DNA of 64,000 nt from Justusliebigvirus VEcB, in sequence record OZ035773.1. The stretch is one strand, 5' to 3'. How positions within the stretch are numbered: position 1 is the stretch's first letter; each line of letters opens with the position of its first letter. The notes beneath the pieces are model-generated. The model had not been told where the DNA came from, ran no database searches, and saw nothing but the letters and a program-made list of their open reading frames with translations. The position numbers and the translations under genes were made by a program. Positions 1 through 64,000 of the stretch are shown here, one piece after another.

Positions 1-672
1 AGTTACCCTATCTTTTCCCAACCCTTGTTTGTGCACCATTAGGTAGTTTTTAGTGATCATTCTACCAAAAGCAGAGGTATCCAAACCTAAACTAATTGTT
101 ATAAAAGGTGACTGACCATTTACACTCATTAGAGTGTTCACTTGGTAGATTAAAGTTTGCATTGCATCATAGACCTGTTTATCTACCATACGCATAGCAA
201 TATCATAATCGCCAACATCGGCATATATTTTATTAAAACTTGCTTTAACGTATTGACTAAGCCCAGTATCAACATGTGCACAAGTTTGTCCACCATATTG
301 GCTAGAAGCTACTGCTTGAATAATTTGAGTTAGGACAGTAGTCGCTACACCGATAGATTTTGGTTTTTCAATATGTGCATTACCAATACGGAAACCGTTC
401 TCAAGCATATCTTGGTAATTTACCAGGCAACAATTAGTTAAAGGTGAGAGTAAATAATCTAAATCGTGGATGTGACCATACCCACTTTTATGCCATTCTG
501 CTAAATCTTCCGGTAAAATATGGGTCATTGCCATGTGCTTGCTTAGGATACCTGCTAGTAAGTCTCGGTGAGTATTAACAATCATTGCAGGTTTGTTTGC
601 ATTTTCACGAGTAAATTCTTCGGATGTTTGTTCGAGGAATCCGATTACATCCTCATATAGTTTTTGGGTCAT
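1..672 (-). CDS. nrdD: anaerobic ribonucleoside-triphosphate reductase NrdD, N-terminal part (3' end beyond left edge)
   Basis: Minus-strand translation from ATG 672 (SD GGAGGA upstream) gives MTQKLYEDV...RDLLAGI...HIHDLDY...NCCLV...PKSIGVAT, typical class III RNR core; ORF open to position 1. Confidence 0.8.
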   Translation of the reverse strand, partial: MTQKLYEDVIGFLEQTSEEFTRENANKPAMIVNTHRDLLAGILSKHMAMTHILPEDLAEWHKSGYGHIHDLDYLLSPLTNCCLVNYQDMLENGFRIGNAHIEKPKSIGVATTVLTQIIQAVASSQYGGQTCAHVDTGLSQYVKASFNKIYADVGDYDIAMRMVDKQVYDAMQTLIYQVNTLMSVNGQSPFITISLGLDTSAFGRMITKNYLMVHKQGLGKDRVT

Positions 673-761
673 TAATCCTCCGTGGAAAATAAAAGCCAGC
701 TTAATGCTGGCTTTAGGGTGGATCTTTATTTTAAATCTTTTTCGTAAGATTGTCCTTGATC

Positions 762-1712
762 TTAGTCAAGGTTTTTGGTAATACGTGTACAACCGTCAGA
801 AGTCAAACCGTCAACTTGAGTTTCCCAAGTGCCATGAATATTTCGGAACAATGTTGTTACACCTTTTGGTTCATTAATAATGATTGCCATAACAAGTTTA
901 GGATCGATAACAGACATAATCTTTTCCTCAATACCCTCTGTAATAACATTATTGCGCACAATATTAATTGCATCTTCTTGTACAGTAAGAGCACTTACGT
1001 TCTTAAGAGTATATACCTGCTGCGTAGTGTAAATGATACGAACATAGCTTACAGAACGAGTAGGCACAGGTTTACGCGGTCGGCGAAAACGTGGTTTTGG
1101 TGAAGATTCAGTCTTACTTTCATTTTTTGAATAATACTCCTCAAACAGTTTAGTAAATGTTTTTACATCAACTACAAACCGATCTTTCCTATATGGAGAA
1201 TTCTTATGTGCACCATTAATACCACTGTTTTCATCGAAGAAAGTAATGTTTTCTTCAGTTGAATATGTTAGATAATGGTCTGCATCTTTCCAATGTGGTT
1301 GTGGACAATGCGGATTACAAACGGAAAGCAGATAACTAATATCTTCTTCCGTTGCACTAGTATCCAGGAAACACGTATTATGCACAGTCAGTTGTACTTT
1401 TTCAGCCATATCTTTTTCTTTATCCTCATTGGTAAGATATTCAGTACGAAGAATTTCCAGAAAATTTTCAGGTGTTACTTCCATAAATGTATATTCAGGA
1501 TGAAGTTCCATATATTCAAATCCACAACCATCTAATTGCTGTAGAAAGTTAGGGTAGAAGAACAAGTCATTAACACTGTGAATCAGATCATTGATTTCTG
1601 CTTCAAACGTGTAACCAAAACTTTTGTGAATTGCCTCGTTAAGAATATGCAGGATACCCATCTCTTCTGCTGCTTTTTTAACTTCCAGTTTATTAGCGTA
1701 AAATGCAATCAT
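762..1712 (-). CDS. hypothetical protein (316 aa)
   Basis: Track ORF; SD AGAAGGAGAA upstream of ATG 1712; no recognisable motif. Confidence 0.55.
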   Translation of the reverse strand: MIAFYANKLEVKKAAEEMGILHILNEAIHKSFGYTFEAEINDLIHSVNDLFFYPNFLQQLDGCGFEYMELHPEYTFMEVTPENFLEILRTEYLTNEDKEKDMAEKVQLTVHNTCFLDTSATEEDISYLLSVCNPHCPQPHWKDADHYLTYSTEENITFFDENSGINGAHKNSPYRKDRFVVDVKTFTKLFEEYYSKNESKTESSPKPRFRRPRKPVPTRSVSYVRIIYTTQQVYTLKNVSALTVQEDAINIVRNNVITEGIEEKIMSVIDPKLVMAIIINEPKGVTTLFRNIHGTWETQVDGLTSDGCTRITKNLD

Positions 1713-1729
1713 TATGTTCTCCTTCTAAA

Positions 1730-2164
1730 TTAGTTTAAAATTTCTTTGGCAATGGTAGAAGCAAGTTTTCCATCATATTGATTAGGATACTCTGCTTTAA
1801 GGTGCTTCATCATATCTGGCATTTTCTTGCCTGTCAAGGCAAATTCTTCAGCAATCGCTCGAAGGTCATCTTCAGATAGCATTTCTGGTAAATATTTTTC
1901 CAGAGTGGTGATATCACGCATAGCTCGCTCACATTTGCTAAGGGAAGCATTAACTTTCTTAAGTGAGTCTAGCTCCTCTTTAGCGTGTGCAATACCAATC
2001 TTAACAATGTTAATCATAATATCATCTTCTGATTTATTTAGATTTGCCTTTTGAGTACGAGCAAGGTCAAACTCACCAATAATATTAGTTAACAAAGCAA
2101 AAGCACCCTTATCGGTTGTACGTGCTAAGATACGATCTGCTTTCATTTGTGTCACAATAGACAT
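1730..2164 (-). CDS. GatB/YqeY-domain protein
   Basis: 144 aa, size and helical pattern resemble YqeY/GatB C-terminal domain; SD AGAGGAGAA. Confidence 0.5.
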   Translation of the reverse strand: MSIVTQMKADRILARTTDKGAFALLTNIIGEFDLARTQKANLNKSEDDIMINIVKIGIAHAKEELDSLKKVNASLSKCERAMRDITTLEKYLPEMLSEDDLRAIAEEFALTGKKMPDMMKHLKAEYPNQYDGKLASTIAKEILN

Positions 2165-2176
2165 TCTATTCTCCTC

Positions 2177-2749
2177 TTATTTGCTAATGCTTTGAATGTT
2201 ATTTACAACACGGTTTATTGCCAGTGAAGCCCTAGGCTCCGCAATACCTGTTGCATAGATATAAGGATGACCTTTTGGAGACTCCCTCATACCGAATGAA
2301 CCTAATTCTAAACCATATTCATCCTCTACGTCAACCCCAATATTAGTGGGTACTAAATATGTTTTAACTCCATAGTAAGTAGAGAAGAAACAGCGCATAG
2401 AGTTAGCATACTCTTCAATTGTAGCATCAGGATAGAACTCAATCAACTCCAATTTCAAGAAAATATTAAAATGGGTATCATCTAAATTTTCTTCTGTGCG
2501 GTAACATGGTGTTAGTGCCATATACGGATTACCTACTGCAAATTCAAAACCATCCTTCTCCATTTGCAGGAAAGATTGTTCTGCACTAGCTACATAGTAT
2601 TTACCGTTAGGATGCCCTAATGGGCGATCCTCTTTATTTTCTGGTAGTGTATACGCCAGTATATCAGCATCCACGAGATATGGAACTTCTAACATTTGTG
2701 CAAATCGACCATAGTAATCAATAGCTTGAGCTATTACTGCAACATTCAT
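2177..2749 (-). CDS. hypothetical protein (190 aa)
   Basis: Track ORF; SD GGAGG upstream; 4-nt overlap with upstream gene (operon). Confidence 0.5.
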   Translation of the reverse strand: MNVAVIAQAIDYYGRFAQMLEVPYLVDADILAYTLPENKEDRPLGHPNGKYYVASAEQSFLQMEKDGFEFAVGNPYMALTPCYRTEENLDDTHFNIFLKLELIEFYPDATIEEYANSMRCFFSTYYGVKTYLVPTNIGVDVEDEYGLELGSFGMRESPKGHPYIYATGIAEPRASLAINRVVNNIQSISK

Positions 2750-2997
2750 GATCGACCTCCATTGCGGAATGCACGTTTAGTAATGTTTGACATAGTGATC
2801 AAATCTTGAAGCGTCATATCAGGAAAATGCTGTTCAAGAACACCTTCAACAGCGCCTACAATATCTGATAACTCAATAAGTTGCATCAGCTTGCAATCTT
2901 GATCAATAGCATCTTGAAGTTCATAAAGCTCTTCTTGAATCTTAGCAACAGAACCATATTCCTCTTTGCTAATCTCCTTCAAATGATACCCTGCCAC
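2746..2997 (-). CDS. MazG-like nucleotide pyrophosphohydrolase (small all-alpha NTP-PPase)
   Basis: 83 aa; EExxE..D metal-binding motifs (IQEELYELQDAIDQ, ELSDIVGAVEGV); SD AAGGGGGG. Confidence 0.55.
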   Translation of the reverse strand: MAGYHLKEISKEEYGSVAKIQEELYELQDAIDQDCKLMQLIELSDIVGAVEGVLEQHFPDMTLQDLITMSNITKRAFRNGGRS

Positions 2998-3008
2998 TTT
3001 AACCCCCC

Positions 3009-5783
3009 TTAGTTTACCAGTTTATTTATATCTGGTAAAAGATTTATTTCACCTAAGAAATCACCTTCACCTTCCTCTAGCCAACTCTCATATGCTTGTG
3101 CATGATTATAGTTACCATCAAAAGAATCTGCAACAAATTTTTCTACAGTTTTTCGAGATGTGCCAGCACCAAATACACCAAGTTTAATACCATTGATCGG
3201 TAAAGTGGTGCTTGTGGGTACTTTCTCTGTTGCAACACGGTTGATATCTATAATCTCCTGTACGGTTGTATTCCATTGTAAGCATTTAACACAACGGGTA
3301 TGCGCTACATACAGTAGGTTTCGCTCTGCCTCTTCTAGTCCTACCCATTCACCAGTCTTTTTATCATAATTGGAAGGAAAATCATTAGCAACAATAACCT
3401 GATCCCACTCCAAACCTTTAGACTTGTGTGCTGTAGTCAATGTGACTTTTGCTGTAGGAGAATTTCTATGCGTTCTAAGGGTATGTGCTATAGTGTTTGC
3501 CTTACCAGAAACTACAATGTTTAACAAGCGTTTAGCATCTGGATCAGCCTCTGCACACTCAACAAATTCATCCCAGTCTGCGTAAGGTAATACAGTTTCA
3601 TGTTTTACTTTCTCAATATCTCCTCTCCGAAGAGCATTAACACTATCTACCATAGAGATAAAATCCCTGGTATCTACGTTAATAATAATTTCTTCCCCAT
3701 CTGCAATACGATCCATTGCCTCCATAAGCAAGGTTAAATTCTTGCGAAAGATGATAGTGTAAGGTTTTGTATAGTCTACAACATCTGATTTGTAGCTACC
3801 TACTACAGTATCAAAGCCTTTACCAACCAAAGGATGACGCAAAGGTTCTTTATCGCTTAAAATCATATTGGCAATGTTTGCCACTTTGGGGCCAAAACGG
3901 AAGCAAGCAGTTAATGGAAGTTCTGCCCCATACTTAGCTGTTTCAATCATCATATTAGAGCTACCTCTAAATTGATAAATGCAGTTGTGGCTAAGAATTT
4001 CATTGCCAAAGAAGTTAGCAGTATCCTCTACTTCAATATCATAATAGATACCCTCACTATCTACAATGTCCACAATCTCTTCTGCCGTTACAGTATCACC
4101 ATCTTTTACCAACACAGACATGCCTTTAAACAAACCCGCTGCCGGAATTAAGTTATATTTGGCACTGTTCACAGAGGACATGCATTCTTTTAAAGATGCA
4201 AACGGAACTATTTCAAGGATCTTTTGTGCAAAACTCAATGCTTCACGATAAGAATTGAAATATTTACGTACACGGTAACGACCTTCCAATTTAGCAGCAC
4301 TTACGCTTACACCTGCTTTAATCAGTGAAGAATAGATCGGCATTTCACTTTCTGTCCACTCAAAACTAACTTGTGTTCCTTTACAACCTTGCGCTCGCAA
4401 AGTCACTGTTAGCATTTTTCTTTCATCTACTGCACAATTGATGCTGTGCCAGTGTGGATAAGCAAAATGATAATCTTTATCCTCTAAAAGTTTAAAACCA
4501 TTTTGTCCGAATTGTTCAAAGATGTTATTGATCTTTTCTTGATTAATGCCGCGTGAACTTGCTTCAAATACACAAGTAGGAATGCCATATTGTAAACTGT
4601 AAGCCATTTCTTTTTCCATAGCAGCTTCACGGTTTTCAACAATATCCAACACCCATAATTTCTGTGCTTTTTCAGAACGTGTACGTTGCCCCAGTTTAGA
4701 AAAACCTTCTTTATCATCGAATTTGTTAGTGATCCCTACTCGGAAACCTAAATCTTTCCTCCACATTAGGTATACCACCATCTGATCATCTTTCAGAACA
4801 TAGGATGAAGCCCAAATACGATGGTTATGTGTCATATCTAAAGTTTTACCTGTGGCAGTAATAATATTCCTACCTTTTGTACGTGTAGATAAAGTCTTAT
4901 TTGTTACTTTTCTAAATGTAATTTTACCATTAGAATAAGACTCTACCTTATCACCGATTTGTAGGTCTTTCATTGTAACCTGACCATTCTCGGTATTAAG
5001 TACCGTGTTTTCCGACACACATTGGAATTCGTCACCCACTACCACAATTTGTTTTGCAGATTTAGCATTTCGCAGAATAGACAAGAATGCAGGGTTAACA
5101 TCCTGGAATTCATCACCAAAAATAATATCATAACCAAGATCAGCACCAGACAATTCAAACAATTTTACATAGGTGTCATGCGTCATCAAAGTATCTGTAT
5201 TAGGATCAATGCGCTCTCGCCACAATTGTTTTGCATACTTAACTACTTCTGTAATTAGTTTGTGTTCGTTAATACCTTTTCTTTTAATATCTGCAAGATG
5301 TACACTAGGAAAATGTTTACGGCTGATAAAAGGATCATCCGAAAATTCAAACTTACCTACGGTTTGCTTGATCATTAAACCGATCATAGCACGAGTTAAA
5401 AGTGTTTTCCCTCGTTTATCAATAAGATTATTAATCTTAAATTTCTTTGCTATCTCGCTACCTGTACCTGCAACGTTAACATACTGTCCTTCTGGTCGTG
5501 ACAGTTTTGCACGTAAACGATGGTCCAGGAATTGATAGCAAATAGAATGCAATGTACGGCATTCTACATTTAGTGGCATCTTACGTCGTGCTTCTTCTGC
5601 CATGCTTTTATTGAAAGCTAAGTAAAGAATGCGATCTTCTGTACTGTTAGCCAGCAAATAAAGTGTTGACGTTTTGCCTGATCCAGATTTAGCTTGGATA
5701 GTTAAAAAGCGATGGTCTGGAAAAGCCTCCTTAATAGCTGTTTGCTCTTCTGTTGGAGTGAAGCTCAACTCTTTCTTAGCCAT
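3009..5783 (-). CDS. UvrD/PcrA-like SF1 DNA helicase, interrupted by an intein
   Basis: Walker A AKSGSGKTST, motif II GDEFQD, motif III GDEFQ|CIYQFRG split by in-frame insert; start placed at ATG 5783 (SD AAGAGAGG), track ORF extends 13 codons further. Confidence 0.8.
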   Translation of the reverse strand: MAKKELSFTPTEEQTAIKEAFPDHRFLTIQAKSGSGKTSTLYLLANSTEDRILYLAFNKSMAEEARRKMPLNVECRTLHSICYQFLDHRLRAKLSRPEGQYVNVAGTGSEIAKKFKINNLIDKRGKTLLTRAMIGLMIKQTVGKFEFSDDPFISRKHFPSVHLADIKRKGINEHKLITEVVKYAKQLWRERIDPNTDTLMTHDTYVKLFELSGADLGYDIIFGDEFQDVNPAFLSILRNAKSAKQIVVVGDEFQCVSENTVLNTENGQVTMKDLQIGDKVESYSNGKITFRKVTNKTLSTRTKGRNIITATGKTLDMTHNHRIWASSYVLKDDQMVVYLMWRKDLGFRVGITNKFDDKEGFSKLGQRTRSEKAQKLWVLDIVENREAAMEKEMAYSLQYGIPTCVFEASSRGINQEKINNIFEQFGQNGFKLLEDKDYHFAYPHWHSINCAVDERKMLTVTLRAQGCKGTQVSFEWTESEMPIYSSLIKAGVSVSAAKLEGRYRVRKYFNSYREALSFAQKILEIVPFASLKECMSSVNSAKYNLIPAAGLFKGMSVLVKDGDTVTAEEIVDIVDSEGIYYDIEVEDTANFFGNEILSHNCIYQFRGSSNMMIETAKYGAELPLTACFRFGPKVANIANMILSDKEPLRHPLVGKGFDTVVGSYKSDVVDYTKPYTIIFRKNLTLLMEAMDRIADGEEIIINVDTRDFISMVDSVNALRRGDIEKVKHETVLPYADWDEFVECAEADPDAKRLLNIVVSGKANTIAHTLRTHRNSPTAKVTLTTAHKSKGLEWDQVIVANDFPSNYDKKTGEWVGLEEAERNLLYVAHTRCVKCLQWNTTVQEIIDINRVATEKVPTSTTLPINGIKLGVFGAGTSRKTVEKFVADSFDGNYNHAQAYESWLEEGEGDFLGEINLLPDINKLVN
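3984..5021 (-). mobile_element. intein (346 aa) within helicase motif III
   Basis: Insert begins with Cys (CVSENTVL), has TxxH block (THNHRIW), ends ...SHN followed by Cys (+1); flanked by contiguous helicase motif III halves. Confidence 0.7.
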
Positions 5784-5784
5784 T

Positions 5785-6261
5785 TCAACCTCTCTTAATT
5801 TGTTTAACAAGCATAGGAACAAAATCTCGTTTTAAAATTTGTTCAATAATATGATCAGGTAGCTGTTGGAAATTATAATTAAAAGCTACTGTCTCACCTT
5901 TAGGTGTTTCTACCCGCACATATAACATGTTACGAAGTTTATCCACTTGTGCTGTATATTCTAAACCATGTAATTGATGCATTGCAAACATCAAATCATC
6001 AGTTTCAGTTTGGAATCTATCATTTGCTTGCATTAAGGATAAGGTAAAAGGTAGATTTTCCCTAAGAGCCACCTTCTTAGGAACTAGTGAAGGAAAATAC
6101 TCACCAATAACTTCCTGTGTAAGCTGGATACACTCTTTTTCAAGTTGGTTTTGTTCCTTAAGTTCACAAACACTTTTTTGTAAAGTGTTAACCTCTTTTT
6201 GCAAAGCTGCTAGTTGAGCACTTAACTTTCTTTTTTGATTACGACCAAAACGTTTAGACAT
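5785..6261 (-). CDS. hypothetical protein (158 aa), coiled-coil N-terminus
   Basis: Track ORF; SD AGGGGGAAAT upstream. Confidence 0.5.
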   Translation of the reverse strand: MSKRFGRNQKRKLSAQLAALQKEVNTLQKSVCELKEQNQLEKECIQLTQEVIGEYFPSLVPKKVALRENLPFTLSLMQANDRFQTETDDLMFAMHQLHGLEYTAQVDKLRNMLYVRVETPKGETVAFNYNFQQLPDHIIEQILKRDFVPMLVKQIKRG

Positions 6262-6269
6262 ATTTCCCC

Positions 6270-6785
6270 CTAGTAAAACCCTTTAACAATCTGTATTAAC
6301 TCGGCACAACGGTTGACCAACTTTTCCTCATACAATACACGTTGTGGCATATGTTGTATAATATACTCCATTTGCTCATGCCATGTCCACTTTTCTTTTT
6401 TGTCTGGGATAACATCACTAGCACGAGAATTATCTTTTAATGTTTGTATAATCCAATTGCTTGGAAAGTGCTCTCCACCTTTCTTAAATGGTTTATAGTG
6501 GCCTAGAGTAAATTGAGAATCCCCTGTTAGAGCACCCAATTTATTTAGATGGATAATCAAACTACGAAACACGTAGTATTCATAGATGTTATCCACCGTA
6601 TAGCAAGCATAATATTTCAAGATGCCCTTATCTCGCGGATACTTACCAACATCCAGATTGCACCAGTTGACATTTTCTGGATCATAGTGGTGTTCCTTAA
6701 GCCATATTTCTCTTTCATCAAAGTCTGGATATATTACCGCTCTGCTTACAGAGTCAACAAGTGGAGATTGAGCATCAAAAAACAT
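6270..6785 (-). CDS. hypothetical protein (171 aa)
   Basis: Track ORF; SD TAAGGAAAA upstream. Confidence 0.5.
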   Translation of the reverse strand: MFFDAQSPLVDSVSRAVIYPDFDEREIWLKEHHYDPENVNWCNLDVGKYPRDKGILKYYACYTVDNIYEYYVFRSLIIHLNKLGALTGDSQFTLGHYKPFKKGGEHFPSNWIIQTLKDNSRASDVIPDKKEKWTWHEQMEYIIQHMPQRVLYEEKLVNRCAELIQIVKGFY

Positions 6786-6806
6786 TATATTTTCCTTATT
6801 GGTTTG

Positions 6807-7172
6807 TTAAACGTTTTCTAAATCTTTTAAGGCATTACCCAACGTTAGAACAATAACATCGTTTGCTGCCTCTTCCCCATTGATATTGGTGAAATTTGGT
6901 GTGACAAAAGTAACCATATAAAACTCGTCCACCTGGAAGACAGCAATAACACCATCCATCTTAACATCTTGACGAAAGGAAAAACCAAGCATCTTCTCTT
7001 GCAAAGGCATATCCCCTTCCTTCATTACTGCCAGGGAGTTTTCAGGAATGTTATATTTATCTGCTCCGATGTAGATGTACGTAATGTTATCTTTATCGTG
7101 ATGATACAGGGTTGCTTTTTCCATATCTAAACCTGACAGATCAAATACGTTAATTTCTTGTGTAGTCTTCAT
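6807..7172 (-). CDS. hypothetical protein (121 aa)
   Basis: Start moved to ATG 7172 with strong SD TGGGAGGA; track ORF extends upstream into neighbouring gene. Confidence 0.5.
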   Translation of the reverse strand: MKTTQEINVFDLSGLDMEKATLYHHDKDNITYIYIGADKYNIPENSLAVMKEGDMPLQEKMLGFSFRQDVKMDGVIAVFQVDEFYMVTFVTPNFTNINGEEAANDVIVLTLGNALKDLENV

Positions 7173-7536
7173 AAATATCCTCCCAAATCCAATAATCATC
7201 TGTGTAAGTAGGATGCCTTTTATCCCACTCTGTTCTAGCCCAAGCAACCGCTGCTACCAACACATCACCATGACAAGGTTGAGGTGCGCAGAAGCAAACT
7301 AAGTCTTTCCCTTCTAATTCTAATAAATCTTCAAGAGTGATTTTACCACAACGAATTTGCTCCCACAACCACTCTTTATATCTTTGTATAGTTGATCCTC
7401 GTGGTTCATCATCCTTTAACTTAAAAGGATTTGCAAACTTTGAGGCTTTTAACCCCATATGAGGCATAGCTCTGCCAATGTACACTGCACCTTCAGGTAT
7501 TACTTTACCTAAGTGGTAAAAATTTAATACTTTCAT
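7150..7536 (-). CDS. DUF4326-family protein
   Basis: Motifs VYIGR...SKFANPF...YKEWLW...LEGKDLVCFCAPQPCHGDVL characteristic of DUF4326; ATG 7536. Confidence 0.6.
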   Translation of the reverse strand: MKVLNFYHLGKVIPEGAVYIGRAMPHMGLKASKFANPFKLKDDEPRGSTIQRYKEWLWEQIRCGKITLEDLLELEGKDLVCFCAPQPCHGDVLVAAVAWARTEWDKRHPTYTDDYWIWEDIYEDYTRN

Positions 7537-7537
7537 A

Positions 7538-7888
7538 TTAACCCAAACACATCTGTGCAATCAAGCCCTGTATAAATTTATTAGCTTCTTTACTGTCGTA
7601 GTCAGTCTCTTCTGGATATCCATCTTCATCGTACACAACTGTACCTTCAATATACCCTGCCTCAATTAAGGCGCGGATTATATCAAATTGCCAGCATGAG
7701 TTACCAAATGGACGTTTACCATTAAAACACTCTTCTTCTCTCCATAACGTAGAGAGTAGTTGTCGGAAATATTCCCGTACAGTGACAGTACCAAGATCTG
7801 AATCCTCAAACATAACATCCAAGGCATCAGGATTGCTTTTCTCTACATAAGGAATATATTTAACACCATTAATAGTTACATCAAGCAT
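7538..7888 (-). CDS. hypothetical protein (116 aa)
   Basis: Track ORF; strong SD AAGGAGAAATAA. Confidence 0.55.
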   Translation of the reverse strand: MLDVTINGVKYIPYVEKSNPDALDVMFEDSDLGTVTVREYFRQLLSTLWREEECFNGKRPFGNSCWQFDIIRALIEAGYIEGTVVYDEDGYPEETDYDSKEANKFIQGLIAQMCLG

Positions 7889-8251
7889 TTATTTCTCCTT
7901 ATCATCATATTCTAGGAACATATCTGCACGATATGCTTTACGCTCTTCAAACTTAGCAGGATCTACAACAATAAGCAATACAAGGTTAACATCTAAATAC
8001 TTCTTAACAAATAGAAATAAATCTTTTCCACAGTTAAAACCTACACCAGTATAGGCATCCCCATATTGATCTACTGATTTAATCTTCTTACTAACCGTAC
8101 ACTCTATGCTATTCTTTTCTTCTTGGTATAAGGCTTTCCCACCCCAATATGTAAAGAATTTAGTACCGTCAGCACCAAGTTTAAAACCCTCTGTTGCATG
8201 TCCCGCAAATGAAAGTAAACATAACCAAGTGATCATCAGGTACTTTAGCAT
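7889..8251 (-). CDS. secreted/periplasmic protein with N-terminal signal peptide
   Basis: From ATG 8251: MLKYLMITWLCLLSFAGHA|TEG (h-region + AxA-like site); track ORF has 18 extra N-terminal codons without RBS. Confidence 0.5.
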   Translation of the reverse strand: MLKYLMITWLCLLSFAGHATEGFKLGADGTKFFTYWGGKALYQEEKNSIECTVSKKIKSVDQYGDAYTGVGFNCGKDLFLFVKKYLDVNLVLLIVVDPAKFEERKAYRADMFLEYDDKEK

Positions 8252-8252
8252 T

Positions 8253-8735
8253 TTAACCACCCAATTGCAAATGTTTAGAAAGAACAATATCCCATTGATC
8301 ACCACAACCGTTATCTATGCGGAACATAATGTACGTATCATCTTCTTCTACAACATACCGTACCTCATAGGAGTTACAACAGTCTTCCCAATTTTTAACG
8401 GCTTCTGGTGTATGATGTGTAAGAATTTCATTACCATCATATGACCAAAACAAAGGGGTAAGGTTTTCGAAGGTCAGTGAAGTAGGGTTTACTTCATCTT
8501 TAACTGCTTCCTCATATTCTTTATGCGTTTGTACTGCTTTAGTTAGTGTACTCATGTCTATCTCCTTTTCTCCTTCTTGACTATGGAGGATAGCGAACTC
8601 TCTAAACTCCACTTCACGCCATGTTTTCAGGTAGTGCTTTATGATTTTATCAACATCTGTCTGTTCAACATTACTTTTCAAACAATAGTAATCATGGTCT
8701 TCGCCCATTCTACCCCATATGCTATACATTGTCAT
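8253..8735 (-). CDS. hypothetical protein (160 aa)
   Basis: Track ORF; SD AAAGGA. Confidence 0.5.
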   Translation of the reverse strand: MTMYSIWGRMGEDHDYYCLKSNVEQTDVDKIIKHYLKTWREVEFREFAILHSQEGEKEIDMSTLTKAVQTHKEYEEAVKDEVNPTSLTFENLTPLFWSYDGNEILTHHTPEAVKNWEDCCNSYEVRYVVEEDDTYIMFRIDNGCGDQWDIVLSKHLQLGG

Positions 8736-9003
8736 CTGATTGATCCTTTACATTGTTCTTGGCATACACAGGAATAACATCATGGTGATCTTTATTACTT
8801 TCGTCTGTTAAAGCCCAAAACAACTTACCTGCCGGATGTTTAAAGATGTAAGCAATAGGTTCCTCTTCCTGTGCTTCTTTGCTACGGATGCCATCCCGCC
8901 AGGCAAGCCAAGTGTAGATCATCATCTCTTGACGTTCTTCTTCATTAGGCCACAGATGGGGTAGAAAGTTTTTATCAAACCATTGCTTAAATTCTTCAGT
9001 CAT
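8722..9003 (-). CDS. hypothetical protein (93 aa)
   Basis: Track ORF; SD AAGGAG upstream of ATG 9003. Confidence 0.5.
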   Translation of the reverse strand: MTEEFKQWFDKNFLPHLWPNEEERQEMMIYTWLAWRDGIRSKEAQEEEPIAYIFKHPAGKLFWALTDESNKDHHDVIPVYAKNNVKDQSDDNV

Positions 9004-9013
9004 AGTCTACTCC

Positions 9014-9178
9014 TTAGCGTACAAAGTTAACTTCTGCTTCTTTCAGCTTTGACACTTCTACATAACCACCATGATCATCTTTAATCCATTCTTTTCCTTT
9101 ACGAATGATAACAGGATATGTAGAGTGAGTAAGTTTAGGTACAGATCTTTTTGTTTTAGTGATAGAAATGTTTTGCAT
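9014..9178 (-). CDS. small protein (54 aa), below track threshold
   Basis: Hand-translated MQNISITKTKRSVPKLTHSTYPVIIRKGKEWIKDDHGGYVEVSKLKEAEVNFVR; strong SD AAGGAGA 5 nt upstream. Confidence 0.45.
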   Translation of the reverse strand: MQNISITKTKRSVPKLTHSTYPVIIRKGKEWIKDDHGGYVEVSKLKEAEVNFVR

Positions 9179-9238
9179 AGTAGTCTCCTTAGTAAATTTT
9201 ACATAGAGTCTAGATTATTTAGTAGGTAGAGTCAATAA

Positions 9239-9505
9239 CTAATTACTGTTAGATCTGTACTCTGTCTTCCATTCACAATGGTAAACTTCAACAGGTTCTA
9301 ACTTCCAGTGTTCAGGAACTAGTTCAGGACAATATCTACAAAAGAGAAATAGATAGATAACTAAGACAGGTATTAAATAGTAAAATGGTATACGATCATA
9401 ACCATACTTACGAGATAACATGTAGACATATAGATAGGGTATAACAATTAATCCTATAACTATAAGTAAGAAGAGAAGTATAAACCTTAGTGTAGTAACA
9501 TCCAT
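9239..9505 (-). CDS. small membrane protein (2 predicted TM helices)
   Basis: 88 aa, two long hydrophobic stretches; SD AGGAGAATA. Confidence 0.55.
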   Translation of the reverse strand: MDVTTLRFILLFLLIVIGLIVIPYLYVYMLSRKYGYDRIPFYYLIPVLVIYLFLFCRYCPELVPEHWKLEPVEVYHCEWKTEYRSNSN

Positions 9506-9583
9506 AGTATTCTCCTATACAGTAATATACTCTGTTCCTGCCCCTCCATGAGTGACAGGAACAATATCTATAGAGAATACTAA

Positions 9584-9640
9584 CTCGCTTCGCTCGTCAC
9601 CTTTCAGGTTTAGGGTAGCATGTTTTTCTGAAAAAGTCAA
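9584..9640 (+). repeat. conserved ~55-bp non-coding element, copy A (CTCGCTTCGCTCG ... TTAGGGTAGCATGTTTTT)
   Basis: Near-identical element recurs at ~36487-36540 in the same orientation. Confidence 0.4.
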
Positions 9641-9669
9641 TACTCTCCACAAAACTTTACAAAATACTT

Positions 9670-9942
9670 TTACATAGGTACAACAGAATCTGTTTTGAAG
9701 TCGTACATATGATTTACACCTGTGATTTTTGACATAGAGATTGCACGTTTAGCACCTGCAATTACCTGGTCTGTCTTCTTAATCTCTTCACGGAACTTAC
9801 GTACAGTTAAAGAGAAGAAACGATGATCCATCCATTGACGATTCACACGATCACGCTTGAAGTGACGGAAATCTTCAATCTGTTTATTGCGTAATCGGCG
9901 CAGTACATGCAACAGTTTATAGTAAGGGTGTTTATTTTTCAT
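9670..9942 (-). CDS. hypothetical basic protein (90 aa)
   Basis: Track ORF; SD GGAGAATAA. Confidence 0.5.
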   Translation of the reverse strand: MKNKHPYYKLLHVLRRLRNKQIEDFRHFKRDRVNRQWMDHRFFSLTVRKFREEIKKTDQVIAGAKRAISMSKITGVNHMYDFKTDSVVPM

Positions 9943-9945
9943 AAT

Positions 9946-10374
9946 TTATTCTCCAAATCGAAAATCGTCAATATCATCAAACCATACACAATGGCGAGTC
10001 CTTTCTTTTTCTGTTGCAGACATTGTTTCAACAGCTTTAGGACTAAGCACAACAGGAGTGTAACGAATAGGTCGTTCATAATAGTAGCCATACTTTTCTG
10101 TATTAGCTGCCTCAAACACTTTACGGCGTTCTTCAAGATCTTCTATGGTGAATCCTACCATATAACCATCATATTTGCTACCCCATCCTTCCTCACTTTC
10201 AACAATTGGAGTATAAAAGCCGTTACGCGTCTCTGACGCTGGTTTTTCTTGAGCCTGAAGGCAAGTCTCCCACCCTGCTTTAAAGACGTTATAGAGCGAT
10301 TTACGCACGTTATGAGTGCCGCTTTCACTTGCTGGATAGAGTTCATTAAATTTGTCTTGAATTTGTTGTGTCAT
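9946..10374 (-). CDS. hypothetical protein (142 aa)
   Basis: Track ORF; SD AAGGGG. Confidence 0.5.
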   Translation of the reverse strand: MTQQIQDKFNELYPASESGTHNVRKSLYNVFKAGWETCLQAQEKPASETRNGFYTPIVESEEGWGSKYDGYMVGFTIEDLEERRKVFEAANTEKYGYYYERPIRYTPVVLSPKAVETMSATEKERTRHCVWFDDIDDFRFGE

Positions 10375-10517
10375 ACTCGCCCCTTAGTGATTATTTGACC
10401 AGCTAAACAAATAGCTTGTAGTACAGTAAAGAAGTAGCCTAATTTTACACTACCTAGTACCCAGAATGCAATGTTTGCAAACAAACAAAAAGCAATATTA
10501 AGTTTAAAGAATAACAT
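10371..10517 (-). CDS. small hydrophobic membrane protein (48 aa), below track threshold
   Basis: Hand-translated MLFFKLNIAFCLFANIAFWVLGSVKLGYFFTVLQAICLAGQIITKGRV; SD GAAGGGGA; ATGA-type overlaps with both neighbours. Confidence 0.4.
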   Translation of the reverse strand: MLFFKLNIAFCLFANIAFWVLGSVKLGYFFTVLQAICLAGQIITKGRV

Positions 10518-10718
10518 TTAATCCCCTTCATATTTAGGTAAAGGCATATATGCCACAATAGGAGGGTAATCAAAGTGAAAATGATGGTTCACCACAATAA
10601 TCTTACCAGACATACTTTTATGCACTTCACAATACCCTTTTTCACCATCTTCCATTACCACCACATACTCACCTAGTGGAATATCGTATGGATCTTCTAC
10701 TTTTACCCATTCTGTCAT
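10518..10718 (-). CDS. hypothetical protein (66 aa)
   Basis: Track ORF in tight operon. Confidence 0.5.
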   Translation of the reverse strand: MTEWVKVEDPYDIPLGEYVVVMEDGEKGYCEVHKSMSGKIIVVNHHFHFDYPPIVAYMPLPKYEGD

Positions 10719-10870
10719 TTTGTAAACTCCTCATAGTAAGGTAAAGCCTTGATCAGTTGTTCTGAAGTGCCATTTTGCACCCACGTAACACCATTGTCAA
10801 CAGAAACATACCCTTTTTTGTCAATAAATTTACGCAGACAGTCAGTGAACTTGTTTTTGTAGATAACCAT
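10715..10870 (-). CDS. small protein (51 aa), below track threshold
   Basis: Hand-translated MVIYKNKFTDCLRKFIDKKGYVSVDNGVTWVQNGTSEQLIKALPYYEEFTK; strong SD AAAGGAGTAAAC; 4-nt overlap with downstream gene. Confidence 0.45.
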   Translation of the reverse strand: MVIYKNKFTDCLRKFIDKKGYVSVDNGVTWVQNGTSEQLIKALPYYEEFTK

Positions 10871-10884
10871 GTTTACTCCTTTGT

Positions 10885-11070
10885 CTATTGTTCTTTCTCA
10901 ACTTTACGCAGTTCATCTCGGCAATTGTTTTGATATTTTTGATCATTTAGTTCCTCATTTGTAAGGACTGTAATTAGTAGTTCATTAACAAGTTTTGGAA
11001 TTGATTTCCCTTCTGCCTTTGCGCGATTTAACAACGCGTTATAAGTTGCAGAGTCAAAATTAATATTCAT
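10885..11070 (-). CDS. putative ribbon-helix-helix (Arc/CopG-like) DNA-binding protein
   Basis: 61 aa; N-terminal ...SATYNALLNRAKAEGKSIPKLVNELL pattern resembles RHH fold; strong SD AAGGAGAAAA. Confidence 0.4.
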   Translation of the reverse strand: MNINFDSATYNALLNRAKAEGKSIPKLVNELLITVLTNEELNDQKYQNNCRDELRKVEKEQ

Positions 11071-11085
11071 TTGGTTTTCTCCTTA

Positions 11086-11442
11086 TTACATCCACAGATT
11101 ATGGAAATACTTAGCAAACAAAATACGACCTTCTAAACGATCTTGCCGCTGTTTTTCATTAACTTCTTCTGGTGGAGTTAAATCCTTAAAAGAGGACTCC
11201 ATTTTTTCAAGAATTTCTAGCCAGTGTTCTGCTGCTCGTTCTTCCATATAAGGTAGATAGTCACCTTTAGCGTGTGGGTACATCCGACGAAGTAACCCAC
11301 TAGGAATTTTAACATTGTTTGTGGCTATCACTTTTGCACGATATGCAGAAAGTGCATTGTAGATCAGTTTACTTAGTGTCACATCCAGATCAAGAAGATC
11401 ACTCTCTTCAAATTGAATTTCATCGTGTACAATTTTCATCAT
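11086..11442 (-). CDS. hypothetical protein (118 aa)
   Basis: Track ORF; SD GGGAGAAGG. Confidence 0.5.
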   Translation of the reverse strand: MMKIVHDEIQFEESDLLDLDVTLSKLIYNALSAYRAKVIATNNVKIPSGLLRRMYPHAKGDYLPYMEERAAEHWLEILEKMESSFKDLTPPEEVNEKQRQDRLEGRILFAKYFHNLWM

Positions 11443-11723
11443 GCCTTCTCCCGATCTGCGTCTAATTTCAACAAGAAAGCTGTATACTCTTCCGAACCTT
11501 GGTGTAAAAACATGCGATAAGAGCTTACCAGTTTCTTCGTTGTTGTATAACGTTCCATTTCCCCAACAACACCTCCACCCAGTGTGTAGAGCACAACACC
11601 CTCAAACCCAACATGAGTTACTACTTCAACCAAATCTGTGTTATCCCAATGGTAGTTAGGTGACACAATAAGATCGCCAACTGCCAGTTTAATGTTTGCT
11701 GCTTCGTCTTGTGAATAGTACAT
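11439..11723 (-). CDS. hypothetical protein (94 aa)
   Basis: Track ORF; SD GAGAGGAGAA. Confidence 0.5.
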   Translation of the reverse strand: MYYSQDEAANIKLAVGDLIVSPNYHWDNTDLVEVVTHVGFEGVVLYTLGGGVVGEMERYTTTKKLVSSYRMFLHQGSEEYTAFLLKLDADREKA

Positions 11724-11735
11724 TTTGTTCTCCTC

Positions 11736-12026
11736 TCACATTAAGACACGTTTTGTACCGATGGGAGCATTGTCGAACATGTTTATCACTTTGTCAAGTT
11801 TGTGTATTAACTCGTTCGTAATGTTCCACTCTTTGTATGATCTCCATTGTTTCTTATTCTCACCTACCTGGTGTAAAACTTTGATTGGTGCATTCAAACG
11901 TACATTGCGTTCTTTGTCCTCTTCAAAAGAGGCTAACCATTTTTCGTTATGCCCATGAACAGCAATAATAATGCCAAAACCATCAAAAGTTTCTGTAATA
12001 TTCTTAGTTGCTAGTGTGATGTTCAT
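11736..12026 (-). CDS. hypothetical protein (96 aa); first gene of minus-strand arm
   Basis: Track ORF; SD AAGAGG. Confidence 0.5.
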   Translation of the reverse strand: MNITLATKNITETFDGFGIIIAVHGHNEKWLASFEEDKERNVRLNAPIKVLHQVGENKKQWRSYKEWNITNELIHKLDKVINMFDNAPIGTKRVLM

Positions 12027-12085
12027 ATCTAACCTCTTTTGTTACGATGCACACAGAGTACCAGAAATTAATTTCAGATCAAGTA

Positions 12086-12113
12086 TTGACATACTGTTTT
12101 ATTGTGCTAATCT
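12086..12113 (+). promoter_or_regulatory. sigma70-like promoter for the plus-strand island
   Basis: TTGACA, 16-17 nt spacer, TAATCT; located in divergent intergenic region. Confidence 0.4.
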
Positions 12114-12145
12114 TAATGCATACACAAATGAGAGGAGATAAACGA

Positions 12146-12697
12146 ATGCAAAACATCGATCTGACTTGGATAGAAGCCAAAGAAGCAATGTTAAAAGGCA
12201 AACGCGTTAAACATAAATACTTTTGCGAAGGAGAATGGTTTGAAATGCGTAACCGATCCATTGTAGATGAAAAAGGGAATGACATGCAACAATGGTTCAA
12301 AAATGAAATTTGGCAGGGAACAGGTTGGTCTGTAGTTGAAGAGCAGCCTAGCTCAAGCGCACTGTTTAGCCCTATTATGTATTGCGTTATCGGTGCTTTA
12401 GTTGTTGATCACGGGATTGCAGTGGAAAAAGAATGCTGGGAAGAGGTATCTTTTTTCAACCTGGCTTCTTATGCAAAAAGCCATATGCACTTGTTTGAAG
12501 AAGGGGATGAATTTGTTCTTCGTATGCGATATGGCAAAGAATTCAGATTACCACTTGATAATGATGTAGACACTGTTGTAAAATGGTTAGCAGAGCATTA
12601 CGCTTACGATGCAATTTGTGGTCGCAGCTTCGGCAACGAACGCTGGGACATGATTTGTGAAAAATATGATTTTGAGCCGGAGTACGGAGTTTTATAA
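12146..12697 (+). CDS. DUF2829 (Tad2-like) domain protein with C-terminal extension
   Basis: From ATG 12146 (SD GAGGAGA): MQNIDLTWIEAKEAMLKGKRVKHKYFCEGEWFEM...WSVVEE matches DUF2829 hallmark pattern; track ORF starts 33 codons upstream without RBS. Confidence 0.55.
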   Translation: MQNIDLTWIEAKEAMLKGKRVKHKYFCEGEWFEMRNRSIVDEKGNDMQQWFKNEIWQGTGWSVVEEQPSSSALFSPIMYCVIGALVVDHGIAVEKECWEEVSFFNLASYAKSHMHLFEEGDEFVLRMRYGKEFRLPLDNDVDTVVKWLAEHYAYDAICGRSFGNERWDMICEKYDFEPEYGVL

Positions 12698-12948
12698 TGT
12701 TAAGTATCACACCTAAAATGATAACAGAAGACGAAGCAGACTTTATTTTCAAATGTGGACGTGTATGGAGAGAATTCACAAAAGGAAATGAAGTGGTTGT
12801 TGTTGTTGAACACAAGATATCTATTCAGGATCTGTTTGGACAATATGTTGATGTTATTAAATTAGGTATTGACAAGGGTTTAGTTGAGGTGTTAACATTA
12901 GATCAAGTTGAAGCAGAGCACCTCGATAAAGTGGTGGTTGAATTTTAA
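12697..12948 (+). CDS. hypothetical protein (83 aa)
   Basis: Track ORF; start overlaps previous stop. Confidence 0.45.
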   Translation: MLSITPKMITEDEADFIFKCGRVWREFTKGNEVVVVVEHKISIQDLFGQYVDVIKLGIDKGLVEVLTLDQVEAEHLDKVVVEF

Positions 12949-12968
12949 AATACAGACGGGAGAAAGGT

Positions 12969-13142
12969 ATGAGTTTCTTTGTTACAGTATTTATGGCTAT
13001 CTGGATTGTAGTCTCACTCGTTCTTTTCCTGGTGGGTTGTCTGGAAGAGATTAAGAAAGCGGTTATTTGCGGTTTCTTTGGCTTTATTATCTCTCCTGCC
13101 TGGATGTGGTTCTTCATTATGATTGGTTTCCTTAAAAGGTAA
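12969..13142 (+). CDS. small membrane protein (57 aa), below track threshold
   Basis: Hand-translated MSFFVTVFMAIWIVVSLVLFLVGCLEEIKKAVICGFFGFIISPAWMWFFIMIGFLKR; SD GGGAGAAAGG. Confidence 0.45.
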   Translation: MSFFVTVFMAIWIVVSLVLFLVGCLEEIKKAVICGFFGFIISPAWMWFFIMIGFLKR

Positions 13143-13156
13143 GTGAGGAATAAAGA

Positions 13157-13594
13157 ATGAGTAAAACAAACGCAATCGCAGATAAAGCAACGGATGTACT
13201 TCTGAACATGGTTAACGTCACTATTCAAACAATGAGTGATGTTGTGGAGTTTGGAAAACAACAAATTCCAGAAGTAATCCATCAATTATTAGTGTGGAAA
13301 GCAGTATCCGCAGGTTTATGGCAACTTTTTAGTATTTGCTTTATGTTTATTACTTTTATTGCTGTGCGGAACCTCGTAAAAGCAATTAAAGATAAAGAAT
13401 GCCTGTGGTCACGAGATCGCTATGGTGAAGTATCTGCTTTACCTATTGTTGGTCTTGTTGTCTGTGCTTTCTTTTTCTTTTTAGGATTTGTTATTTTCTT
13501 TTCGAATTTTGATTGGCTAAAAATTATTATTGCACCAAAAGTGTATCTGATTGAATTTGCTGCTGATTTAATTCGTTCATCTCAACAAAGATAA
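13157..13594 (+). CDS. membrane protein (145 aa, at least 2 TM segments)
   Basis: Track ORF; SD GTGAGGAA; long hydrophobic stretches. Confidence 0.55.
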   Translation: MSKTNAIADKATDVLLNMVNVTIQTMSDVVEFGKQQIPEVIHQLLVWKAVSAGLWQLFSICFMFITFIAVRNLVKAIKDKECLWSRDRYGEVSALPIVGLVVCAFFFFLGFVIFFSNFDWLKIIIAPKVYLIEFAADLIRSSQQR

Positions 13595-13606
13595 AAGGGG
13601 GTTAAA

Positions 13607-14734
13607 ATGAAATACACGATTTATGGTGATATTGTAAGTGTAAATAAAGATATGGGCGTGGAATCTAACTATCTTCCACCTGGATTCTATACTGTTAGTC
13701 GTGATCCCCTTGGCAATTACTTTTTAAGCCGTGGTAATCTAACAGGTGTACCGGATGTTCTGTATGGTGAAACAGAAAAACGAGCAAATCACGTTATTCG
13801 TACATTCCATCGCCGGAGTGCACAAGGTAAAAACACAGGCTTGCTTCTGACAGGAACTAAGGGTAGTGGTAAAACTATGTTAGCCAAACTCATTAGTCGT
13901 GACCTTGTAGAAGAAGGTATTCCAACTATTATGGTTACTCAAGCCTACAGTGATGCTAATTTCATTGAACTTATTAGCAAGATCACAGACAAAGCAGTGA
14001 TTATTTTTGATGAATTTGATAAAGTATATGAGAAGAAACAAGATCAAGAAGCACTTCTCACTTTGTTAGATGGTACTGGCAGTGGTAATAAACTGTTTAT
14101 TCTAACTAAAAACAGTGGCTTTATCTCTGAATTCTTTCTAAATCGTCCTAGTCGTGTGTTTTATAATTTTAATTATGATAAAATCTCACTAGAAACTATG
14201 ATTGACTATTTAGATAAAAACCTGGATAACAAAGCACACTTTGATAATTTCCAAAGGCTTTGGGATGTAAGTTTAGAGTTGTCCTTTGATGTGATCCAAG
14301 GTATAGTAGAAGAACTTAATTTCTACCCTGATTTATCCTTTAAAGAATGCATCTCTATGATGGGCGTTTCTTTGGGTGGTGGTAATAAGTGGGATATCAG
14401 CAGCGTTGTTATTAATGGGAAACTTCAGAAAGTTAGCTGGGTATCTAGTTGGCATAACTTCACACCTGCAATCTTTTTAGGTGGCTCGTGCACACTAGAC
14501 GTGTACTTGTCATCTCCAAGTGATGCAGATTCTAAAGAAGCCCTTGCTAATAGCTCTTACGTGGTTTTTGATGATGAAGGAGATGCTCGAATTCCATTGA
14601 ATGCGACAAAAATGAAAGCAGATCTTATTACAGGCGGTAAAATCGTTGTGTTTAGTGATGATCCAGAAGATTCTTTCCGTATTGTTCTGGAACCAACTAT
14701 CACCAATGGTGCAACTTTGGCAAGCGTGTTTTAA
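13607..14734 (+). CDS. AAA+/P-loop ATPase (DnaC/IstB-like core)
   Basis: Walker A LLLTGTKGSGKTMLAK, Walker B VIIFDEFDK; SD AAAGGGGG. Confidence 0.65.
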   Translation: MKYTIYGDIVSVNKDMGVESNYLPPGFYTVSRDPLGNYFLSRGNLTGVPDVLYGETEKRANHVIRTFHRRSAQGKNTGLLLTGTKGSGKTMLAKLISRDLVEEGIPTIMVTQAYSDANFIELISKITDKAVIIFDEFDKVYEKKQDQEALLTLLDGTGSGNKLFILTKNSGFISEFFLNRPSRVFYNFNYDKISLETMIDYLDKNLDNKAHFDNFQRLWDVSLELSFDVIQGIVEELNFYPDLSFKECISMMGVSLGGGNKWDISSVVINGKLQKVSWVSSWHNFTPAIFLGGSCTLDVYLSSPSDADSKEALANSSYVVFDDEGDARIPLNATKMKADLITGGKIVVFSDDPEDSFRIVLEPTITNGATLASVF

Positions 14735-14748
14735 GTAAGCCAGCAAAT

Positions 14749-14775
14749 AAAAACCCGCTCCGGCGGGTTTTCTTG
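14749..14775 (+). terminator. rho-independent terminator
   Basis: AAACCCGC-tccg-GCGGGTTT followed by TCTTG. Confidence 0.6.
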
Positions 14776-14808
14776 TATTGATGCCAGATTTAATAAGAGG
14801 AGTAATAG

Positions 14809-15981
14809 ATGACAGCACCAAAATCATGGGAACAATATAAAGAAGAATTAACACCCCTTGCTAAAAATCGCAATATTCAAATCCTGGGTTATGTTGGTGA
14901 ATGGAAAGGGAACAAGACTAAACTTAAGCTATCTTGCCCTAAACATGGAGAGTGGAACACCACGAACATTAATGATTTTAAGAAGGGACGTGGTTGTCCT
15001 ATCTGTTCTGGTAAGAAGCCGTTAACATGGGAAACAGAATTGCCGATCTTGGAAGAGATAGCACAGAAGAGGGGGTATCAGGTGTTAGGGTACGTGGGAG
15101 AATGGAAAGGGAATAAAACAAAACTTGATTTGTTGTGTCATTGTGGTAATAAATGGGATACTACAAGTATTAACAATTTTAAACGTGGTAGCGGTTGTCC
15201 ACAATGTAAGAGGGAGAGACAAACAATGTCCGACGATCAACATATTGCAGATTTCTTTTCTACAGGGGAATTTAAGGAAGGCACTATCTTCACCAATACA
15301 GGGAAACGTAACAAGCGTGATGCAGTATGGATGGTTGAGTGTCCTGTTTGCTCCCATGATGAATATGTTCAAGCAGGTGTTTGTGATGGTAAATTTTACT
15401 CTGCAGGACATAACCTTAAACAAGGGTATATTCCGTGTCGTTGTGGGAACTATCAGTATACAGAAGACCAGATCACCTATAGGGTAAAAAAGGAAGTAGA
15501 AGGGAAAGGGTATGTCTGGGTAGATTGGATTACCAAACCATCTTCTATAGGTAAGTTTAAATATCTTTGTCTTGTGCATGGGGAGCAGATAGGGAGTGCT
15601 CGTAATTTATTAAGCCTCGGTCAAGGTTGTCCACAGTGTGCTGGTCATAGTCAGCAGCAATTGTATGTTAATGTTGTTAAAGATAATGGTATTATAGTTG
15701 CTCTTAAGTTTGGTATATCTAAAGATAGCGATAGACGATTAAACGGTCAAAATAGCCGTAATCTGTTTTTTATGGAGCGTATTTGTTTATATGATTTTAG
15801 CACAGTGAAACAATGTAGGGCTGCTGAAAGAGCTATAAAGAAAAAATTAAAAACTGGTATTTTAACGGCAAGAGAGTTGAAAGATGGTTATACAGAAACA
15901 GTAAGTGTTTCTGATTTGGAAAATCTTCAAAAAATTATTACACAATATGGTGGCAAATTAGTATACAGTAAGGAGGTGTAA
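14809..15981 (+). CDS. zinc-ribbon repeat protein with C-terminal GIY-YIG-like (T5orf172-type) domain; putative nuclease
   Basis: Four repeats of C-x-x-(C/H)...G-x-G-C-P-x-C; C-terminus LYVNVV...KFGIS.D..RL...AERAIKKKL resembles T5orf172/GIY-YIG; SD AAGAGGAG. Confidence 0.5.
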   Translation: MTAPKSWEQYKEELTPLAKNRNIQILGYVGEWKGNKTKLKLSCPKHGEWNTTNINDFKKGRGCPICSGKKPLTWETELPILEEIAQKRGYQVLGYVGEWKGNKTKLDLLCHCGNKWDTTSINNFKRGSGCPQCKRERQTMSDDQHIADFFSTGEFKEGTIFTNTGKRNKRDAVWMVECPVCSHDEYVQAGVCDGKFYSAGHNLKQGYIPCRCGNYQYTEDQITYRVKKEVEGKGYVWVDWITKPSSIGKFKYLCLVHGEQIGSARNLLSLGQGCPQCAGHSQQQLYVNVVKDNGIIVALKFGISKDSDRRLNGQNSRNLFFMERICLYDFSTVKQCRAAERAIKKKLKTGILTARELKDGYTETVSVSDLENLQKIITQYGGKLVYSKEV

Positions 15982-16533
15982 ATGCGGATTACTGATAAGT
16001 ATGTGTTCTTCTTCTCGGCAAAAGATGAATTTAGCAACTGGTATCTATCATCTTTTATTGAACCTTTAGCTCCCAAGTATAATAATTCTATTACAAGTTC
16101 TGTTGAATTTACTTGTGTGGAACAATATATGATGTGGAGAAAAGCATGTTTGTTTTATGATTACAACATTGCATCTTCTATTTTAACCGGAGATCTAAGA
16201 TATACAGGAGAAAAAGAACAGGCATATTATAAGCGACTAGGTAGATTAGTTAAAGATTACGATGAAGCTACTTGGACTTCTTTACGGGAGAAGATTGTCA
16301 AGCGTGGTTTGTATCTTAAATACACACAAAATGAAGATCTCAAAAATAAACTTATAGCTTACGCAGATAAGGAGTTTGTAGAAGCAAGCCCTTATGATTC
16401 TATTTATGGTATCAAAATTGGGATGTGGGATCGGGACGTGGAAAATAAGGATTGTTGGAAAGGACAAAATCTTTTAGGAAAATGGCATACAGACCTTGCT
16501 GTTTATCTAAAAGCACAATCTGATATTTCCTGA
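15982..16533 (+). CDS. NADAR (YbiA-like, DUF1768) domain protein
   Basis: FFFSAKDEFSNWYLS...EQYMMWRKA...KRLGRLV...ASPYDSIYGIKIG...WKGQNLLGK match NADAR signature blocks; SD AGGAGGTG. Confidence 0.65.
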   Translation: MRITDKYVFFFSAKDEFSNWYLSSFIEPLAPKYNNSITSSVEFTCVEQYMMWRKACLFYDYNIASSILTGDLRYTGEKEQAYYKRLGRLVKDYDEATWTSLREKIVKRGLYLKYTQNEDLKNKLIAYADKEFVEASPYDSIYGIKIGMWDRDVENKDCWKGQNLLGKWHTDLAVYLKAQSDIS

Positions 16534-16752
16534 TATTTTGAAAATTTTTATTTTTATAAAAAGGGGTGTGGGTTTCATGTACGGAAATTCACCCTCTGCA
16601 CAGTATACCCAGAGTAAGTATTATTCTATACTCTGTTAATAAAGTATTTAATTTGTTTGTTGGACTATGGTATCTGATCTTTAAAAGGCATACTATCTCT
16701 TAACTACTACTTATAACAGAACAGTAAAATCATTTTTATAAAAAGTACAAAA

Positions 16753-16949
16753 TTATTTAAAGTTTTTACAGATTTTTGGGTACAAATTTTGAAAATGAAA
16801 AGTTCAAGTTTGGTCAAAATTATTTAAAGTTTTTGTACGTATTTCTATCCAGATTTTGAAAATGAAAACTTCAATTTTTTAAAAATTCCCCAGTTTATTT
16901 AAAGTTTTTTTGCCTTTTTCCGTAGAAAAATCAAAAATGAAAAGTTCAA
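16753..16949. repeat. three tandem ~67-75-bp direct repeats (each with TTATTTAAAGTTTTT and TTGAAAATGAAAAGTTCAA)
   Basis: Both sub-motifs recur three times at ~67- and ~75-bp spacing. Confidence 0.6.
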
Positions 16950-16972
16950 TTTCGTGTTTTTATAGGTGTGTT

Positions 16973-17084
16973 AATGAGAATCATTTTCGTTTGTAAATGA
17001 GAATCATTATCATTTAATTATGTAAGTGATAATCATTCTCAGTAAGAGAATGAGAATCATTAGCAAATGAGAATTTTTCTCATT
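16973..17084. promoter_or_regulatory. cluster of five Fur-box-like palindromes (AATGAGAATCATT variants)
   Basis: Sites at ~16973, 16996, 17027, 17049, 17066; closest match TGAGAATCATTATCA vs Fur 7-1-7 core TGATAATnATTATCA. Confidence 0.4.
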
Positions 17085-17346
17085 TAGAGAATAACGCGCA
17101 GGGGTGGTGTTTGTCTCGCGCTCCCGTGTCCCCTCGCCATACAATAAGAATAGCATAACCAACAACAAAAGCAAGCGATTATTTTTATCTTTACATTTCT
17201 TTACAAATTTATTTTAGACGAGCCACCGGCGATCAACCTTCCAACCAGTGCCCCCTGGTATGTTAGCCCCGCCTTTACGCCGTGGGGGTGGCGTTTCCTC
17301 TTCTGTATGTAAAACAGTATAAGCCCGATCCCTGGGCTTGTCAAGA

Positions 17347-17613
17347 TTATTTTTTGTTTTCTTGCCAGGATAGGACACCTAACCAAAAATACATGTCGCC
17401 CCGCGCCCCTGGCGGGATCTTGCTTTCCCCGCCGCCACTGCAAGCCCATAGATAACCATTAGCGAACGGATCAAAATGATCTATTTCTTCCACCTTATGA
17501 TCGCCCAGGTTGAGAACGGTTTCAACCTTTAAGCCCGTTGCGCTTGCTACCTGGTGCACCGTGCCGCCTTGCCAGCCTAATGAGTGCATGAGGTGTAGAG
17601 TAGGATTTGTCAT
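17347..17613 (-). CDS. hypothetical protein (88 aa) in GC-rich islet
   Basis: Track ORF; SD AAAGGGCGA; local GC content far above the rest of the window; coding status uncertain. Confidence 0.3.
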   Translation of the reverse strand: MTNPTLHLMHSLGWQGGTVHQVASATGLKVETVLNLGDHKVEEIDHFDPFANGYLWACSGGGESKIPPGARGDMYFWLGVLSWQENKK

Positions 17614-17724
17614 GGTATCGCCCTTTCTTTGATGTGCGCCCTGGTTGGCGCGGTAGAAAGATAATAGCCCTTTCCTTTATAGATAGCAAGCAAAAAAGAA
17701 ATGAAAAAAAGATTAAAAAAGGGG

Positions 17725-17753
17725 TTGACGTTCCTCACCTGGTAGCGTATTAT
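17725..17753 (+). promoter_or_regulatory. sigma70-like promoter
   Basis: TTGACG, 17 nt spacer, TATTAT; ~120-nt GC-rich leader before peptide ORF. Confidence 0.45.
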
Positions 17754-17880
17754 TCATCTTGTCGAGGGGGGCGAGGCACAACGACAATAAACAAAAGGAG
17801 GGCGCAATGTAGGACGGGCAAAGGTGAGGATCTCCACAATCCACCGTCACAATAACATTACTTATAAAAGGTTGATAACG

Positions 17881-17976
17881 ATGATCAAGAAAGAAAACAG
17901 CTTGACGGTTGGAACGATTAACGCTATCATTCTTGCCGTTCCATTTTGGGTTGTAGTTGCGGTTATTATTTTTTAA
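17881..17976 (+). CDS. 31-aa hydrophobic peptide
   Basis: Hand-translated MIKKENSLTVGTINAIILAVPFWVVVAVIIF; single TM-like segment; weak SD; downstream of promoter 17725. Confidence 0.35.
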   Translation: MIKKENSLTVGTINAIILAVPFWVVVAVIIF

Positions 17977-17984
17977 AAATATTC

Positions 17985-18042
17985 TTGACAACGTTTTTTA
18001 ATCTGATAAGATGTATCACATAGGGCGGCAATAGTGCCGCTC
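17985..18042 (+). promoter_or_regulatory. promoter + 5' stem-loop cassette 1
   Basis: TTGACA, 16 nt spacer, TAAGAT; then GGGCGGC-aatagt-GCCGCTC hairpin, then SD. Confidence 0.6.
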
Positions 18043-18064
18043 ATAACAGAAGAGAGAAATAATC

Positions 18065-18337
18065 ATGGCATCATATAGCGCATCAATGATCGTAATGGGC
18101 ATCACTGGTAAACCTATGCGCGGTGGCGGATCTTTCGCTAATATTAATATTGATGGGCGTTTATCCCTGGATGCAGCGATCACCGTGGCACGGGAAACAT
18201 TTAAAAAAGAATGCAATTTCAATAAACAAGATTATCTCGGTTTCGCTATTGAAAAAACCGCGCGCTTTGTTGATTATAAAAGCCCAAAAATGGTTGATAC
18301 TACACTAAAAGCGCAAGATGTAGCGTTTTTGCTTTAA
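18065..18337 (+). CDS. hypothetical protein (90 aa)
   Basis: Track ORF behind cassette 1. Confidence 0.55.
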   Translation: MASYSASMIVMGITGKPMRGGGSFANINIDGRLSLDAAITVARETFKKECNFNKQDYLGFAIEKTARFVDYKSPKMVDTTLKAQDVAFLL

Positions 18338-18340
18338 GGC

Positions 18341-18400
18341 TTGACACTGAAAAATAATTTGGTAATATATACCACATAAGGCGGGAAATGGTTTCCCGCC
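18341..18400 (+). promoter_or_regulatory. promoter + 5' stem-loop cassette 2
   Basis: TTGACA ... TAATAT; hairpin GGCGGGAAA-tgg-TTTCCCGCC. Confidence 0.6.
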
Positions 18401-18425
18401 AGGCCATCAAAGAAAGGGTAATGCA

Positions 18426-18788
18426 ATGAGCAAGCAAATCAATAATATCATGTTAAACCTGGTATCTTTCCGCGACGACGTGAAAAATCTTCCACGTGAT
18501 GCAGTGGATGCACGTATCGAAAGCTATCGCTCACAGATCGCAACGCTACCGCTAAAACGTGATCAACATGCCGCTAATATGATGCTTAATGCTATGCTTA
18601 AAAAGATGATTCAATGTGATCTTACTCTGGCTTATGAATATGCTGGCGATCTCTTTGTAACGTATAGTAAGCCCGTTCCAGGTATGAGCACCACGGAAGA
18701 ATTGCATGCCTTAAATCTGCGACAAGATGCATGGGATAACATGCGCCGTGTTATGGTATGGGTAGAAAGCGGTAAAATTTACGAATAA
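18426..18788 (+). CDS. hypothetical protein (120 aa)
   Basis: Track ORF behind cassette 2. Confidence 0.55.
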   Translation: MSKQINNIMLNLVSFRDDVKNLPRDAVDARIESYRSQIATLPLKRDQHAANMMLNAMLKKMIQCDLTLAYEYAGDLFVTYSKPVPGMSTTEELHALNLRQDAWDNMRRVMVWVESGKIYE

Positions 18789-18794
18789 AAACGG

Positions 18795-18847
18795 TTGACA
18801 TTGCACTAAAACCTGATAAGCTATCTTAAAGCGGGAATAGTTCCCGC
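18795..18847 (+). promoter_or_regulatory. promoter + 5' stem-loop cassette 3
   Basis: TTGACA ... TAAGCT; hairpin GCGGGAA-tag-TTCCCGC. Confidence 0.55.
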
Positions 18848-18866
18848 TTACATAGGATAAAACTTT

Positions 18867-19013
18867 ATGAAACAATATGTAATGAGTATTCACACCAAAA
18901 ACGGCGCTACTGTTACGACTCCGGCACGGTTTGCACTTGTAAACCGTTGCAAGAGACTAAAACGAGAGTTAAAAAATAACCGTGCAACGGGCTTTAAACG
19001 CTGGGGAGGATAA
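18867..19013 (+). CDS. small basic protein (48 aa), below track threshold
   Basis: Hand-translated MKQYVMSIHTKNGATVTTPARFALVNRCKRLKRELKNNRATGFKRWGG; behind cassette 3. Confidence 0.45.
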   Translation: MKQYVMSIHTKNGATVTTPARFALVNRCKRLKRELKNNRATGFKRWGG

Positions 19014-19015
19014 TC

Positions 19016-19288
19016 TTGTTTTTTCTAAAAGTTTTTGATAATGTGATCGCTTTTGAACATGCTACGACGTTCAACCTGGCGAGATACGCTATCAGGTTTA
19101 AAGATAATGTTTATCCCCGTGCTGGCGGCGGTTACACTATTTTTAATCATCGTAATGCGCAAATAACAGATATAACGAATCCAGATCCTGGGGTGTATCG
19201 CATAGGCTGGCTACCGTCAAAAGACGCGGCAAGCATGTTTAAGGTGTGTAAACTACTAACAGAAGAGGCGAACGAACATGGGGCGTGA
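19016..19288 (+). CDS. hypothetical protein (90 aa), non-ATG (TTG) start
   Basis: Track ORF; SD GGGAGGA 6 nt upstream of TTG; start uncertain. Confidence 0.35.
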   Translation: MFFLKVFDNVIAFEHATTFNLARYAIRFKDNVYPRAGGGYTIFNHRNAQITDITNPDPGVYRIGWLPSKDAASMFKVCKLLTEEANEHGA

Positions 19289-19823
19289 ATATGTGATCCA
19301 GTCCTGGGTAAAGCATGACGCTAATGATCCGCGCATAATACCAGATGACATGATCGATCACATGGTAGGGTATAGCGGGGAGCAGATAGGGAATCGAGCG
19401 GCAAAGAGCAACGGCAACACAAAGGCGCGATCCGTTCGCCCTGGTTGGCTGGTAAATGGTAACGCTGACATTGCAAGCGCCGCAGATCCAAGCGATGACG
19501 CTAAAAATAATCCCTTGTATAGCATTGATCCGGCTTTTAAGGTGTTGGAAGAGTATCCCGCTAAATTAGCCGCACTAGATAAAGCATACGAAGAAAAACG
19601 GGTGGCATGGACTGTATACAACACCGCTAAAATGGTGCTAGATGCAAAATTGATTAAAGCCCAGGAGAAGATCAATAAACTTGTGACCATAGCGCAAGAG
19701 GAAGACCAGGAGGAAGAGGAAGAAATCATTCCTATCCTGGAAGAGGAAGAGATCCAGCCATACATGCCGACGGAAGAGGAAAAAAGACAAGCCTTAAAAA
19801 ATTATAAAAATTGTATTGTGTAA
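19278..19823 (+). CDS. hypothetical protein (181 aa) with acidic C-terminal tail
   Basis: Track ORF; SD GAGGCGAA; Glu-rich tail. Confidence 0.5.
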   Translation: MGREYVIQSWVKHDANDPRIIPDDMIDHMVGYSGEQIGNRAAKSNGNTKARSVRPGWLVNGNADIASAADPSDDAKNNPLYSIDPAFKVLEEYPAKLAALDKAYEEKRVAWTVYNTAKMVLDAKLIKAQEKINKLVTIAQEEDQEEEEEIIPILEEEEIQPYMPTEEEKRQALKNYKNCIV

Positions 19824-19826
19824 GGC

Positions 19827-19855
19827 TTGACATATGCAAACAAGCCCCGTAATAT
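19827..19855 (+). promoter_or_regulatory. sigma70-like promoter with degenerate downstream stem-loop
   Basis: TTGACA, 17 nt spacer, TAATAT; followed by ACATAGAGCGGGGCAACGCCTC, resembling cassette leaders but imperfect. Confidence 0.4.
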
Positions 19856-19903
19856 ATACCACATAGAGCGGGGCAACGCCTCAAAGGTGAAATAAAAAAT
19901 CAC

Positions 19904-19931
19904 TTGACACCTGAAATCAGTAAGCTATAAT
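19904..19931 (+). promoter_or_regulatory. consensus sigma70 promoter
   Basis: TTGACA, 16 nt spacer, TATAAT (perfect hexamers). Confidence 0.6.
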
Positions 19932-19968
19932 GCTTATATAAATTAAAGCGTTACTAAGGAATAAAATC

Positions 19969-20334
19969 ATGGCTAAAAATATCAATGTCTCTGCTTATGC
20001 TACCCTGGCTAACACTGCTAAAATTGAACTATCCAGCATTGAAGCGGTACATATTAGCGCCCGTCGCTGGTTTCAAAAGTCTTATGGTAATACTTATTTC
20101 TCTTTGATGGTTGACGTTGAGATCGGCGGTAAACTGATTGAGGTCGTTAACGTTCCGTTTCAATATGGTTATGGTGATCATTTTGATACCGTTGCCCTAG
20201 AAGAGTTTAGCAAGGTTATCAACCTGGAAGGTAAAGACTTTTCAAATTATGCTTACCTTTCCCGTTTTTGCCGTGATAATGGGATCGCTGTATACAGTCA
20301 TGCAAGCGATGTTAAACGTAAAAAAGATTTATAA
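19969..20334 (+). CDS. hypothetical protein (121 aa)
   Basis: Track ORF; SD TAAGGAA. Confidence 0.55.
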   Translation: MAKNINVSAYATLANTAKIELSSIEAVHISARRWFQKSYGNTYFSLMVDVEIGGKLIEVVNVPFQYGYGDHFDTVALEEFSKVINLEGKDFSNYAYLSRFCRDNGIAVYSHASDVKRKKDL

Positions 20335-20340
20335 AAAGTA

Positions 20341-20403
20341 TTGACAGCACGAATAAAAAGCGTAAAATGTTTTATATCAGGACGGGGGAACGGTTTCCCC
20401 TCC
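20341..20403 (+). promoter_or_regulatory. promoter + 5' stem-loop cassette 4
   Basis: TTGACA ... TAAAAT; hairpin GGGGGAA-cgg-TTTCCCC. Confidence 0.55.
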
Positions 20404-20423
20404 TAACAAAGAGAGAAATAAAA

Positions 20424-20606
20424 ATGGCTAAATGCACTATCTGTAAGAAAGAAATAGTATTAGTTCCAAGTGCCCGTGAACGTGCCGCTAAGTTTGGTGG
20501 CAAACCGTCAGACTATACGAAAATGTTTACTACCCATGCAGCTTGTCAAGTAGCAAAACGTTCAGAAGAAAGCGTAAAATTAATGCGTAAACTTTCCAAA
20601 AAATAA
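20424..20606 (+). CDS. small basic protein (60 aa) with Cys pair
   Basis: From ATG 20424: MAKCTICKKEIV...HAACQV; track ORF extends upstream through the hairpin. Confidence 0.5.
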   Translation: MAKCTICKKEIVLVPSARERAAKFGGKPSDYTKMFTTHAACQVAKRSEESVKLMRKLSKK

Positions 20607-20608
20607 TA

Positions 20609-20667
20609 TTGACAAAGTATTTTATTACTATATAATGGTTTACATCGAGAGCGGGAATAGTTCCCGC
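20609..20667 (+). promoter_or_regulatory. promoter + 5' stem-loop cassette 5
   Basis: TTGACA, 16 nt spacer, TATAAT; hairpin GCGGGAA-tag-TTCCCGC. Confidence 0.6.
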
Positions 20668-20691
20668 CTCACTGAAAAAGAGATTAACATC

Positions 20692-20931
20692 ATGGCTAAA
20701 TCTAAAATGTACAACGGTCACAAAAACAAAACTCATTGGAATGTAAGCCTTTGGATCAACAACGATGAAGGTTTTTATAATCTTGCGCGTGAATTTATCG
20801 CAGCTAACACCAATAAGAATGACGCAGCGCGGGATATGATGTTATTTCTTGAAAGTATGGATCAAGATAAAACGCCAGACGGTTACAAGTTCAGTAAAAC
20901 TGCAATCCGTGCCGCTATGGTTGGAATGTAA
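20692..20931 (+). CDS. hypothetical protein (79 aa)
   Basis: From ATG 20692 (MAKSKMYNGH...) behind cassette 5. Confidence 0.5.
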   Translation: MAKSKMYNGHKNKTHWNVSLWINNDEGFYNLAREFIAANTNKNDAARDMMLFLESMDQDKTPDGYKFSKTAIRAAMVGM

Positions 20932-21026
20932 AGGAGACATAAAAATGAAACATCGTTCGACCTATCTGACAAAACGTTTTAGCTTAGATCATAAATTAGG
21001 CTATTACGGAAGAAATAGAAAATAAT

Positions 21027-21086
21027 TTGACAACGTTTAAAATTAGTGTAAGATGTATCACGTAGGGCGGGAAATGGTTTCCCGCC
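21027..21086 (+). promoter_or_regulatory. promoter + 5' stem-loop cassette 6
   Basis: TTGACA ... TAAGAT; hairpin GGCGGGAAA-tgg-TTTCCCGCC. Confidence 0.6.
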
Positions 21087-21108
21087 AAATCAAAGAAAGG
21101 TTATCATT

Positions 21109-21336
21109 ATGGCTATCGTTATTGTTCGCGTATCCGGTACGGTTGGGATCTCCCAGGTAGTAGCAGTTATCACCGAGAAGAAAGGGGATGATCTTCACTC
21201 CTCCTTGAATAGCTGGGCGGTCGCTAACTTTGGGCAATGGTCGAGCGTTGAGTACATCGAAGCCTACCAGGTGCCAACGATTAGCCTAACCGATCTAAAT
21301 GTTGATCGCTTGTTGTGCCTGGATGGATTAAACTAA
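21109..21336 (+). CDS. hypothetical protein (75 aa)
   Basis: Track ORF behind cassette 6. Confidence 0.5.
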   Translation: MAIVIVRVSGTVGISQVVAVITEKKGDDLHSSLNSWAVANFGQWSSVEYIEAYQVPTISLTDLNVDRLLCLDGLN

Positions 21337-21344
21337 AAATAATC

Positions 21345-21402
21345 TTGACAAGATAACTAAAATCAGTAAAATGTAATGCATAGGGCGGCAATAGTGCCGC
21401 CC
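21345..21402 (+). promoter_or_regulatory. promoter + 5' stem-loop cassette 7
   Basis: TTGACA, 16 nt spacer, TAAAAT; hairpin GGGCGGCA-atag-TGCCGCCC. Confidence 0.6.
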
Positions 21403-21423
21403 CTAGTGAGAGAGATTATCAAA

Positions 21424-21639
21424 ATGGCTAATATCCGCACCTTGTTAAAAAATGCAAAGCAAGTTTTATTTTCAGATGACGAATATTTTAATAAAGATAT
21501 TACAGGCGTGAAAAATCTTAAAGATGTGAAAGATGTGATAGGTATTCGCGGATCTTTACGTAAAGGTGACACATACGGTAACAAGGTGCAATATAAATTA
21601 GATCAGTTTTATGATTTTACTTTGACAATTATTTCATAA
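21424..21639 (+). CDS. hypothetical protein (71 aa)
   Basis: From ATG 21424 (MANIRTLL...) behind cassette 7. Confidence 0.5.
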   Translation: MANIRTLLKNAKQVLFSDDEYFNKDITGVKNLKDVKDVIGIRGSLRKGDTYGNKVQYKLDQFYDFTLTIIS

Positions 21640-21684
21640 AACTACTTGCAAACCTGGTAAAATAAAGTAAACTATATTCATTAA

Positions 21685-21706
21685 GGCGGTGGAATAGCCC
21701 ACCGCC
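21685..21706 (+). promoter_or_regulatory. 5' stem-loop of cassette 8 (promoter hexamers unclear)
   Basis: Hairpin GGCGGTGG-aatag-CCACCGCC immediately before SD. Confidence 0.45.
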
Positions 21707-21729
21707 TAACAAAGAGAAGAGGAAACATC

Positions 21730-21900
21730 ATGATCACTTTCGCTACCCGTGAAGCCGCTCGCAACGTTGCACGTAAAGTTAACGCCGCCAACCTGGGCGC
21801 TACGCTTAAAGCCCCGGTGAAAGATGAATCAGGAAAATGGATCTTTCCTGGTCTGCGTCACGCTGATAAGCTGGGAACATTAACGTTAAAAAATAAATAA
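21730..21900 (+). CDS. small protein (56 aa), below track threshold
   Basis: Hand-translated MITFATREAARNVARKVNAANLGATLKAPVKDESGKWIFPGLRHADKLGTLTLKNK; SD GAGAAGAGGAAA. Confidence 0.45.
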   Translation: MITFATREAARNVARKVNAANLGATLKAPVKDESGKWIFPGLRHADKLGTLTLKNK

Positions 21901-21907
21901 TATTCGC

Positions 21908-21966
21908 TTGACAGTAGCATCATTTATAAGTAAAGTAACAACAACGGCGGGAAATGGTTTCCCGCC
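21908..21966 (+). promoter_or_regulatory. promoter + 5' stem-loop cassette 9
   Basis: TTGACA ... TAAAGT; hairpin GGCGGGAAA-tgg-TTTCCCGCC. Confidence 0.55.
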
Positions 21967-21986
21967 ATCAATAAAGAGATAAGATT

Positions 21987-22346
21987 ATGAAATCAGTAAA
22001 AGCAATTAAAACTTACATTGTGTCGGCTATTTCTTTTGATGGTACTACAACCGAAAAAGAAAAAATCACCGAACTGATGCGCCGTTTTAACTCTGAATAC
22101 TGGTATCAATCTAATCGTGATCGTTATAATAACAATATGGTACAAGCTGTTAAAAGCTGGTTACAAGGTTTACCGTCAGACATCAATATCGCTTTTAATT
22201 ATAACGAGATCGATCAATTATTAATTGAATGGAAGTACATAAAAGAAACAAGCAAAGAAACAACCGTTACCCGTGAGCGGGAAAATTATTGGTTATATAT
22301 TGCAAGCATGATCGTAACTTTGGCAAAATATCATAACGTAGCGTAA
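21987..22346 (+). CDS. hypothetical protein (119 aa)
   Basis: Track ORF behind cassette 9. Confidence 0.55.
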   Translation: MKSVKAIKTYIVSAISFDGTTTEKEKITELMRRFNSEYWYQSNRDRYNNNMVQAVKSWLQGLPSDINIAFNYNEIDQLLIEWKYIKETSKETTVTRERENYWLYIASMIVTLAKYHNVA

Positions 22347-22360
22347 TCGAGAGGAAAAAC

Positions 22361-22498
22361 ATGAACGCATCACAGCAGATCGAAAAATTCAACCGCAACA
22401 AAGCGCGTAAAGATTGGAACGAAGAGATCACCAAAAAAGGCGACAAGCGGAACAAAACAAAAAGAGATCGCAGCACAAAAAGATACTGGAACGAATAA
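22361..22498 (+). CDS. small highly basic protein (45 aa), below track threshold
   Basis: Hand-translated MNASQQIEKFNRNKARKDWNEEITKKGDKRNKTKRDRSTKRYWNE; SD GAGAGGAAAAAC; followed by terminator. Confidence 0.45.
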   Translation: MNASQQIEKFNRNKARKDWNEEITKKGDKRNKTKRDRSTKRYWNE

Positions 22499-22502
22499 CA
22501 AA

Positions 22503-22527
22503 AAAGGGCGCAATAAGCGCCCTTTTA
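22503..22527 (+). terminator. rho-independent terminator
   Basis: GGGCGC-aataa-GCGCCC followed by TTTT. Confidence 0.6.
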
Positions 22528-22616
22528 GCTTATATAGAGGCTTGTTACCCATAGGCAATGGTAACGCCAGGATAAGCCTATAAACCACGTTAGACAGCTT
22601 TACAGGAGCTTTAAAA

Positions 22617-22799
22617 ATGAAATTAGAAGAAATAAGCAAGGCACTAGCCCAGGGGCAAAGGTTAAACGCCCGTTATCGTGATCAATATGGCTTCATAACC
22701 AGCGGCGTGATCCTGGGGATTGAAGGCAATAAGATTTTTATTGACACGTTGAAAAACGTTGTATATAGTGACAATATAATCTCAATAAAACATATATGA
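22617..22799 (+). CDS. hypothetical protein (60 aa)
   Basis: Track ORF; SD ACAGGAG. Confidence 0.45.
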   Translation: MKLEEISKALAQGQRLNARYRDQYGFITSGVILGIEGNKIFIDTLKNVVYSDNIISIKHI

Positions 22800-22807
22800 G
22801 GCAAGAA

Positions 22808-23209
22808 ATGAAAAAATTATTGATCGCTGGTTTAATCTCTTTTGGCATGGTTGGAACATCTAGCGCGGCGATATCCTCCACAGTAGCAGAATTAAGCGCC
22901 GTTGATGCAATGGAAAACGTCATGATCATTAATAATGCGATCCCCGATGAAATCATGGAGGATTCACACATGATCGCTTATGGTGCTGTTACACAACTAA
23001 CGGCAAAAATAGATAAATCTATTGTTAATGGCTTAAATGAAGATGTACCATGTGAAATTATTACCAGTGTGCTGACTACTCAAAATTTTACGCCGTGGCT
23101 AAAAAGTATTCAAAAGGTGCATAGTGCAGCCGCAGATCGTAGCAATGAAAAACTAGTGTCAGCACTTGCAACGTATACCCTGGCAAAATGCACTGAAATA
23201 AAAGATTGA
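22808..23209 (+). CDS. secreted/periplasmic protein with signal peptide
   Basis: From ATG 22808: MKKLLIAGLISFGMVGTSSAA|ISS; track ORF has 4 extra codons. Confidence 0.5.
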   Translation: MKKLLIAGLISFGMVGTSSAAISSTVAELSAVDAMENVMIINNAIPDEIMEDSHMIAYGAVTQLTAKIDKSIVNGLNEDVPCEIITSVLTTQNFTPWLKSIQKVHSAAADRSNEKLVSALATYTLAKCTEIKD

Positions 23210-23234
23210 CAACATAGAAAGCACGTTATAAGAT
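23206..23234 (+). promoter_or_regulatory. sigma70-like promoter
   Basis: TTGACA, 17 nt spacer, TAAGAT. Confidence 0.5.
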
Positions 23235-23256
23235 ACACACAACAAAGGAGAACTAC

Positions 23257-23559
23257 ATGAACGGCATAGCTAAAACGTTTTTTCTTTTTTCTGGTGTAAA
23301 TGATCCATCAATAAAAGTCGATAGTGTAAAAGAAAACAATACTATCACCGCTAAATTGTTTCAAGATGAAACAAATAACGTGCTAATCATTAATCTTAAA
23401 GAAATAACTAAAGGTTATTATACTATTGCTTACCATGCGATCTATCATGCTGGTACTAGCGAGGAAGTGCAAACAAGCAACAACGAAAGCGCGGCGCTAC
23501 CTGGTGATCTGGTGCTGGGCGTTATCAGTTTAATTGTCAATGATTTTTTTAAGGAGTAA
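23257..23559 (+). CDS. hypothetical protein (100 aa)
   Basis: Track ORF; SD AAAGGAGAA. Confidence 0.55.
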   Translation: MNGIAKTFFLFSGVNDPSIKVDSVKENNTITAKLFQDETNNVLIINLKEITKGYYTIAYHAIYHAGTSEEVQTSNNESAALPGDLVLGVISLIVNDFFKE

Positions 23560-23563
23560 AACC

Positions 23564-23659
23564 ATGCCCTATTTACATTTATTTTTCGGGATCTTATTGT
23601 CAGGATCTTTTTTCTTCTGTATACTTGTTTCTATTGTAAACCACGTTTTAAGACATTAA
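23564..23659 (+). CDS. 31-aa hydrophobic peptide
   Basis: Hand-translated MPYLHLFFGILLSGSFFFCILVSIVNHVLRH; strong SD AAGGAG. Confidence 0.4.
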   Translation: MPYLHLFFGILLSGSFFFCILVSIVNHVLRH

Positions 23660-23668
23660 GGAAACAGC

Positions 23669-23788
23669 ATGAAAATTATTCCCGTACAATATAGCGTAAT
23701 AAATCCAGCATACGAGGAAGGAAGGAAAACAAGCATGGCTTTATGTTATATTGCTACTATAGCCATGTTGTTATATATTGTGTTTTAA
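23669..23788 (+). CDS. 39-aa peptide with hydrophobic C-terminus (alternative internal start gives 17-aa MALCYIATIAMLLYIVF)
   Basis: Hand-translated MKIIPVQYSVINPAYEEGRKTSMALCYIATIAMLLYIVF; SD AAGGAAAC; internal ATG 23735 has SD GAGGAAGGAAGG. Confidence 0.35.
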   Translation: MKIIPVQYSVINPAYEEGRKTSMALCYIATIAMLLYIVF

Positions 23789-23817
23789 TAGGTTTTATAG
23801 TTGTACGCTTTAAAGGC

Positions 23818-23845
23818 TTGACAATTTTTTGTTATGCTTTAAACT
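23818..23845 (+). promoter_or_regulatory. sigma70-like promoter
   Basis: TTGACA, ~16 nt spacer, TAAACT. Confidence 0.4.
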
Positions 23846-23888
23846 ATATCTTGAAAACGGCAAAGGCCGCAAACAAAAGGGTAAAATT

Positions 23889-24212
23889 ATGAAATCTGTG
23901 ATCGGTGTTTATTTGGATAACTCTGATTTTTTCTATCATCGCGCTCGTTTCCTTGATGCGATTGAAATGATAGAATCAGGCTTTAAAGAGTATCGCCTTG
24001 CACATGATGACCTAGAAGCATTACAGGGCAATAGTGTTTTTACATTGCAAGCGAAAGCACTATGCAAAAGCCGGATCGACATTGCGAGCAAAAAGATAGA
24101 ACGCGGCATGTCCTGGTTACGCACCGCAGAAATCAACATGGGGCAATGGTACGGCGAAAACTTAGAAAATAAACTCACTTTTGTAAATGTAGAAAATATT
24201 AAAGATTATTGA
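23889..24212 (+). CDS. hypothetical protein (107 aa)
   Basis: From ATG 23889 (MKSVIGVYLD...); SD AAAAGGG. Confidence 0.5.
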   Translation: MKSVIGVYLDNSDFFYHRARFLDAIEMIESGFKEYRLAHDDLEALQGNSVFTLQAKALCKSRIDIASKKIERGMSWLRTAEINMGQWYGENLENKLTFVNVENIKDY

Positions 24213-24274
24213 TTGACAGCACACCTGATAAGGAGTATATTGTATCTCATAGAGCGGGGAAATGGTTTCCCCGC
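24213..24274 (+). promoter_or_regulatory. promoter + 5' stem-loop cassette 10
   Basis: TTGACA, 17 nt spacer, TATATT; hairpin GCGGGGAAA-tgg-TTTCCCCGC. Confidence 0.6.
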
Positions 24275-24294
24275 CTTAACAGAAGAGATAAGAT

Positions 24295-24579
24295 ATGAAG
24301 ATCACAAAAGCACTTTCCAACTATGCAGCACGTCGCGGATTATGCTTATCCGTTGAAAACTTAGGGAAAGAAGATTTTTTGTGCTTTTGGGAGCTTGAGA
24401 ATGATAATGAGTGGATCTTCTCTTATTCTATCTGCGAAGATCAAAACGGTTGTTTATTAACCTGGCGCGGTAATATCTATCTACCGGAAGAAATCAAAGA
24501 AGAATTGCCAGGCACGATCATGACTGAGAAACAGCTTAAGGAAGTGATTAATTTTGTAGGGCAAAACATTAAAAAATAA
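24295..24579 (+). CDS. hypothetical protein (94 aa)
   Basis: Track ORF behind cassette 10. Confidence 0.55.
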   Translation: MKITKALSNYAARRGLCLSVENLGKEDFLCFWELENDNEWIFSYSICEDQNGCLLTWRGNIYLPEEIKEELPGTIMTEKQLKEVINFVGQNIKK

Positions 24580-24580
24580 T

Positions 24581-24639
24581 TTGACACTAGGCAAACAACG
24601 TAGTAAAGTTTATCACATAGGGCGGCAATAGTGCCGCTC
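24581..24639 (+). promoter_or_regulatory. promoter + 5' stem-loop cassette 11
   Basis: TTGACA, 17 nt spacer, TAAAGT; hairpin GGGCGGC-aatagt-GCCGCTC (near-identical to cassette 1). Confidence 0.6.
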
Positions 24640-24660
24640 ATAACAGAAGAGAAACAAATC

Positions 24661-24831
24661 ATGATCCCAACTATGTTTTATGTATCGCGCAAAGGTCACA
24701 ATATTTTTTGGTCTGAAGATTTAAATGAAGCCATGACGTTTGCCCGTGATCGTGTTGCTATTGGTGGCGTTAATATCACCGTAACCGATGAAAACGGCAT
24801 TGAATACTATAACGGCGACGATGAAGAGTAA
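24661..24831 (+). CDS. hypothetical protein (56 aa)
   Basis: From ATG 24661 (MIPTMFYVSRKGHNIFW...) behind cassette 11. Confidence 0.5.
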   Translation: MIPTMFYVSRKGHNIFWSEDLNEAMTFARDRVAIGGVNITVTDENGIEYYNGDDEE

Positions 24832-24838
24832 TTAATGA

Positions 24839-24859
24839 GGCGGGGGAGTATTCCCCGCC
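24839..24859 (+). promoter_or_regulatory. 5' stem-loop of cassette 12 (no clear promoter)
   Basis: Hairpin GGCGGGGG-agtat-TCCCCGCC before SD. Confidence 0.45.
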
Positions 24860-24878
24860 GTCAATAAAGAGGTAAATC

Positions 24879-25148
24879 ATGAAAATATCTTTGGACGTTG
24901 CAATCAAGGCCATCGAATCCGGTTACACCCTGGTAAAAGATGATAAGGCTAAAATAGTGCATCATGTTAACAAGGAAACAGGCGAAAGCATGATCACATA
25001 TAAAGCCGCCTACTTTCTCCAATCAGTAGCAGATCCGCGCGTACAGCGCCAGGTCACGGCGGCTATTGCTAAAAAATTATGTGCTTTACAGGGCACAAGT
25101 TTTAACGAGATCGCCCCGTGTTTTGACTGGTCGAGCTTGAAAAAATAG
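24879..25148 (+). CDS. hypothetical protein (89 aa)
   Basis: Track ORF; SD AAAGAGG. Confidence 0.55.
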   Translation: MKISLDVAIKAIESGYTLVKDDKAKIVHHVNKETGESMITYKAAYFLQSVADPRVQRQVTAAIAKKLCALQGTSFNEIAPCFDWSSLKK

Positions 25149-25149
25149 T

Positions 25150-25211
25150 TTGATAATACGCGGTTATCTGGTAAAGTGTACGACATAGGGCGGGGCAATA
25201 AGGCAACGCCC
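25150..25211 (+). promoter_or_regulatory. promoter + imperfect 5' stem-loop, cassette 13
   Basis: TTGATA ... TAAAGT; GGGCG...CGCCC stem with larger loop. Confidence 0.4.
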
Positions 25212-25230
25212 ATTAATGAGGGGTAGAATC

Positions 25231-25335
25231 ATGTTAGAGAAAATTTTCACGGTTGTAATAGTGGGCCTGGCGTTATCGGTTGGATTGGTTGCAACTATGG
25301 CTAACATGATCCTATCTTCCCACGGTATCGGCTAA
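25231..25335 (+). CDS. 34-aa hydrophobic peptide
   Basis: Hand-translated MLEKIFTVVIVGLALSVGLVATMANMILSSHGIG; SD GAGGGG. Confidence 0.4.
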   Translation: MLEKIFTVVIVGLALSVGLVATMANMILSSHGIG

Positions 25336-25349
25336 AAGAGAAACACAAC

Positions 25350-25736
25350 ATGAAAACAGAAATCATTATTGAAATCATCAACGGTTATAAAGAAGCCTTT
25401 ATTTTTGCCGAACCAGCGACGGATCACAATGGGGAATATATTGAGAATCTAGACGATTATGATTTTTCTCCTAGCGCCCTGAAACGTATTACCAGCGATG
25501 TGACCGCCTTTTGTGATGCCAATGATGCCGCTATCTCTGAGGCAATGAGCGACGGCGCTACAGCAAACCAGATCGGGAATGATTTACATTTTACCAGTAA
25601 CGGTCACGGCGTAGGTTTTTGGGATCGCCCTGAAATATACACTACTAACACCGCCAACCGTTTAACTGATGCAGCTAAATTAATGCCATTGGTGCATGCT
25701 TACATTGGTGAAGATAATTTGATTTATATTGACTAA
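25350..25736 (+). CDS. hypothetical acidic protein (128 aa)
   Basis: Track ORF. Confidence 0.55.
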   Translation: MKTEIIIEIINGYKEAFIFAEPATDHNGEYIENLDDYDFSPSALKRITSDVTAFCDANDAAISEAMSDGATANQIGNDLHFTSNGHGVGFWDRPEIYTTNTANRLTDAAKLMPLVHAYIGEDNLIYID

Positions 25737-25741
25737 AAGTG

Positions 25742-25800
25742 TTGACACCGATCCCCAATATGTTATTATTTACCACGTAGGCGGGAAATGGTTTCCCGCC
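25742..25800 (+). promoter_or_regulatory. promoter + 5' stem-loop cassette 14
   Basis: TTGACA, 16 nt spacer, TATTAT; hairpin GGCGGGAAA-tgg-TTTCCCGCC. Confidence 0.6.
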
Positions 25801-25823
25801 AGGTAATCAAAAAGGTAAATACT

Positions 25824-26213
25824 ATGCGCAACCTGGTTTCTGTTTCTAACGTTGAAAAATTTCAATCCTTACAGGGTATCGTTAACAACGTAGCGCCTTT
25901 TTTAGTAAACGGCTTGATCGCAAAGATGAAAAATAAACATCATGCGGCATGGTCTGCTTACTGCTTTGATAATGATGAAAAAGCGGCTGAAATGATGTTA
26001 GATATGCTGTTAGATAGTGTAGAAACATCTTTACCGGAAAACATCGCAGAAGAGATCACCTATCGTTATAATATGGCGATCACTTACCAGGAGGTTGCGC
26101 AATTCAACATGATGGATGATGACGAACAACAGGATCAGGAAATGTTCTGGGAGTATGCGGATCGTCAATCAGCTTTTGATGAAAAATTAGCGATGTATTA
26201 TAACGAATATTAA
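25824..26213 (+). CDS. hypothetical protein (129 aa)
   Basis: From ATG 25824 (MRNLVSVSNVEKF...); track ORF starts inside the hairpin. Confidence 0.55.
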   Translation: MRNLVSVSNVEKFQSLQGIVNNVAPFLVNGLIAKMKNKHHAAWSAYCFDNDEKAAEMMLDMLLDSVETSLPENIAEEITYRYNMAITYQEVAQFNMMDDDEQQDQEMFWEYADRQSAFDEKLAMYYNEY

Positions 26214-26226
26214 TACACGGTAAAAG

Positions 26227-26254
26227 AAAGGGGCGCACTAAGCGCCCTTTTTTG
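26227..26254 (+). terminator. rho-independent terminator
   Basis: GGGCGC-actaa-GCGCCC followed by TTTTTTG. Confidence 0.65.
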
Positions 26255-26400
26255 TATTCTTTTTCACAATGGAAGCGACACGTAAAGAATAGGCGTAAAG
26301 GTGGCGTAAAACCATCTAAAACCGACTGTAACCGCTTAAACAAGGTAGGAATGATTAATCACCTTACCAGGATGAAAAAGCTGTTATAAAGCTATCTAGG

Positions 26401-26697
26401 GTGTTTAAAGGTGACTTGGTTGAAGTTAGAACAACCGAAGGTTATAGCGACGATTATAAATGCGAGATTCATTTACACAACTGGTACACGGGTAAAACTT
26501 ATGCGCTGAATCATGCGTTTATCGGCAAGGTTGAATATAGAGAAATGATCGACGAAGAAACCGGGCAAGATTTTAGCGATCATGTTTATATTCGTTCAGA
26601 AACATTAGCCGAACGTTTGATCGAGAAAATGAAAGCAAAAAATAAAATTAATTTAGCTCATTGGATTGATATAACAAACGATCCAGCTTATAAGTAA
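26401..26697 (+). CDS. hypothetical protein (98 aa), GTG start
   Basis: Track ORF; weak RBS; start uncertain. Confidence 0.35.
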   Translation: MFKGDLVEVRTTEGYSDDYKCEIHLHNWYTGKTYALNHAFIGKVEYREMIDEETGQDFSDHVYIRSETLAERLIEKMKAKNKINLAHWIDITNDPAYK

Positions 26698-26712
26698 ATA
26701 ACATTTCATACC

Positions 26713-26739
26713 AGGGCGCTTATTGCGCCCTTTCTTTTT
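26713..26739 (+). terminator. rho-independent terminator closing the cassette array
   Basis: AGGGCGC-ttatt-GCGCCCT followed by TTCTTTTT. Confidence 0.65.
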
Positions 26740-26827
26740 ACCTAAATAAAGATGATAGCTTTTACCTATCAAAAACGTTCACCGAAAAAAGTGAATAGAT
26801 CGCGGTATCGAGCTAATCAAGGAGCAG

Positions 26828-26968
26828 ATGAACAACCATACCATGAAGATCATAAGGCGTTTACAGCGTGTTTTAGACCGTTTATTTTTAATTTCTTCAT
26901 GCAACTATAGGACAAAAACAGTCTTTTTCTTGTCTTTCCTCTTAAATGATAATCATTCTTATTTATAG
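26828..26968 (+). CDS. possible small ORF (46 aa) reading into a Fur-box-like site
   Basis: Hand-translated MNNHTMKIIRRLQRVLDRLFLISSCNYRTKTVFFLSFLLNDNHSYL; SD AAGGAG 3 nt upstream; speculative. Confidence 0.25.
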   Translation: MNNHTMKIIRRLQRVLDRLFLISSCNYRTKTVFFLSFLLNDNHSYL

Positions 26969-27015
26969 CTGATTATTTATGCAATAAACTGCATAATGCA
27001 ATAATGATAATCATT
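26945..27015. promoter_or_regulatory. two Fur-box-like palindromes (AATGATAATCATT)
   Basis: Sites at ~26945-26957 and ~27003-27015; second reads ATAATGATAATCATTCTTA vs Fur consensus GATAATGATAATCATTATC. Confidence 0.45.
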
Positions 27016-27385
27016 CTTAACTTAAGACCATCTAACTTATAAAATAATAAGTTATCTAACTAAATTAAAGCTAATTATCTTACTTTTATTTATAACATAC
27101 TGTTACTATCTTATTGATAACCTTATATTAAACAACAATAATCAATGTAAATCATTACTAAGCTAACTATAATCTATCTAACCATTAAAACTATAACTAT
27201 AATCTATCGAATTGTTGCACAAAGTAACTATTAAATTGTTAGTAACATTACTAAATAATTCACATCTTATCTATTTATGATCTAATCTTTACCTCCCTAT
27301 TTATTACCTAAATAACCATTTCATGTAGTAATCATTTCATACAATAACTATAACAAGAAATATAATTCGCAAGCGTATCATTAGC

Positions 27386-27539
27386 AGCCTATGCCGGACA
27401 CATAGGCGGCTAATAATAACGCAACTACACCCCCCCACATAATAACTATCGCCGATAGTTATTATTTGTGTTTATGTAGCTTGCAACAATTGCAAGCGCA
27501 ACAATATACATGGTATATTGTATTCCCTTACATTGTTGC
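27386..27539. repeat. cluster of four palindromes/hairpins
   Basis: GCCTATG-n7-CATAGGC (~27386-27406); 27-bp perfect palindrome ATAATAACTATCG-c-CGATAGTTATTAT (~27438-27464); GCTTGCAA-caa-TTGCAAGC (~27478-27496); CAATATAC-atg-GTATATTG nested in CGCAACAAT...ATTGTTGCG (~27496-27539). Confidence 0.55.
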
Positions 27540-27618
27540 GGTGCGTTATTATTAGCTAATGTTTAGAACATTGGCTATAATATAAGCTGCATATAATAAG
27601 CTATACAATAATAAACAT

Positions 27619-27654
27619 AATGAATAATGACACTGAAATGAATAATGACACTGA
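27619..27654. repeat. perfect tandem duplication of 18-bp unit AATGAATAATGACACTGA
   Basis: Two adjacent identical copies. Confidence 0.6.
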
Positions 27655-27794
27655 TGATCATAATGCGCCACCCTCCAGGGGCGCTATGTGAACACAAAGA
27701 AATCTTTCTTGTCAAGAAAAATATCATCATTATTGCGCAAAATTATTTACATCTGAATAGATGATTTTTCATACTATTGCCCCCATATAACTTA

Positions 27795-27853
27795 CTATTT
27801 GTTGCAATGTATTCCCCTATTTGTTGAGCATAGTTATAGCCTATTTGTTGAGC
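27795..27853. repeat. three iteron-like direct repeats CTATTTGTTG(AGC) at ~22-24-bp spacing
   Basis: Copies at ~27795, 27817, 27841 (about two helical turns apart). Confidence 0.55.
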
Positions 27854-27926
27854 CTACTTTCTTAAAAGCGCAATAAATCAGAATTATCTTGATTTTTAGG
27901 TAGTTTTATAGTATAGAAAATATGCA

Positions 27927-27942
27927 AATGATAATCATTATC
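27927..27942. promoter_or_regulatory. Fur-box-like palindrome, best match
   Basis: GCAAATGATAATCATTATC matches Fur consensus GATAATGATAATCATTATC at 17 of 19 positions; overlaps a possible promoter upstream of small ORF 28006. Confidence 0.45.
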
Positions 27943-28005
27943 AGCTATCTTCCACGGGTGGCACTATTTCACACCAGATCATTTCATTTGGCAAGGTGTA
28001 GATAG

Positions 28006-28110
28006 ATGTTTAGACTTGCCAAGTTATTGATTTACTTAGAATTTATCTGTTTTGTTGTAAGTAGAGCCTTTTTTGCTCAGAAAATAATCAAAAGTCTTAT
28101 AAGTCATTGA
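28006..28110 (+). CDS. possible 34-aa hydrophobic peptide flanked by Fur-box-like sites
   Basis: Hand-translated MFRLAKLLIYLEFICFVVSRAFFAQKIIKSLISH; SD AAGGTG 7 nt upstream; speculative. Confidence 0.3.
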   Translation: MFRLAKLLIYLEFICFVVSRAFFAQKIIKSLISH

Positions 28111-28140
28111 ATGATAATGCAAATGATAATTATTCTCATT
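28109..28140. promoter_or_regulatory. composite Fur-box-like site (overlapping GATAAT hexamers)
   Basis: GAATGATAATGCAAATGATAATTATTCTCATT. Confidence 0.4.
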
Positions 28141-28512
28141 GATATTTGAGGGGGACGGTCGGGAAAAATCGGGGGGCGCTGAAAATCGCGTTAAGCACCT
28201 CTCGCAAGCGAGCAGTATTTTGCGGCAAGTTATTGATATTATTGACTTTACGCTTATGAAAAGGGGGTGTGTCGAAATAAATCGGGTATACCGGAAAATT
28301 TTTGTGGCATAGATATTTATTTGTCTATATTATGTACAAAGGGGTGTGTTAAAAATATTAGGTATATATAGAATAATTGATAGGGAAATCCTATACTAAT
28401 TCCTCCATTAATGATGTTTCTATGTTGCTGTTCTTGTAATAGATGAAAAGACGCTGTATGATGTGTGGCATGAAACGTAATCCTACAACGTAATCTTATA
28501 AAGGAGTCTGAT

Positions 28513-28878
28513 ATGTGTGTTCCTCTTAGCAGTCCACTGCTGTTAGAATTTTACAAAGCATGGATGGAAGATCATTCCTCAATGCATCGTGAGAATGTTG
28601 GTTTGTGTAATTGCCTTATGGATTACCTGGCAACCACTATGTCAAAGAAAAAACCTACGGAAGAAGATATAGAACATTTCAAGATGGTTCGTAGCAAAAC
28701 GCTGGAAGAGATGAAACTGCAATTCACGTGTGCTGGGCTATCCTCCTTCCTACCCTTTAATTATGATCTTCTGTGTTATGAAGATGAAGGTAAGACACAT
28801 TCTTGCCATACCAACCCAAAGAGATTGCAGTGGGTGAAAGACAGAATCGAAGATGCAAATAATGCTTGCATTGAATAA
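28513..28878 (+). CDS. hypothetical protein, paralog family A (121 aa)
   Basis: SD AAGGAG; shares LLxFY..W...GLC.CL.D(F/Y)L ... (K/E)R(L/V)QWV.DRI.D with 30575 and 31853 ORFs. Confidence 0.6.
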   Translation: MCVPLSSPLLLEFYKAWMEDHSSMHRENVGLCNCLMDYLATTMSKKKPTEEDIEHFKMVRSKTLEEMKLQFTCAGLSSFLPFNYDLLCYEDEGKTHSCHTNPKRLQWVKDRIEDANNACIE

Positions 28879-28960
28879 AAATGTCTGTATAGTGGTTTGC
28901 ATACCGCGCACGACGCGTTTCCATTTTCAATAAAATGTTAGCATTATGGGGAGGTAGAAA

Positions 28961-29422
28961 ATGAGACAACTATCTATACTGGAAGCACATGTGCAATGTG
29001 TTGCAGATTATGTCAAAGAACACTCAAGTTTGTTGGATGTAACCTGTGCAGTGCAAAATGATGTAGGTATTGTCTGTGTGCGACATATCTTATCTGAAAC
29101 TCGTTATGAAGTATTTCGTGCCAAGTTGTTTGGATGTGATCAAGTGCATGTAAACTTCTTGGATTCCAATTTTCGTTATGCTTTAAAAAATATTGAGGAT
29201 TATCTTCCTTGCTCTCCGACCGGATATGTGATGATGGCAGCAAATGAAGTAACACCAAACAATAGTGAGCGGGAAACTTTGTTACGGAAGAAAATACGCC
29301 AACTGCAAGTGTTGAATGAACTGAAAGAAGAGATTGAAAAAGAACTGAAAGAAGATTTTGGTATGCTTCCAAAAGACGCTTTGAAATGGTTTGATGAACT
29401 AGGAGAGGAAAGTTATGAATAA
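28961..29422 (+). CDS. hypothetical protein, paralog family B (153 aa)
   Basis: SD GGGAGG; N-terminus similar to 35458 ORF (SLL.V...V.N..G.V.V.H.LS.T.Y.VF). Confidence 0.6.
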   Translation: MRQLSILEAHVQCVADYVKEHSSLLDVTCAVQNDVGIVCVRHILSETRYEVFRAKLFGCDQVHVNFLDSNFRYALKNIEDYLPCSPTGYVMMAANEVTPNNSERETLLRKKIRQLQVLNELKEEIEKELKEDFGMLPKDALKWFDELGEESYE

Positions 29423-29591
29423 AGAAACTACTGTGTACTTAGTAACAAAGAATACCCCAGGCTGGAGCCAATGCAGCACTATACCTTACAAGATCTGTGC
29501 AACATTAGAACTAGCACAACGTGCAGAAGCAGAAGTGGATGCCATGCAATACAGCTATGGTGAAATCATTCCTTTTACTCTTGAACAATAA
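29415..29591 (+). CDS. small protein (58 aa), below track threshold
   Basis: Hand-translated MNKETTVYLVTKNTPGWSQC...; SD GGAGAGGAAA. Confidence 0.45.
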   Translation: MNKETTVYLVTKNTPGWSQCSTIPYKICATLELAQRAEAEVDAMQYSYGEIIPFTLEQ

Positions 29592-29602
29592 GGAGTTGTG
29601 TA

Positions 29603-30055
29603 ATGTTTGAAATTGGTAAAGTGTATCGTTTTAAGAACGAATCTTATATCCGTAAGTTTGCTAATGTGTCTGAGTTCAATAACAGGATTGCTTCTTTCTT
29701 AGGTGATTCCTATTTTCGTGTATTAGATATTGATGACTGGTATGGTGTCACTTCTTTGCAATCCTTAGCAGGAGAGCAAGAAATTATCACTCAAAATGAA
29801 GGAGATTTTCTTCAGTGTTACACATTGCTTGTAGAGAGTGAGTTTGAATACTTTGTAGAAGTAGTAGAGGAAGCACCAAAAAGTAAGCATGAAGAGAAAT
29901 ACCTGCTTGTAGTGGATGGAGTTCCAATCGTGGAAACCATCTCCCGTGAGGAAGTTGAAAAAGAGGCAAAACGTTACAAGCTGGATCGTACACAGAGTGT
30001 AGTTGAAGTCTATTCTCTTATTGGTGTTGCAGATGTTCATGTGAACATTGTATAA
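29603..30055 (+). CDS. hypothetical protein (150 aa)
   Basis: Track ORF; SD TAAGGAG. Confidence 0.55.
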   Translation: MFEIGKVYRFKNESYIRKFANVSEFNNRIASFLGDSYFRVLDIDDWYGVTSLQSLAGEQEIITQNEGDFLQCYTLLVESEFEYFVEVVEEAPKSKHEEKYLLVVDGVPIVETISREEVEKEAKRYKLDRTQSVVEVYSLIGVADVHVNIV

Positions 30056-30056
30056 T

Positions 30057-30269
30057 ATGTGTAATGATAGATACATTCTTCGTGTATCTGATAAGTCTCC
30101 TATGTTTGACTGGCGGGGCTGGTGGCTACTAGCTCCGATGCTAGGTCTGACTGACGTGGAAAAGGAGGCTTATGTGTATACAAAAGAAGAGATAGAAGAT
30201 AGCCTTTATTTGACAGATAACATTAAGAATGGTATCTTTGAGTGTAAATTGAAAGGAGAGGAAGAATGA
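30057..30269 (+). CDS. hypothetical protein (70 aa)
   Basis: Track ORF from TTG 30048; first in-frame ATG at 30057; weak RBS. Confidence 0.35.
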   Translation: MCNDRYILRVSDKSPMFDWRGWWLLAPMLGLTDVEKEAYVYTKEEIEDSLYLTDNIKNGIFECKLKGEEE

Positions 30270-30565
30270 CTGTTACAGAAAAACTGCGTTGTATTGCAAA
30301 GCAAAGCGGAGAAGGCTTATGGTTTCCTATTGATGAAGTTATTCAGGACTGTTATGATCAGGCTAAGACTGGCAAATACTCCAAAGCATTTAAACCATCT
30401 GTTTTCGGTTTGGATGATTATCCGACGAATGAACAAGCAAGGAAACGCCAAGTTGATTTGATTGATCTTGCTATGGAAGCACTACGAGAGCGTGGACTTA
30501 GTAAGGTGTATGCTTTAAACACCAAAGAGGGTTTTGTAGATTCAGTGATCGTAGACTGGCATTAA
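30266..30565 (+). CDS. hypothetical protein (99 aa)
   Basis: Track ORF; SD AAAGGAGAGGAAG. Confidence 0.55.
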   Translation: MTVTEKLRCIAKQSGEGLWFPIDEVIQDCYDQAKTGKYSKAFKPSVFGLDDYPTNEQARKRQVDLIDLAMEALRERGLSKVYALNTKEGFVDSVIVDWH

Positions 30566-30574
30566 GGAGCAGCC

Positions 30575-30943
30575 ATGCAAGAGAATAATAAAGTGTGTAA
30601 CATGAAAAGCAGCCCCTATTTGCTACAATTTTATGAGTGGTGGTTGGAACAAGAAGATACAAACTTTAGCAAAAAGCATTATGGTCTTTGCACGTGTCTT
30701 GTAGACTTCTTATACAACATTGCTTGGATAAAAGATGTTGAAAATGTATCAAAACTCCAATCCTCTGTACGAGAGGAAATGAAGGAACAATTTAAGAAAG
30801 CGGGTTTGAACCATTTACACCCATTTAATACAGATTTCTCACATTACTTTACGGAAACAGAGCTAGGCACTGCACACCTTAACAAAGAACGTGTACAATG
30901 GGTGATTGATCGTATTCGTGATATGGAGGAATATAATGGTTAA
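30575..30943 (+). CDS. hypothetical protein, paralog family A (122 aa)
   Basis: SD AAGGAG; family A motifs. Confidence 0.6.
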   Translation: MQENNKVCNMKSSPYLLQFYEWWLEQEDTNFSKKHYGLCTCLVDFLYNIAWIKDVENVSKLQSSVREEMKEQFKKAGLNHLHPFNTDFSHYFTETELGTAHLNKERVQWVIDRIRDMEEYNG

Positions 30944-31145
30944 GTTTAAAACCTTCTGTGCAATCACTGTTTGTCTTATTCTTGCATACGTGTTATTCTC
31001 TGGTATCATTCGTTTAGGTGAGTATATGGCAAGAGAAGCTCGTGAAAGTGAAGCTAAAAAAGAACAGTGCATCGTGTTAAAGCACCAAAGGGATGCTGAA
31101 AAATTTCTTGAACAGGATTGTGGGCGCTATGTGAATTATAATTAG
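30936..31145 (+). CDS. small membrane-anchored protein, paralog family C (69 aa)
   Basis: From ATG 30936 (SD GGAGGA): N-terminal TM helix, C-terminal KEQCIVLKHQRDAEKFLEQDC shared with 35933 ORF. Confidence 0.55.
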   Translation: MVKFKTFCAITVCLILAYVLFSGIIRLGEYMAREARESEAKKEQCIVLKHQRDAEKFLEQDCGRYVNYN

Positions 31146-31154
31146 GAGGGAAGT

Positions 31155-31403
31155 ATGTTAGATATTTTTACCTTTGATCGTGTTGGTACACCGATTACCG
31201 AAGAAGAACGTACCAAAATTGAACAAGAATTGGATGCTTTACGTGCGTCTCTTACAGACACAGCCTCACTACAACGTGAAGCTGCACATCTCACAGAGAT
31301 CACTGGTATTCAGTGGAACACGGAGTGGGTTGTAATTACAATTGAAGCGGATATTTGGGGACATGAAGAGACGCTACGTACCGGAGTAGTAACGGTTTGG
31401 TGA
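31155..31403 (+). CDS. hypothetical protein (82 aa)
   Basis: Track ORF; SD TAGGAGGGAAG. Confidence 0.55.
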   Translation: MLDIFTFDRVGTPITEEERTKIEQELDALRASLTDTASLQREAAHLTEITGIQWNTEWVVITIEADIWGHEETLRTGVVTVW

Positions 31404-31449
31404 TAGATGTTATTCTTTTGTGTTTCTTGATATATAAATAGGAGGGTTT

Positions 31450-31674
31450 ATGGTAAAACGTCTGGAATGGGATGCGTGTACTGCTCACGCTTGTCACTGT
31501 GATATTGTTGAAGATCCTAATGGAGAGATGGTGTATTATGAGGATTACGAAGCATTGCACAATGCTGTGATTGCTTTACTGGATGATATTAGCTCACGCT
31601 ATCCAGGACAACAATTCACGTGTCCACATATCCAACTATTAGCCGAACTTACGGAGTATCCAAGTGTTCCATAA
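31450..31674 (+). CDS. hypothetical Cys-rich protein, paralog family D (74 aa)
   Basis: SD TAGGAGGG; CHCDIVEDPNGEMVYYEDYEAL similar to 36818 ORF. Confidence 0.55.
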   Translation: MVKRLEWDACTAHACHCDIVEDPNGEMVYYEDYEALHNAVIALLDDISSRYPGQQFTCPHIQLLAELTEYPSVP

Positions 31675-31675
31675 T

Positions 31676-31843
31676 ATGGGTGTCCCTGAACAACTGCTCT
31701 TTATTGTAGGATTAGTAGGCTTATTGGCGGCTGGCGCTAAAGCCGCTTCTCACACGCATCACATAATGTTAAGATTTCTGTTCCTACTCCCTTCTATCCT
31801 TGTATTATTAGTCATATTGATTGATAACATTTTTCACAATTAA
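31676..31843 (+). CDS. small membrane protein (55 aa), below track threshold
   Basis: Hand-translated MGVPEQLLFIVGLVGLLAAGAKAASHTHHIMLRFLFLLPSILVLLVILIDNIFHN; two hydrophobic segments. Confidence 0.4.
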   Translation: MGVPEQLLFIVGLVGLLAAGAKAASHTHHIMLRFLFLLPSILVLLVILIDNIFHN

Positions 31844-31852
31844 GGAGAGGTT

Positions 31853-32437
31853 ATGAGTAAAATTATACCAAGCAGTTATGAATTATTGCAGTTTTATGTA
31901 TATTACTTAGACTGGGTTAATAGATCGAATGTTAAAGACAATGCGATGTTTAGTAAAAACATCTGTTTAACAGAAAGTATCTTCCGTTATTGGCACACAG
32001 GCAGAAAGTGTACACACAGTGAAGCTATGCGCATTGTAGGTGAATACCTGGAGCAATTGCAAAAAGCAGAACTTCCTGTCCTTCACCCATTCAACGAATC
32101 TAAAGAAGAATTAGAACAAGAGTGTAGAGAAGGTAAGTGCCATTTAAATGAAAAACGTATCGAATGGGTGAGGCAACGTTTAGCCGATGCAGGGAATCCT
32201 CCTAGTGACTCTGACTATACGTGGTATGATGTAGAGGGTTTAGTTCAAGGTTTTGAGGCTTGTGCTATAGGTAATACCAACTTTGCCAAAGTTTTATGCG
32301 AGGTTTATGATCTGGCAGATAAAATCCGAAATCACGGATGGAAACAAGAGCATAAAGAATCATATGAACGCCTTGACAAGATTTTCAAACAGATCTATTC
32401 TAACCACAAAGAGATGTTCCAAATGGAGGATGTGTAA
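31853..32437 (+). CDS. hypothetical protein, paralog family A, extended (194 aa)
   Basis: SD TAAGGAGAGG; family A N-terminal motifs. Confidence 0.55.
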   Translation: MSKIIPSSYELLQFYVYYLDWVNRSNVKDNAMFSKNICLTESIFRYWHTGRKCTHSEAMRIVGEYLEQLQKAELPVLHPFNESKEELEQECREGKCHLNEKRIEWVRQRLADAGNPPSDSDYTWYDVEGLVQGFEACAIGNTNFAKVLCEVYDLADKIRNHGWKQEHKESYERLDKIFKQIYSNHKEMFQMEDV

Positions 32438-33123
32438 TGAAAGAGATTATGTTTGAAGGGCATCGTTACGAAGTTCCAGACAATGCAAATTTCATGGCTC
32501 GTGATATCACTGGAGATGTGTTCTGGTTTGAAGATGAACCTGTGTTTTCTTCGAACAAACACTGGTTTTCACAACAATCTTCTTCGGAAAATATGACTTT
32601 TGGCTACGTAGAGCCTAAAGTGCGCTGCAAAGCAGCTTCTTCTTTGGTAGAAATTTCCCAAGATGATCAAGAAAATACTCCAGATGTTGTTAGTGCACTA
32701 CTGAAGTACATTGCAGAACTTGAGAAGAAAATTAAAGAAGCAGAAACTAAGGTGAAAGCACGATCAGCCATCATTGAAGCTATGTCTGAACGTATCTTAG
32801 AGCTAGAAGATTTGTGTGGAGAGGCTTATCAAGTGGTTGGTGCGCTGGCTTGTGAAGCACAAATGTTTGAAACTTCAGAACAAGTTTCACATATGTTAGA
32901 TAATTTGAGTGAATGTAAAATGATTCATGATGATGTATTGCCATTTTGTTGCAATGTTAACAAAACAGAGCAAACACAAGATTCAGAAACAGTTTATGTT
33001 CCGCTAATGTGTGTTCCAGATCATCTAAAAGGTGTATTCTCTTGTAAATGGTCGCTGTTGAGCGTTACTAATTGTGGTGAAAACTATTCTGCCAACATTG
33101 AATTGCTAAAACACGTTAAATAA
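32437..33123 (+). CDS. hypothetical protein (228 aa)
   Basis: Track ORF; SD GGAGGATG. Confidence 0.55.
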   Translation: MKEIMFEGHRYEVPDNANFMARDITGDVFWFEDEPVFSSNKHWFSQQSSSENMTFGYVEPKVRCKAASSLVEISQDDQENTPDVVSALLKYIAELEKKIKEAETKVKARSAIIEAMSERILELEDLCGEAYQVVGALACEAQMFETSEQVSHMLDNLSECKMIHDDVLPFCCNVNKTEQTQDSETVYVPLMCVPDHLKGVFSCKWSLLSVTNCGENYSANIELLKHVK

Positions 33124-33133
33124 GGAGAGTAAT

Positions 33134-33538
33134 ATGTGGTCTGTTAAAATCAAATATAATGCGCAGTATTATGGTGGAAAGCCTTACGAAGTTGTTATTT
33201 GTGACTGTATCTCTAAAGAAGTTGCACAGCTTTGTGGCGCTGGTGTTAGTGAAGCTATGAACAAAATGCATAACTCGACTGTGCGTTACCTGGATCAAGA
33301 TATTCCAGAAGATGTAAATGACTATGCTTACGAAGTTATTTACAGTGAAGGTAAGAAGCTCTCTATTGAAGATGCACTTAAAGCACTACCTGCTATGTGC
33401 AGCCCAACGCCAGAAGCAGTTAAAGAGGTTTTACCAGAATCCAACCCCGATGAATATGCTTCTATGGTTGCTTCAGATATGTGGAATCTCTGTCGAGAAA
33501 CTATGATTAAAAATCTTGTGGAAATGGCGCATGAGTAA
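33134..33538 (+). CDS. hypothetical protein (134 aa)
   Basis: Track ORF; SD TAAGGAGAG. Confidence 0.55.
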   Translation: MWSVKIKYNAQYYGGKPYEVVICDCISKEVAQLCGAGVSEAMNKMHNSTVRYLDQDIPEDVNDYAYEVIYSEGKKLSIEDALKALPAMCSPTPEAVKEVLPESNPDEYASMVASDMWNLCRETMIKNLVEMAHE

Positions 33539-33749
33539 AACACACTTTATACATCCGTTTGATCCAAAGAACAAGGCGGTTATACACCGCCGTTGGACTG
33601 AAACGCGCATTACAAAATGTCCTGTGCCAGCAGCACAGGAATATAACAAAACATATAAAGCAGAATTTGTGGAGTACACCTTTGTAAATAACAAAGGGAA
33701 GGAGGTTTATGTTCCAGAATACTGCCTTTGGATAAAATGGGAGGAATAA
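33531..33749 (+). CDS. hypothetical protein (72 aa)
   Basis: Track ORF from TTG 33516; first ATG at 33531; weak RBS. Confidence 0.35.
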   Translation: MSKTHFIHPFDPKNKAVIHRRWTETRITKCPVPAAQEYNKTYKAEFVEYTFVNNKGKEVYVPEYCLWIKWEE

Positions 33750-33916
33750 TGCAAACATTTTTTATCGACAAGTTCAATAAAAGTATGAACACGTGGATGG
33801 CAACATTCACTATGCAATTTGCGTCATTTAAAGAAGCTCAAGAATGGTGCGATCAACACAAGGATTTTGATTTTTACTATCAAGTTAATGCAAACCTTTC
33901 TCCAGAGGAGAAATAA
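33749..33916 (+). CDS. hypothetical protein (55 aa)
   Basis: From ATG 33749 with SD GGGAGGAATA; track ORF starts 7 codons upstream. Confidence 0.45.
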   Translation: MQTFFIDKFNKSMNTWMATFTMQFASFKEAQEWCDQHKDFDFYYQVNANLSPEEK

Positions 33917-33917
33917 T

Positions 33918-34262
33918 ATGTTGGCTGATATTGAAATCCTTATGTACCGACAAGGTATGATCAAAATGTGGTTAGATTCTTTTAGCAACATATACTGCAC
34001 AGTACGATCAGCAGACGAGCGTAAAACGCTTATTTTATCTGCTATTGTTGATAAACAACGTTTCTTCAAAGAAATTTTGCAAACAGGCTTCTCCGATGCA
34101 GGAGTAGAAATTGCAACTCTTAGTTTTGGGGTGCTGTCTTACTTGGAATCTGTTGTTTTATATGTCTTCTCTTTAGAGGAAGACTTGCAATTCGAAGCAT
34201 TAAAACTTATCTTAGATGCTGCAATTGACATAGAACAAAATCGAATTGATTCTTTTGAATAA
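33918..34262 (+). CDS. hypothetical protein (114 aa)
   Basis: From ATG 33918 with SD GAGGAGAAATA; track ORF extends 33 codons upstream across previous gene. Confidence 0.5.
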   Translation: MLADIEILMYRQGMIKMWLDSFSNIYCTVRSADERKTLILSAIVDKQRFFKEILQTGFSDAGVEIATLSFGVLSYLESVVLYVFSLEEDLQFEALKLILDAAIDIEQNRIDSFE

Positions 34263-34277
34263 AATAAGGAGAAAACT

Positions 34278-34736
34278 ATGAAAGAGGTTAAACATTATCC
34301 ACATGGTCGTAGTTTTGTAGCTGTATGGCATGTTCCTGCTCGTAATGAACTATTTTGTGCATCTTTTCATTACAAAGATGGACAATATTTCACCTATGAC
34401 GAGACGATGGATGATTTTATCCCAGAGTGCGATCATGGGTATACACCAATGTTCTTTAAACGTATGAAAGCTCGTTTCTTCGTTACAGATGTTGATGGTG
34501 AACCTACTTGGCACATCGAAGAAGATTGGCAAGATTCTGTAGATATTAAAGAAGCCCCAGAATGGGCTACACTACTGGTACACGTCAAAACCCCTACTCT
34601 TGACGTTATGGCGTGGGTTAATCATGATGATACCCATTACCAATACATAAATGGTAGCACAGAGATTTCTGGTGAGATTATTGGTCGTTGGAAGCCTACG
34701 AATCAGGTTGCTATTGTCGGGTATAAGACAGTATAA
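34278..34736 (+). CDS. hypothetical protein (152 aa)
   Basis: Track ORF; SD TAAGGAGAAAA. Confidence 0.55.
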   Translation: MKEVKHYPHGRSFVAVWHVPARNELFCASFHYKDGQYFTYDETMDDFIPECDHGYTPMFFKRMKARFFVTDVDGEPTWHIEEDWQDSVDIKEAPEWATLLVHVKTPTLDVMAWVNHDDTHYQYINGSTEISGEIIGRWKPTNQVAIVGYKTV

Positions 34737-34737
34737 T

Positions 34738-34932
34738 ATGAAAAAGAGTGTAGATTGGGATGATTTATCCGATTTTGAAAAATGGTTTTTAGGTAGTGGT
34801 TGTTATGCAGATGGGGATCTCGAAAGAGATCCTTCTGGAAACTACACTATGCCATTAACCCAAGGTTTTTATGAGTGCTGGTGCGCAGCACAAAACAACG
34901 TACTGAATAAGGAGACAACACAATGCAATTAA
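34738..34932 (+). CDS. hypothetical protein (64 aa)
   Basis: From ATG 34738 adjacent to previous stop; weak RBS. Confidence 0.4.
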   Translation: MKKSVDWDDLSDFEKWFLGSGCYADGDLERDPSGNYTMPLTQGFYECWCAAQNNVLNKETTQCN

Positions 34933-35162
34933 ACATCGGACAACCAATTTTTGATGCAGATACTGGTCAATATGCAGTGATTGTTGCTCGTATGAGCGGT
35001 GATGACCTTATTGTTTCAGAACTACTCGGATCAGATCCGCAACTGCGCGTAGTATGTGACCTATATCTTCGAGACGAAAGTGATCGCATTGCACTGAAAG
35101 AAGATGGTATGCTCTACTATACCTGGACTAGAGATCCTGGGGTAACGGAGGTAGAGGTATAA
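34923..35162 (+). CDS. hypothetical protein (79 aa)
   Basis: Track ORF; SD TAAGGAGACA. Confidence 0.55.
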   Translation: MQLNIGQPIFDADTGQYAVIVARMSGDDLIVSELLGSDPQLRVVCDLYLRDESDRIALKEDGMLYYTWTRDPGVTEVEV

Positions 35163-35461
35163 TGGTAAGGAATAGGGGTTTACATAAAAGAAGACACCTT
35201 ACTTACTGGCATCGTAAAGTACATGAACCTGTATCAAAGAAAGAATGGCAATATCTGCCTTATGGGAAGGAGCGAAGAAAGTATCTGTTAGCTCATTTAA
35301 GGGTACATGGTTCTCTTCCTGTTAACAGTAAGTGGCAATTGCAAACAGCTTATGACGAAGATATGAAATATCTGTTAAAGAGAGGCATTATTTGCCTTGT
35401 TAAGATAGGGCGATGGAAATCTCGTCAATCTTATATCGTACTTAAACAGGAGAAACCATGA
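35162..35461 (+). CDS. hypothetical highly basic protein (99 aa)
   Basis: Track ORF; SD ACGGAGGTAGAGG; Lys/Arg/His-rich. Confidence 0.5.
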   Translation: MVRNRGLHKRRHLTYWHRKVHEPVSKKEWQYLPYGKERRKYLLAHLRVHGSLPVNSKWQLQTAYDEDMKYLLKRGIICLVKIGRWKSRQSYIVLKQEKP

Positions 35462-35709
35462 ATATCAAAGATGTTGTAGCATATGTAGAAGATGAAGTTA
35501 AAAACCATACAAGTTTACTGAAAGTAATGGTTGTGGTTAAAAATGGCATTGGACAAGTAAACGTACAACATGTCTTATCTGATACTGTATATAATGTGTT
35601 TGAATGTAAAGACACACCTCATGGAGTACGTGTGGTGTATATTGATAACAATTTCAAAGAGTGTGTGAGACATACCTTAGAAAATGAGCTAAGGATCACA
35701 ATCTTATGA
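35458..35709 (+). CDS. hypothetical protein, paralog family B, short form (83 aa)
   Basis: SD CAGGAGAAACC; similar to N-terminus of 28961 ORF. Confidence 0.55.
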   Translation: MNIKDVVAYVEDEVKNHTSLLKVMVVVKNGIGQVNVQHVLSDTVYNVFECKDTPHGVRVVYIDNNFKECVRHTLENELRITIL

Positions 35710-35879
35710 GTTATTATGTTGTACCCTATGCCAATAAGTGGAGAGTAAGAGAAACTTGTTTTCTATTCTCCTGGTGGGCTACGTTCGGAGATGGTTGTGG
35801 AAATGATACAGGGAAGCCTGTAGAGTACGACACAAAAGAAGAATGTGAACAGTGGATAAAATTAACACAAAGATGTTGA
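35706..35879 (+). CDS. small Cys/Trp-rich protein (57 aa), below track threshold
   Basis: Hand-translated MSYYVVPYANKWRVRETCFLFSWWATFGDGCGNDTGKPVEYDTKEECEQWIKLTQRC; ATGA overlap with previous stop. Confidence 0.35.
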   Translation: MSYYVVPYANKWRVRETCFLFSWWATFGDGCGNDTGKPVEYDTKEECEQWIKLTQRC

Positions 35880-35932
35880 CACGATCTTAACTTCTTGTTA
35901 GTATCAATGTGTACTAACGATAAGGAGGGTTT

Positions 35933-36157
35933 ATGAAGTCTGTAAACAAGTTGCAACAATTTTTGTTATCAACAGCAATCTTTTTGCTTTTGTTAATTGG
36001 TATTCTGTATGGTGCATCTAACTTATACAATCTACATAATGATGTAGAACAGAATAAAGAGAAGTGCATCATTCTAAAACACAAGAAACAAGCAGAAGAT
36101 TTCTTAAAGAATAAGTGTTACAACTACATTGATTATGAGGAGACAAACAATGATTAA
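35933..36157 (+). CDS. small membrane-anchored protein, paralog family C (74 aa)
   Basis: SD TAAGGAGGG; N-terminal TM helix, C-terminal KEKCIILKHKKQAEDFLKNKC motif. Confidence 0.55.
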   Translation: MKSVNKLQQFLLSTAIFLLLLIGILYGASNLYNLHNDVEQNKEKCIILKHKKQAEDFLKNKCYNYIDYEETNND

Positions 36158-36392
36158 AGAATTAGGTATGCGAGTATACAGTGAGTGGACTCCAAGCAAT
36201 GGCCCAGGAGTTGTTGCAGCTAAATGTATCAATGGTCGTATTGAGTACCTGGAAGGGTATGAAGATAATGAAGAGTTAGTAGATTATGCTAAATCTTTTA
36301 TTGAAGATGATACAGACTTTATTGTATTATATGATACAGGAGAGTTAGAGTATGGATATGATGGAGATGGGGATATCTTTGAACTTCAATAA
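36150..36392 (+). CDS. hypothetical acidic protein (80 aa)
   Basis: From ATG 36150 with SD GAGGAGACAAACA. Confidence 0.5.
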   Translation: MIKELGMRVYSEWTPSNGPGVVAAKCINGRIEYLEGYEDNEELVDYAKSFIEDDTDFIVLYDTGELEYGYDGDGDIFELQ

Positions 36393-36486
36393 GAGTAGTA
36401 AGTAAGGTATAAAGAGTATATAGTTAGTTATAGAGTTAGTAACATTACATATACTCTTTCTATGTATAACATGGAATATTCTCTAC

Positions 36487-36540
36487 CTCGCTATCGCTCG
36501 GTATATAAGATTAGGGTAGCATGTTTTTTACGAAAAGTAA
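36487..36540 (+). repeat. conserved ~55-bp non-coding element, copy B (CTCGCTATCGCTCG ... TTAGGGTAGCATGTTTTTT)
   Basis: Matches element at ~9584-9640. Confidence 0.4.
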
Positions 36541-36599
36541 AACTGTTTGTACCGATTGATAGCAGGTTTTTAATAGATTTTATCTATGAGGAGTAGAAA

Positions 36600-36818
36600 G
36601 TGTACAAATTATATAAAGCAAAAGATAAGTTTACGGGTAATACATCTGGTTTCTATGTAACACCTCGGGGTGTTGCTGTGTTCGATTGGATCTCCGGTAC
36701 TCCAGATCGGGAAATGATCTCTCTTGTAAAACTGTCGGAACAAGAGTACACTTACGGTGACATTACAACATTCTATTCTCGTGCAGAAAATCCAAAACTG
36801 ATTGCGGAGTGGGAATAA
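36600..36818 (+). CDS. hypothetical protein (72 aa), GTG start
   Basis: Track ORF; SD GAGGAG 7 nt upstream of GTG. Confidence 0.45.
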   Translation: MYKLYKAKDKFTGNTSGFYVTPRGVAVFDWISGTPDREMISLVKLSEQEYTYGDITTFYSRAENPKLIAEWE

Positions 36819-37081
36819 TGGTTACACGATATGACTTAGAGGTGTACAGCCAAGGTGCTGCTGGTCAATGTGATATTGTACCAGATCCAGAAGGGGATTA
36901 TGTTCTTCTTGCTGATTACAATAAGCTAGAAGAAAGACTTCTGGCTGTGTATGCTAAAGAGAACAAAACAATCTGCCCTTATTGCAGTGGAATGGGTTGG
37001 GTAGTTGCAGATGTTGGACAAATGTATGAATGTGTGCCTTGTAAAACCACAGGATTTATTGAAAAGGATACTGACAAATGA
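36818..37081 (+). CDS. hypothetical Cys-rich protein, paralog family D (87 aa)
   Basis: From ATG 36818; QCDIVPDPEGDYVLLADYNKLEE similar to 31450 ORF; C-terminal CPYCSG...CVPC. Confidence 0.5.
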   Translation: MVTRYDLEVYSQGAAGQCDIVPDPEGDYVLLADYNKLEERLLAVYAKENKTICPYCSGMGWVVADVGQMYECVPCKTTGFIEKDTDK

Positions 37082-37326
37082 CTGTAGCAGATAAAATGAG
37101 AGAACTGGCAGAAAACGCAGAACTTAACAAAGCAAAAGAGAGTTTACAAAACGTCTACGCGTATATTGAAAGAGCAGCTAAAGATGGAGACAGAGAAGCT
37201 GCTATATACACGCTCTATCCAACTTTCGTAAAAGTTAGCTTGGATGCTGAAGGTTTTTCAACTTTTATTGATACAGAAACATCTCATTACGATGAAAACT
37301 TTACTCGAATAGTTATTCGATGGTAA
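37078..37326 (+). CDS. hypothetical protein (82 aa)
   Basis: Track ORF; 4-nt overlap with previous gene. Confidence 0.5.
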   Translation: MTVADKMRELAENAELNKAKESLQNVYAYIERAAKDGDREAAIYTLYPTFVKVSLDAEGFSTFIDTETSHYDENFTRIVIRW

Positions 37327-37431
37327 ATTTCTGATATTTATGCGCCCTGGCTACCTGGGCGTAATAAATTCAGCTTATATTTGATCCGCGCCTTCGGCGC
37401 TTAGGCAAAGCCACGCCACACAGGAGAGTTT

Positions 37432-37842
37432 ATGTTCAAATGGTTAAAAGAGTTTCTAACATCTTTGGCAGAACCTAAGCAAGATGTTATTAAAAGCTCT
37501 ATCACAGGAAAACCGCTTGTTATAGTTACAGGCGGCTTTGGTCATGGGTTTTCTCTTAAACAAACAGATATAGGTTTACAGGGATCTTTGATTAGTTTTA
37601 GAATCACTCAATTAGGAGATAATAGACAAACAATCTTAGACCTTTTCAATGGGGAATTTGATGACTATTTATCCAAGAGTGGTAAAGAACGTCTGATCGA
37701 GCATATAAAACACCGCTATGAGCATGGTGGTTACTACTTAGATACAAAACGTAATGCACAAGGTGATCTTGACATAGTTCGTATAGCGTGGGATAATGAA
37801 TTTAAAACTAAACTTGGTAAACTTCTGGAGGAGTTATGGTAA
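37432..37842 (+). CDS. hypothetical protein (136 aa)
   Basis: Track ORF; SD CAGGAGAG. Confidence 0.55.
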   Translation: MFKWLKEFLTSLAEPKQDVIKSSITGKPLVIVTGGFGHGFSLKQTDIGLQGSLISFRITQLGDNRQTILDLFNGEFDDYLSKSGKERLIEHIKHRYEHGGYYLDTKRNAQGDLDIVRIAWDNEFKTKLGKLLEELW

Positions 37843-38018
37843 ATATTAAAACAGGTGATATTGTACGTCTTGCTAGTGAAGAAATGTTAATGACTGTAAT
37901 GGTATCTACCTACGATACTTGCGAAGTGGTGTGGTTTGATGTTAATGAACAACTACAGAAAGCTACATTTGATAAACGTATGCTTCGTAAAGTTGAAGAA
38001 GTGAAGGAGGAAGAATAA
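37836..38018 (+). CDS. hypothetical protein (60 aa)
   Basis: Track ORF; SD GGAGGAG. Confidence 0.5.
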   Translation: MVNIKTGDIVRLASEEMLMTVMVSTYDTCEVVWFDVNEQLQKATFDKRMLRKVEEVKEEE

Positions 38019-38019
38019 T

Positions 38020-38232
38020 ATGGGAATGTTGCTTCGTGTTTTTGTGTTTCTTATGTTCTGGATTATCGTTGGTAACGGTATTGTATTTTTGATTTTTCCT
38101 GAAGTGATGACAGGTAATGAAAATAAGGCAGTGCCTTACATTATGCTTATCGGTTACGGTATTGGTACACTTGGACTACTGTTTGCTGATTGGTTGATCA
38201 ATACTTTGTTCTCTAAGTACAGGAACAACTAA
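38020..38232 (+). CDS. small membrane protein (70 aa, 2 TM segments)
   Basis: Track ORF; SD GAAGGAGGAAG; hydrophobic. Confidence 0.55.
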   Translation: MGMLLRVFVFLMFWIIVGNGIVFLIFPEVMTGNENKAVPYIMLIGYGIGTLGLLFADWLINTLFSKYRNN

Positions 38233-38233
38233 T

Positions 38234-38506
38234 ATGTCGGAAAAATTACCTAACGTTTTCTTTTGTTTTGTAGATTGCGTTACACAAGAAATTATAGTTG
38301 ACGAAGAAGGTATGTTTACTTATTTTGCATCTGAAGAAGAGGCAAAACTATCAGCTATGAAGTGTATAAGCCAATTGTCAGTACCTGCTGTCAACAGGTT
38401 CGGTATTGCACAGGTGTATAAAACAGTAACAGAGTTTACACCAGATCGAAAACTAACTTTTCTTAACGTTCACTTTGTTTGTAAGTTTAGTGAACTACGA
38501 CATTAA
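38234..38506 (+). CDS. hypothetical protein (90 aa)
   Basis: Track ORF. Confidence 0.5.
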   Translation: MSEKLPNVFFCFVDCVTQEIIVDEEGMFTYFASEEEAKLSAMKCISQLSVPAVNRFGIAQVYKTVTEFTPDRKLTFLNVHFVCKFSELRH

Positions 38507-38519
38507 ATCAGGAGTAAAA

Positions 38520-39119
38520 ATGAAAGAATATTGGAGTGGTGAGAAGGGCTTGCTAAAGTCAGGAATGCTTTTGCGAGTAAAGAACATGTTGATCACACAA
38601 GATTACATAATGCCTAATCCTGGAGCATTAGTAGAATTCCTTACTGCGCGAGATCAACCTGGGGTTGGTGAAATGTGGATTGTAACGTGGATATCTCTCG
38701 ATAGTAAATTACGCGTTGCTCCTATTGACCCAAAACACTTGGAATCTCCTTACGCCAGCATTGATTCTCGGATCATAGATTTGGCTAGAGTTTATAAGGC
38801 TAGGACTGGTGTAGAATTAGATGTAGAAATTTTAAATCAATGTATTGACTTCTTACCTGAAAAAGTGCATAATGCACAACAAGAAGATAGCGGTTTAGAA
38901 GTTATTCTTCTGAATGATGGGATGTTCTCTGGTCTGGCATCTGTAGATTTTCCAATAACATTAAGATTGTTACCTGGGGAATACGTACTGGATGACACTA
39001 CTATTGCTATATCCTCTAAAATTTTAGAACTCATTCCAGGTGCAAGGTGTGTTGGTGATACATCTTCCTTGCTGTTTACTCTGAATGAAGAAGCCATTAT
39101 AGTTAAAAAGGAGAAGTAA
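38520..39119 (+). CDS. hypothetical protein (199 aa)
   Basis: From ATG 38520 with SD CAGGAGTAAAA; track ORF starts 15 codons upstream. Confidence 0.55.
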   Translation: MKEYWSGEKGLLKSGMLLRVKNMLITQDYIMPNPGALVEFLTARDQPGVGEMWIVTWISLDSKLRVAPIDPKHLESPYASIDSRIIDLARVYKARTGVELDVEILNQCIDFLPEKVHNAQQEDSGLEVILLNDGMFSGLASVDFPITLRLLPGEYVLDDTTIAISSKILELIPGARCVGDTSSLLFTLNEEAIIVKKEK

Positions 39120-39224
39120 ATGATGACGTTTATTGTTGGTGTTGTTGTTGGTTATTTTGGTCACAAGTATCAGGATGTTATCATCGCTAAAGTTGACGAA
39201 GTAATCGAAAAATTTAAACACTAA
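39120..39224 (+). CDS. 34-aa peptide with hydrophobic N-terminus
   Basis: Hand-translated MMTFIVGVVVGYFGHKYQDVIIAKVDEVIEKFKH; strong SD AAAAGGAGAAG. Confidence 0.35.
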   Translation: MMTFIVGVVVGYFGHKYQDVIIAKVDEVIEKFKH

Positions 39225-39275
39225 TTTTCTAAAAGGCTGTACTATTGTGCAGCCTATCTTTCAAAGGAGAGTAAA

Positions 39276-39449
39276 ATGTTCAAAGATACCAATTATAAAT
39301 GTGTACATTGTGGTAAATCTTTTGGTGATCACAAAGCTAAAACATTCAATTGTCCACGAAAAGGGCGAGGTAGCTTTAAAGGTTTTAATCCATCTCACGT
39401 TTATTCTCCCAACTACGAGAAACCAGAAGAAGAAAAATTTGTAATCTGA
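39276..39449 (+). CDS. small zinc-ribbon-like protein (57 aa)
   Basis: Hand-translated MFKDTNYKCVHCGKSFGDHKAKTFNCPRKGRG...; SD AAAGGAGAG; preferred over overlapping track ORF 39247-39444 which has no RBS. Confidence 0.45.
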   Translation: MFKDTNYKCVHCGKSFGDHKAKTFNCPRKGRGSFKGFNPSHVYSPNYEKPEEEKFVI

Positions 39450-39458
39450 GGAGGCAAT

Positions 39459-39746
39459 ATGGAACTAGTGCAAGAAGTTTATGAAAAACTGAAAGAAGAG
39501 AATCTTGATTGGCCTGAACATGCTCTTATTGTCGTCAAAGATACTAATGGTGAAATAAAATTCTCAAGTGTAAGTGAAGATGATGTTGTTTTAAGTCCTA
39601 CAGGATATTATATGAGAGGTGTTACGTGTCTATTCAACACCAAAGTGTATCCTGAAATTAAACTTAGTTACGGTGAACCTGATCATCCAGAAATCGTTAC
39701 ACGTAATGAATATGAAAATTATTATTTTGCTCGTGAAAGCAAATAA
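39459..39746 (+). CDS. hypothetical protein (95 aa)
   Basis: Track ORF; SD TGAGGAGG. Confidence 0.55.
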   Translation: MELVQEVYEKLKEENLDWPEHALIVVKDTNGEIKFSSVSEDDVVLSPTGYYMRGVTCLFNTKVYPEIKLSYGEPDHPEIVTRNEYENYYFARESK

Positions 39747-39754
39747 GGAAAACT

Positions 39755-40078
39755 ATGCAAAAAATAAACACTGGTTCTCGTCCTAAACAGAAGCAAACAA
39801 AAGCAAGGGTATCTTATGTTGACAACTCTTGTTATAATTTCAAAAATGTTAAAGAAGTTATCATTGATGAAAAAGAAGGTTTGATTCACATTTCATCTGA
39901 ACGTTTGAAAGGTAGTGTTACTCTTCGTGAGAATGTATCTATACCTATGAAAGTTGTGGCTACACTCTGTGTTGATAAACCAGATGTTGTTAACTACTAT
40001 GTGTTCCGTGATAGTTGTATTTCATTACATAATAAGATTTTTAAATCTTCGCACGTTAAAACAAAACACATTGTATAA
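39755..40078 (+). CDS. hypothetical protein (107 aa)
   Basis: Track ORF; SD TAAGGAAAA. Confidence 0.55.
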   Translation: MQKINTGSRPKQKQTKARVSYVDNSCYNFKNVKEVIIDEKEGLIHISSERLKGSVTLRENVSIPMKVVATLCVDKPDVVNYYVFRDSCISLHNKIFKSSHVKTKHIV

Positions 40079-40083
40079 CACAT

Positions 40084-40108
40084 AAACCCGCTTCGGCGGG
40101 TTTTCTTG
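40084..40108 (+). terminator. rho-independent terminator
   Basis: CCCGC-ttcg-GCGGG followed by TTTTCTTG. Confidence 0.65.
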
Positions 40109-40163
40109 TATGTGTGTTCTTTATTTGTTATAAGTATTCTTAGCATAAACAATAGGAGGTATT

Positions 40164-40385
40164 ATGTCTGTAGTTGTAGAAGGTAGTATTGGTTTCTTAG
40201 TAGATAACCCTCACCCTTTCGTGGTTAAGGTTCATATTCAAGAAAAGGTAAGCAACAATACGTGGTTGTGCTTGTTAGATAGTAAGATACACTCTTATAC
40301 AGAGGTTTATCTTCATACTTGGCAAATTGGTACGATAACAGCAGAGGATGAATTGATAATTGAATTATATGAACGAGATCTATAG
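40164..40385 (+). CDS. hypothetical protein (73 aa)
   Basis: Track ORF; SD TAGGAGG. Confidence 0.5.
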   Translation: MSVVVEGSIGFLVDNPHPFVVKVHIQEKVSNNTWLCLLDSKIHSYTEVYLHTWQIGTITAEDELIIELYERDL

Positions 40386-40464
40386 ATGACTTTACTAGAG
40401 AGTATCGTAGTGTTAATCATCCTTATCATTGTTGTCATAGGATATTTTACAGAAGACTAAAAAT

Positions 40465-40500
40465 AAAGCCCCTAGAATCGCTTCTAGGGGCTTTTGTTTG
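40465..40500 (+). terminator. rho-independent terminator at end of plus-strand block
   Basis: AAAGCCCCTAGAA-tcgc-TTCTAGGGGCTTT followed by TGTTTG. Confidence 0.65.
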
Positions 40501-40561
40501 CATTAGATAGGGAAACGTATTACTAAAATAAAAAATGCGTTAGAATGCGTTACAGGAGGTT

Positions 40562-40819
40562 TTAGGAATGCATAAAATCTTCTTCAGGGCAGGTTGAGAG
40601 ATAAGAGATGCACGTTGGGACAACAACAACATTATCTTTAAGGTTTGCAACCAAGCCTTTTGTAATTCCAGCCACTGCCCCGTTAATATCTGCTTGACGG
40701 ATACCAAAACCTTGTTGTGCGGATAGATAACAAAATCCCTCACCTTTCTGTTGATTATTATTGAAGTAATAAACGTAGTGCATCATAAAATGGTCTTTAA
40801 CGATTTGTTCTGTGGTCAT
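40562..40819 (-). CDS. hypothetical protein (85 aa); last gene of minus-strand arm
   Basis: Track ORF; SD AGGAGAATA. Confidence 0.5.
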   Translation of the reverse strand: MTTEQIVKDHFMMHYVYYFNNNQQKGEGFCYLSAQQGFGIRQADINGAVAGITKGLVANLKDNVVVVPTCISYLSTCPEEDFMHS

Positions 40820-40832
40820 AATATTCTCCTAT

Positions 40833-40856
40833 AAGAAAAGGGGCTTTCGCCCCCTT
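40833..40856 (-). terminator. rho-independent terminator (minus strand)
   Basis: GGGGC-gaaa-GCCCC followed by TTTTCTT on minus strand, just downstream of Sir2-like gene. Confidence 0.55.
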
Positions 40857-40863
40857 GGTTAAG

Positions 40864-41676
40864 TTATTTAGTCAAATGATCTTCTATCATTTTTATGAAA
40901 GCAGGATTGCTAAAAGCATCTGCGGCCTTTTCTCGATAAACAAAAACTCCTCTATCTTCGTAAAGAAGAGTTTCTTCGTAATTAATTCCTGGGTTAACAA
41001 CAATCATTTTTGTACCCATACTAAGTGCAGGGAATAATTCCCAATTAAAATTGATAACTTGGTTTGAACATCCTACTACAACAACCAAATCTTGCATGGT
41101 CAAAGTATCAAACAAGTGATCCATATCTGCATACAAAGGTGCAGCCTCACCAAAAAATACAACATTAGGCTTCACCCAGTTATAATCATCTATGTTTATA
41201 CTATTGTAACCAATGTCTACCAGTGTTTTGTAATCTCCAGGATGCATACGGTAAACTACTTCAGGAAGATATCCGTGCACGTGGATAACAGAATCCCTGT
41301 CTACACCTGCTCGCTCTAGTAGATCATCAACGTTTGTTGTCAAGTTTACTACTTGGTTAGGATATTCCTTAAACCACTTTGCTATTTGAATATGTGCAGC
41401 ATTAGGTTGTACATCTTTAAGCTCAACACGTCTTTTGTTATAAAATTCGTGTGTTTTGGCATACAAATCCATACCGTTTTCGTCTACACCACCAACCACT
41501 GGAAGATCTGGTGATGTTCTCACACGATAACCTGCTTGGAAAGCTCCAATATCGCAGATCTCTTCTAAATCCCATTCTTCCCATAGGGCACGACCACTAT
41601 CTGTGTCTGTTCGGAATGTTCGAATCCCACTGTCTGCACTTAAACCAGCTCCACTAACAAAAATTACTCTTCGCAT
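40864..41676 (-). CDS. Sir2 (sirtuin)-family protein lacking the zinc-ribbon module
   Basis: Sirtuin motifs GAGLSADSGIRTFR, TTNVDDL, VIHVHG, VVFFGE, VVVVGCS; no CxxC...CxxC pair; SD AAGAGGA. Confidence 0.7.
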   Translation of the reverse strand: MRRVIFVSGAGLSADSGIRTFRTDTDSGRALWEEWDLEEICDIGAFQAGYRVRTSPDLPVVGGVDENGMDLYAKTHEFYNKRRVELKDVQPNAAHIQIAKWFKEYPNQVVNLTTNVDDLLERAGVDRDSVIHVHGYLPEVVYRMHPGDYKTLVDIGYNSINIDDYNWVKPNVVFFGEAAPLYADMDHLFDTLTMQDLVVVVGCSNQVINFNWELFPALSMGTKMIVVNPGINYEETLLYEDRGVFVYREKAADAFSNPAFIKMIEDHLTK

Positions 41677-42218
41677 TCAATATCCTCTTCGTAATCATCA
41701 TCCCAAGAAGATGCGTCGTAACGCTCTTCCTCTTCGAAATCCCAATTAATTTCTACTCCAAAATCTAAAAACAATTTAACAATGTTTTCTGTAGAGTAGT
41801 ATTTATCATAAGCATCAGCTAGTTCCCAATACTTGTCACTCAATTTTTTATATTTAGGATCATTATAGTCATAATCTACTTTATAACCATAATCATACAT
41901 CTCTTGTTCAGCTTTAAGCATAGCTTCTGGCGTAAGAAGATTAGGGAACGGACGATTTCTTTCTTTTAACTTAGAAACAATCCAGTTTGCAACATTTGCC
42001 ACTTCACCATCTTGATTATCACCTAAACAACTTGCATAATCTCCATCTTCGTAAGTGCCTAAATCCCCACAGACTTCATGTACAATAGATGAATACGATC
42101 CACACGTTTCACAATCTGAAAAAGTGTCTACTGTTGTAATATCAATAGATAAAACTGGTAAAGCCATAGCTTCTTTCACACAAGCCTCCTCATATAATAA
42201 CATATCATCAAAACCCAT
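41664..42218 (-). CDS. hypothetical acidic protein (184 aa)
   Basis: Start placed at ATG 42218 with SD GGAGGATAT; track ORF 5 codons longer. Confidence 0.5.
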   Translation of the reverse strand: MGFDDMLLYEEACVKEAMALPVLSIDITTVDTFSDCETCGSYSSIVHEVCGDLGTYEDGDYASCLGDNQDGEVANVANWIVSKLKERNRPFPNLLTPEAMLKAEQEMYDYGYKVDYDYNDPKYKKLSDKYWELADAYDKYYSTENIVKLFLDFGVEINWDFEEEERYDASSWDDDYEEDIECEE

Positions 42219-42231
42219 ATATCCTCCACAC

Positions 42232-42256
42232 AAATAAAGCCCCTGATTGGGGCTTT
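42232..42256 (-). terminator. rho-independent terminator (minus strand)
   Basis: AGCCCC-aatca-GGGGCT followed by TTATTTG on minus strand. Confidence 0.5.
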
Positions 42257-42272
42257 GGTTAAGTTTTACGGA

Positions 42273-42881
42273 TTATACCAGACTTTTAAGGTACTTGTCA
42301 AGGGCTTCTTGATCACCTTGACAAACATAGCAACGGAAGTCTTGAGCAGAAGGTTCTTTGTCCTCGTCCCAATCCCAATAAACAGTACCTTTATAACGTG
42401 AACCTGGGAACTCGAAATATGCTGTATGAGTAATATGATGTGGGCCACCCCAAAACTGTGTAAAAGTAAATTGAGGATACGCTGCTTTAACTGTATTTTC
42501 AAACCAAGTTTTACGATCTAACGCTTCGTTTATAAAATAAGCATGGCGTTCCATTTCATCCCAGTTTTTCCAAACGCATTTTTCATCCAGAGAAAAAACA
42601 AAATCTTCACTGTTGAATTCATCTGTATCTTCCAAAATATCATAATCATGTGCACTAGGTATCCACCATCCAGCTTCTAATAGTGCTTTCACGGGTACAA
42701 AACCTTTTTCAGCATATTGATCAAATTCTTTTACTCTACGTACAGTGCAGTATTCATCTTCACCACCAATGTCCAGTAGACAAGCACCTTTGCGTCTTGC
42801 TGCAAGACCATGTGTATCAAAAACTACAACACTACCTTCACCATCTTCACGATCTACTTGATATGCAACTTTTTGAGTCAT
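42273..42881 (-). CDS. hypothetical protein (202 aa)
   Basis: Track ORF; SD GGGGGTAAT. Confidence 0.55.
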   Translation of the reverse strand: MTQKVAYQVDREDGEGSVVVFDTHGLAARRKGACLLDIGGEDEYCTVRRVKEFDQYAEKGFVPVKALLEAGWWIPSAHDYDILEDTDEFNSEDFVFSLDEKCVWKNWDEMERHAYFINEALDRKTWFENTVKAAYPQFTFTQFWGGPHHITHTAYFEFPGSRYKGTVYWDWDEDKEPSAQDFRCYVCQGDQEALDKYLKSLV

Positions 42882-43004
42882 ATTACCCCCAATGTATATG
42901 GGAAATTAACCAAAAGATAAATTCCCAAAAACACCAACCAAGAAAAGTTAATGGAATTATAAAAGCTATCAGAGCAGTCTTCCAGCCTTTCCACAATGTT
43001 TCCA

Positions 43005-43994
43005 CTATTCCTCCATACATTTAAGAATATGTGCAATGACAGGTATAGTCCAACCGTTACCTAACATCTTATATGCTTGTGTGTTACTACTCACTTTAAA
43101 GTAATCATCTGGCACACCTTGCAAACGGCAACACTCTTTAACGGTTAACTTTCTATAATGTACGCCTTCACTCAATTTTTCAAAAGCATCTAAATATCTT
43201 CCAGGTGGAATGTAAGCTAATAGTACGTCTTTCGGCACAGTCGTGAGGCAACGAGTTTTTTCACTATCCTGAACTTCCAAACAATGTACCAAACGATCAG
43301 TTTTAGATGTACTACGTTTGCCATTCTCATTAATTCTACGCCCATATATTGCTGCTGGATAAAAAACCAGTTGTCTGCGACTCTTTTCAAAATACTGTTC
43401 TATATTACCACCTTTGGCATAATTTGCATCTATGCAATAAGCCTTATCTCTGTCTACAATACTATCATCTTCAATGATATCTTGCAACACTTCATTGGTA
43501 ATATCCCAAGGTTTTATTTCCCAGTTGCACCAGTATAAACGTTGTCTATTCTGTGCTGTGAAATCTGCGGAGTTAATGAATACGGGATCAACACCTAAGT
43601 AACTTGTGATCACGTTTTCCCACTCCACTTTCATCTTAACGTTTTCAAGCATGAACTTAACATTAGGGTTAAACTTTTTAATATGTTCAAGAATCTCAAC
43701 ATATTCGAAGAATAGCTTAGATCGCGGATCTTGAAAGTTCAAACCTTTACCGGAAGAAGAGAAGCCTTGACACGGACTACCACCTAACAAAAGATCAATT
43801 TCTCCCCACGGGATATCCCATTCTCTCCATTTTGTAACATCACCTAACTGAATAATATCTGGAAAATTTGCTTGGCTTTCAGCTATGGCAAATTTGTCTA
43901 ATTCTGAAGCATAATATGTATCTACTTCAATACCTGCACTTTTTAGCGCAAGCATTCCTCCTGACATACCATCAAAAAGACTTAAAATTTTCAT
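43005..43994 (-). CDS. DNA (cytosine-5)-methyltransferase (Dcm-type)
   Basis: Motif I LFDGMSGG, motif IV GSPCQGFS, motif VI ENV, motif VIII QNRQR, motif X GNGW; strong SD TAAGGAGAAG. Confidence 0.8.
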   Translation of the reverse strand: MKILSLFDGMSGGMLALKSAGIEVDTYYASELDKFAIAESQANFPDIIQLGDVTKWREWDIPWGEIDLLLGGSPCQGFSSSGKGLNFQDPRSKLFFEYVEILEHIKKFNPNVKFMLENVKMKVEWENVITSYLGVDPVFINSADFTAQNRQRLYWCNWEIKPWDITNEVLQDIIEDDSIVDRDKAYCIDANYAKGGNIEQYFEKSRRQLVFYPAAIYGRRINENGKRSTSKTDRLVHCLEVQDSEKTRCLTTVPKDVLLAYIPPGRYLDAFEKLSEGVHYRKLTVKECCRLQGVPDDYFKVSSNTQAYKMLGNGWTIPVIAHILKCMEE

Positions 43995-43996
43995 TA

Positions 43997-44407
43997 TTAC
44001 TTCTTCTCCTTAACACTAGCTGGTAATTCTGCCTTGAGGCAGAAGTTTAAACGGTAAGCCTCATTCTCATTTAAAAGTACAGATTCACACGATAACCAGA
44101 ACAAGAGATCCTCAATACCAGGGCTGTTAAGCCAACAGTGCAGAAGAGAATGTTGTTCTATATCAATGTAATTTAGTAACAAGGCTTGTAAGGCGTAACT
44201 AGTTCCTGTCGTTTTTGCTTTTTCAAGGATGATATTGTGTTTACTAACAACTTTCTTCCTAAGACCAAACCATTTATTAACAACAACAGTCTCTTCTTGT
44301 AGTTGTTTTCTTATTTTCTCACATTCTTTAACTACAATCTGCATCTTATCCACCGCTGATTGAAGTTGTTCTTTTGTTGGGTTTACAAAATAATCACTAT
44401 AATACAT
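43997..44407 (-). CDS. hypothetical protein (136 aa)
   Basis: Track ORF; SD GAGGAG. Confidence 0.55.
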   Translation of the reverse strand: MYYSDYFVNPTKEQLQSAVDKMQIVVKECEKIRKQLQEETVVVNKWFGLRKKVVSKHNIILEKAKTTGTSYALQALLLNYIDIEQHSLLHCWLNSPGIEDLLFWLSCESVLLNENEAYRLNFCLKAELPASVKEKK

Positions 44408-44461
44408 GCTAAACTCCTCTTCTGTTTTTCTGTAGTTTATTCTAAAAAACTGGTGTTGTCA

Positions 44462-44486
44462 ACAAAAAACCCGCCGAAGCGGGTTT
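44462..44486 (-). terminator. rho-independent terminator (minus strand)
   Basis: AACCCGC-ttcg-GCGGGTT followed by TTTTTTGTT on minus strand. Confidence 0.6.
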
Positions 44487-44489
44487 ATA

Positions 44490-44747
44490 TTATTCTACAG
44501 GAACTTCTTCACCAAGAGAAACTTCTAAACGAAATGCTTTACTTTCAATACATTCACTACCTTTTAGAAAATCAAATTGCACTATAGACTGACTTAATAG
44601 AATAGATAGAATCACATCGCAATCTTCACTAGGAGCTAGATGTTTGTATTCTTCCTTCAAGGTAACATCATAAAAACATAAATCCCCTACTCCTAGTTCA
44701 TCCCATCCTTCCCACGCATCTACAAAGTTAAACTCTAAACCTTTCAT
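44490..44747 (-). CDS. hypothetical protein (85 aa)
   Basis: Track ORF; SD GAGGAGG. Confidence 0.5.
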   Translation of the reverse strand: MKGLEFNFVDAWEGWDELGVGDLCFYDVTLKEEYKHLAPSEDCDVILSILLSQSIVQFDFLKGSECIESKAFRLEVSLGEEVPVE

Positions 44748-45268
44748 ACAACCTCCTCGTAATTGTTATTGTGTTTTACTGTCTCAACATACAATAAAGA
44801 TTCCATCTGTAATACATTACCAGAAATAATAAATCCATAAGACATTTCAGATGTGTCTATATCATATGCCCCGTCTTCCGGTTTAGCAAAGTGTAAAACT
44901 ATTTCATCTGGGTTTTCTTCATCCCATAGTTTAGAAATTTTCCGAACCAGGATGTTAGCTAAAATAGTTGACATTCGGGATAAAGCTGTATCCTCATATC
45001 TTTTAAAACCTAGCCAATAGAGGTTAAGAATTTCTACTTCTTCTTGTGTTAAGTTTTTGTCTAAAGTAATCAGATCTGTAGAGCACGGCGTTTTTGTTGA
45101 ACCTACTGTTACAAAACCTGGGGTGTTATGAAAAACAATCTTAACTTTATCACGTATAAAGTTTAAACCTTGTGCCTCAACTATATATTGTATTGTAGGT
45201 ACAATATCGTTTGTTACATCAATAAAACTATCTTTAATGACGCTTATATTATTTCTGGACAAGACCAT
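44744..45268 (-). CDS. hypothetical protein (174 aa)
   Basis: Track ORF; SD AGAGGAGA. Confidence 0.55.
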   Translation of the reverse strand: MVLSRNNISVIKDSFIDVTNDIVPTIQYIVEAQGLNFIRDKVKIVFHNTPGFVTVGSTKTPCSTDLITLDKNLTQEEVEILNLYWLGFKRYEDTALSRMSTILANILVRKISKLWDEENPDEIVLHFAKPEDGAYDIDTSEMSYGFIISGNVLQMESLLYVETVKHNNNYEEVV

Positions 45269-45827
45269 TCTCCTCTAAAATAGGCTTAATAAATTCGAAA
45301 ATTTGTTTTTTACTTTTACCTCGAATATTAAAACAAGGAACATTAAACTTTTTAGCCAACATCCAAGCTGTTCTTGTACCACCTAAAGGATCTCCATTTT
45401 TATCTGTGTTTGCACAAGCTAAAAGAAAACAAGATGGTTTTGGATTCTCAAGATCTTTTCCAAGAACTTGGTGGATATTTCTTTGATGTAATTTTTTAGC
45501 ACCTTGAGATAATCTGTCCCAAGCTGGATGCAATTCTTTTGCATATTGTAAGGTTAAAGCATAGTTTACACTATCTGGTCTGTCAAGAACAATAACCTCT
45601 CCCTCTATTTCATTACCTTTAAATGAGAGCCAAGGGATGTATATTTCTTTCTTTGTATTGTTCCCACTATCATATACCCCGCATTCAAATGCGGAATCTG
45701 CACCTTCTGCTTTACCAGATCGCAAAATGAACCATGTAGATAACCATTTTGCAACAGATACCATAGTATCCCATTCTTCGTCTGTAATATCTCTGCTACC
45801 AACACCTGTGTAGAATAAATCGCTCAT
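45249..45827 (-). CDS. DprA/Smf-like Rossmann-fold protein
   Basis: From ATG 45827 (SD TAAGGAGAAAACC): YTGVGSRDIT...LRSGKAEGADSAF...GGT resembles DprA GxGSR / SG.A.G.D motifs; track ORF has 28 extra hydrophobic codons. Confidence 0.5.
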   Translation of the reverse strand: MSDLFYTGVGSRDITDEEWDTMVSVAKWLSTWFILRSGKAEGADSAFECGVYDSGNNTKKEIYIPWLSFKGNEIEGEVIVLDRPDSVNYALTLQYAKELHPAWDRLSQGAKKLHQRNIHQVLGKDLENPKPSCFLLACANTDKNGDPLGGTRTAWMLAKKFNVPCFNIRGKSKKQIFEFIKPILEENGLVQK

Positions 45828-45837
45828 GGTTTTCTCC

Positions 45838-46158
45838 TTAACAAGTAATATTGGGAGTAACAATTGGATTAACAATTGGAGTAATAGGGTACGTAAACCA
45901 AGGGCTTCCAATTTCCCAAGGATAATAAGGTCTACGAGGATCGTATGGAGGAGTTACTTCAGGCTTTTTCCAAATCTCCGCTAGTTGTTTCTTCCATTTA
46001 TCCCTTGCTGTCTCATTATCTTCATCCAACTGTTCATCATTATCTTTTATTTCTGGTTTTGGAAATAAAAGCTCTTTGACTAACTCAACATCTTCCGTCT
46101 CAATAGTAGTTTCTTTCGTAAGTTCTCCTACTGTTTCTTTAATTGTGATTTTATACAT
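45838..46158 (-). CDS. hypothetical Pro-rich protein (106 aa)
   Basis: Track ORF; SD AGAGGAGGA. Confidence 0.5.
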   Translation of the reverse strand: MYKITIKETVGELTKETTIETEDVELVKELLFPKPEIKDNDEQLDEDNETARDKWKKQLAEIWKKPEVTPPYDPRRPYYPWEIGSPWFTYPITPIVNPIVTPNITC

Positions 46159-46901
46159 TAGTCCTCCTCTAAAGTAGAATAAAATTGTAACGTATTTGAA
46201 TCATCAAAATATGCAAAGGTTAAATTACCATTGAAGCAAGATCCTGTGTCCATATATACCCTATTACTGCTAATCACAGGTTTAGGAACATAAGAATGTC
46301 CGTGAAATACATAATCTACTCCTGAAACCCTAGGAAGAAGAATCCCTTCAAGTGCGCAATCTATCATATCACGATCCCACATTAAAGATTCTGTGAATCG
46401 AGAAACTTGCTCTTTATTCATATTCAAACAAAATGGCAAAACTTCTGTCACTGGTAAATGTTCCAAAACTGAAGGATACCCACCGTGAATAAAGCCTAGT
46501 TTCATATTACGATAATTGACAACAAGTACAACAGGTAAATCTTCTAGCATCAAAGCAAGAGCAGTTGCACCCTCTTCTCCACACTCGTCTAGAACTGTAT
46601 GGCCTCCGTTCTGAAACCAACATTCGTAATATCGTCTATCACCTTCTAGCAACCCTTTAATCATCATATCTTCATGATTTCCACGAATACCATAACGATT
46701 TAGCTTTCTGGTGAATTCAACAACACAACGAAAATTCTGCTTGCCGCGATCTGTAAGATCTCCTAAAGATACAACAACATCTTGATCTCGGATACCTAAA
46801 GTATTAACACCTTTCTGGTACAAATCAAAACAACCATGTAAATCACCAATAATAAACAGGTCTTGATCATCTTTTACACTAATTTCTTGATATACTAGCA
46901 T
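46158..46901 (-). CDS. Ser/Thr protein phosphatase (calcineurin-like metallophosphoesterase)
   Basis: GDLHGC, GDLTDRG, GNHE motifs; start at ATG 46901 (SD GAGGAGAG), track uses TTG one codon upstream. Confidence 0.8.
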   Translation of the reverse strand: MLVYQEISVKDDQDLFIIGDLHGCFDLYQKGVNTLGIRDQDVVVSLGDLTDRGKQNFRCVVEFTRKLNRYGIRGNHEDMMIKGLLEGDRRYYECWFQNGGHTVLDECGEEGATALALMLEDLPVVLVVNYRNMKLGFIHGGYPSVLEHLPVTEVLPFCLNMNKEQVSRFTESLMWDRDMIDCALEGILLPRVSGVDYVFHGHSYVPKPVISSNRVYMDTGSCFNGNLTFAYFDDSNTLQFYSTLEED

Positions 46902-47227
46902 CAACTCTCCTCAAAATCCATAAGTATAAAGATATTAACTTTACCTTCTATATTATGTTCTACAACAAGGTCTGCAAATTCTTTGTAGGCTTTTTCTTCT
47001 ATTTGTTCAATATGAGACGCTACATCTTTGTATATAGCGTCACCATCTACTTTAACAAGGAGGAATAGAGATCTCACTTCAATCTCTTTATTTTTACGGG
47101 GTAGAAAATCGACGGCTTCTTGTATACGCCAGCCGAGATACCCTGGAGTCCTTTGAATATCCTCCAAATGACTTTCTAAGATTTCCCTTCCTTTGTCTAT
47201 TAAAGCCTGTTCTGTCGTTATTTTCAT
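46901..47227 (-). CDS. hypothetical protein (108 aa)
   Basis: Track ORF; SD TAAGGAGAAGGGG. Confidence 0.55.
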   Translation of the reverse strand: MKITTEQALIDKGREILESHLEDIQRTPGYLGWRIQEAVDFLPRKNKEIEVRSLFLLVKVDGDAIYKDVASHIEQIEEKAYKEFADLVVEHNIEGKVNIFILMDFEES

Positions 47228-47237
47228 CCCCTTCTCC

Positions 47238-47810
47238 TTAATGTGTTAATGAAACTGCATAACTAAACACAGGTTCAGATATTACATCGGCTACAGTAAT
47301 AAAAACGTCCTCGTCTTGCGTTGTTTCTACACGACATACAGTTACACCATTTACCACGAATTCAACGCAATGTGGAATATCTTCACAAACGAAGGTAGTG
47401 TAAGTAACACCCAAAGCATCATACAAAGATTTAACAGTGTTTGCAAGTGCCGCAGTTTCTTCTTTTTCTGAGACAATGAATGCTGTAACAATAAGATTGT
47501 TTGCATAGTTTAGACTGTCCTCTATAGCCAATGATTTACAAGGTAGTAATGCAAAATATTTACCTGGTTTAATCAGACCTGCTTCCCATTGATTCAAAAT
47601 TGCCTGGGATGGTTTAGTAATATAAAATAGATTTTCACTTGGGTTATCAATATTACTTCTGGCGATACAACGTGAAGGATTATTAATATCAAATACATGA
47701 TCAAAATCTACACAAACAGGTAAACTGAAAGGTGTAAATTTTTTACCTAATAATCCTATGGCTGATAATATGTTTGCTGTGCTTATCTTCCCGTTAAAAG
47801 CTAAACGCAT
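47238..47810 (-). CDS. hypothetical protein (190 aa)
   Basis: Track ORF; SD AAAGGAG. Confidence 0.55.
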   Translation of the reverse strand: MRLAFNGKISTANILSAIGLLGKKFTPFSLPVCVDFDHVFDINNPSRCIARSNIDNPSENLFYITKPSQAILNQWEAGLIKPGKYFALLPCKSLAIEDSLNYANNLIVTAFIVSEKEETAALANTVKSLYDALGVTYTTFVCEDIPHCVEFVVNGVTVCRVETTQDEDVFITVADVISEPVFSYAVSLTH

Positions 47811-47821
47811 ATTTAACTCCT

Positions 47822-48025
47822 TTAACTAGCGACCGTAACTTCCGAACTTTCTTCTTTCGTACTGTCTACGATATGCCTGGTGGCAATATACGAGACTTGC
47901 CAGTTACCATCTGGTGTAGTCTCAATAAGTACCCTATCTACTTCGAGAAAATGCAAAAATTCAACCATCGCTCGCTTCGATAGGAATTGTTTTTTAACAG
48001 TCTCCTCAAAAGATTGAACTGCCAT
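47822..48025 (-). CDS. hypothetical protein (67 aa)
   Basis: Track ORF; SD TAAGGAGGAAAC. Confidence 0.5.
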   Translation of the reverse strand: MAVQSFEETVKKQFLSKRAMVEFLHFLEVDRVLIETTPDGNWQVSYIATRHIVDSTKEESSEVTVAS

Positions 48026-48034
48026 GTTTCCTCC

Positions 48035-48697
48035 TTATTTAATATTCAATTTTGCACAAAGACGTTGTACCGCTTTGGCATCGAACAAACTCCCACGAAT
48101 AGTTCTCTTTCCTGATTCATTCAGATGCTTTGCAATCGTCATATATGGCGTTTTACAAGCTCTGTATGCAACTAAAGAATCTTTTAAAGAAAGCGCAAAC
48201 TCTCTTGAGCGTTTTGCTTCTTCCGTTTTCGTATAGTCTGTTCTTTTGTATTTAGGGTTTGCTGCACCAAGAAGCGTTCCCTTCGCTTTTGCTACCTTAA
48301 GGCTCTTCTTAACACGATCAGATATTGCACGAGCCTCTTCTTCTGCCAGAACTGCTAAAATATTTATTATCATATTTTCAGCGGAGGGCATAGTTGCTAT
48401 TCGTACATTAATCATCTCTAACAAGGTTGCAACAGAAGCTGTGTTACGTCCAAGACGGTCAACCTTAGCAACAACAAGTGTAGCACCTGTTTCTTTGCAA
48501 AGATTAACAGCTTTTACAAGCTCTCTACGTTGCTTCCAATCGCCTTTACCCGAATAAAACTCTGCAAAGCTACCTATAATAGTATAATTTTCTTGTGAAT
48601 CCAGGAAGCGTTGAATATCTGCTTCCTGTGATTCTATACCATACTGGTTGCCTTGTTGTTTCTTCTTAGAAAGTCGATGATATAGTACAAACTTCAT
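48035..48697 (-). CDS. serine recombinase (resolvase/invertase family)
   Basis: Catalytic region LYHRLSKKKQ (Ser), VAKVDRLGRN, LAEEEARAISDRVKKSL; C-terminal HTH-like segment; SD AGGAGGG. Confidence 0.75.
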   Translation of the reverse strand: MKFVLYHRLSKKKQQGNQYGIESQEADIQRFLDSQENYTIIGSFAEFYSGKGDWKQRRELVKAVNLCKETGATLVVAKVDRLGRNTASVATLLEMINVRIATMPSAENMIINILAVLAEEEARAISDRVKKSLKVAKAKGTLLGAANPKYKRTDYTKTEEAKRSREFALSLKDSLVAYRACKTPYMTIAKHLNESGKRTIRGSLFDAKAVQRLCAKLNIK

Positions 48698-48754
48698 AAT
48701 ACCCTCCTGTTCTGTTACAGGAAGTATGCACTACCTTAATGTTAAAGTCAACAG

Positions 48755-48958
48755 TTAAGTAGTGGTAATATCATCCTCTTGAATACCAGGGTCAACTTCT
48801 GCAAAGATAGCCTCTACAGGAATTTCTTCACCTGCTATTCTAGAAAGAAGCACTGAACCAATAGCTTTTGCGTGTTCTTCGGATTCCGCATAAACATTAG
48901 TTCCTGTGTCTTTTTTCTTAGTTTCGTTAAAATATACCAGATAGTAATTGTATGCCAT
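48755..48958 (-). CDS. hypothetical protein (67 aa)
   Basis: Start at ATG 48958 (SD GGGAAGAATAA); track ORF 4 codons longer. Confidence 0.5.
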   Translation of the reverse strand: MAYNYYLVYFNETKKKDTGTNVYAESEEHAKAIGSVLLSRIAGEEIPVEAIFAEVDPGIQEDDITTT

Positions 48959-49188
48959 TATTCTTCCCAATCGTTGTTACGAGCACTTTCAAGAACCTTG
49001 ACAACTTCTGCATACTCTACAGCTAAACCAGCGCACACTTCAGCTTGTTTTGCAATTGCTTGTTTAAAGAACATAGCGATTGCAACACTCTGTGTTGTGT
49101 GAATGTTATCTGCTTTAGTTGATACATGAAGATCAAAATCTTCTTCATCAAAGGTGAGTTCCATAGTAACAATAAATTTCTCGGTCAT
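48958..49188 (-). CDS. hypothetical protein (76 aa)
   Basis: Start at ATG 49188 with SD AAGAGGAG; track uses upstream TTG. Confidence 0.5.
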   Translation of the reverse strand: MTEKFIVTMELTFDEEDFDLHVSTKADNIHTTQSVAIAMFFKQAIAKQAEVCAGLAVEYAEVVKVLESARNNDWEE

Positions 49189-49201
49189 AAAAATGCTCCT
49201 C

Positions 49202-49711
49202 TTAAACAAAATAGAAAGGTTGAGTTAAACCCAGCCTGTTTTTTGGGTCGTAGACGTACCAAGCATATGCTGTCTTATCAGTACCACCTGCAACAAAAGA
49301 TGGTCGTTCAGAAAGAACAATCAAATTTGTTGGTGGATTCTGTTTATGGAACTCCCTTCGTTTAATAGACTCTAGGAACCCAAGACGCAACAAGTATATG
49401 CAAACGTCTGCTTCTTTTAAGCTCTTTTGCAAGAACTCAAGTGCAAGTTTGAATGGGGGATTTGTGATTATAATATCCGGCTTAGTATGCCATTCGTGGT
49501 TAAAATAATCTTTCCCTTCTTCTAACTCACAATATTCTGATCCTTCTGGAAAATGTTGATAAATTGCAGCAGCAGCGCCTTTACACGGTTCTGCAAAAAT
49601 AAAACCTTCTTCTTTAAGGTTATTAAAATCTATTACACTAAATAATGCATTTATACATTTTTGTGGAGTAGGATAGTAATCAGTTGGTGGACGATCATAC
49701 TTATTTGCCAC
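49202..49711 (-). CDS. small DNA N6-adenine methyltransferase-like protein (phage Dam-like, NPPF motif)
   Basis: Motif IV IIITNPPF; N-terminal YYPTPQKCINALF; GTG start with strong SD AAGAGGAGA. Confidence 0.6.
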   Translation of the reverse strand: MANKYDRPPTDYYPTPQKCINALFSVIDFNNLKEEGFIFAEPCKGAAAAIYQHFPEGSEYCELEEGKDYFNHEWHTKPDIIITNPPFKLALEFLQKSLKEADVCIYLLRLGFLESIKRREFHKQNPPTNLIVLSERPSFVAGGTDKTAYAWYVYDPKNRLGLTQPFYFV

Positions 49712-50129
49712 TACTTAAAATCTCCTCTTTTGTGATTTCAGGGTCTTCTTCAAAAACCATAATATCTCTTAAGAACGTTAATTCTTCCATAGATACTGGT
49801 ATTGTATCTTCTTCTGTTTTTCGTTTACATAAATCGTCAAGAAAGTTTTTAAAGTTTTCTGACAAATCGTAAAATTTCAACAGTTGATAATCACAGGAGG
49901 AGATCCTATCTAGTTCTAACATTCTTTCTAAGATATTTTCTGTGTTGCCGTACAACACACGAACTTCTCCGAAAGGGTTGACTGAATATTGTGAAGTTCT
50001 GAACCATCCCTTTTTAGATACAGTGTAACGCTGTTCTGCTAAACTTTCAATAAAATTTTTAGCTCTTTTACAGTTTTGTTCTAAAGAGTAGTAGGCTTTT
50101 TCTACAAAGATTACAGGTACTGGTAACAT
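49701..50129 (-). CDS. hypothetical protein (142 aa)
   Basis: Track ORF; SD TAGGAGGAGAT. Confidence 0.55.
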   Translation of the reverse strand: MLPVPVIFVEKAYYSLEQNCKRAKNFIESLAEQRYTVSKKGWFRTSQYSVNPFGEVRVLYGNTENILERMLELDRISSCDYQLLKFYDLSENFKNFLDDLCKRKTEEDTIPVSMEELTFLRDIMVFEEDPEITKEEILSSGK

Positions 50130-50169
50130 ATCTCCTCCTAATAACCCCCGTGAGGGGGTTTATGTTAGA

Positions 50170-50823
50170 TTAATTATCAGAGGATACTTTATCAAGTTTT
50201 TCAGAGACTGTCAATACTTTTTCTTGTGATTCTTTCATTTCTGCTAAAATACTTTCAGCTTCATCACTATCAGGATCACCAGTCAACAGCATACTAATTA
50301 GTTGCTCCTTGCTGAAGTTCAGAATATCTTCCGCTGTTAGCTCCAGTTGTTCTTCAATCTCTTCGACAAAAGTTTCACCGCCTGAAAAAGCATCTCGTAG
50401 TTTTGCAACTTCCATCGCTTCTTCTGGGGTTGCCCCAGCATCTAAAGCTGCTAAAGCAAAATCTGCCCCACTACCAACAGCATAGTAATCTTCAGTTAAA
50501 GGATATGCTCGCGTTGGATTATTACCCTCGTGCATATAAATTTTACCGTCTGGGTGAACAACCAATGCCACAAACTCTTCATCTTCTTTATCAGGATCTG
50601 ACTGGATCACCAAACCTGGGATTGTCTCTTGTGCTGCCTGGCACTGTAAGTTTTGTTCGAACCAAGAAAAGAAAGTCAGGATAGAAGACAGACGTCCTGC
50701 ACCACCAACAAGGTAATCCCCAATTTTACGCACTTTCTTAAAATTTAAAGTGTCTACTCGATTACCTACTGTTACTTTACCGTCAGATAGAATTTTGTTA
50801 TGTGTTGCAATAATTGTTGTCAT
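50170..50823 (-). CDS. HslV-like (proteasome beta-type, Ntn-hydrolase) peptidase
   Basis: N-terminal MTTIIATHNK (Thr nucleophile after Met), GGAGRLSS, YYAVGSGADFALAALDAG; acidic C-terminal extension; SD CAGGAGGAAG. Confidence 0.65.
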   Translation of the reverse strand: MTTIIATHNKILSDGKVTVGNRVDTLNFKKVRKIGDYLVGGAGRLSSILTFFSWFEQNLQCQAAQETIPGLVIQSDPDKEDEEFVALVVHPDGKIYMHEGNNPTRAYPLTEDYYAVGSGADFALAALDAGATPEEAMEVAKLRDAFSGGETFVEEIEEQLELTAEDILNFSKEQLISMLLTGDPDSDEAESILAEMKESQEKVLTVSEKLDKVSSDN

Positions 50824-51314
50824 TGTACTTCCTCCTGTAGTGTTTTAAGGACTGCTTTACCACCGCTTACATACTTACGGAGGTAATCAATAGCTCTTAG
50901 TGTTTCTTTATCCACAAGAATTTTATTAGTTCTTGTCAATGGATGATTCAGTAAGTCACTGCAATTTCTTACTAACATAGATTTCTTGTGAAAGATACTG
51001 CTAAGAAAAAGAAGTTTAGAATCTTCTTCATCAATCAGGAGTAATTCTGAATTAGACCCAGCTACATTTATTATACACTCAAACAAGCCTTCTTGACTAT
51101 CAGATAATTCCTGGTAATATTTAGTTAGCCAATCCTCTCCTTTTAACCAACTAAAAAACATCTGAACTTTTTGCAAAGTTGTCATGTTCTCTAAACGAAG
51201 AGATATTTCTTTTTCAATCTTGTCAATATAAATCTGTCTAAACTCATTCGGCTTAACTAAGCCAGCTTGATAGCATTCATCAATACCATTGCGATCAATC
51301 TCAATTAGCGTCAT
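50820..51314 (-). CDS. hypothetical protein (164 aa)
   Basis: Track ORF; SD GGAGG. Confidence 0.55.
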   Translation of the reverse strand: MTLIEIDRNGIDECYQAGLVKPNEFRQIYIDKIEKEISLRLENMTTLQKVQMFFSWLKGEDWLTKYYQELSDSQEGLFECIINVAGSNSELLLIDEEDSKLLFLSSIFHKKSMLVRNCSDLLNHPLTRTNKILVDKETLRAIDYLRKYVSGGKAVLKTLQEEVQ

Positions 51315-51350
51315 TTAACCTCCATAATAGGCATCCTTGCCTTGTAATTA

Positions 51351-52103
51351 TTAATATACTTCCGTGATGAACTGAGACAAACGGGAACGTTGGTTATCAG
51401 CAGTTGTCATTTCAACATAACCAATAAAATCTACAATAGCTTCCCTTTCTCCTTCTTCGTTAATAGGAACAACACGATCTAACAAATCACCTAACCCGTT
51501 AGCTCTTCGTTTAATTGCATATGTTTGATTAACATCGCCCATAATGACAATACGTGTATTAAGACCTGCTCGCTCAAGGAGAAGTTTTACTGTGTTTGGT
51601 GACATAAGTTGAACTTCATCAATAAGAATAATGCTGTTATCCCACGTAGCACCTAGTGCATAGTTCGGAATATTAAGTTCAATTTTGCCACTTGCAATAT
51701 CGTTTTCCAATTTATTTGCAGTCATAAACTGTTGGAAAATTCTTTTAGTTGACTCGTAGTGTGCTGCTAGTTTATCAGTCTTATCTCCAGATAAGAAACC
51801 GATTTGGTCATCACCTACTTCTGTCGGGTTTTTAAGGAAAATCAACTTTCTGAAGTCACCAGCTTTAAGCATTTGCAATGCTTTCCATAGTGCTGTTGTC
51901 GTTTTTCCTGTTCCTGCTGGGGCATTAACAATGGTTAAATCATTCCAAACCATGCTTCTTACAATAGCTTCTTGATTCCCAACAGGGGTAAATTCATCAA
52001 GACGGTAATCATCATTTCCTACTGCTTTAGCCGCATAACGACTGGCACGTTTGTCATCATTGGCTGCTGATTGACGACGAGCCTTTGCGGTTTTATTTCC
52101 CAT
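51351..52103 (-). CDS. phoH: PhoH-like ATPase
   Basis: Walker A NAPAGTGKTTTAL, Walker B ILIDEVQL, PhoH-type GDVNQT; SD AAGGAG. Confidence 0.8.
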   Translation of the reverse strand: MGNKTAKARRQSAANDDKRASRYAAKAVGNDDYRLDEFTPVGNQEAIVRSMVWNDLTIVNAPAGTGKTTTALWKALQMLKAGDFRKLIFLKNPTEVGDDQIGFLSGDKTDKLAAHYESTKRIFQQFMTANKLENDIASGKIELNIPNYALGATWDNSIILIDEVQLMSPNTVKLLLERAGLNTRIVIMGDVNQTYAIKRRANGLGDLLDRVVPINEEGEREAIVDFIGYVEMTTADNQRSRLSQFITEVY

Positions 52104-52116
52104 GTTTGCACTCCTT

Positions 52117-52141
52117 ATAAAAGGGGCTTTCGCCCCTTTGT
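52117..52141 (-). terminator. rho-independent terminator (minus strand)
   Basis: GGGGC-gaaa-GCCCC followed by TTTTAT on minus strand, between lysozyme and phoH. Confidence 0.55.
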
Positions 52142-52642
52142 TTAGTTATAAGCGTCTAATGTTCCAGTTTTAAGCACCTGAATTACACGCTCTGCGCGAT
52201 TAGGCGTTTGGCGATACCATTTACTTTTACGTAAATTTATAGAGGCTTGAGTATAATATGAATTACTCACTAAAGTCAAGCTATTTTTGAAAGATTCTGC
52301 ACCTTTCAATCCCATTTGAAATACCATATTAATAATAGCCATTTTACGATTAGGACTTACTTTATCGTAAATAGGAGATAATATGGTGCTTGAATGGATT
52401 TGTTGTATCGCTTTCTTTACGTCACTCTCAAAGATTCTTCTAGCTTCCGCTTCAGTAATAACTCCATTGGTTTTTCTACCTACTAAGTTATCAAGAATGC
52501 GTATAGCTTCTGCTTTATCTTTGAGTTTTGTCAGAAGGTGTCCAATACCAACTGTCCAATACCCTTCGGTATCAGGATATACAGTTAGCTTTAGTCCTTC
52601 ATCAAAACGTAACATATCAAACACATCAACTACTTTAGCCAT
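52142..52642 (-). CDS. T4-type lysozyme (GH24 endolysin-like)
   Basis: MLRFDEGLKLTVYPDTEGYWTVGIGHLLTK and C-terminal RQTPNRAERVIQVLKTGTLDAY match T4 lysozyme signature regions; SD TAAGGAAAAC. Confidence 0.85.
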   Translation of the reverse strand: MAKVVDVFDMLRFDEGLKLTVYPDTEGYWTVGIGHLLTKLKDKAEAIRILDNLVGRKTNGVITEAEARRIFESDVKKAIQQIHSSTILSPIYDKVSPNRKMAIINMVFQMGLKGAESFKNSLTLVSNSYYTQASINLRKSKWYRQTPNRAERVIQVLKTGTLDAYN

Positions 52643-52802
52643 GTTTTCCTTATATTAGTCGCCCTCCCCATGATCTAGCTCTTGAAACAGTAGGTGTTCA
52701 GGAGACATTTCACGTTTAGGCTTCGTCTTTTTAGTTTGGGACTTAAGCTCTGTTGCCAAAGCACGAGAAAAGATCTTACGTTTCTGTTTACCTTTCATAT
52801 TG

Positions 52803-53063
52803 TTACTCCGCAATCTGAGCCATGAATTCACGTAGTTCAGAAAAACCTCCTACGTGGGTTAGCTGTTCACCATCTTCCACAAAAATCTGAGGAAATGTGC
52901 GTGGTAGAACACCTGTTTTCTCTAAAACCAGATTCTGAATCTGATCTAAAGAATAGTCTTCATCTAAGGTAAGGTATTTAAAATCCTGTTCACGCTGTTC
53001 TAGTAGAATCTTAGCGTTAGTGCAGAAAGGACAATTTGGTTTACCGTAGATAATAAAATTCAT
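52803..53063 (-). CDS. glutaredoxin-like redoxin (CPFC active site)
   Basis: From ATG 53063 (SD AAGGAG): MNFIIYGKPNCPFCTNAK...GGFSELREF; sits beside RNR genes. Confidence 0.7.
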   Translation of the reverse strand: MNFIIYGKPNCPFCTNAKILLEQREQDFKYLTLDEDYSLDQIQNLVLEKTGVLPRTFPQIFVEDGEQLTHVGGFSELREFMAQIAE

Positions 53064-53065
53064 TT

Positions 53066-53896
53066 TCACTCCTTGTTTAAAAGTATAGTTAAAGTTCTTA
53101 CAATACCGCTATCAACACTTCGCGGATTTAAAGTAGGATCTGTTTTTAAATAAGATGTTGCTGGTCTGACTGCTTTGGAATTATAGGTTGAAGCAGACAC
53201 AGGATTAACTGTAACAGATAAATCTATAACAAGAAATATCTTACGTGCAAAATCATACCAAGAAATATAATCTGCACCTGCATAGTGTACAATTTTACTA
53301 TTTACACCATCTTTTACAAGTTTAAAAATTGTTTCTGCAAGATCAGGTGCATAAGTAGGACATGACAAATGATCACATACTACATTAAATTCTTTTTGAC
53401 CACCGTTGTAGCGTTCCAACATAGTTTTCAAAAAGTTATGTCCAAATTCACTATAAACAGAAGCTGTTCTGATAATAAGTGCTGTAGGACAAACTGTTTG
53501 TACTAAAGTTTCACCTAATTGTTTACTGTAACCGTAGGTGTTCAAGGGGTTTGTTTTACTATCTTCTGTGCCAGCAACATGCCCATCAAAAACATAGTCT
53601 GTTGAAATATGTACAAACTGTATCAGTAAATCATTACATGCTTTGGCAATGTTTGTTGCACCGTATGCATTAACATTTATACAGGTGTTAACATCTTCTT
53701 CAGCTTTATCTACTGCCGTGTAAGCCGCACAATTCACAACAACATCAGGCACATGCTGTACAAGACTATTCATAACATCTTTAAAGTTGGTAATGTCTAC
53801 ATCACTTGCTTCAATCAAAATAACATCTTCGGGCGCAACTTTTGCCAAAGACTGTCCTAATTGACCTTTTGAACCAAAGATTAAAAATTTTGTCAA
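53066..53896 (-). CDS. rmlD: dTDP-4-dehydrorhamnose reductase
   Basis: N-terminal FLIFGSKGQLGQSL Rossmann motif, ~276 aa, last gene of rml operon. Confidence 0.75.
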   Translation of the reverse strand: MTKFLIFGSKGQLGQSLAKVAPEDVILIEASDVDITNFKDVMNSLVQHVPDVVVNCAAYTAVDKAEEDVNTCINVNAYGATNIAKACNDLLIQFVHISTDYVFDGHVAGTEDSKTNPLNTYGYSKQLGETLVQTVCPTALIIRTASVYSEFGHNFLKTMLERYNGGQKEFNVVCDHLSCPTYAPDLAETIFKLVKDGVNSKIVHYAGADYISWYDFARKIFLVIDLSVTVNPVSASTYNSKAVRPATSYLKTDPTLNPRSVDSGIVRTLTILLNKE

Positions 53897-54447
53897 AATA
53901 TGATCTCCTTTAGTGTTTTGGCTTGCTGATCTTTTTGTGACAAGATAGGTTTAAAATTAATATCATTAAAGATTAAATCAAAACCCCAATCAATATTGAT
54001 ATCTGGATCATTCCACGCAAGACTACACTCTGAAGTCGGATCGTAATATTCTGTACATTTATATTCAAAATCAGCAATGTCACTAATCACAACAAAGCCA
54101 TGAGCGAAACCAGGAGGAATCCAAAATTGTGTTTTATTCTTTTCAGATAAGAGAACACCTACCCATTCTCCAAATGTTGGACTACCAACTCTAATATCCA
54201 CAGCAACATCATAAACTTCACCACGAACACAACGTACTAACTTCCCTTGTGGGTTTTTCTTTTGAAAATGAAGCCCACGTAGAACTCCTCGGATAGAACG
54301 TGAATGGTTATCTTGGACAAAGTTTTGTTTACCTATGTATTGATCATATAAAGCCTGATTAAAACTTTCTAAGAAAAAACCACGTTCATCTCCGTAAACG
54401 TCTGGTTGAATGATCAACAAATCTTCGATTTTTGTTGCTTGAATCAT
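53893..54447 (-). CDS. rmlC: dTDP-4-dehydrorhamnose 3,5-epimerase
   Basis: IRGVLRGLHFQ..., FWIPPGFAHGF cupin motifs typical of RmlC; 184 aa. Confidence 0.8.
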   Translation of the reverse strand: MIQATKIEDLLIIQPDVYGDERGFFLESFNQALYDQYIGKQNFVQDNHSRSIRGVLRGLHFQKKNPQGKLVRCVRGEVYDVAVDIRVGSPTFGEWVGVLLSEKNKTQFWIPPGFAHGFVVISDIADFEYKCTEYYDPTSECSLAWNDPDINIDWGFDLIFNDINFKPILSQKDQQAKTLKEIIF

Positions 54448-54459
54448 TTAATCTCCCCT

Positions 54460-55329
54460 TTATTTTAATTTAAGTAAATACTTGCCGTAGTCTGTTTTAC
54501 TTAAAACCTCTCCAGAACTTTTTACAGAATCTAAAGTAATCCATTCATTTTTAAAAGCAATCTCTTCTAGGCATGCAACCTTCATACCTTGTTGCTTTTC
54601 TATTGCATGAACAAATTGAGATGCTTCCATAAGACTTTCATGTGTTCCTGTATCCAGCCAAGTGAAACCTCTTCCTAGCTTACAGACACGTAAAGCCTTT
54701 TCTTTCCAGTACATCTCATTTATATCTGTGATCTCTAACTCTCCTCTAGCAGAAGGCTTAACGCTTTTAGCTTTCTGTATAACAGAATTATCGTAAAAGT
54801 ACAAGCCTGTAATTGCATAGTTGCTTTTTGGTGCTTTTGGTTTTTCTTCAATACTTACCACTGTACCTTCAGAATCAAACTCAACAACACCAAATCTTTC
54901 AGGATCATTTACGTGATACCCAAAAATATTAGCTCCACCATTCTTTTCAATATGTTCTTTAGCAGAATCTAAAATGCTACCAAAACTCTGACCAAAGAAT
55001 AAATTATCACCTAGCACAAGTGCTACAGAATCTTCACCAATAAAGTTCTCACCAATAATAAACGCTTCTGCTAAACCTTTTGGGCTATCCTGTATTGCAT
55101 ACTGTAGGGAAATACCAAAAGAAGAACCGTCACCTAGAAGATTTACAAAATTAATTTGATCTTCTGGTGTTGTAATTATTAGTATTTCCCTAATTCCAGA
55201 AAGCATTAGGACAGAGAGTGGATAATAAATCATAGGTTTATCGTAAATTGGTAATAGTTGTTTACTAACCCCTTTAGTAACTGGGTAAAGTCTTGTTCCA
55301 CTACCACCTGCTAAGATAATACCTTTCAT
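54460..55329 (-). CDS. rmlA: glucose-1-phosphate thymidylyltransferase
   Basis: [35 protein letters not shown] signature; 289 aa. Confidence 0.85.
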
Positions 55330-55337
55330 ACTCCTCC

Positions 55338-56327
55338 TTAAACTTTATTTTCCCACCACTCTTTGTTATCTACATACCAATCAATGGTTGAATAAAGTTT
55401 TTCTTCAAATGTGCCTTTAGCTTTCCACCCTAATTCCTTTTCAATCTTATAAGGATTCACTTCATATCTTAGATCATGCCCAGGCCTATCTGTAACCATC
55501 TCAATGAGGCTACAAGCATCTGTTTCAGATGGATATACCGCATCCATATAATCACAAATCATATAGATTACATCAATATTAGTTCTAGGGTTTCTGCTCC
55601 CAATATTATATGTTTCTCCAGATTTGCCTTTAGTTACTACTAGGTGTAATGCTTCTGCGTGATCGTCAACGTATAGCCAGTCTCTTACTTGAAGACCATT
55701 GCCATAAACAGGGATTGGTTTATTCATTAAGATATTTGTTATCGTCTTAGGTATTAGTTTTTCTGGATGATGATACGCTCCAAAATTATTTGAACAATTT
55801 GTTATAACTGTCGGAATACCATAAGTACGATGCCACGCTCTTACCAAATGATCGCTTGCAGCTTTAGATGCGGCATATGGACTACTTGGTTTATAAGGAT
55901 TCTGTTCTGTAAACGGATAATCCCCTTCTTCCATATCACCATACACTTCATCTGTTGAAATATGATGAAACATTTTAAGATTTGATTTATCTCCCATTAA
56001 ACGAACAGCTTCTAGAAGATTAAATGTTCCAACGATATTTGAATTTATAAAAACACTCGGTGATGCTATTGAATTATCTACGTGACTTTCTGCTGCAAGA
56101 TGCATTATATAATCTGGGTTAACATCTGCCACAATCTTAGCAGTTAACTGAGCATTTGTCAAGTCAACACGACAAAACTTTACATTAGGTGTTTCTGATA
56201 AATTTCTAGGGTCTGAAGCGTAACCCCATTTATCTATAACGTAAATATCATTCTTAGTATTTTTAGCCAGGAAACGAACTACTGCACTTCCAATAAAACC
56301 TAAACCACCTGTTACTAAGTATTTCAT
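55338..56327 (-). CDS. rmlB: dTDP-glucose 4,6-dehydratase
   Basis: [28 protein letters not shown] (YxxxK SDR catalytic motif); 329 aa. Confidence 0.85.
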
Positions 56328-56521
56328 TTAGTCTCCTTCCAATTATTCCCTTCAGTAAAAATAATACCTTCATAAAACAACCATCTGGAACCTTTTTCAA
56401 CAGGAACAGGAATCTCTTCTTCAGTAAAGTTATAAACCTCTCTAGCATCTTCTAAAAGTGATGCAAATGTTTTTGGACTTACTGTTACGCGAGGAGCATT
56501 GATCAGTTGATCTAGCATCAT
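56324..56521 (-). CDS. hypothetical protein (65 aa)
   Basis: Start at ATG 56521 with strong SD AAGGAGGAT; track ORF extends upstream into neighbour. Confidence 0.45.
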   Translation of the reverse strand: MMLDQLINAPRVTVSPKTFASLLEDAREVYNFTEEEIPVPVEKGSRWLFYEGIIFTEGNNWKETK

Positions 56522-56534
56522 TCTACTATCCTCC

Positions 56535-56861
56535 TTACCAAACGTGTTGAGAAATAATAGTTTCCGTTTCAATGTTATATTTTTCAAGAAGTTGTGCATA
56601 GGCTTCTTTTGCATTCTTATTTAGTTGCTCAAGATCTACAGCTACACTTCCTTCGCCACCTTCTAAATAAATCCCATATATGCAATAAGATGCATCAGCG
56701 TCATAGAAAGGTGAGATACGGCTTAAATCAAGACCTTCTTGTAAGAACCAATTAAAATCTCCATCAAATTCTTCTTCAATTCTAGGATCTTCTCCTACAG
56801 CCTCTTCCCATTTATTAAAAGGTGCGCCCTGTAACATACGCCATTCAATATTAGTTCCCAT
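56535..56861 (-). CDS. hypothetical acidic protein (108 aa)
   Basis: Track ORF; SD AGGAGGAAGATA. Confidence 0.55.
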   Translation of the reverse strand: MGTNIEWRMLQGAPFNKWEEAVGEDPRIEEEFDGDFNWFLQEGLDLSRISPFYDADASYCIYGIYLEGGEGSVAVDLEQLNKNAKEAYAQLLEKYNIETETIISQHVW

Positions 56862-56997
56862 TATCTTCCTCCTCTTCTTTTTCTTCCGTGTGAACGAAGC
56901 CTAAACCGTTACAATTCCAACACGGAATAAATTGTTCCATACTAACAATAAAATTCCCAGTACCACCGCAGATAGGACAAATACTTACATCGTCCAT
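56851..56997 (-). CDS. small zinc-ribbon protein (48 aa, CxxCxGxG / CxxC), below track threshold
   Basis: Hand-translated MDDVSICPICGGTGNFIVSMEQFIPCWNCNGLGFVHTEEKEEEEDNGN; SD TGAGGAG. Confidence 0.45.
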   Translation of the reverse strand: MDDVSICPICGGTGNFIVSMEQFIPCWNCNGLGFVHTEEKEEEEDNGN

Positions 56998-56999
56998 TA

Positions 57000-57182
57000 T
57001 TAAAGCTCCTCAATCTTTTCTAACATCTGTTTTAACTCATTCTCTGTTAATAGAATTTCTGTGATACCATCATAAGTTTCTACCATCAGAGTAAAACATT
57101 TCTCTCCATCTGAACATACAAAAGCACCACCTTCCTCTTCTGTTAAGTCAGAATTAATATCTACATCAACAAAATCAATCAT
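57000..57182 (-). CDS. hypothetical acidic protein (60 aa)
   Basis: Start at ATG 57182 with SD AAAGGAGAAAAAG; track uses upstream TTG. Confidence 0.45.
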   Translation of the reverse strand: MIDFVDVDINSDLTEEEGGAFVCSDGEKCFTLMVETYDGITEILLTENELKQMLEKIEEL

Positions 57183-57393
57183 CTTTTTCTCCTTTGATAA
57201 TTTCAAACTTGGCTACACCATTAACTATAATATGACCGCAAGACAGAACTCCTAGCCAATGATCACCATTCTTTTTTAAACGTTTACCGTAAACATCACA
57301 GAAACCATTCTGTAATTCGGAAGCCTCGTAAGAGGCTCCCTTTTCGAAAACGTCTTTGAAGTCAGAAATTAATCCAACACAAAGTAGTTTCAT
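57175..57393 (-). CDS. hypothetical protein (72 aa)
   Basis: Track ORF; SD GAGGAG. Confidence 0.5.
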   Translation of the reverse strand: MKLLCVGLISDFKDVFEKGASYEASELQNGFCDVYGKRLKKNGDHWLGVLSCGHIIVNGVAKFEIIKGEKDD

Positions 57394-58478
57394 TAGAAGT
57401 CTAACTCCTCGTCATCACTTACATCTTTATTTGCTGAATTCAGTTTGTAAGCTGTAATTTGGATCTCCTGTGCTGCTGCTTGAATTTGATCTGGATTTAA
57501 CCAAACATCCATCCAAGGCAGTGGACTTTTCTTCGGTGCACGGAATTTGTGTTTCATTTTCAGTCTGCGATAGATAGGCGCAGCATTGAAGTAAACCCAA
57601 AGTTTGAACAACTCTGCGTTACCACCAACGATAATCCTTCCTTCACTAAACAGATAGTCACACCAATCTTCCTCTTGTCCAACTACCGTGTCAAGAATTT
57701 CTGTCAGAACGTCGATATTATCTTCGTATACTTTTCTCCAGACAGGATCTTTCAGCAGTGCATCAATAATAGCATAATCCATTTTAACGTGCAATAGTTC
57801 ATCCAACATAATTTTTTGAATGAGTTTAGCTGCACCTACAAACAGTTGCTGCTCTGCTAAGGCAAATGTTGCAGCAAAAGATGATATGAATTGAATGCCT
57901 TCCAGACCGATAAGTGCAATCATTCCTTTCAGAATCAGTAGACGAAGGTTATCATCCTTCTCAATCAGACCTAGAGCATATTTATGTCCTGCCTCTGCCA
58001 GATCACTCATTATCTCTTCAACTATACCCATCCTCTGGAAGATTCTTTCGTTCTCCATAATCTGATCGATAACTTCATTTGGATTAGGGATACACTGACG
58101 AATAATTTCAGAATATGTCAAAGCGTGTAAAACTTCCATTTCTGATTGCTTCATCATCATTGCACATGCTTCGTTGTTGCTTAAAAATGGTGCAAACAAA
58201 GTGATGATTGATTTAGCAAGTGAATCATTTTCCCATTGGAAAGATAGGTTTTTGATCATAACATCATAGTTGCTTTTAGAACAAGCTACGAAATCTTTTC
58301 GTGTCTGATCTAAGTTTACTTCGTTTTCATCCCAATCTTGCTGTTTTTGTAGTTTGTACAGACGATGCATTTCTGGGTATGTTACATTAATAGAATCAAA
58401 AATACCTAACTGTTCTCCCAAAAACACAGGGTAGAAACCTTCTTTGTAAGTGTCGTTGTATAAGTTAATTGCTGCCAT
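57393..58478 (-). CDS. nrdB: ribonucleotide reductase class Ia beta subunit
   Basis: 361 aa; ferritin-like di-iron pattern and acidic C-terminal tail (...DEELDF); adjacent to nrdA; SD GGAGGA. Confidence 0.85.
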   Translation of the reverse strand: MAAINLYNDTYKEGFYPVFLGEQLGIFDSINVTYPEMHRLYKLQKQQDWDENEVNLDQTRKDFVACSKSNYDVMIKNLSFQWENDSLAKSIITLFAPFLSNNEACAMMMKQSEMEVLHALTYSEIIRQCIPNPNEVIDQIMENERIFQRMGIVEEIMSDLAEAGHKYALGLIEKDDNLRLLILKGMIALIGLEGIQFISSFAATFALAEQQLFVGAAKLIQKIMLDELLHVKMDYAIIDALLKDPVWRKVYEDNIDVLTEILDTVVGQEEDWCDYLFSEGRIIVGGNAELFKLWVYFNAAPIYRRLKMKHKFRAPKKSPLPWMDVWLNPDQIQAAAQEIQITAYKLNSANKDVSDDEELDF

Positions 58479-58800
58479 TTAAATCCTCCACAATATCGCA
58501 CATTGCTTTTATTGTATCAATGTGTTCTCTCTCCATACCATGCTCTATGTAAGCCTTCTCTAATGCGTCCCATACACTCTTTGTGAGTAGTACAGTAACC
58601 TCTCCCTCATACCTTGCCCTGGTTAAAGCATACCAGGTAGCTACGGGATCATTGGAAGCCCATATTTCAACACTGGAAAATTGAAAACCTGCAATATAAT
58701 GGCAACACCAATCGAATGTAAAATCTTTACTATCTACCAGTGTATAATTTCCCCAGCGTCTTTGTGGTGTTGCCCCAGGTAATACAACTAATGTAGGCAT
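58465..58800 (-). CDS. hypothetical protein (111 aa) between nrdA and nrdB
   Basis: Start at ATG 58800 with SD AAGGAGGAAT; track ORF extends upstream into nrdA. Confidence 0.5.
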   Translation of the reverse strand: MPTLVVLPGATPQRRWGNYTLVDSKDFTFDWCCHYIAGFQFSSVEIWASNDPVATWYALTRARYEGEVTVLLTKSVWDALEKAYIEHGMEREHIDTIKAMCDIVEDLNGSN

Positions 58801-58810
58801 ATTCCTCCTT

Positions 58811-58834
58811 AAGAAAGGGGGACAAAGCCCCCTA
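58811..58834 (-). terminator. hairpin / possible attenuating terminator after nrdA (minus strand)
   Basis: GGGGGC-tttgt-CCCCCT followed by TTCTT on minus strand, immediately before next SD. Confidence 0.4.
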
Positions 58835-58840
58835 GTTTCA

Positions 58841-61102
58841 TTACATCTTACAAGCCTCACAACCGGATTCTTCATCCTCTTGAGCGAGTGAGGTTGCCGA
58901 TTTTGTTCTGCTATTTAGATAGTACAAAGATTTACCACCAAGTTTTGCAAACTGAAGAATATATTGCATTTCTGATTTAATGGATAAACGACCACCTTCC
59001 ATCTTAGAATAGTCAATCCACTTATCACATGATGCACCTTGATCTAAGAATTTAGTCAACAGTCCATATGCTTCAGCCATATCTTTATCTGGCGTATCCC
59101 AAGCCGATTGGTAAATATCTTTTAGTTTATCGTAGTCTGGCACAATAAACAGAACATTACCCTTTTGGCTTTGTTTATAAACTATAGTATCACGTACAGG
59201 ATACACAGAGTTAGTCGTATTACTTACAAGACTACTGGACTCATTTGGAGCAATAGCTGCTAATACGCTATTTCGGATACCACCTTGTGCAATGATATCT
59301 TGTCGTAAACCTTCCCAATCCATTTTAAGTTTAAAATTGCCAATATCGTCTACAGCTTTAGCGTAGGTGTCAATAGGCAACCATCCTTCAGGCCATTTGG
59401 TTTTATGCATCCATTCTGCATTACCTTTCTCTTTTGCCAAACGAAGAGAAGCTCTTGCTAACCAATAATAATGTCTTTCTGCTAATTCGTGAATTAGTTT
59501 TTTGCCGTAAGGATCTGAATAAGTAACAAAATTACTTGCCAGATAATGTGCAAGGTTTGTAATACCTACACCGATAGATCTACGTGCTTTAGCAGTGATT
59601 TCGTTATGTTTAAACGGATACTGCATTGTTTCAATAACATTATCAATAGTTAGAACGGTATAATATGCAACATCTTCATATTCTTCTGGTGTAACACGAC
59701 CAGCTACAATAGAAGACAGGAAGCATAATGCCAACTCTTGATCTTCTGTATTCTCACCTGTGAAAAGATCAGTCATATTGTGAAATGCTTTCGTAGGTAA
59801 GAAAATTTCTTGGCACAAGTTTGACTGGTAAATAACATCCTTAAACGGAGTATGCTTATTAGCATTATCCGCAAAGAACATATAAATACGTCCTGTCTCT
59901 GCTCTTTGTGTAATAATTTCTGCCAGAAGATCTCGTGCTTTTACAAACTTCTTCTTAATTCGTTTGCGACTAACTTTTTCATATACTTCTTCAAACTCTT
60001 CCTCGCTTTTATAAAGCGCCTCATAGAGTTCTGGTGCTTCGTCATAACTGACTAGCATCCAATCTTTACCTTTTGCTGCACGGCGCAGGAAAGCATTGTT
60101 TACTACAATAGAGTAATCAAGTTTATCTACTCGTTTTTCACTAACAGTAGTTGGGTTTTTCAAACGTACCAGATCTTCAAAATCAGGTTCTAGTATTGTA
60201 AACGTTACCGTTGCACTTCCACCACGACTTGCTTGTTTTGATGCTCCAACACTTGTTTCCATCCATTTCAGATATGGTAAAAGACCACCGTGAACGATAC
60301 GGTTGTTCTTAACACCTTGTCCTGTAGCACGGGTTTGGAGGTTAACACCAATACCTGCATTATTCAATGTATATTCATGAGCAAGATAGTTAGCAATTGC
60401 TAAAGATTCTGCTGTATCATCTGCTCTAAACAGACAACAAGAAGCACTACCTTTAATCTTAGTACGCAACGTTGTTAAATAAGGCGATGGTAAATTAATC
60501 TTAAGATCACTTACGTAGGTATATAGACGTTTAATGTCTTCTACTCTGCGATCTTTTGGTTGAATTTCCATTACCTTCATTGCTACACCAATGAATAAAA
60601 ACTGTGGTGATTCAAAAACAACATTATTGATCGCATCTTTCACAAGATACTTATCAACCATCTGGCGCAGTACGGAATAACCATAAGTTAGGTTTTTATC
60701 GTGATTGACAATTTTACCAATCTCAATAATTTCTTCTTCTGTATAATCCATCTTCCCCCAATAGCCTTTACTTACAGACATATTGTAGAAATCCAGGAGG
60801 GAGGGGATATTGTGATATCCCCCATGAGCCTGTTTATAGATCATACCAAGAAGTAACCGACCTGCCATATCACTATATGCCTGATCTTTCTTATCAATAC
60901 ATGCTGCTATCATAGCTTTATGTAAATCACGAGTAGGCACACCGTCGTAACAACGTTTAACAGCTTCGAGTTCAATTTCAGACCAATTTAATTTACCAGC
61001 AGCAAACTCTGACCATTTACGAAGTTTTTCTGGATTAAATTCTTCTTTCTTGCCGTTTGTTTTTGTTACATAACGGATAGATTTGCTTAGATACTGAGTC
61101 AC
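58841..61102 (-). CDS. nrdA: ribonucleotide reductase class Ia alpha subunit
   Basis: 753 aa; C-terminal Cys pair (...CEACKM); GTG start with SD AGGAGAGG. Confidence 0.85.
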   Translation of the reverse strand: MTQYLSKSIRYVTKTNGKKEEFNPEKLRKWSEFAAGKLNWSEIELEAVKRCYDGVPTRDLHKAMIAACIDKKDQAYSDMAGRLLLGMIYKQAHGGYHNIPSLLDFYNMSVSKGYWGKMDYTEEEIIEIGKIVNHDKNLTYGYSVLRQMVDKYLVKDAINNVVFESPQFLFIGVAMKVMEIQPKDRRVEDIKRLYTYVSDLKINLPSPYLTTLRTKIKGSASCCLFRADDTAESLAIANYLAHEYTLNNAGIGVNLQTRATGQGVKNNRIVHGGLLPYLKWMETSVGASKQASRGGSATVTFTILEPDFEDLVRLKNPTTVSEKRVDKLDYSIVVNNAFLRRAAKGKDWMLVSYDEAPELYEALYKSEEEFEEVYEKVSRKRIKKKFVKARDLLAEIITQRAETGRIYMFFADNANKHTPFKDVIYQSNLCQEIFLPTKAFHNMTDLFTGENTEDQELALCFLSSIVAGRVTPEEYEDVAYYTVLTIDNVIETMQYPFKHNEITAKARRSIGVGITNLAHYLASNFVTYSDPYGKKLIHELAERHYYWLARASLRLAKEKGNAEWMHKTKWPEGWLPIDTYAKAVDDIGNFKLKMDWEGLRQDIIAQGGIRNSVLAAIAPNESSSLVSNTTNSVYPVRDTIVYKQSQKGNVLFIVPDYDKLKDIYQSAWDTPDKDMAEAYGLLTKFLDQGASCDKWIDYSKMEGGRLSIKSEMQYILQFAKLGGKSLYYLNSRTKSATSLAQEDEESGCEACKM

Positions 61103-61113
61103 TTCCTCTCCTA

Positions 61114-61362
61114 TTAATTGTGCATGTTTAGAACATCTACATCATAACCGCCACGCATCTCATTATATAAGCCATTTGCGTATAGAAAACCTTCAAAATG
61201 ATCTATACCTTCAAAACCTTTTGCCTTTGCTTTGCGGTCTGCTTCTTGTCTTTTTGGGGATAATCTTTTAGATGTATCAAGAATAACTGTTACATTGCAA
61301 CCTAATGTTTCATCAAAATAGACTTCAATTTCACAGCCTTCATATTTATTACTTTCTGTCAT
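61114..61362 (-). CDS. hypothetical protein (82 aa)
   Basis: Start at ATG 61362 (SD GAGAGG); track uses TTG upstream. Confidence 0.5.
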   Translation of the reverse strand: MTESNKYEGCEIEVYFDETLGCNVTVILDTSKRLSPKRQEADRKAKAKGFEGIDHFEGFLYANGLYNEMRGGYDVDVLNMHN

Positions 61363-61374
61363 TTGGCCTCTCAA

Positions 61375-61785
61375 TTAGAATTCAGAATCATCATCTCGTG
61401 ATGGATCATGTTCATTTCCGAAGTCTTCCATTTTGATATGAGAGCTACCCCAACCTGTAAAATCTTCTTCTCCAAAGTGCAAAATATCTACACCTTGATA
61501 GATTCGCTTATATTTATAGTCTTGTCGAACTGGGAAAGTATACAATGTAGTATTTGCAAACACCACACGTCGATTGTTGTTACTACGAATATTAACACCA
61601 CGTTCTACTGTATAATGTCCATCGGTAGACATACCAAGCATTACTAATGCTGCTCGCAATGTAGTGTTATGATACTCGTGAGGAATTTTTCCTCCGTGTT
61701 TTTTAGCCATTTCTTTCCAGATCGGTGTAGCCTTAATGGTAGACATACTTACGGTCGCCCAAATGGTTGTATTAATTAGTGACAT
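61375..61785 (-). CDS. hypothetical protein (136 aa)
   Basis: Track ORF; SD GAAGGAGAA. Confidence 0.55.
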   Translation of the reverse strand: MSLINTTIWATVSMSTIKATPIWKEMAKKHGGKIPHEYHNTTLRAALVMLGMSTDGHYTVERGVNIRSNNNRRVVFANTTLYTFPVRQDYKYKRIYQGVDILHFGEEDFTGWGSSHIKMEDFGNEHDPSRDDDSEF

Positions 61786-61883
61786 AAATTCTCCTTCTCT
61801 CTTTTTAAGGAGAGCTACGCTCTCCTAACGTTAGCCTATACTACACGAATCTCAATTAAAAGTCAACTATAATTTTAAGTTGA

Positions 61884-62855
61884 TCACCATTTTGTATGGT
61901 TAGTCAAAAGTTGACGATGTTGAATCCAACCACAGAAGTTTCCACTCCACAAACGATGTTTACGATCCATATGTGTAATACCTTCTTCCCAAGAGGTAGG
62001 GAACGGAGGAATATTAATACCACCTTTCTGTTGTTTTAATCCTGACAAATCCATTTCTTTCATTGGCGTTGCCTGGTGTTCAAACGGAGATGCATGTACC
62101 TTTTGTCCAGACAGCAAACGAGAATAGATATCCAATGCTTTATCTTTGGTATCATTCAATTTACGATAACTTACCTGAGCGCAACAAGAAGCTGAAATAG
62201 CTTTTGCTTCCTCTTCTGTCAACATTTTCTCGTTGGAGAAGGTTTCACCCAAGAAATAACGGATCATACCAGTTTCTGGATCTCGATCACGATTAACGTA
62301 AGGTGTATGCCATTCCCCTGGGAAAAGAAGATATGGTTCAGAAGATTCATACAGTTTTTTAATTTCTTTAGCAAGAGCCTCAATAGTAGGATCTGCATCA
62401 GCATCTACGCGCAACCACAAGAAGTTTTCTAGCTCTGTAGTGGTTACTACAGTCTTCATACGCTGGAATGGTTCTAGTAGGCGGTTTGCAACCTGTTTAT
62501 GATAACCAGCAAGGGCAAACTCTTCTGCAAAACGTGCAGCACTTAGCGCAGCCAAGTCCCACCATTCTTTTGCAGTGTAACCTGCATCAATCAGGGCATC
62601 GTGATCTGTGCCTTTATCTTGCATACCTGGTTGGTTAGCACCAAAACGATAAGGACGTGCTGGAGATTGCCGTACCATTTCAATTAGAGTTTTAACAGGG
62701 ATAGCTCGACTTGATGCGGCATTACGAGAAAACAAACGATGCGTCATCAATTCAGAGTGAATGATTCGAGGATATTCAAGTTCAAAGGTAACAATATCCT
62801 TACCTTCAGATGTTTGAGAGTGTGCAATAATTTTTGCTGAAATAGAGTTTGTCAT
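61884..62855 (-). CDS. thyX: flavin-dependent thymidylate synthase
   Basis: ThyX signature THRLFSRNAASSRAIP (RHR..S.N..S.R-type); 323 aa. Confidence 0.75.
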   Translation of the reverse strand: MTNSISAKIIAHSQTSEGKDIVTFELEYPRIIHSELMTHRLFSRNAASSRAIPVKTLIEMVRQSPARPYRFGANQPGMQDKGTDHDALIDAGYTAKEWWDLAALSAARFAEEFALAGYHKQVANRLLEPFQRMKTVVTTTELENFLWLRVDADADPTIEALAKEIKKLYESSEPYLLFPGEWHTPYVNRDRDPETGMIRYFLGETFSNEKMLTEEEAKAISASCCAQVSYRKLNDTKDKALDIYSRLLSGQKVHASPFEHQATPMKEMDLSGLKQQKGGINIPPFPTSWEEGITHMDRKHRLWSGNFCGWIQHRQLLTNHTKW

Positions 62856-62864
62856 TATTTCTCC

Positions 62865-63455
62865 TTAAGGTAGTAAAATACTTTCAATTTCTTCCCACTG
62901 ATTATCTAAACCAGTGATAATTACATTAGGAAGTTTCTTTAACTCTTCCAAGTATGGATCTTCGTAAATAGTGTTGAAATATATTTTCAACGTTTCATCT
63001 GGAAATAGGACAAGATTTTCAGCCCTATCGTCAATAGTTACGTCGCAAGGTAATAAGTATTTTTCTTTTGTTGCGAAAAAGCCATTACCAGATGTTCTAC
63101 TAAAGTCCACTCTATCTAAAGATCGTGTTACGTGTCTATATTTAGAACTAAGGTGTCCACCCTTAGTGTGGCTTGCTATAGATATATTAGCTCCATTTGC
63201 AATTATACGATGAACAACATCTGTACTATTAGGTACTACTCCCATAGTATCATATAGATGTTGGTTATCCCAAAAAGAGTAAGGATCTACACCAAATTGC
63301 TTTTTAAAATCAGGAAAATATTTCGTAATATCATAATGCACAGTCTTATGTGCCTTATCAAATTTGATATTAGATCTACTTACCGCATTTAACCAACTCA
63401 ACCATTCTACATCGGCAGGAGCTATTACTAAATCCCAATCACATACTAGACGCAT
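62865..63455 (-). CDS. HAD-superfamily 5'(3')-deoxyribonucleotidase-like protein
   Basis: From ATG 63455 (SD AGGAGAAATA): N-terminal MRLVCDWDLVIAP (HAD motif I DxD); track ORF extends 38 codons into tk. Confidence 0.5.
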   Translation of the reverse strand: MRLVCDWDLVIAPADVEWLSWLNAVSRSNIKFDKAHKTVHYDITKYFPDFKKQFGVDPYSFWDNQHLYDTMGVVPNSTDVVHRIIANGANISIASHTKGGHLSSKYRHVTRSLDRVDFSRTSGNGFFATKEKYLLPCDVTIDDRAENLVLFPDETLKIYFNTIYEDPYLEELKKLPNVIITGLDNQWEEIESILLP

Positions 63456-64000
63456 TATTTCTCCTGTTATAACATTTTCTACACATTGTTTCGTAAATAT
63501 CTTCTCCTCCAATAACAATCTGTTCTTTAGAGTCGATAAGTCTAGCATTGAAAATAGCTTTTCTTCCACATTTACAAATGCTTTTCAATTCTGTAATTGA
63601 ATCTGCTATGGCTAATAACCGTTCAGAACCTTCAAACAATTCTGTAGCAAAATCTGTTTTAAGCCCATAACAGAATACAGGAATATCGTAATTATCTACC
63701 ACATCTCCAAGAATGTCAACCATATCTTTAGTTAGGAATTGTGATTCGTCCACAAACACTGCATCTACTGGATTTTCTTTAAGTTGTGTATAAATTTCCA
63801 GCATATCTTCTTTTGTTTTAACTGGTTTTGCTTCCTCTTTAATACCTATCCTAGAAGCAATAGCACAACCAGACCTGGTATCTAAAGCTGAAGTTAAAAG
63901 AAGAACTTTCATATTTCTTTCTTTATAGTTCCAAGCTGTTTGTAGCAGATGTGTGCTTTTACCACTGTTCATCGGACTATATCGGAAATAAAGTTTAGCC
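63439..64000 (-). CDS. tk: thymidine kinase (5' end beyond right edge)
   Basis: ...LYFRYSPMNSGKSTHLLQ (P-loop), VFVDESQFL, CYGLKTDF, C-terminal CKCGRKA...CRKCY zinc motif; reading frame open to window end. Confidence 0.85.
   Translation of the reverse strand, partial: AKLYFRYSPMNSGKSTHLLQTAWNYKERNMKVLLLTSALDTRSGCAIASRIGIKEEAKPVKTKEDMLEIYTQLKENPVDAVFVDESQFLTKDMVDILGDVVDNYDIPVFCYGLKTDFATELFEGSERLLAIADSITELKSICKCGRKAIFNARLIDSKEQIVIGGEDIYETMCRKCYNRRNNASSM

Follow-up and report, generated by a model that had tools for sequence, protein, structure and literature searches.

The primary origin of phage T7 combines the tandem promoters phi1.1A and phi1.1B with an AT-rich region, and oriF and oriG of phage T4, as well as the ColE1 origin with its RNA II (a transcript with a structured 5′ part), are primed or activated by transcription. 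Another described element relevant here is the put RNA of phage HK022, which is a cis-acting antiterminator. For phages of the rV5/phi92 type, our literature searches returned nothing relevant on a replication origin, an early-control circuit, an sRNA, or Fur or CpxR sites.

Here we describe a locus of Justusliebigvirus VEcB (OZ035773.1), a phi92-like myovirus (Justusliebigvirus, Stephanstirmvirinae), of which a stretch of 64,000 nucleotides, referred to below as the window, was analysed. Read leftward, the locus contains an RNA element that we call RNA1, a GTAAA box, a putative promoter P2, a group of Fur-box-like palindromes and a set of AT-rich repeats, and this order is kept in every enterobacterial relative. 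The best explanation overall is probably a conserved early control region made up of RNA1, promoters, boxes and repeats and working through a non-coding transcript. The promoters, transcript ends and protein binding discussed below we infer from the sequence.

A GC-rich patch shared by phi92-like phages and their relatives

Over its full length, the 1.2-kb segment surrounding the GC-rich stretch is 97-99% identical to the Escherichia phages inny, Paula, alia and phi92. The record of alia has two repeat_regions annotated to the left of an 88-aa ORF, and the annotation is otherwise empty from the upstream NADAR-domain gene (15982-16533) to the rightward small early genes. An earlier note on this DNA had described positions 17100-17990 as an islet of 55-60% GC against a background of about 35%. 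The islet exists and holds the GC-richest 550 bp of the window, while its GC content had been overestimated: it amounts to 45.8% over 17100-17990 (48.4% over 17100-17700 and 40.2% over 17700-17990), reaching 53-55% in the best windows of 200-300 bp within the stretch, with 37.1% as the average of the window. When all 6345 windows of 550 bp in the 64 kb are ranked by GC, those starting at 17091-17111 come out on top, with a GC fraction of 0.494-0.498 compared with a mean of 0.371 (sd 0.029), i.e. about 4 sd above the mean. The contrast is sharpened by the left neighbour, 16600-17089, which has just 24.5% GC. The patch itself owes its high GC content to RNA stems, to hairpins and to the 88-aa gene, all set beside very AT-rich DNA.

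The same note had taken the islet for an insert of foreign composition that was acquired horizontally and might derive from the host, and the deviant composition of its highest-GC 550 bp is indeed a mark of acquired islands. The distribution of the region speaks against such an origin. BLAST searches with a 611-bp core retrieved nothing from 5,426 complete genomes of E. coli or from 72,556 plasmids, whereas 236 phage records contain the core, and in all of them it is syntenic, lying where a rightward gene block ends and the small early genes start; the patchy distribution expected of an acquired island is thus not seen. In phi92-like relatives the region is 96-99% identical, it occupies the same position across Stephanstirmvirinae and several genera of Vequintavirinae, and its protein genes have homologues in these phages only. 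We also searched for RNA1 in IMG/VR, metagenomes and genomes with a gapped 25-base pattern, a pattern with 14 specified bases being too unspecific. The matches in IMG/VR and metagenomes were confined to phage contigs of about 140-150 kb, and 185,579 bacterial and archaeal genomes yielded a single match, on a 4-kb MAG contig. As the observation on which its foreign reading would fall, the earlier note had itself named an islet of the same composition conserved in related phages with clear protein homologues; since this is what we found, that reading is refuted, and we regard an acquired insert as extremely improbable. In phi92-like phages and their relatives, the patch is an integral part of the genome that serves as a conserved early control region; it is not acquired DNA. 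A GC spike in an AT-rich phage can thus mark structured RNA and hairpins, not foreign DNA.

The right part of the region carries two small protein genes, both noticed before as ORFs and both conserved. The 88-aa ORF on the minus strand (17347..17613; phrog_19316) corresponds to Phi92_gp224, annotated in phi92 as a hypothetical protein, and has 21 homologue clusters, all on contigs of this phage type. Its N-terminal motif LM..L.W.GGTVHQVA.ATGL is invariant and its C-terminal FWLGV is conserved. The protein is predicted to be all-helical (AlphaFold2 mean pLDDT 94), and no fold relatives were found for the predicted model. In other genera the same slot is occupied by unrelated small genes, for example one for a DUF7170 protein in PVP-SE1, Mydo and 4MG. 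On the plus strand, positions 17881-17976 encode a hydrophobic, single-helix peptide of 31 aa, which shows 77-100% identity in close relatives (tblastn) and 55-58% identity in three more distant contigs; given that the substitutions in the latter are conservative, the ORF probably represents a real small membrane protein.

As far as can be read from the sequence, both genes lie in promoter-plus-5′-hairpin cassettes of the kind that precede most early genes of this phage. The divergent promoters proposed earlier correspond to promoter-like sites in our scan: the 88-aa gene has one at 17689-17661 (minus strand, nine of 12 consensus positions), followed by a 5′ hairpin of the early type (17636-17651, minus strand), and a rightward early promoter, TTGACG-17-TATTAT, with 10 of 12 matches, is predicted at 17725-17753. 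The long structured leader postulated downstream of the latter did not hold up: the fold of the plus-strand segment 17754-17885 is no better than that of shuffled sequence (z = 0.21). The accompanying suggestion that the islet could encode a structured RNA rather than proteins was nevertheless right in essence, if misplaced. A covariation-supported RNA does exist, on the minus strand at 17208-17309, 450 bp away from the plus-strand leader, and it coexists with the real protein genes instead of replacing them.

RNA1 and its promoter P1

This RNA, RNA1, is an unannotated ncRNA or leader of about 100 nt (17309..17208, minus strand), recognized by our covariance model R1 with 108 bits. Directly upstream of it, and reading into it, is a predicted sigma-70-type promoter, P1, with the sequence TTGACA-17-TATACT (17344-17316, minus strand; 11 of 12 matches). 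Nearly all aligned phages have a promoter at this position, and most of these promoters contain a GC-rich hairpin in the spacer, although its sequence varies. In the window the hairpin spans 17339-17321 on the minus strand and was picked up as a terminator-like site; it is likely to serve as the terminator of the upstream small gene, here the 88-aa gene.

At the nucleotide level, no part of the locus is more conserved than RNA1, and in distant genera little else of the 611-bp query aligns. In CR9, PBES 02, Mydo, KB57, CB7 and 4MG only the segment 17188-17313, mostly unannotated there, can still be aligned, with 82-84% identity. Model R1, built from 27 distinct sequences, has exactly one match (72-111 bits) in each of 51 loci, which belong to Stephanstirmvirinae and several genera of Vequintavirinae; no match was found in positions 90-138 kb of rV5. 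A scan against Rfam 15 assigned no family to the islet, with nothing reaching a gathering score in the window and nothing at E values up to 10 over 17208-17309. The islet contains no tRNA or tmRNA, and our literature searches returned no description of RNA1. A non-coding RNA element, pseudo-ToxI, has been reported from PhiTE, a phage of the same group (PMC3475682). PhiTE carries RNA1 as well, beside homologues of phiTE_078/079; pseudo-ToxI lies at a different locus of the genome and shares neither repeat structure nor sequence similarity with RNA1, so we rejected the identity of the two.

The consensus fold of RNA1 obtained with RNAalifold consists of an outer stem P1 (CGGCG/CGCCG), a GGGG bulge with a 2-bp helix on either side, and a hairpin P3 with a one-base bulge. 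An upstream CCCC can pair with the GGGG bulge, giving a pseudoknot, and in divergent phages this pairing becomes CCAA/UUGG and CCAG/CUGG. In the alignment of 51 sequences, which was fitted to the covariance model and hence leans towards the structure used to build it, 89.6% of the cells are paired, compared with 20-50% when the partners are slid. Seven pairs have changed on both sides (one to four with slid partners), and the covariation score of 0.156 (at most 0.03 with slid partners) was reached by none of 500 shuffles. In hairpin P3, for example, 34 sequences have AU and 17 have GC at pair 49-74, and 47 have CG and four GC at pair 52-72. Pair 54-70 is AU in 23, CG in nine and GC in three sequences, and pair 26-41 of the pseudoknot is CG in 40 and AU in 10. 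Covariation thus supports the predicted hairpin and pseudoknot, the latter having few independent changes and being disrupted in one sequence (L154). RNA1 is a new RNA element supported by covariation. Thermodynamic stability adds nothing to this picture: the minimum-free-energy fold of RNA1 (z = 0.14) and the fold of the whole P1 transcript (z = 0.90) are no better than shuffled.

Two further interpretations of the conserved stretch were considered and set aside. A coding function was rejected, since the hairpin lengths differ by non-multiples of three; an SD-like tract is present with no start codon after it, and the indels break every frame. The arrangement CCCC...GGGG followed by UAAC resembles a type I-E-like CRISPR repeat, and we judged by eye whether RNA1 could be a mimic of such a repeat; the covariation of the stem, which reads CCAA/UUGG in some phages, makes this unlikely.

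As covariation alone cannot separate RNA from single-stranded DNA, and as the element sits beside iteron-like repeats, the conserved hairpins might in principle act as DNA, i.e. as a signal for single-strand initiation or primosome assembly, or as a packaging or recognition site. We consider this very unlikely in view of the conserved sigma-70 promoter exactly upstream in nearly all aligned phages and of the base pairs themselves. G·U combinations outnumber A·C combinations by 48 to 2 (38 of the 48 coming from a single pair), an excess that favours the minus strand for RNA1, and 48 pairs of the G·U type would be much weaker in DNA.

A role of RNA1 as a cis-acting leader, riboswitch-like or put-like, which would decide whether transcription from P1 reads through the hairpins and roadblocks further downstream, seems improbable to us. 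It would fit the compact pseudoknot just downstream of an early promoter (about 10 nt past the predicted start), the invariant loop nucleotides, and the potential roadblocks and hairpins that follow. Against it, there appears to be no gene to regulate, for the ORF list contains no conserved ORF downstream on the minus strand; neither an expression platform nor a terminator is evident directly after RNA1, and no Rfam riboswitch matched at E values up to 10. A relationship to put was rejected as well, since a search of the complete HK022 genome with model R1 and without filters gave 11.4 bits (E = 0.2) at best, at a site within coding sequence.

Candidate regulatory sites downstream of RNA1

The first element downstream of RNA1 on the minus strand, TGTAAAGAAATGTAAAGA, contains an exact GTAAA-N5-GTAAA, which is the consensus form of the CpxR~P binding site (PMC3158067). 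This direct repeat, GTAAAGAAATGTAAA, lies at 17190..17204 (minus strand) just upstream of P2, the arrangement GTAAA(N)4-8GTAAA upstream of a promoter being that expected of a CpxR box, and we treat it as a predicted CpxR-type site; an UP-like element or a binding site of a phage protein is just as likely. As 0.41 such boxes are expected by chance per window, a single box is unsurprising, and only its conservation is notable: about 38 loci with RNA1 have the exact GTAAA-N5-GTAAA in the corresponding place.

The putative second promoter P2 (17147..17174, minus strand), read from the alignments, would start transcription near 17140. Its -35 element, TTGCTT (17174-17169), is separated by a 16-nt spacer from the -10 element, TATTCT (17152-17147). 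The -35 element is weak here and better in relatives (TTGACC, TTGCAA), and P2 stays below the threshold of the promoter scan. The phage group studied here has a 10-nt insertion, corresponding to one helical turn, between the GTAAA box and the -35 element, and in some clades the P2 spacer forms a hairpin. Downstream of P2 the alignments reveal a GC-rich conserved segment, RNA2 (17090..17141, minus strand; 61.5% GC), with the conserved sequences GAGACAAACACC and CCTGCnCGTnATTC. Its RNAalifold structure (-0.04 kcal/mol, six pairs) has mixed support, the part that is supported being a weak closing stem.

Three loci (L090, L151 and L153) retain RNA1 with its promoter P1 and lack P2, RNA2 and the boxes, so RNA1 can work without them. 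This suggests a different view of the locus, in which RNA1 is a stand-alone early sRNA made from P1 and acting in trans, either on a protein of host or phage (as a decoy or sponge) or on a target RNA, the boxes and repeats being a separate matter. Such an sRNA would have its own strong promoter, and the P2-spacer hairpin of some clades could form its end. Moreover, the unpaired stretches GGCUA, AAGGU and AUCGCCGG of RNA1 are invariant across two subfamilies, as is the case in RNAs that bind proteins or ligands. On the other hand, the window contains no canonical intrinsic terminator after RNA1, and in every locus checked RNA1 lies next to the repeat region. We therefore view this alternative as plausible and somewhat doubtful.

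Further along the same direction, five Fur-box-like palindromes of the 7-1-7 type TGAKAATnATTMTCA, found by a pattern scan, occupy 16970..17084, at about 16973, 16996, 17025, 17049 and 17066. They have the form AATGAGAATnATTCTCATT, with TGAGAAT as the commonest half-site, whereas the consensus of the E. coli Fur box is GATAATGATAATCATTATC (PMC3788343). The palindromes differ from the Fur 19-mer at three positions at most, and from the 7-1-7 core at one position or none. Across our scans the window contains six to eight Fur-box-like matches (0.03-0.15 expected): seven to the 19-mer with up to three mismatches (0.03 expected) and eight to the 7-1-7 core (0.13 expected). The 7-1-7 matches are limited to the palindrome array and to 26945-28140, within a second ORF-free AT-rich region (26910-28500); one match to the 19-mer lies at 4463. 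Of the loci compared, 45 contain the exact core, and those of the 45 that were checked all carry RNA1; the exact core is missing from the other 122. Some relatives have a perfect TGATAATnATTATCA core, and in soil-derived relatives other repeats replace the palindromes. The Fur-like boxes lie at about +55 and beyond relative to the predicted start of P2; the classic position would overlap the promoter. A tblastn search of the window with an E. coli Fur query found no Fur homologue, and we therefore assume that any Fur acting here would be that of the host.

Beyond the palindromes lie three AT-rich, iteron-like direct repeats of 67-75 bp with the core TTTTGAAAATGAAAAGTTCAA (16732..16952; repeat family D1). 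CR9, Mydo, Kashira, pEa56 and W70 have three or four repeats with a related core at the same place, KP13-16 has two copies, and several relatives carry paired GATC sites in each repeat. The spacing of the repeats in relatives is 52-84 bp, mostly 63-78 bp. The predicted promoters thus read into AT-rich DNA with at least three direct repeats. The synteny of repeats, Fur-like boxes, P2 with its box, and RNA1 with P1 holds even where the neighbouring small gene differs.

Possible function and known counterparts

How the parts of the conserved control region might work together can be proposed only tentatively. In the reading that we favour, an early, non-coding RNA would be transcribed leftward from P1 and P2 into the AT-rich DNA with its iteron-like repeats, with the host regulators CpxR and Fur gating it. 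The AT-rich repeat region would most likely be a replication origin, or else another DNA site activated or primed by transcription, and RNA1 would be the structured 5′ domain of the transcript, serving as a pre-primer, an activator RNA or a protein-binding module. CpxR~P of the host would act at P2 and host Fur at the palindromes, as a roadblock or a repressor, and through the two of them the unit would be linked to envelope stress and to iron status. A bolder version holds that phages of the phi92, PVP-SE1 and CR9 types possess a new class of pseudoknotted RNA heading a transcript into the origin, with CpxR and Fur recruited as gates, in which case the RNA could be a riboswitch, a ribozyme, or an RNA binding the polymerase or the replisome; we give this version little credence.

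The RNA family and the conserved, putative host-regulator-like sites are new, and RNA1 is a candidate for a new family in Rfam. The phage group concerned includes candidates for therapy and biocontrol (phi92, PVP-SE1, the CR phages and the genus Phapecoctavirus), and the conserved RNA with its host-regulator-like sites offers cheaply testable hypotheses on how virulent phages may read host physiology. If the bolder version is true, a lytic phage would time its replication by the envelope and iron status of its host, and its numerous Fur boxes might draw Fur away from the host's own sites, relieving the repression of iron uptake there.

Of the known systems, HK022 put resembles RNA1 in size (about 70-100 nt), in being structured and in directly following an early promoter; it differs in that our locus has no downstream terminators or genes needing read-through. 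The putative CpxR~P box is an exact match upstream of a promoter with a weak -35 element, as expected for an activator site. Compared with the Fur box of E. coli, with its half-site TGATAAT, the predicted boxes have TGAGAAT as the commonest half-site, occur on a virulent phage and lie downstream of the promoter. Iteron origins (lambda ori, P1 oriR and those of iteron plasmids) are comparable in having three or four direct repeats by AT-rich DNA together with palindrome arrays, whereas their period is about 20 bp as opposed to about 63-78 bp here, and the palindromes here resemble host Fur boxes, not sites for a phage initiator. The T7, T4 and ColE1 origins are similar to our locus in its two predicted tandem promoters firing into an AT-rich, repeat-bearing non-coding region, and ColE1 RNA II additionally in the predicted structured 5′ part of the transcript. 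This likeness is one of layout; there is no sequence relationship, and the promoters here are of the host sigma-70 type. Compared with origin transcripts in general, RNA1 is far more conserved than usual.

Genes to the left of the non-coding region and a second AT-rich stretch

The non-coding region is directly adjoined on its left by a gene for a NADAR-domain protein (15982-16533, + strand; Pfam PF08719, E = 3e-36). Proteins of the NADAR family are enzymes that remove ADP-ribose, and a role of this gene in counter-defence is thus possible. The 390-aa protein encoded at 14809-15981 (+) contains several copies of a zinc-ribbon-like unit, 'GEWKGNKTKL...CP.C'.

Another AT-rich stretch of 1.6 kb, devoid of ORFs, with about 30% GC and rich in short repeats, is found at 26910-28500. 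Four further Fur-box-like sites lie within it (at 26947, 27005, 27929 and 28124); one of these, the near-perfect AAATGATAATCATTATCA at 27925, overlaps with a promoter-like TTGATT...TATAGA. This stretch could be an origin or a further control region.

Variation of the non-coding elements among relatives

The alignment reveals a 10-nt insertion, TAAAAATAAT (17178-17187), between the GTAAA-N5-GTAAA box, a candidate site of the CpxR type, and the -35 element of the putative promoter P2. The insertion is a trait of Justusliebigvirus and Phapecoctavirus phages and, as 10 nt correspond to one helical turn, it preserves the helix face between the two elements.

Four contigs from soil or the rhizosphere (L111, L134, L140 and L084) have all kept the conserved RNA element RNA1 with its putative promoter P1, as well as P2 and the GC-rich conserved segment downstream of it (RNA2), and carry repeats of other kinds, such as ACTATCACG and GGTATCATTAG, in place of the Fur-like palindromes. 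This replacement suggests that the presumed bound factor varies with the host. The repeat arrays of CR9, Mydo and Kashira include two GATC (Dam) sites per repeat of about 70 bp (TCTCGATCG...AGATCG), unlike the repeats in this window, where no GATC site is present.

Small early genes and their cassettes

The same cassette occurs upstream of each small early gene (17985-18064, 18341-18425 and onward in the window; L083 and other loci), with more than ten copies in some related loci. It comprises TTGACA-16/17-TAnnAT with a start at CACATA, together with a 5' hairpin of high GC content and a Shine-Dalgarno tract rich in purines, and is reminiscent of the mobile cassettes of promoter and stem-loop in T4-type phages. 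A 'start-stop' mini-ORF lies at 17795-17812 (+), within the leader of the early transcript that runs rightward: the strong Shine-Dalgarno sequence AAGGAGGG is separated by 4 nt from an ATG, and TAG comes immediately after this ATG.

The 5' end of RNA1, ACAGAAGAGGAAA (17295-17307, -), is near-identical to the Shine-Dalgarno region of an early-gene cassette, acagaagagagaaa (18044-18057, +), and no start codon follows this tract in RNA1. The ORF of an ancestral cassette may have given way to RNA1, or the 5' tract of RNA1 may bind ribosomes.

Compared with the window (around 17950-17975), the 31-aa ORF of phi92 has at its 3' end an inserted segment of about 300 bp (L001, around 4051-4379) that carries gp225 (93 aa), and Phapecoctavirus contigs have the 31-aa gene at another distance from RNA1, so the small early genes shuffle as cassettes.

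Follow-up and report, generated by a model that had tools for sequence, protein, structure and literature searches.

A recombining promoter-hairpin cassette in front of small ORFan genes of a Justusliebigvirus phage

The window, a 64,000-nt stretch of the Justusliebigvirus VEcB record OZ035773.1, comes from a phi92-like E. coli phage of the genus Justusliebigvirus (phi92/alia-like) in the Stephanstirmvirinae, and the phage is thus not of the T4 type. It contains a plus-strand array of 27 ORFs encoding 26–181 aa, close to the originally predicted 25 or so small genes, and approximately half of the ~27 tiny genes each have their own copy of an ~85-bp cassette. Among 20 array proteins tested against PHROG, 19 matched different families, all of unknown function, and the remaining one had no match. 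The predicted span of 17985–26739 needs adjustment at both ends, since a decayed module at 17725 precedes it and its last ~900 nt (26,250–26,739) hold a cassette-less gene and terminators. Genes for several putative DNA-binding proteins and transcription factors lie in the block downstream of the array. The features are as follows; for full modules the first coordinate is the start of the -35 box, and the means of detection are in parentheses.

17725..26253, plus strand: whole cassette array of 27 small ORFan genes, running from decayed module C0 to the T-run terminator at 26225
17725..17810, plus strand: C0, before the predicted span, TTGACG-N17-TATTAT with decayed hairpin GGGGGGCGAGGC, followed only by a 31-aa ORF ~70 nt downstream (folding)
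17985..18067, plus strand: C1, -35 at 17985, -10 at 18007-18012, hairpin 18023-18042 (GGGCGGCAatagTGCCGCTC, one G.U), ATG 18065 (scan, folding, covariance model)
18341..18428, plus strand: C2, -10 at 18363-18368, hairpin 18380-18400 (GGCGGGAAAtggTTTCCCGCC), ATG 18426 (scan, folding, covariance model)
18795..18869, plus strand: C3, -10 TAAGCT at 18817-18822, hairpin 18829-18849 (AAGCGGGAAtagTTCCCGCTT), ATG 18867 (folding, covariance model)
19827..19890, plus strand: C4, good promoter, decayed hairpin 19866-19882, no gene behind (folding)
19904..19971, plus strand: C4b, perfect TTGACA-N16-TATAAT without hairpin, ATG 19969 (folding, comparison with relatives)
20341..20426, plus strand: C5, hairpin 20380-20403 (GGACGGGGGAAcggTTTCCCCTCC), ATG 20424 (scan, folding, covariance model)
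20609..20694, plus strand: C6, perfect consensus promoter, hairpin 20647-20670, ATG 20692 (scan, folding, covariance model)
21027..21111, plus strand: C7, hairpin 21066-21086, ATG 21109 (scan, folding, covariance model)
21345..21426, plus strand: C8, hairpin 21383-21402 (GGGCGGCAatagTGCCGCCC), ATG 21424 (scan, folding, covariance model)
21646..21732, plus strand: C9, TTGCAA-N16-TAAACT, hairpin 21684-21707 (AGGCGGTGGaatagcCCACCGCCT), ATG 21730 (folding, covariance model)
21908..21989, plus strand: C10, hairpin 21946-21966, ATG 21987 (scan, folding, covariance model)
22502..22526, plus strand: intrinsic-terminator-like hairpin with T-run, closing the first half of the array
23206..23259, plus strand: C11, consensus promoter without hairpin, ATG 23257
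23818..23891, plus strand: C12, promoter and weak 4-bp hairpin 23858-23869, ATG 23889 (folding)
24213..24297, plus strand: C13, hairpin 24254-24274 (GCGGGGAAAtggTTTCCCCGC), ATG 24295 (scan, folding, covariance model)
24581..24663, plus strand: C14, hairpin 24620-24639, ATG 24661 (scan, folding, covariance model)
24832..24881, plus strand: C15, hairpin 24839-24859 (GGCGGGGGAgtaTTCCCCGCC) and leader without promoter, directly 3' of the stop codon of the upstream gene, ATG 24879 (folding, covariance model)
25150..25233, plus strand: C16, TTGATA-N16-TAAAGT, imperfect hairpin 25188-25211, ATG 25231 (folding)
25742..25826, plus strand: C17, last module, hairpin 25780-25800, ATG 25824 (scan, folding, covariance model)
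26225..26253, plus strand: terminator-like hairpin with T-run closing the array, 87% identical to that at 22502
61780..61871, minus strand: isolated module built like those of the array and distant from it, TTGACT-N17-TAGTAT, hairpin AGGAGAGCgtaGCTCTCCT, leader taaaaagagagaaggagaatttATG

Thirteen modules (C1–C3, C5–C10, C13, C14, C16, and C17) are complete, all on the plus strand within 17,725–25,826, and read in the order TTGACA-N16/17-TAnnnT promoter, G-run/C-run hairpin, unpaired A-rich leader, and ATG. At least 14 genes had been predicted to carry the module; the fourteenth, whose ATG is at 24879, has no promoter in front of its hairpin and leader. The other incomplete elements are one weak module (C12), two decayed modules (C0 and C4), and two promoters without a hairpin (C4b and C11). 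The parts of the cassette are thus separable, as the perfect promoters at 19904 and 23206 lack the hairpin and the hairpin at 24839 lacks a promoter. In its fuller form the cassette begins with A/T-rich DNA and a sigma70 promoter close to the consensus, followed by a conserved CA(C/T)(A/G)TAG start region, the hairpin, an unstructured A/purine-rich leader with a weak SD, and, in many copies, ATGGCTAAA. The hairpin begins 9–12 nt after the -10 box in 15 of 16 window modules and 6 nt after it in one, slightly farther than the 8–10 nt first proposed; across 11 phage loci, 62 of the 104 modules have a distance of 10–11 nt. From the end of the stem to the ATG there are 17–25 nt in the window modules and 16–25 nt overall. 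In public records these hairpins appear as terminators (several GenBank entries) or as phage promoters.

A strict plus-strand scan found seven modules when stems had to have 7 or more Watson-Crick base pairs, and ten when one G.T pair was allowed, all inside the array; dinucleotide shuffles of the 64 kb (60 in all) gave 0.02 on average and never more than 1. The covariance model, run over the whole window on both strands with filters off, detected 13 elements at E<0.1, all on the plus strand and all within 18,015–25,812. This confirms that the repeated promoter-hairpin-RBS module is real. In line with the original interpretation, a composite of sigma70-type promoter, stem-loop, and SD/ATG recurs in a hyperplastic block of unrelated ORFans.

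All 14 predicted leaders fold into a single 5'-proximal hairpin (-14 to -19 kcal/mol, z -1.4 to -5.5), and in each the SD and AUG stay single-stranded, whereas leaders of decayed and hairpin-less modules have no such fold. The four stem pairs quoted in the original prediction are all present, and its claim that pairing survives sequence change holds. In 80 distinct aligned copies, an alignment fitted to the structure and including reverse-strand copies, 98.1% of cells pair versus 81.7% after shuffling (none of 500 shuffles reached the observed value), and five of the nine stem pairs changed on both sides. The covariation score is 0.452, compared with 0.160 for shuffles and 0.007–0.129 for slid partners. 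Much of this covariation stems from swaps of whole hairpins between paralogous cassettes rather than from independent compensatory mutations. We distinguished 36 hairpins, and one orthologous site may hold differing types: the site orthologous to C14 has three other types in Paula, ZYD, and PD114, and the C0 orthologue in phAPEC8 has an intact hairpin.

The same variability bears on possible regulation through the hairpin, either as a DNA operator at about +3 to +24 (like lacO) bound by a phage or host protein, or as an RNA target that times or shuts off early genes or modifies RNA polymerase. Operators typically sit just after the start site, most Stephanstirmvirinae copies carry a GCGG...CCGC core, and the downstream block supplies putative DNA-binding proteins and transcription factors. 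However, the stems of one genome vary in sequence, length (6–10 bp), loop (3–6 nt, none conserved), and half-site spacing (8–12 nt); the GCGG core is missing from the versions in Asteriusvirus and Vequintavirus; and pairing, not sequence, is conserved. A double-stranded operator of fixed geometry was rejected on account of the 3–6-nt loops, the 8–12-nt core spacing, and the occurrence of G.U pairs, and we regard a regulator site of any kind as improbable.

The hairpin has a constant polarity. Its G-rich arm is always 5' on the coding strand, and the covariance model scores the plus strand ~30 bits above the reverse strand of the same palindromes. An unbiased count of internal non-Watson-Crick pairs (9 G.T, 3 A.C, 6 other) is a weak test of the strand of action. 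The eight nucleotides after each stem contain 0–3 T, whereas three real terminators carry T-runs. The hairpins thus share with intrinsic (Rho-independent) terminators a short GC-rich intergenic stem, and differ from them in having no U-tract, in following a promoter, and in that the annotated strand is the non-coding one. For lack of a T-run and because of their location downstream of the promoter, they were rejected as intrinsic terminators.

The cassette had been likened to the PeSLs of the T4-type phages RB49/phi1, PST/T4, and nt-1/KVP40 (Arbiol et al. 2010, PMC2839356; Comeau et al. 2014, PMC4122927). The likeness extends to the ~85–100-bp composite of A/T-rich DNA, sigma70-like promoter, G-run/C-run stem-loop, and SD/ATG, and to its many copies, which cluster among the ORFans of a hyperplastic region and border indels and replacements, with crossovers at varied points within the element. 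The lineage differs, being Stephanstirmvirinae here and also Vequintavirinae and Asteriusvirus, and units bounded by cassette parts are common to several phage families. A BLAST search with the cassette yielded no RB49/phi1-type phages in the organism tally or among the 60 matches listed. The position of the stem-loop differs as well. The RB49 stem-loop occupies the spacer between -35 and -10 or extends into the -10 box, starting 13–24 nt before the -10 end in 14 of 20 promoter-bearing intergenic regions and lying downstream in only one, and in PST and nt-1 it is upstream of the promoter according to the legends of figures 3 and 4 in PMC4122927. An RB49 stem-loop inside the promoter can act only on upstream read-through, whereas the window hairpin, always downstream of the -10 box, is transcribed from its own promoter. 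Because it lies in its own transcript and has no T-run, we consider the element a PeSL-like variant, not a PeSL.

A PeSL-type function would make the hairpin an attenuator or terminator that damps read-through from upstream, preventing a pile-up of expression and isolating each gene transcriptionally. In its favour, less lacZ was expressed downstream of an RB49 stem-loop, which was termed an effective terminator (PMC2839356); the stems of the window are stable (-14 to -19 kcal/mol); ~17 promoters are served by just two T-run terminators, so some damping would be useful; and the annotators of Paula and ASO2A marked the hairpins as terminators. A stable hairpin without a U-tract may attenuate read-through. 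However, the next 8 nt hold only 0–3 T; a hairpin behind its own promoter would attenuate the transcripts of that promoter too; the tight spacing from the -10 box would be unexplained; and the terminator calls in Paula sit on the non-coding strand. We consider attenuation unlikely, and favour over it the stabilisation of mRNA, which the original prediction had offered as an alternative.

Comparison of the locus across relatives showed that indels and gene replacements have their junctions at the cassettes, as had been proposed for PeSLs (PMC2839356, PMC4122927). Hybrid cassettes lie at junctions in muut (C8 x C9; C0 x C3, both deletions), PD114 (C1 x C2), and JLBYU50 (C0 x C1, a deletion). They also occur in Paula, muut, and ZYD, which have one more gene at C16, and in this window, where the leader and gene of C4b meet in a deletion junction at a shared ATGGCTA and relatives have an additional 180-nt gene plus a cassette. 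Crossover points vary among the -35, -10, hairpin arm, and ATG, repeats of one family can be up to 49 nt long (94% identity), and the array aligns in 4–9 pieces (243 records), compared with 1–4 pieces (124–126 records) for equal-length cassette-free ORFan blocks beside it. Breakpoints fall at cassettes in 20 of 29 cases, which is significant against uniform placement (P=6e-8); when the null is restricted to intergenic DNA, significance is lost (P=0.16). Units bounded by cassette parts recur at 89–96% identity in phages of Vequintavirus and the jumbo Asteriusvirus: the promoter and hairpin of C6 are common to the jumbo phage CRJP21, and Vequintavirus slur12, with an unrelated promoter, matches C16 at 96% identity from the hairpin through the stop codon. 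Thus the cassettes are dispersed direct repeats between which ordinary homologous recombination deletes, inserts, and replaces genes, and their joints also bound units moved among Stephanstirmvirinae, Vequintavirinae, and Asteriusvirus phages.

Could the hairpin serve recombination only? The cassette would then be a self-propagating or hitch-hiking repeat without a role in expression, possibly the target of a structure-specific enzyme; some junctions do fall in the hairpin arm (PD114, JLBYU50), and the PeSL authors speculated on a protein recognising GGGG...CCCC (PMC2839356). The spread of crossovers over the -35, -10, hairpin, and ATG, however, argues for general homologous recombination rather than a specific site. 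Selection on the transcript is indicated by the open RBS, by an arm order that is always G-first relative to transcription, and by the fixed distances of the hairpin from the -10 box and the ATG. Hairpins have decayed where no normal module gene follows (none behind C4, the 31-aa ORF behind C0). Of all the readings we find this one the least probable.

The best joint explanation, to which we assign a probability of about 0.55, combines recombining cassettes with a hairpin that works as a 5'-end RNA element. Host RNA polymerase would transcribe this hyperplastic region, presumably early, starting ~6–8 nt after the -10 box and leaving the hairpin 2–5 nt from the primary 5' end. The figure of 2–5 unpaired nt derives from promoter geometry; a start at the A 6 nt after the -10 box would leave five, perhaps more than strong protection allows. 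The RppH of E. coli acts on ends with at least 2–3 unpaired nt. The B. subtilis enzyme likewise acts on ends with at least 2–3 unpaired nt (PMC3997798), and 5' secondary structure stabilises mRNA (Emory, Bouvet and Belasco 1992, as cited in review PMC3997798) because RNase E and RppH require single-stranded 5' ends. The hairpin would act as RNA, not as a terminator, most likely protecting or insulating the 5' end: it would limit access of RppH and RNase E, stabilising the mRNA, and by folding on itself would keep the ribosome-binding region open whatever gene or upstream sequence adjoins.

The stabilising 5' stem-loops of E. coli ompA and papA (Belasco laboratory, PMC3997798) have the same layout, a sequence-independent hairpin near the 5' end followed by an accessible RBS, the expected means of hindering RppH and 5'-end-dependent RNase E. 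There the 5' end and the effect on half-life were measured, whereas here both are deduced, and the hairpin belongs to a mobile repeated cassette. Lambdoid morons (promoter-gene-terminator) are likewise autonomous accessory genes that arrive with their own transcription signals; they lack a conserved repeat at their flanks and their arrival is attributed to illegitimate recombination, whereas here the conserved cassette provides homology. Integron attC cassettes also form arrays of small unrelated genes, mostly promoterless by origin, between structured exchange repeats. They depend on an integrase, folded single-stranded attC, and one shared promoter; the phage cassettes each bring a promoter along, and their junctions resemble ordinary homologous crossovers with no integrase implied. 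A self-contained module would express any gene placed behind it, so recombinants at cassette joints would be viable. The cassette repeats are the seams along which genes are lost, gained, and swapped, even between unrelated phage families.

Reading the sequence upstream of every ORF, with scripted coordinates, gave 27 plus-strand ORFs of 26-181 aa between 18,065 and 26,697, in agreement with the originally predicted set of about 25 small genes. Thirteen of them are preceded by a full module, ordered as a TTGACA-like -35 box, a 16-17 nt spacer, a TAnnnT -10 box, a GC-rich hairpin, an A/purine-rich leader and ATG; the predicted total of at least 14 genes is reached by adding the gene with ATG at 24879, which has hairpin and leader but lacks a promoter. 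With stems fully extended, the hairpin starts 9-12 nt after the -10 box in 15 of 16 modules and 6 nt after it in one, so that the expected distance of about 8-10 nt held only approximately, and the stem end lies 17-25 nt from the ATG in the window modules. The array packs 13-17 copies into 8.5 kb, and the rest of the 64 kb has essentially none; no tRNA gene was found in the window either.

Incomplete and atypical elements (modules named by their -35 start)
ATG 24879, plus strand: hairpin and leader directly follow the stop codon of the preceding gene; promoter absent
23818, plus strand: module with a hairpin of just 4 bp
19904 and 23206, plus strand: consensus promoters without hairpin
19827, plus strand: decayed module with no gene behind it
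17725, plus strand: decayed module just upstream of the start of the originally predicted span
61780-61871 (near 61,866), minus strand: solitary module of the array's design, TTGACT-N17-TAGTAT, hairpin AGGAGAGCgtaGCTCTCCT, 'taaaaagagagaaggag' leader

The solitary module lies upstream of a small gene ahead of ribonucleotide-reductase genes (coordinates extrapolated, unaligned, to the related phage PaulScherrer), and therefore the module design is not confined to ORFans. Several array genes start with ATGGCTAAA or ATGGCTA- (19969, 20424, 20692, also 21109 and 21424), so the conserved cassette extends into codons 2-3.

A strict scan of the plus strand detected 10 modules with one G.T pair allowed and 7 with Watson-Crick stems of at least 7 bp, all within the array, whereas 60 dinucleotide shuffles of the 64 kb average 0.02 modules and never exceed 1. 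A covariance model made from 7 copies and applied with filters off to both strands of the whole window recovered 13 elements at E<0.1, all on the plus strand and all between 18,015 and 25,812; the same palindromes score about 30 bits lower on the reverse strand. The predicted promoter-hairpin repeat is real and strongly non-random.

Folding of the predicted leaders bore out the proposed 5' structure: 14 of 14 form one 5'-proximal hairpin (-14 to -19 kcal/mol, z -1.4 to -5.5), and in these folds the last ~20 nt, SD and AUG included, are unpaired (n=14). Decayed and hairpin-less leaders have no such 5' fold. From the window and ten loci of other phages we collected 104 modules with 36 distinct hairpins, and an orthologous site can carry different hairpins, as exemplified by the four variants upstream of gene 24661.

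Hairpin arms upstream of gene 24661 in the window and three relatives
Window: GGGCGGCA/TGCCGCTC
Paula: GGGCGGGAAA/TTTCCCGCTC
ZYD: GGGCGGGAA/TTCCCGCTC, 5-nt loop
PD114: GAGCGGTGGA/TCCGCCGCTC

The expectation that the stems covary was likewise supported. In an Infernal alignment of 149 matches (80 distinct rows), which is fitted to the structure, includes reverse-strand copies and owes much of its variation to whole-hairpin swaps between paralogous cassettes, 98.1% of cells are standard pairs versus 81.7% in shuffles (0 of 500 as high), five of nine stem pairs are altered on both sides, and a covariation score of 0.452 compares with 0.160 for the shuffles and 0.007-0.129 when the partners are slid. 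Column-wise covariation on a plain MAFFT alignment was dropped in favor of loop-anchored counting and the Infernal-fitted alignment, as no single structure fitted the MAFFT alignment because it had aligned the arms by sequence and not by pairing. With 36 distinct stems and 98% pairing, it is the structure of the hairpin that counts, not its sequence. The polarity is uniform, the G-rich arm being 5' on the coding strand in all hairpins. Counted without bias, the internal non-Watson-Crick pairs (9 G.T, 3 A.C, 6 other) weakly favor plus-strand RNA. The G.T/A.C asymmetry was dropped as proof of such an RNA: a first count of 16 G.T versus 6 A.C was biased because the hairpin finder permitted G.T and not A.C, and the unbiased 9 versus 3 is suggestive at most.

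Several known identities of the hairpin were considered and rejected. It is not a canonical intrinsic terminator, having 0-3 T in the 8 nt past each stem and following the promoter instead of preceding it; in a terminator scan a single cassette hairpin passes, on the non-coding strand. Three terminator-like hairpins with T-runs do occur, at 22502-22526, 26225-26253 and 26713-26731. They are copies of one palindrome (GGGCGC-AATAA/ACTAA-GCGCCC with A/T runs), the third inverted; gene 26401-26697 lies between copies two and three, which together make up an inverted repeat of 49 nt. At 26,401, relatives have an insertion of ~660 nt. The hairpin might, alternatively, bind a regulator. A dimeric palindromic DNA operator is a poor candidate for the element, since one genome holds several stem families of varied stem lengths; loops are of 3-6 nt, the common GCGG...CCGC core has a spacing of 8-12 nt without fixed half-site spacing, and G.T pairs break the symmetry. 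Rfam gave no relevant match at E<=1 within 17,000-27,500, and a match to the hilD 3'UTR was below threshold and on the other strand. By our own reasoning from sequence alone, the stems (7-10 bp) are too short for RNase III sites, the loop is not conserved as in a lambda-type nut/boxB, clear sigma70 promoters argue against N4-type hairpin promoters, and the polarity is opposite to that of the stem of the E. coli I-E CRISPR repeat, which is C-first, arguing against CRISPR-repeat mimics. In public records the hairpins are annotated as terminators on the minus, non-coding strand (Paula), as 20-mers labeled 'putative promoter determined with PHIRE' with a sigma70 promoter just upstream (phAPEC8), or as both 'promoter' and 'terminator' (ASO2A, MZ726793); these annotations conflict with one another and are probably wrong.

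The closest known elements are the promoter-early stem-loops (PeSLs) of T4-type phages, ~100-bp composites of A/T-rich DNA, a sigma70-like promoter, a G-run/C-run stem-loop of variable position and an SD/ATG, which are concentrated in hyperplastic regions, terminate or attenuate upstream transcription, border indels and form mini-circles (PMC2839356, PMC4122927). The resemblance originally proposed holds for composition, genomic setting and role in recombination. The window element likewise joins A/T-rich DNA, sigma70-like -35/-10 boxes, a stem-loop and the SD/ATG of the downstream gene; its stem is of G-run/C-run type with G-first polarity, as in phage RB49, where PeSLs were defined; many copies are concentrated in a hyperplastic ORFan region; and the elements lie at borders of indels and replacements between close relatives and recombine with each other. 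The resemblance fails in placement, likely action, lineage and sequence. When our module scanner was also run on the RB49 region, the stem-loop was found to fill the -35/-10 spacer (TTGAC[AggggatcaccgatccccT]ATAAT) or to overlap the -10 box, starting 13-24 nt before the -10 end in 14 of 20 promoter-bearing regions and downstream in one, whereas in the window it starts 6-12 nt after the -10 box in 16 of 16 modules. A PeSL stem-loop lies inside the promoter, overlaps it or precedes it, and so acts on transcription that comes in from upstream; the window placement does not match this, and hence the action of the stem-loop is likely to differ. A PeSL-like attenuation of read-through would be one alternative, against which the sequence offers the missing T-run after the stems. 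The leader and stem sequences also differ from those of RB49, and no RB49/phi1-type phage appears in the name tally of a cassette BLAST search (142 records) or among the 60 matches listed. As for lineage, the taxonomy of the window is Stephanstirmvirinae, and the phage is not T4-type. The array cassette is thus a PeSL-like variant and not a member of the PeSLs.

The flagged span aligns at 94-96% identity, in 4-9 pieces, to the ~147-kb E. coli myoviruses BME3, alia, Paula and PaulScherrer (phi92/alia-like, subfamily Stephanstirmvirinae, genus Justusliebigvirus). According to the curated annotation of PaulScherrer, neighboring blocks also consist of small hypothetical genes, which follow one another without gaps, stop codons overlapping the next starts, and have no individual promoters. 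The same annotation, at window ~2300-5100 on the minus strand, has a UvrD/Rep-family helicase annotated with an intein in this phage group. Nineteen of 20 array proteins searched match different PHROG families, all of unknown function, and one matches none, so that PHROG searches assigned a function to no array protein among the 20.

Comparison of the array with cassette-free blocks, using equal 8,755-nt queries
Cassette array: 4-9 pieces per close relative, 94.5-96% identity, 243 records, other phage families included
Cassette-free block 28,600-37,354: 1-4 pieces, 94.8-98.8% identity, 124 records
Cassette-free block 3,000-11,754: 1-3 pieces, 97-99% identity, 126 records

As the array is broken into more pieces than the cassette-free blocks, it is truly hyperplastic relative to its neighbors. 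BLAST chains against eight relatives gave 29 distinct breakpoints, 20 of them at most 10 nt from a cassette (P=6e-8 under uniform placement, cassettes being 21.6% of the region). Under a null confined to intergenic DNA, 72% of which is cassette, significance is lost (P=0.16), and the enrichment thus does not prove cassette-mediated recombination; we relied instead on the junction sequences. Hybrid cassettes at six junctions confirmed the predicted cassette-bounded indels in related phages.

Junctions with hybrid cassettes
muut: gene 21424-21639 absent; -35 box and spacer of module 21345, then -10 box, hairpin and gene of module 21646, the crossover falling in the -10 region
PD114: gene 18065-18337 absent; crossover within the hairpin 5' arm
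muut: 17,733-18,786 absent; modules 17725 and 18795 joined by a crossover at their -35 boxes
JLBYU50: 17,771-18,023 absent; crossover between the two hairpins
Paula, muut and ZYD: additional gene together with a cassette at module 25150
Window: 180-nt gene lost, crossover at a shared ATGGCTA; the gene is present in PaulScherrer, JLBYU50 and ZYD, and listed in the Paula annotation too

The crossovers are scattered across the whole repeat, and repeats reach 49 nt at 94% identity, a pattern that fits general homologous recombination between repeats. The cassette might, alternatively, be a repeat that serves recombination only.

The same cassette design is found in other phage families. Asteriusvirus CRJP21 (366 kb) has TTGACA-N16-TATAAT, GAGGGGGAatggTTCCCCTC and ctaacaaagagagagaaataaaaATG, and Vequintavirus slur12 also carries it. 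CRJP21 and the window have in common, at ~93% identity (estimated from the alignment), a leader, gene 20424-20606 and the promoter and hairpin that follow it, the identity collapsing directly after the ATGGCTA of the next gene. In slur12 the identity (96%) begins exactly with hairpin 25188 and extends as far as the stop codon of a 34-aa gene, and its promoter spacer is unrelated to that of the window. This gene (25231-25335) encodes a hydrophobic peptide (MLEKIFTVVIVGLALSVGLVATMANMILSSHGIG); its DNA is 96% identical in many Vequintavirus genomes, placing it among the most widely shared units of the array. A 93-nt cassette query alone matched 542 places in 142 phage records (BLAST). Database entries under the names 'Campylobacter phage A150/A145/A110a/B15' share ~95% identity with these E. 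coli phages, and ZYD, filed under Vequintavirinae, is yet 95% identical to Justusliebigvirus; both labels are likely host or taxonomy errors in the database. Cassettes are the recombination joints both of the hyperplastic ORFan array and of the units exchanged between families.

Two non-coding regions bracket the array. Each contains a cluster of Fur-box-like palindromes AATGA(T/G)AATCATT (16970-17064 and 26945-28134; also at 4463), with seven matches to GATAATGATAATCATTATC, the E. coli Fur-box consensus, at up to 3 mismatches versus 0.03 expected (the best, 27924-27942, with 2 mismatches); these could be sites for host Fur or for a phage DNA-binding protein. The upstream, ORF-poor region also has iteron-like direct repeats 'tatttaaagttttt...ttttgaaaatgaaaagttcaa' (about three copies ~70 nt apart, 16740-16960) adjoining the Fur-box-like cluster, and may be an origin or regulatory region. 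Downstream, 26740-28500 is AT-rich (33% GC) and nearly ORF-free, with tandem repeats (18 nt x2 at 27619-27654; 30 nt x2 at 27150-27209) and near-perfect palindromes (27425-27479, 27483-27539). Window position ~28,260 is where the GenBank record of phi92 begins, which puts the array just before the conventional genome end.

How the hairpin might act can be proposed from its position. Transcription would start about 6-8 nt after the -10 box, inside the conserved CA(C/T)(A/G)TAG, and given such a start the hairpin would head each transcript with 2-5 unpaired nt before the stem. Single-stranded 5' ends are required both by RppH and for 5'-end-dependent attack by RNase E (PMC3997798), so a hairpin in this place would be protective, hindering both. 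In the 5'-terminal stem-loops of the ompA/papA type, which lengthen the half-life of mRNA in dependence on RNase E and RppH and lie only a few nucleotides from the 5' end, it is likewise structure and not sequence that counts. It would also keep the ribosome-binding region open whatever the context, and a cassette could then confer expression on whatever gene it is joined to. For phi92-like, rV5-like or Asteriusvirus phages, the searchable literature yielded neither mapped transcription starts or transcriptomes nor an account of the hairpin, the sole transcriptome match being a T5-like phage.

A bolder reading goes further: the cassette would be a plug-in standard of a cross-family gene pool, its hairpin read by a dedicated factor. 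We regard it as improbable, at roughly one chance in seven. On this view phi92-like, rV5-like and Asteriusvirus jumbo phages, all large E. coli myoviruses but of three lineages with no relation to one another, keep one design, and the factor could be an RNA-binding protein timing early mRNA or a structure-specific recombination enzyme. If this reading is true, an ORFan gained from a co-infecting phage at cassette joints would be expressed at once, and the system would be integron-like and not a passive by-product of homology.

What makes the array noteworthy is that its 5'-UTR hairpin is fixed in place, that units are exchanged across phage families and that mis-annotation is widespread, the last being corrected here for hairpins deposited as terminators or phage promoters. 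For phage engineering, the cassettes offer safe sites for insertion and deletion. The constant placement of the hairpin makes it testable whether the cassette is a portable 5' element standardizing early-mRNA stability and translation; such an element would also be an expression part for E. coli that comes ready-made and naturally insulated. The idea that regulatory cassettes are gene-shuffling seams, introduced with the PeSLs of T4-like phages, now takes in at least three further groups of large coliphages, whose families have in common, at 89-96% identity, units with edges at cassette parts. This provides a concrete mechanism by which accessory ORFans, often anti-defense or host-takeover genes, circulate among therapeutic-type phages.

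Follow-up and report, generated by a model that had tools for sequence, protein, structure and literature searches.

The gene-free gap at positions 26740-28512 of the window, the 64,000-nucleotide stretch of Justusliebigvirus VEcB DNA (OZ035773.1) that was analysed, is very probably the terminal or concatemer-junction region of the phage genome. Homology to relatives predicts linear, non-permuted virion DNA bounded by a short direct terminal repeat (DTR), and the phage of the window would have the same ends as these relatives. Regions of this kind are already known, and the details of the present one are undescribed.

Coding content and anatomy of the gap

The window belongs to a phi92/phAPEC8-like virulent E. 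coli myophage (Stephanstirmvirinae) with a genome of ∼147 kb, and the region shows 94-95% identity to Justusliebigvirus phages. The earlier note had described 26740-28512 as devoid of ORFs of 60 aa or more, which was confirmed, and had proposed a check of conservation in relatives; the gap is real and was found to be retained in every relative examined. Its reading of a conserved, functional, cis-acting non-coding region with genuine repeats, palindromes and Fur-type sites was likewise upheld. The four gap ORFs of 46-57 aa were rejected as genes, none being kept as coding across genera: three are interrupted within the genus itself, and in the sister genus the fourth has no start codon. The following features were located in and beside the left part of the gap.

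26713-26731, plus strand: intrinsic terminator (hairpin and T-run) from the terminator scan; DNA fold z = -4.9
26738-26826, no strand: conserved non-coding block including the invariant TATCGAGCTAATCAA
26828-26968, plus strand: 46-aa ORF with an AAGGAG ribosome-binding site, intact in Justusliebigvirus only
26878-27357, no strand: AT-rich tract of ∼480 bp, 18-28% GC per 60-nt bin

The terminator ends the upstream Gp30.8-like gene, the homologue of phi92 gp248, and is annotated as such in PATM, Paula and phAPEC8. The flanking ORFs comprise the Gp30.8-like protein and three ORFs without a Pfam family. The conserved block has a between-genus identity of 0.72-0.81, as against a gap average of ∼0.47. 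The 46-aa ORF carries ACG in place of ATG in all six Phapecoctavirus-type gaps and stops in some genomes; by these sequence comparisons it is probably not a conserved gene. Within the AT-rich tract, the part at 27218-27337 has no Phapecoctavirus counterpart. No tRNA or tmRNA was found by the scan, and Rfam searches, permissive on the gap and at the gathering threshold on the whole window, gave no relevant match; the search for non-coding RNAs suggested in the earlier note thus matched no described family in the gap. Distant gp30.8-linked IMG/VR loci (L006-L008 and L010-L019) did not share the architecture and were set aside.

Predicted terminal repeat and cut sites, and the four-hairpin element

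The predicted repeat and its boundaries are as follows.

27851-28193, plus strand: predicted 343-bp direct terminal repeat, by homology to the phi92 repeats at both ends
27846-27853, plus strand: left terminal junction TGTTG|AGC, predicted to be cut at 27850/27851
28184-28196, plus strand: right terminal junction CGCGTTA|AGC, predicted to be cut at 28193/28194

In three relatives, both the location of the repeat and its exact limits have been shown. The phi92 RefSeq record (NC_023693) annotates identical 343-bp left and right repeats (PHI92_DTR-L and PHI92_DTR-R), which align to 27851-28193. BME3 has a 342-bp DTR determined by PhageTerm (PMC12210895), and the ends of its record coincide with the predicted boundaries within 1 nt. 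The BME3 record is messy internally: it contains Ns and an odd duplication, and its DTR feature is displaced by 73 bp. This feature seemed to contradict the phi92 boundaries, a conflict that was dismissed since the record ends agree with phi92. In Schickermooser (Phapecoctavirus), an exact 329-bp terminal duplication lies within the equivalent gap. Stephanstirmvirinae genomes are reported to end in DTRs (PMC12695924), and for the rV5-like phage LL12 a non-permuted redundancy of 459 bp has been described in non-coding DNA (PMC6658697). The predicted repeat occurs only once in the window, as expected for a circularly closed assembly.

The left junction aligns with the start of the phi92 left repeat and with the BME3 record end, and the same motif stands at the start of the Schickermooser repeat. 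TGTTG|AGC and CGCGTTM|AGC were both present in 16/16 genomes and in 7/7 further contigs (23 in total), always in the same order and 329-401 bp apart, while the surrounding sequence diverges to ∼60% identity. The shared core GTTRAGC cannot be the whole recognition signal, because 7 nt are too short to be unique in 147 kb. The terminase would cut head-to-tail concatemers sequence-specifically at two sites, TGTTG|AGC (left) and CGCGTTA|AGC (right), and the repeat would be regenerated in the process, giving every packaged genome a copy at both ends. This cutting mechanism is inferred; none of the large ORFs of the window was identified as a terminase gene.

The repeats of phi92 and BME3 are ∼94% identical to the predicted one, with the same boundaries, a length of 342-343 bp and the same flanking genes (a gp248 homologue upstream, gp001-type genes downstream). 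The phage of the window differs from phi92 in carrying three copies of CTATTTGTTG rather than two related ones, an extra 18-bp unit, and a 27-bp palindrome that is perfect and not mismatched; an additional gene (28513-28878) also follows the gap. T7 and T3, in which packaging starts at the concatemer junction (PMC3276506, PMC3896407), are comparable to the predicted ends in their short non-permuted repeat, fixed cut sites, and repeats and control signals in gene-free end DNA. Unlike them, the phage of the window is a ∼147-kb myovirus with unrelated junction motifs and Fur-like boxes inside the repeat, and no phage RNA polymerase gene was seen in the window, as expected for the group. Correct ends and cut-site motifs of phi92-like phages matter if genomes are to be assembled and annotated properly: in several public records the gap is filled with 8-12 spurious small genes or the genome is broken inside it. 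They are also of use in engineering broad-host-range therapeutic phages and in designing packaging-competent vectors.

As a separate observation, the repeat accounts for only 343 of the ∼1,800 gene-free bases, and the remainder may have other functions, possibly in replication.

Left of the repeat lies a structured element with the following parts.

27387-27556, no strand: conserved four-hairpin multi-branch element of 170 nt, from fold and covariation
27387-27407: hairpin 1
27409-27423 / 27542-27556: 15-bp closing stem
27439-27465: hairpin 2, containing the 27-bp palindrome
27479-27497: hairpin 3
27497-27541: hairpin 4

The 27-bp perfect palindrome reported in the earlier note was located at 27439-27465 and consists of 13-nt arms around a 1-nt centre. 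Only the phage of the window and a few others have it in perfect form, most relatives carrying a C.A mismatch. The three further hairpins reported were also recovered (27387-27407, 27479-27497 and 27501-27521), and the cluster is joined by a perfect 15-bp long-range inverted repeat, the closing stem listed above. The element folds with z = -6.9 on the plus strand and -7.4 on the minus strand. Across 17 distinct sequences from at least three lineages, 98.4% of cells are paired over its 47 pairs; compensatory change occurs in 11 pairs, as against 0-4 in slid controls, and the covariation score is 0.187, as against at most 0.049 in controls. The GC-rich hairpins that had been placed near 28150-28215 could not be substantiated, the fold there being no better than that of shuffled sequence (z = +1.5).

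Lying 295-464 bp upstream of the left junction, the four-hairpin element is the foremost candidate for a structure that acts in cis in packaging or end processing; it might be a terminase recognition site or a hairpin used during repeat duplication. During duplication of the T7 repeat, an inverted repeat immediately to the left of the junction forms a hairpin, and the hairpin cluster to the left of the junction in the phage of the window resembles it. In N4, which has a DTR of ∼400-500 bp, inverted repeats near the end act in DNA synthesis (PMC3896407); the present element differs in lying ∼640-810 bp from the predicted right physical end and not at the 3' terminus. The element and the junction motifs offer concrete, testable cis-signals for a packaging class studied mainly in T7.

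Fur-type sites in the repeat and its flank

The four Fur-box-like sites claimed in the earlier note were found at 26942, 27000, 27924 and 28119, with 5, 3, 2 and 4 mismatches, respectively, to the 19-bp consensus GATAATGATAATCATTATC. In the whole window, seven matches with at most three mismatches were observed, as against 0.03 expected. The boxes are restricted to two gene-free stretches, the second being a tandem array at 16970-17090.

26942-27018, no strand: Fur-like box 1 (26942-26960) and box 2 (27000-27018), flanking a conserved small palindrome (26977-26996)
27916-27944, no strand: Fur-like box 3 (27924-27942), the best site, 2 mismatches
28113-28143, no strand: composite Fur-like box 4 near the right end of the repeat, between-genus identity 0.75
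28020-28032, minus strand: match to the IHF consensus, WATCAANNNNTTR, within the repeat; the motif is weak and degenerate, a lead only

The position of the boxes is conserved in at least three lineages. Boxes at the position matching 26942-27018 occur in Phapecoctavirus (TGCAATGATAACCATTATC) and in two further lineages, and box 4 is present in every lineage, with two mismatches in phiWec188, PsgM04F, L042 and L043. The IHF consensus is kept in phi92 and Phapecoctavirus although its N positions change. At box 3, the sequence GAAAATAT[GC]AAATGATAATCATTAT matches the E. coli fepB-entC intergenic control region, with an identical 16-mer, AAATGATAATCATTAT, and the adjacent 8-mer, GAAAATAT, common to both. 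The match was found in 5406/5426 E. coli genomes, and in the O157:H7 record that was inspected the first base of the shared 16-mer lies 46 nt upstream of the start codon of entC, at a site which we take to be a Fur operator. Unlike this host operator, which belongs to the enterobactin control region, the phage site lies in the predicted terminal repeat of a virulent phage, where there is neither a siderophore gene in the vicinity nor a promoter that clearly overlaps the site. An E. coli search with the box type of the second gap, AATGAGAATCATT, matched only mobile-element DNA and was uninformative.

Fur operator-like sites, and possibly one IHF site, would thus be built into the repeat and its flank. 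They would recruit host proteins, most plausibly for an iron-responsive event at the genome end or for shaping of the DNA. The packaging region of lambda cos, which forms cohesive ends and not a DTR, carries a site for the host architectural protein IHF. The likeness would be that of host-protein sites in the terminase recognition region, with one conserved IHF-consensus match in the repeat; unlike in lambda, the dominant host-type sites in the phage of the window are predicted to be of the Fur type. A more far-reaching reading, which we hold only tentatively, is that host Fur operators have been incorporated by a strictly virulent coliphage lineage in three places, namely the terminal repeat, the flank of the repeat and a second regulatory gap, one of these operators sharing its 16-mer with the fepB-entC region. 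Through Fur, the iron status of the host would then gate an event at the genome ends, for instance early transcription, protection of the ends or packaging; or else the growing number of phage genomes would titrate Fur, turning on host iron uptake and supplying the iron-dependent ribonucleotide reductase of the phage. On the same reading, the neighbouring four-hairpin DNA element would represent a packaging or end-duplication signal of a new type among short-DTR myoviruses. If the boxes are functional, they would tie infection by a virulent phage to the iron status of its host, a connection of relevance in the iron-limited gut and in infection.

A stronger proposal, that sensing of host iron or capture of Fur is the main job of the gap together with the array at 16970-17090, is compatible with a terminus function and is rather unlikely. 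The boxes could repress phage promoters when iron is plentiful, or, purely by inference, the replicating genome could soak up Fur and de-repress host iron uptake for ribonucleotide reductase. The extreme enrichment in two gene-free stretches alone, the position kept across lineages and the 16-mer common to the fepB-entC region argue for it, as does the presence of phage genes for both the large and small subunits of a class I ribonucleotide reductase. Against it, no strong promoter overlaps the boxes; Fur box halves resemble -10 hexamers, and some matches could be promoter-like AT-rich palindromes; and a literature search found no support for such a function in virulent phages of the phi92-like group.

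The gap had also been regarded as a possible regulatory hub. This held for the host-factor sites, which are conserved, and failed for promoters. None of the strong sigma-70-type promoters of the window (at least 11/12) lies within the gap, and the repeated early-promoter cassette of the phage is absent from it. Promoter-like sites overlapping or adjoining the Fur-like boxes are weak, at most 9/12. A sigma-70 promoter hub was rejected, promoter-like sites not being significantly enriched (19 as against 15.9 +/- 4.1 in one scan, 8 as against 3.9 +/- 2.1 in another).

Origin, RNA and DNA-entry readings

The direct repeats on which an iteron-type origin had been proposed are listed below.

27619-27654, no strand: 18-bp tandem duplication, variable and lineage-specific, single copy in phi92
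27795-27850, plus strand: three copies of CTATTTGTTG ("iterons"), the third ending exactly at the left repeat boundary

The perfect 18-bp tandem duplication is present as reported, and so are three exact copies of CTATTTGTTG, starting at 27795, 27817 and 27841 with spacings of 22 and 24 bp. Copies 2 and 3 each run into AGC, and they therefore repeat the left-junction sequence TGTTG|AGC. The 9-mer core TATTTGTTG occurs in 1, 2, 3 or 5 copies across Justusliebigvirus gaps, and Paula carries CATTTGTTG in its place. The 10-mer CTATTTGTTG is absent from the sister genus Phapecoctavirus, and tuntematon independently has two copies of ATGTTGAGCA. These are the least conserved parts of the gap, with a within-genus identity of 0.21-0.66 for the CTATTTGTTG stretch and 0.54 for the 18-bp duplication, as against ∼0.95 elsewhere. 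No secondary structure beyond that of shuffled sequence was detected in the iteron stretch (fold z = +0.1). With between 1 and 5 copies per gap within the genus, and with the 10-mer missing from the sister genus, the repeats do not qualify as origin iterons; they would be duplications, local and variable in copy number, of the sequence next to the left cut site.

An origin in which the AT-rich tract and palindromes start phage DNA synthesis and the CTATTTGTTG repeats bind an initiator is not mutually exclusive with a terminus function, and it is unlikely. In T7, a replisome of the PolA/gp4 type initiates at AT-rich origins that are primed by transcription and lack DnaA boxes. Genes for a PolA-type polymerase and a gp4-type primase-helicase occur in the related phage rV5 (PMC3606486), and N4, which also has a DTR, starts synthesis near its ends via inverted repeats (PMC3896407). 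Moreover, the AT-rich tract of ∼480 bp (18-28% GC) adjoins the conserved, covariation-supported hairpin cluster, and the gap is conserved in all relatives examined. Against this reading, the CTATTTGTTG repeats vary in number and coincide with the left repeat boundary. The gap contains no DnaA boxes, even by a relaxed pattern, and no 13-mer-type unwinding element, and GATC is neither enriched nor clustered in it (2.75 per kb as against 4.86 per kb window-wide); no initiator (Rep-type) gene was recognized among the flanking ORFs. The AT-rich tract might serve as an unwinding region; it sits ∼440 bp or more from the CTATTTGTTG repeats, and much of it (27218-27337) is missing in the sister genus. 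The turning points of GC skew track transcription direction and do not mark the gap, and the authors of the rV5 study came to the same view for their own phage (PMC3606486). Iteron-type origins of plasmids or of the lambda type share with the gap short direct repeats about two helical turns apart and a nearby AT-rich tract; they differ in that the present repeats vary in number and presence and coincide with a cleavage junction, with neither an initiator gene nor DnaA boxes. The iteron evidence of the earlier note was thus not borne out, and specific support for an origin in the gap, which we consider unlikely, is lacking. The identity of the virion termini and concatemer junction, absent from the earlier note, is better supported than an origin.

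The gap might express the four-hairpin element as RNA, from a structured non-coding RNA gene or as an RNA cis-element, and this is distinctly improbable. Its stable folding on both strands and strong compensatory variation would suit an RNA, and a weak promoter-like site between Fur boxes 1 and 2 faces rightward toward it. However, no Rfam family matches the element at gathering or permissive thresholds, no conserved promoter lies immediately upstream (the TATAAT at 27361 is lost in Phapecoctavirus), and the terminator scan found no terminator downstream. Positions with G.U on one strand and a mismatch on the other are found in both senses (31/183 and 122/163 as against 70/80, 67/83 and 71/79), and therefore no strand is preferred, as expected for DNA hairpins or cruciforms.

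The first-step-transfer stop region of T5 is gene-free, dense in repeats and palindromes, and carries host-factor boxes near the terminal repeat. The anatomy of the gap resembles it, and a comparable control of entry, in which repeats, palindromes and host-protein sites near the genome end pause the DNA, is very improbable: the phi92-like group is not known to transfer its DNA in two steps, and the gap flanks a 343-bp repeat and not a multi-kb pre-early region.

Two further features lie between the predicted terminal repeat and the first gene after the gap.

28261-28292 and 28338-28377, plus strand: two copies of the conserved motif GGGGTGTGT..AAATA..GGTATA (repeat family D8)
28434-28462, plus strand: weak sigma-70-like site TTGTAA-17-TATGAT, 9/12, upstream of the first post-gap gene

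The sigma-70-like site is conserved within the genus only. The motif copy at 28338-28377 has a between-genus identity of 0.83, and the two copies at 28261-28377 may serve as a candidate control element for the downstream gene block.

Genome setting and predicted terminal repeat

The gap region showed 94–95% identity to E. coli myophages of the genus Justusliebigvirus (phi92-like; subfamily Stephanstirmvirinae), while similarity to Phapecoctavirus (phAPEC8-like) was weaker and patchy. The window corresponds to the early and DNA-metabolism portion of the phage genome, encoding a UvrD-type helicase with an intein, an AAA ATPase, a NADAR protein, both large and small subunits of a class I ribonucleotide reductase and many small ORFs. 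In the helicase ORF (3009–5822, − strand, 937 aa), Pfam places an intein/Hint insertion between the helicase domains. Upstream of the gap lies a Gp30.8-like gene homologous to phi92 gp248, the final gene of the phi92 record, and downstream lie homologues of phi92 gp001 and gp002.

Features of the gap (window coordinates, given strand)
26740–28512: gene-free stretch (gap), with no ORF of 60 aa or more
26942, 27000, 27924 and 28119: starts of Fur-like boxes 1–4, with 5, 3, 2 and 4 mismatches to the 19-bp consensus
27387–27556: four-hairpin element
27439–27465: 27-bp perfect palindrome
27387–27407, 27479–27497 and 27501–27521: three further hairpins
27619–27654: perfect 18-bp tandem duplication
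27795, 27817 and 27841: starts of three exact CTATTTGTTG copies
27851–28193: predicted direct terminal repeat (DTR)
28020: single, conserved IHF-consensus match

In the phi92 RefSeq record, identical direct terminal repeats of 343 bp are annotated at the left and right ends, and this repeat aligned to 27851–28193 with 94% identity. The predicted left edge falls directly after the third CTATTTGTTG copy (...CCTATTTGTTG|AGCCTAC...) and the right edge inside a G-rich patch (...AAAATCGCGTTA|AGCACC...). Two independent lines concur with these phi92-based ends. The DTR of phage BME3 was determined as 342 bp by PhageTerm (PMC12210895), and the two physical ends of its record lie at the same boundaries within 1 nt, despite an internally messy record. 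In Schickermooser (Phapecoctavirus), 329 bp are duplicated exactly at the ends of the record, within an equivalent gap of the same layout. Stephanstirmvirinae genomes have been reported to end in DTRs (PMC12695924), and a 459-bp non-permuted redundancy was located in a non-coding region of the rV5-like phage LL12 (PMC6658697). The best account of the gap is that it is the terminal and packaging region, with the DTR, of a phi92-like phage, and from these relatives we infer the ends of the VEcB phage itself. Regions of this kind are already known, and one is annotated in phi92; what the analysis adds are conserved motifs at the cut sites, a hairpin element backed by covariation and putative Fur operators of host type, for all of which no description was found in searchable papers.

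Junctions were compared in 16 genomes of both genera and then in seven further viral/metagenomic contigs, among which L044, L046 and L049 represent at least one lineage of greater divergence. All 16 genomes and all seven contigs had TGTTG|AGC at the left junction and CGCGTT(A/C)|AGC at the right, in unchanged order and 329–401 bp apart, although whole-gap identity between the genera is only about 60%. Outside Justusliebigvirus (L032, L042–L046, L049), a short candidate hairpin ends 3–5 nt upstream of the left junction, its sequence varying by lineage (AACCCT..AGGGTT, CCGCC..GGCGG, TATCGC..GCGATA); in Justusliebigvirus the CTATTTGTTG repeats fill its place.

Several irregularities were observed in individual records. 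In BME3 (PP239276; L034, L035), the annotated DTR feature is 73 bp off the record end. Ns occur in the end region, as does an apparent additional copy of the segment equivalent to 27392–28265, joined within the loop of hairpin 1; misassembly at the palindromes and repeat is the probable cause. In AMO3598 (L025), a 98-bp segment of the terminal repeat (equivalent to 27960–28057), including the IHF-consensus site, runs in the opposite orientation to that in all other genomes (96% identity once reversed), with short, imperfect inverted repeats on either side (CAGATCATTTC / GAATTTATCTG). Several public records (L024, L025; database matches H1, H3, H8, H17, H18) annotate 8–12 'hypothetical proteins' of 30–50 aa across the gap; these are not conserved, some overlap the terminal repeat and hairpin element, and they are very likely over-annotation. 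The Gp30.8-like gene (26401–26697) encodes 98 aa from its first possible start versus 127 aa annotated in relatives; its N-terminus differs or is truncated, since the Pfam match starts at profile position 34 and the phi92 alignment begins only at 26401. The first gene past the gap (ORF 28513–28878) matched no Pfam family. The segment holding it (28411–28823) is missing from phi92 and occupied by different genes in other relatives; the first gene slot past the left genome end is therefore variable.

Left-junction repeats and the origin reading

The earlier note had proposed an iteron-type replication origin or regulatory hub. Its observations largely held (absence of ORFs, palindromes, repeats, Fur-like sites), except that the 'GC-rich hairpins' at 28150–28215 fold no better than shuffled sequence (z = +1.5). 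The CTATTTGTTG copies taken as iterons lie in the stretch of the gap that varies most, also among members of the genus (27778–27857; identity 0.21–0.66 versus about 0.95 elsewhere), and their number differs between phages.

Core CTATTTGTTG copies in Justusliebigvirus gaps
1 copy: EC_OE_11, KKE7M, inny, PATM
2 copies: phi92, KMB37
3 copies: this window, KKP_3264
5 copies: AMO3598
One variant copy (CATTTGTTG): Paula

The 10-mer was absent from the Phapecoctavirus gaps compared. Copies 2 and 3 of the window each run on into AGC and so repeat the cut-site sequence itself, and tuntematon has independently duplicated its own version, ATGTTGAGCA. The 'iterons' are therefore local duplications of the left junction; a conserved initiator-binding array was rejected, and the iteron reading is left unsupported by the very evidence on which it chiefly rested. 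The 18-bp duplication, too, is specific to a lineage.

A T7-like, transcription-primed origin in the gap would be another possibility, but nothing specific supports it. What is left for an origin is an AT-rich tract of about 480 bp, partly missing in the sister genus, and the hairpin element. The gap contained no DnaA boxes, GATC enrichment or 13-mer-type unwinding element, and no initiator-like protein was found among the flanking genes. GC-skew turning points follow transcription direction, as the rV5 authors also found. Strong sigma-70-type promoters (≥11/12) line the early block 19904–25742; the gap has none (best 10/12, at 27114) and lacks the repeated early-promoter cassette (17974, 21019, 21334).

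This cassette, a near-consensus TTGACA-16/17-TAAGAT followed by a GGGCGGCAATAGTGCCGC hairpin, was located at 17974–18067, 21019–21070, 21334–21400 and 24611–24663. Seven ≥11/12 sites on the + strand fall within 19904–25742 and almost none in the post-gap block 28513–37700, so the two blocks may differ in temporal class. Ahead of the downstream gene block, a motif that occurs as a conserved pair, GGGGTGTGT..AAATA..GGTATA (28261–28292 and 28338–28377), may be a control element.

The four-hairpin element

The palindrome and three further hairpins noticed earlier are surrounded by a 15-bp perfect long-range inverted repeat. The predicted fold of 27387–27556 has a 15-bp closing stem around three hairpins with the fourth just upstream, and z-scores of −6.9 (+ strand) and −7.4 (− strand). 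Over 17 distinct sequences (12 in an earlier version), its 47 pairs were 98.4% paired, with compensatory double changes in 11 pairs versus 0–4 when partners were slid by 1–3 columns, and a covariation score of 0.187 versus ≤0.049 in the slid controls. In divergent lineages the sequence of hairpin 2 is almost wholly replaced and its pairing still perfect. A DNA-level structure (hairpins or cruciform) is favoured over RNA, because one-strand-only wobble positions occur in both senses, the element matched no Rfam family and no conserved promoter or terminator was found around it. It sits 295–464 bp left of the left junction.

Fur-like boxes and a proposed packaging mechanism

The window holds seven Fur-box matches at ≤3 mismatches versus 0.03 expected, all but one in two gene-free stretches. 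In the gap, between-genus conservation averages about 0.47 and is highest at box 2 (0.79) and box 4 (0.75). Fur-like sites occupy corresponding positions in Phapecoctavirus and further lineages: one precedes the hairpin element by about 330–390 nt, and all lineages have one close to the right end of the repeat, most having another early in it. In 5406 of 5426 E. coli genomes the best box matched about 25 nt of the fepB-entC intergenic region, a divergent promoter well known for its repression by Fur. The phage has GAAAATAT and an identical 16-mer, AAATGATAATCATTAT, in common with the host, with a 2-nt indel between; the 16-mer begins 46 nt ahead of the start codon of entC in the O157:H7 record inspected. 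A literature search found no paper on Fur boxes in this virulent phage group.

By analogy with the T7-type paradigm, concatemers formed late in infection would hold the gap region between successive genomes. Terminase would recognise this junction region and cut at TGTTG|AGC and CGCGTTA|AGC, and regeneration of the 343-bp repeat would leave a copy at both ends of every packaged genome. In T7, duplication of the terminal repeat is hairpin-assisted. The four-hairpin element is the best candidate for an accessory cis-signal, which could act in terminase binding or hairpin-assisted repeat duplication. Fur, and perhaps IHF, would bind within and beside the repeat, and might regulate transcription, shape the DNA or be titrated away from host genes.

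The second gene-free stretch (16534–17600) contains three direct repeats of ∼70 bp (16732–16952), four to five tandem Fur-like boxes (AATGAGAATCATT; 16970–17090) and then a GC-rich segment; it matched nothing in Rfam and folds no more stably than expected (z about +0.5). Within it, about 17066–17313 is 70–85% identical to sequences, mostly unannotated, in phages of many genera, including Cronobacter CR3 and CR9, Klebsiella KB57, Erwinia phages and E. coli 4MG.
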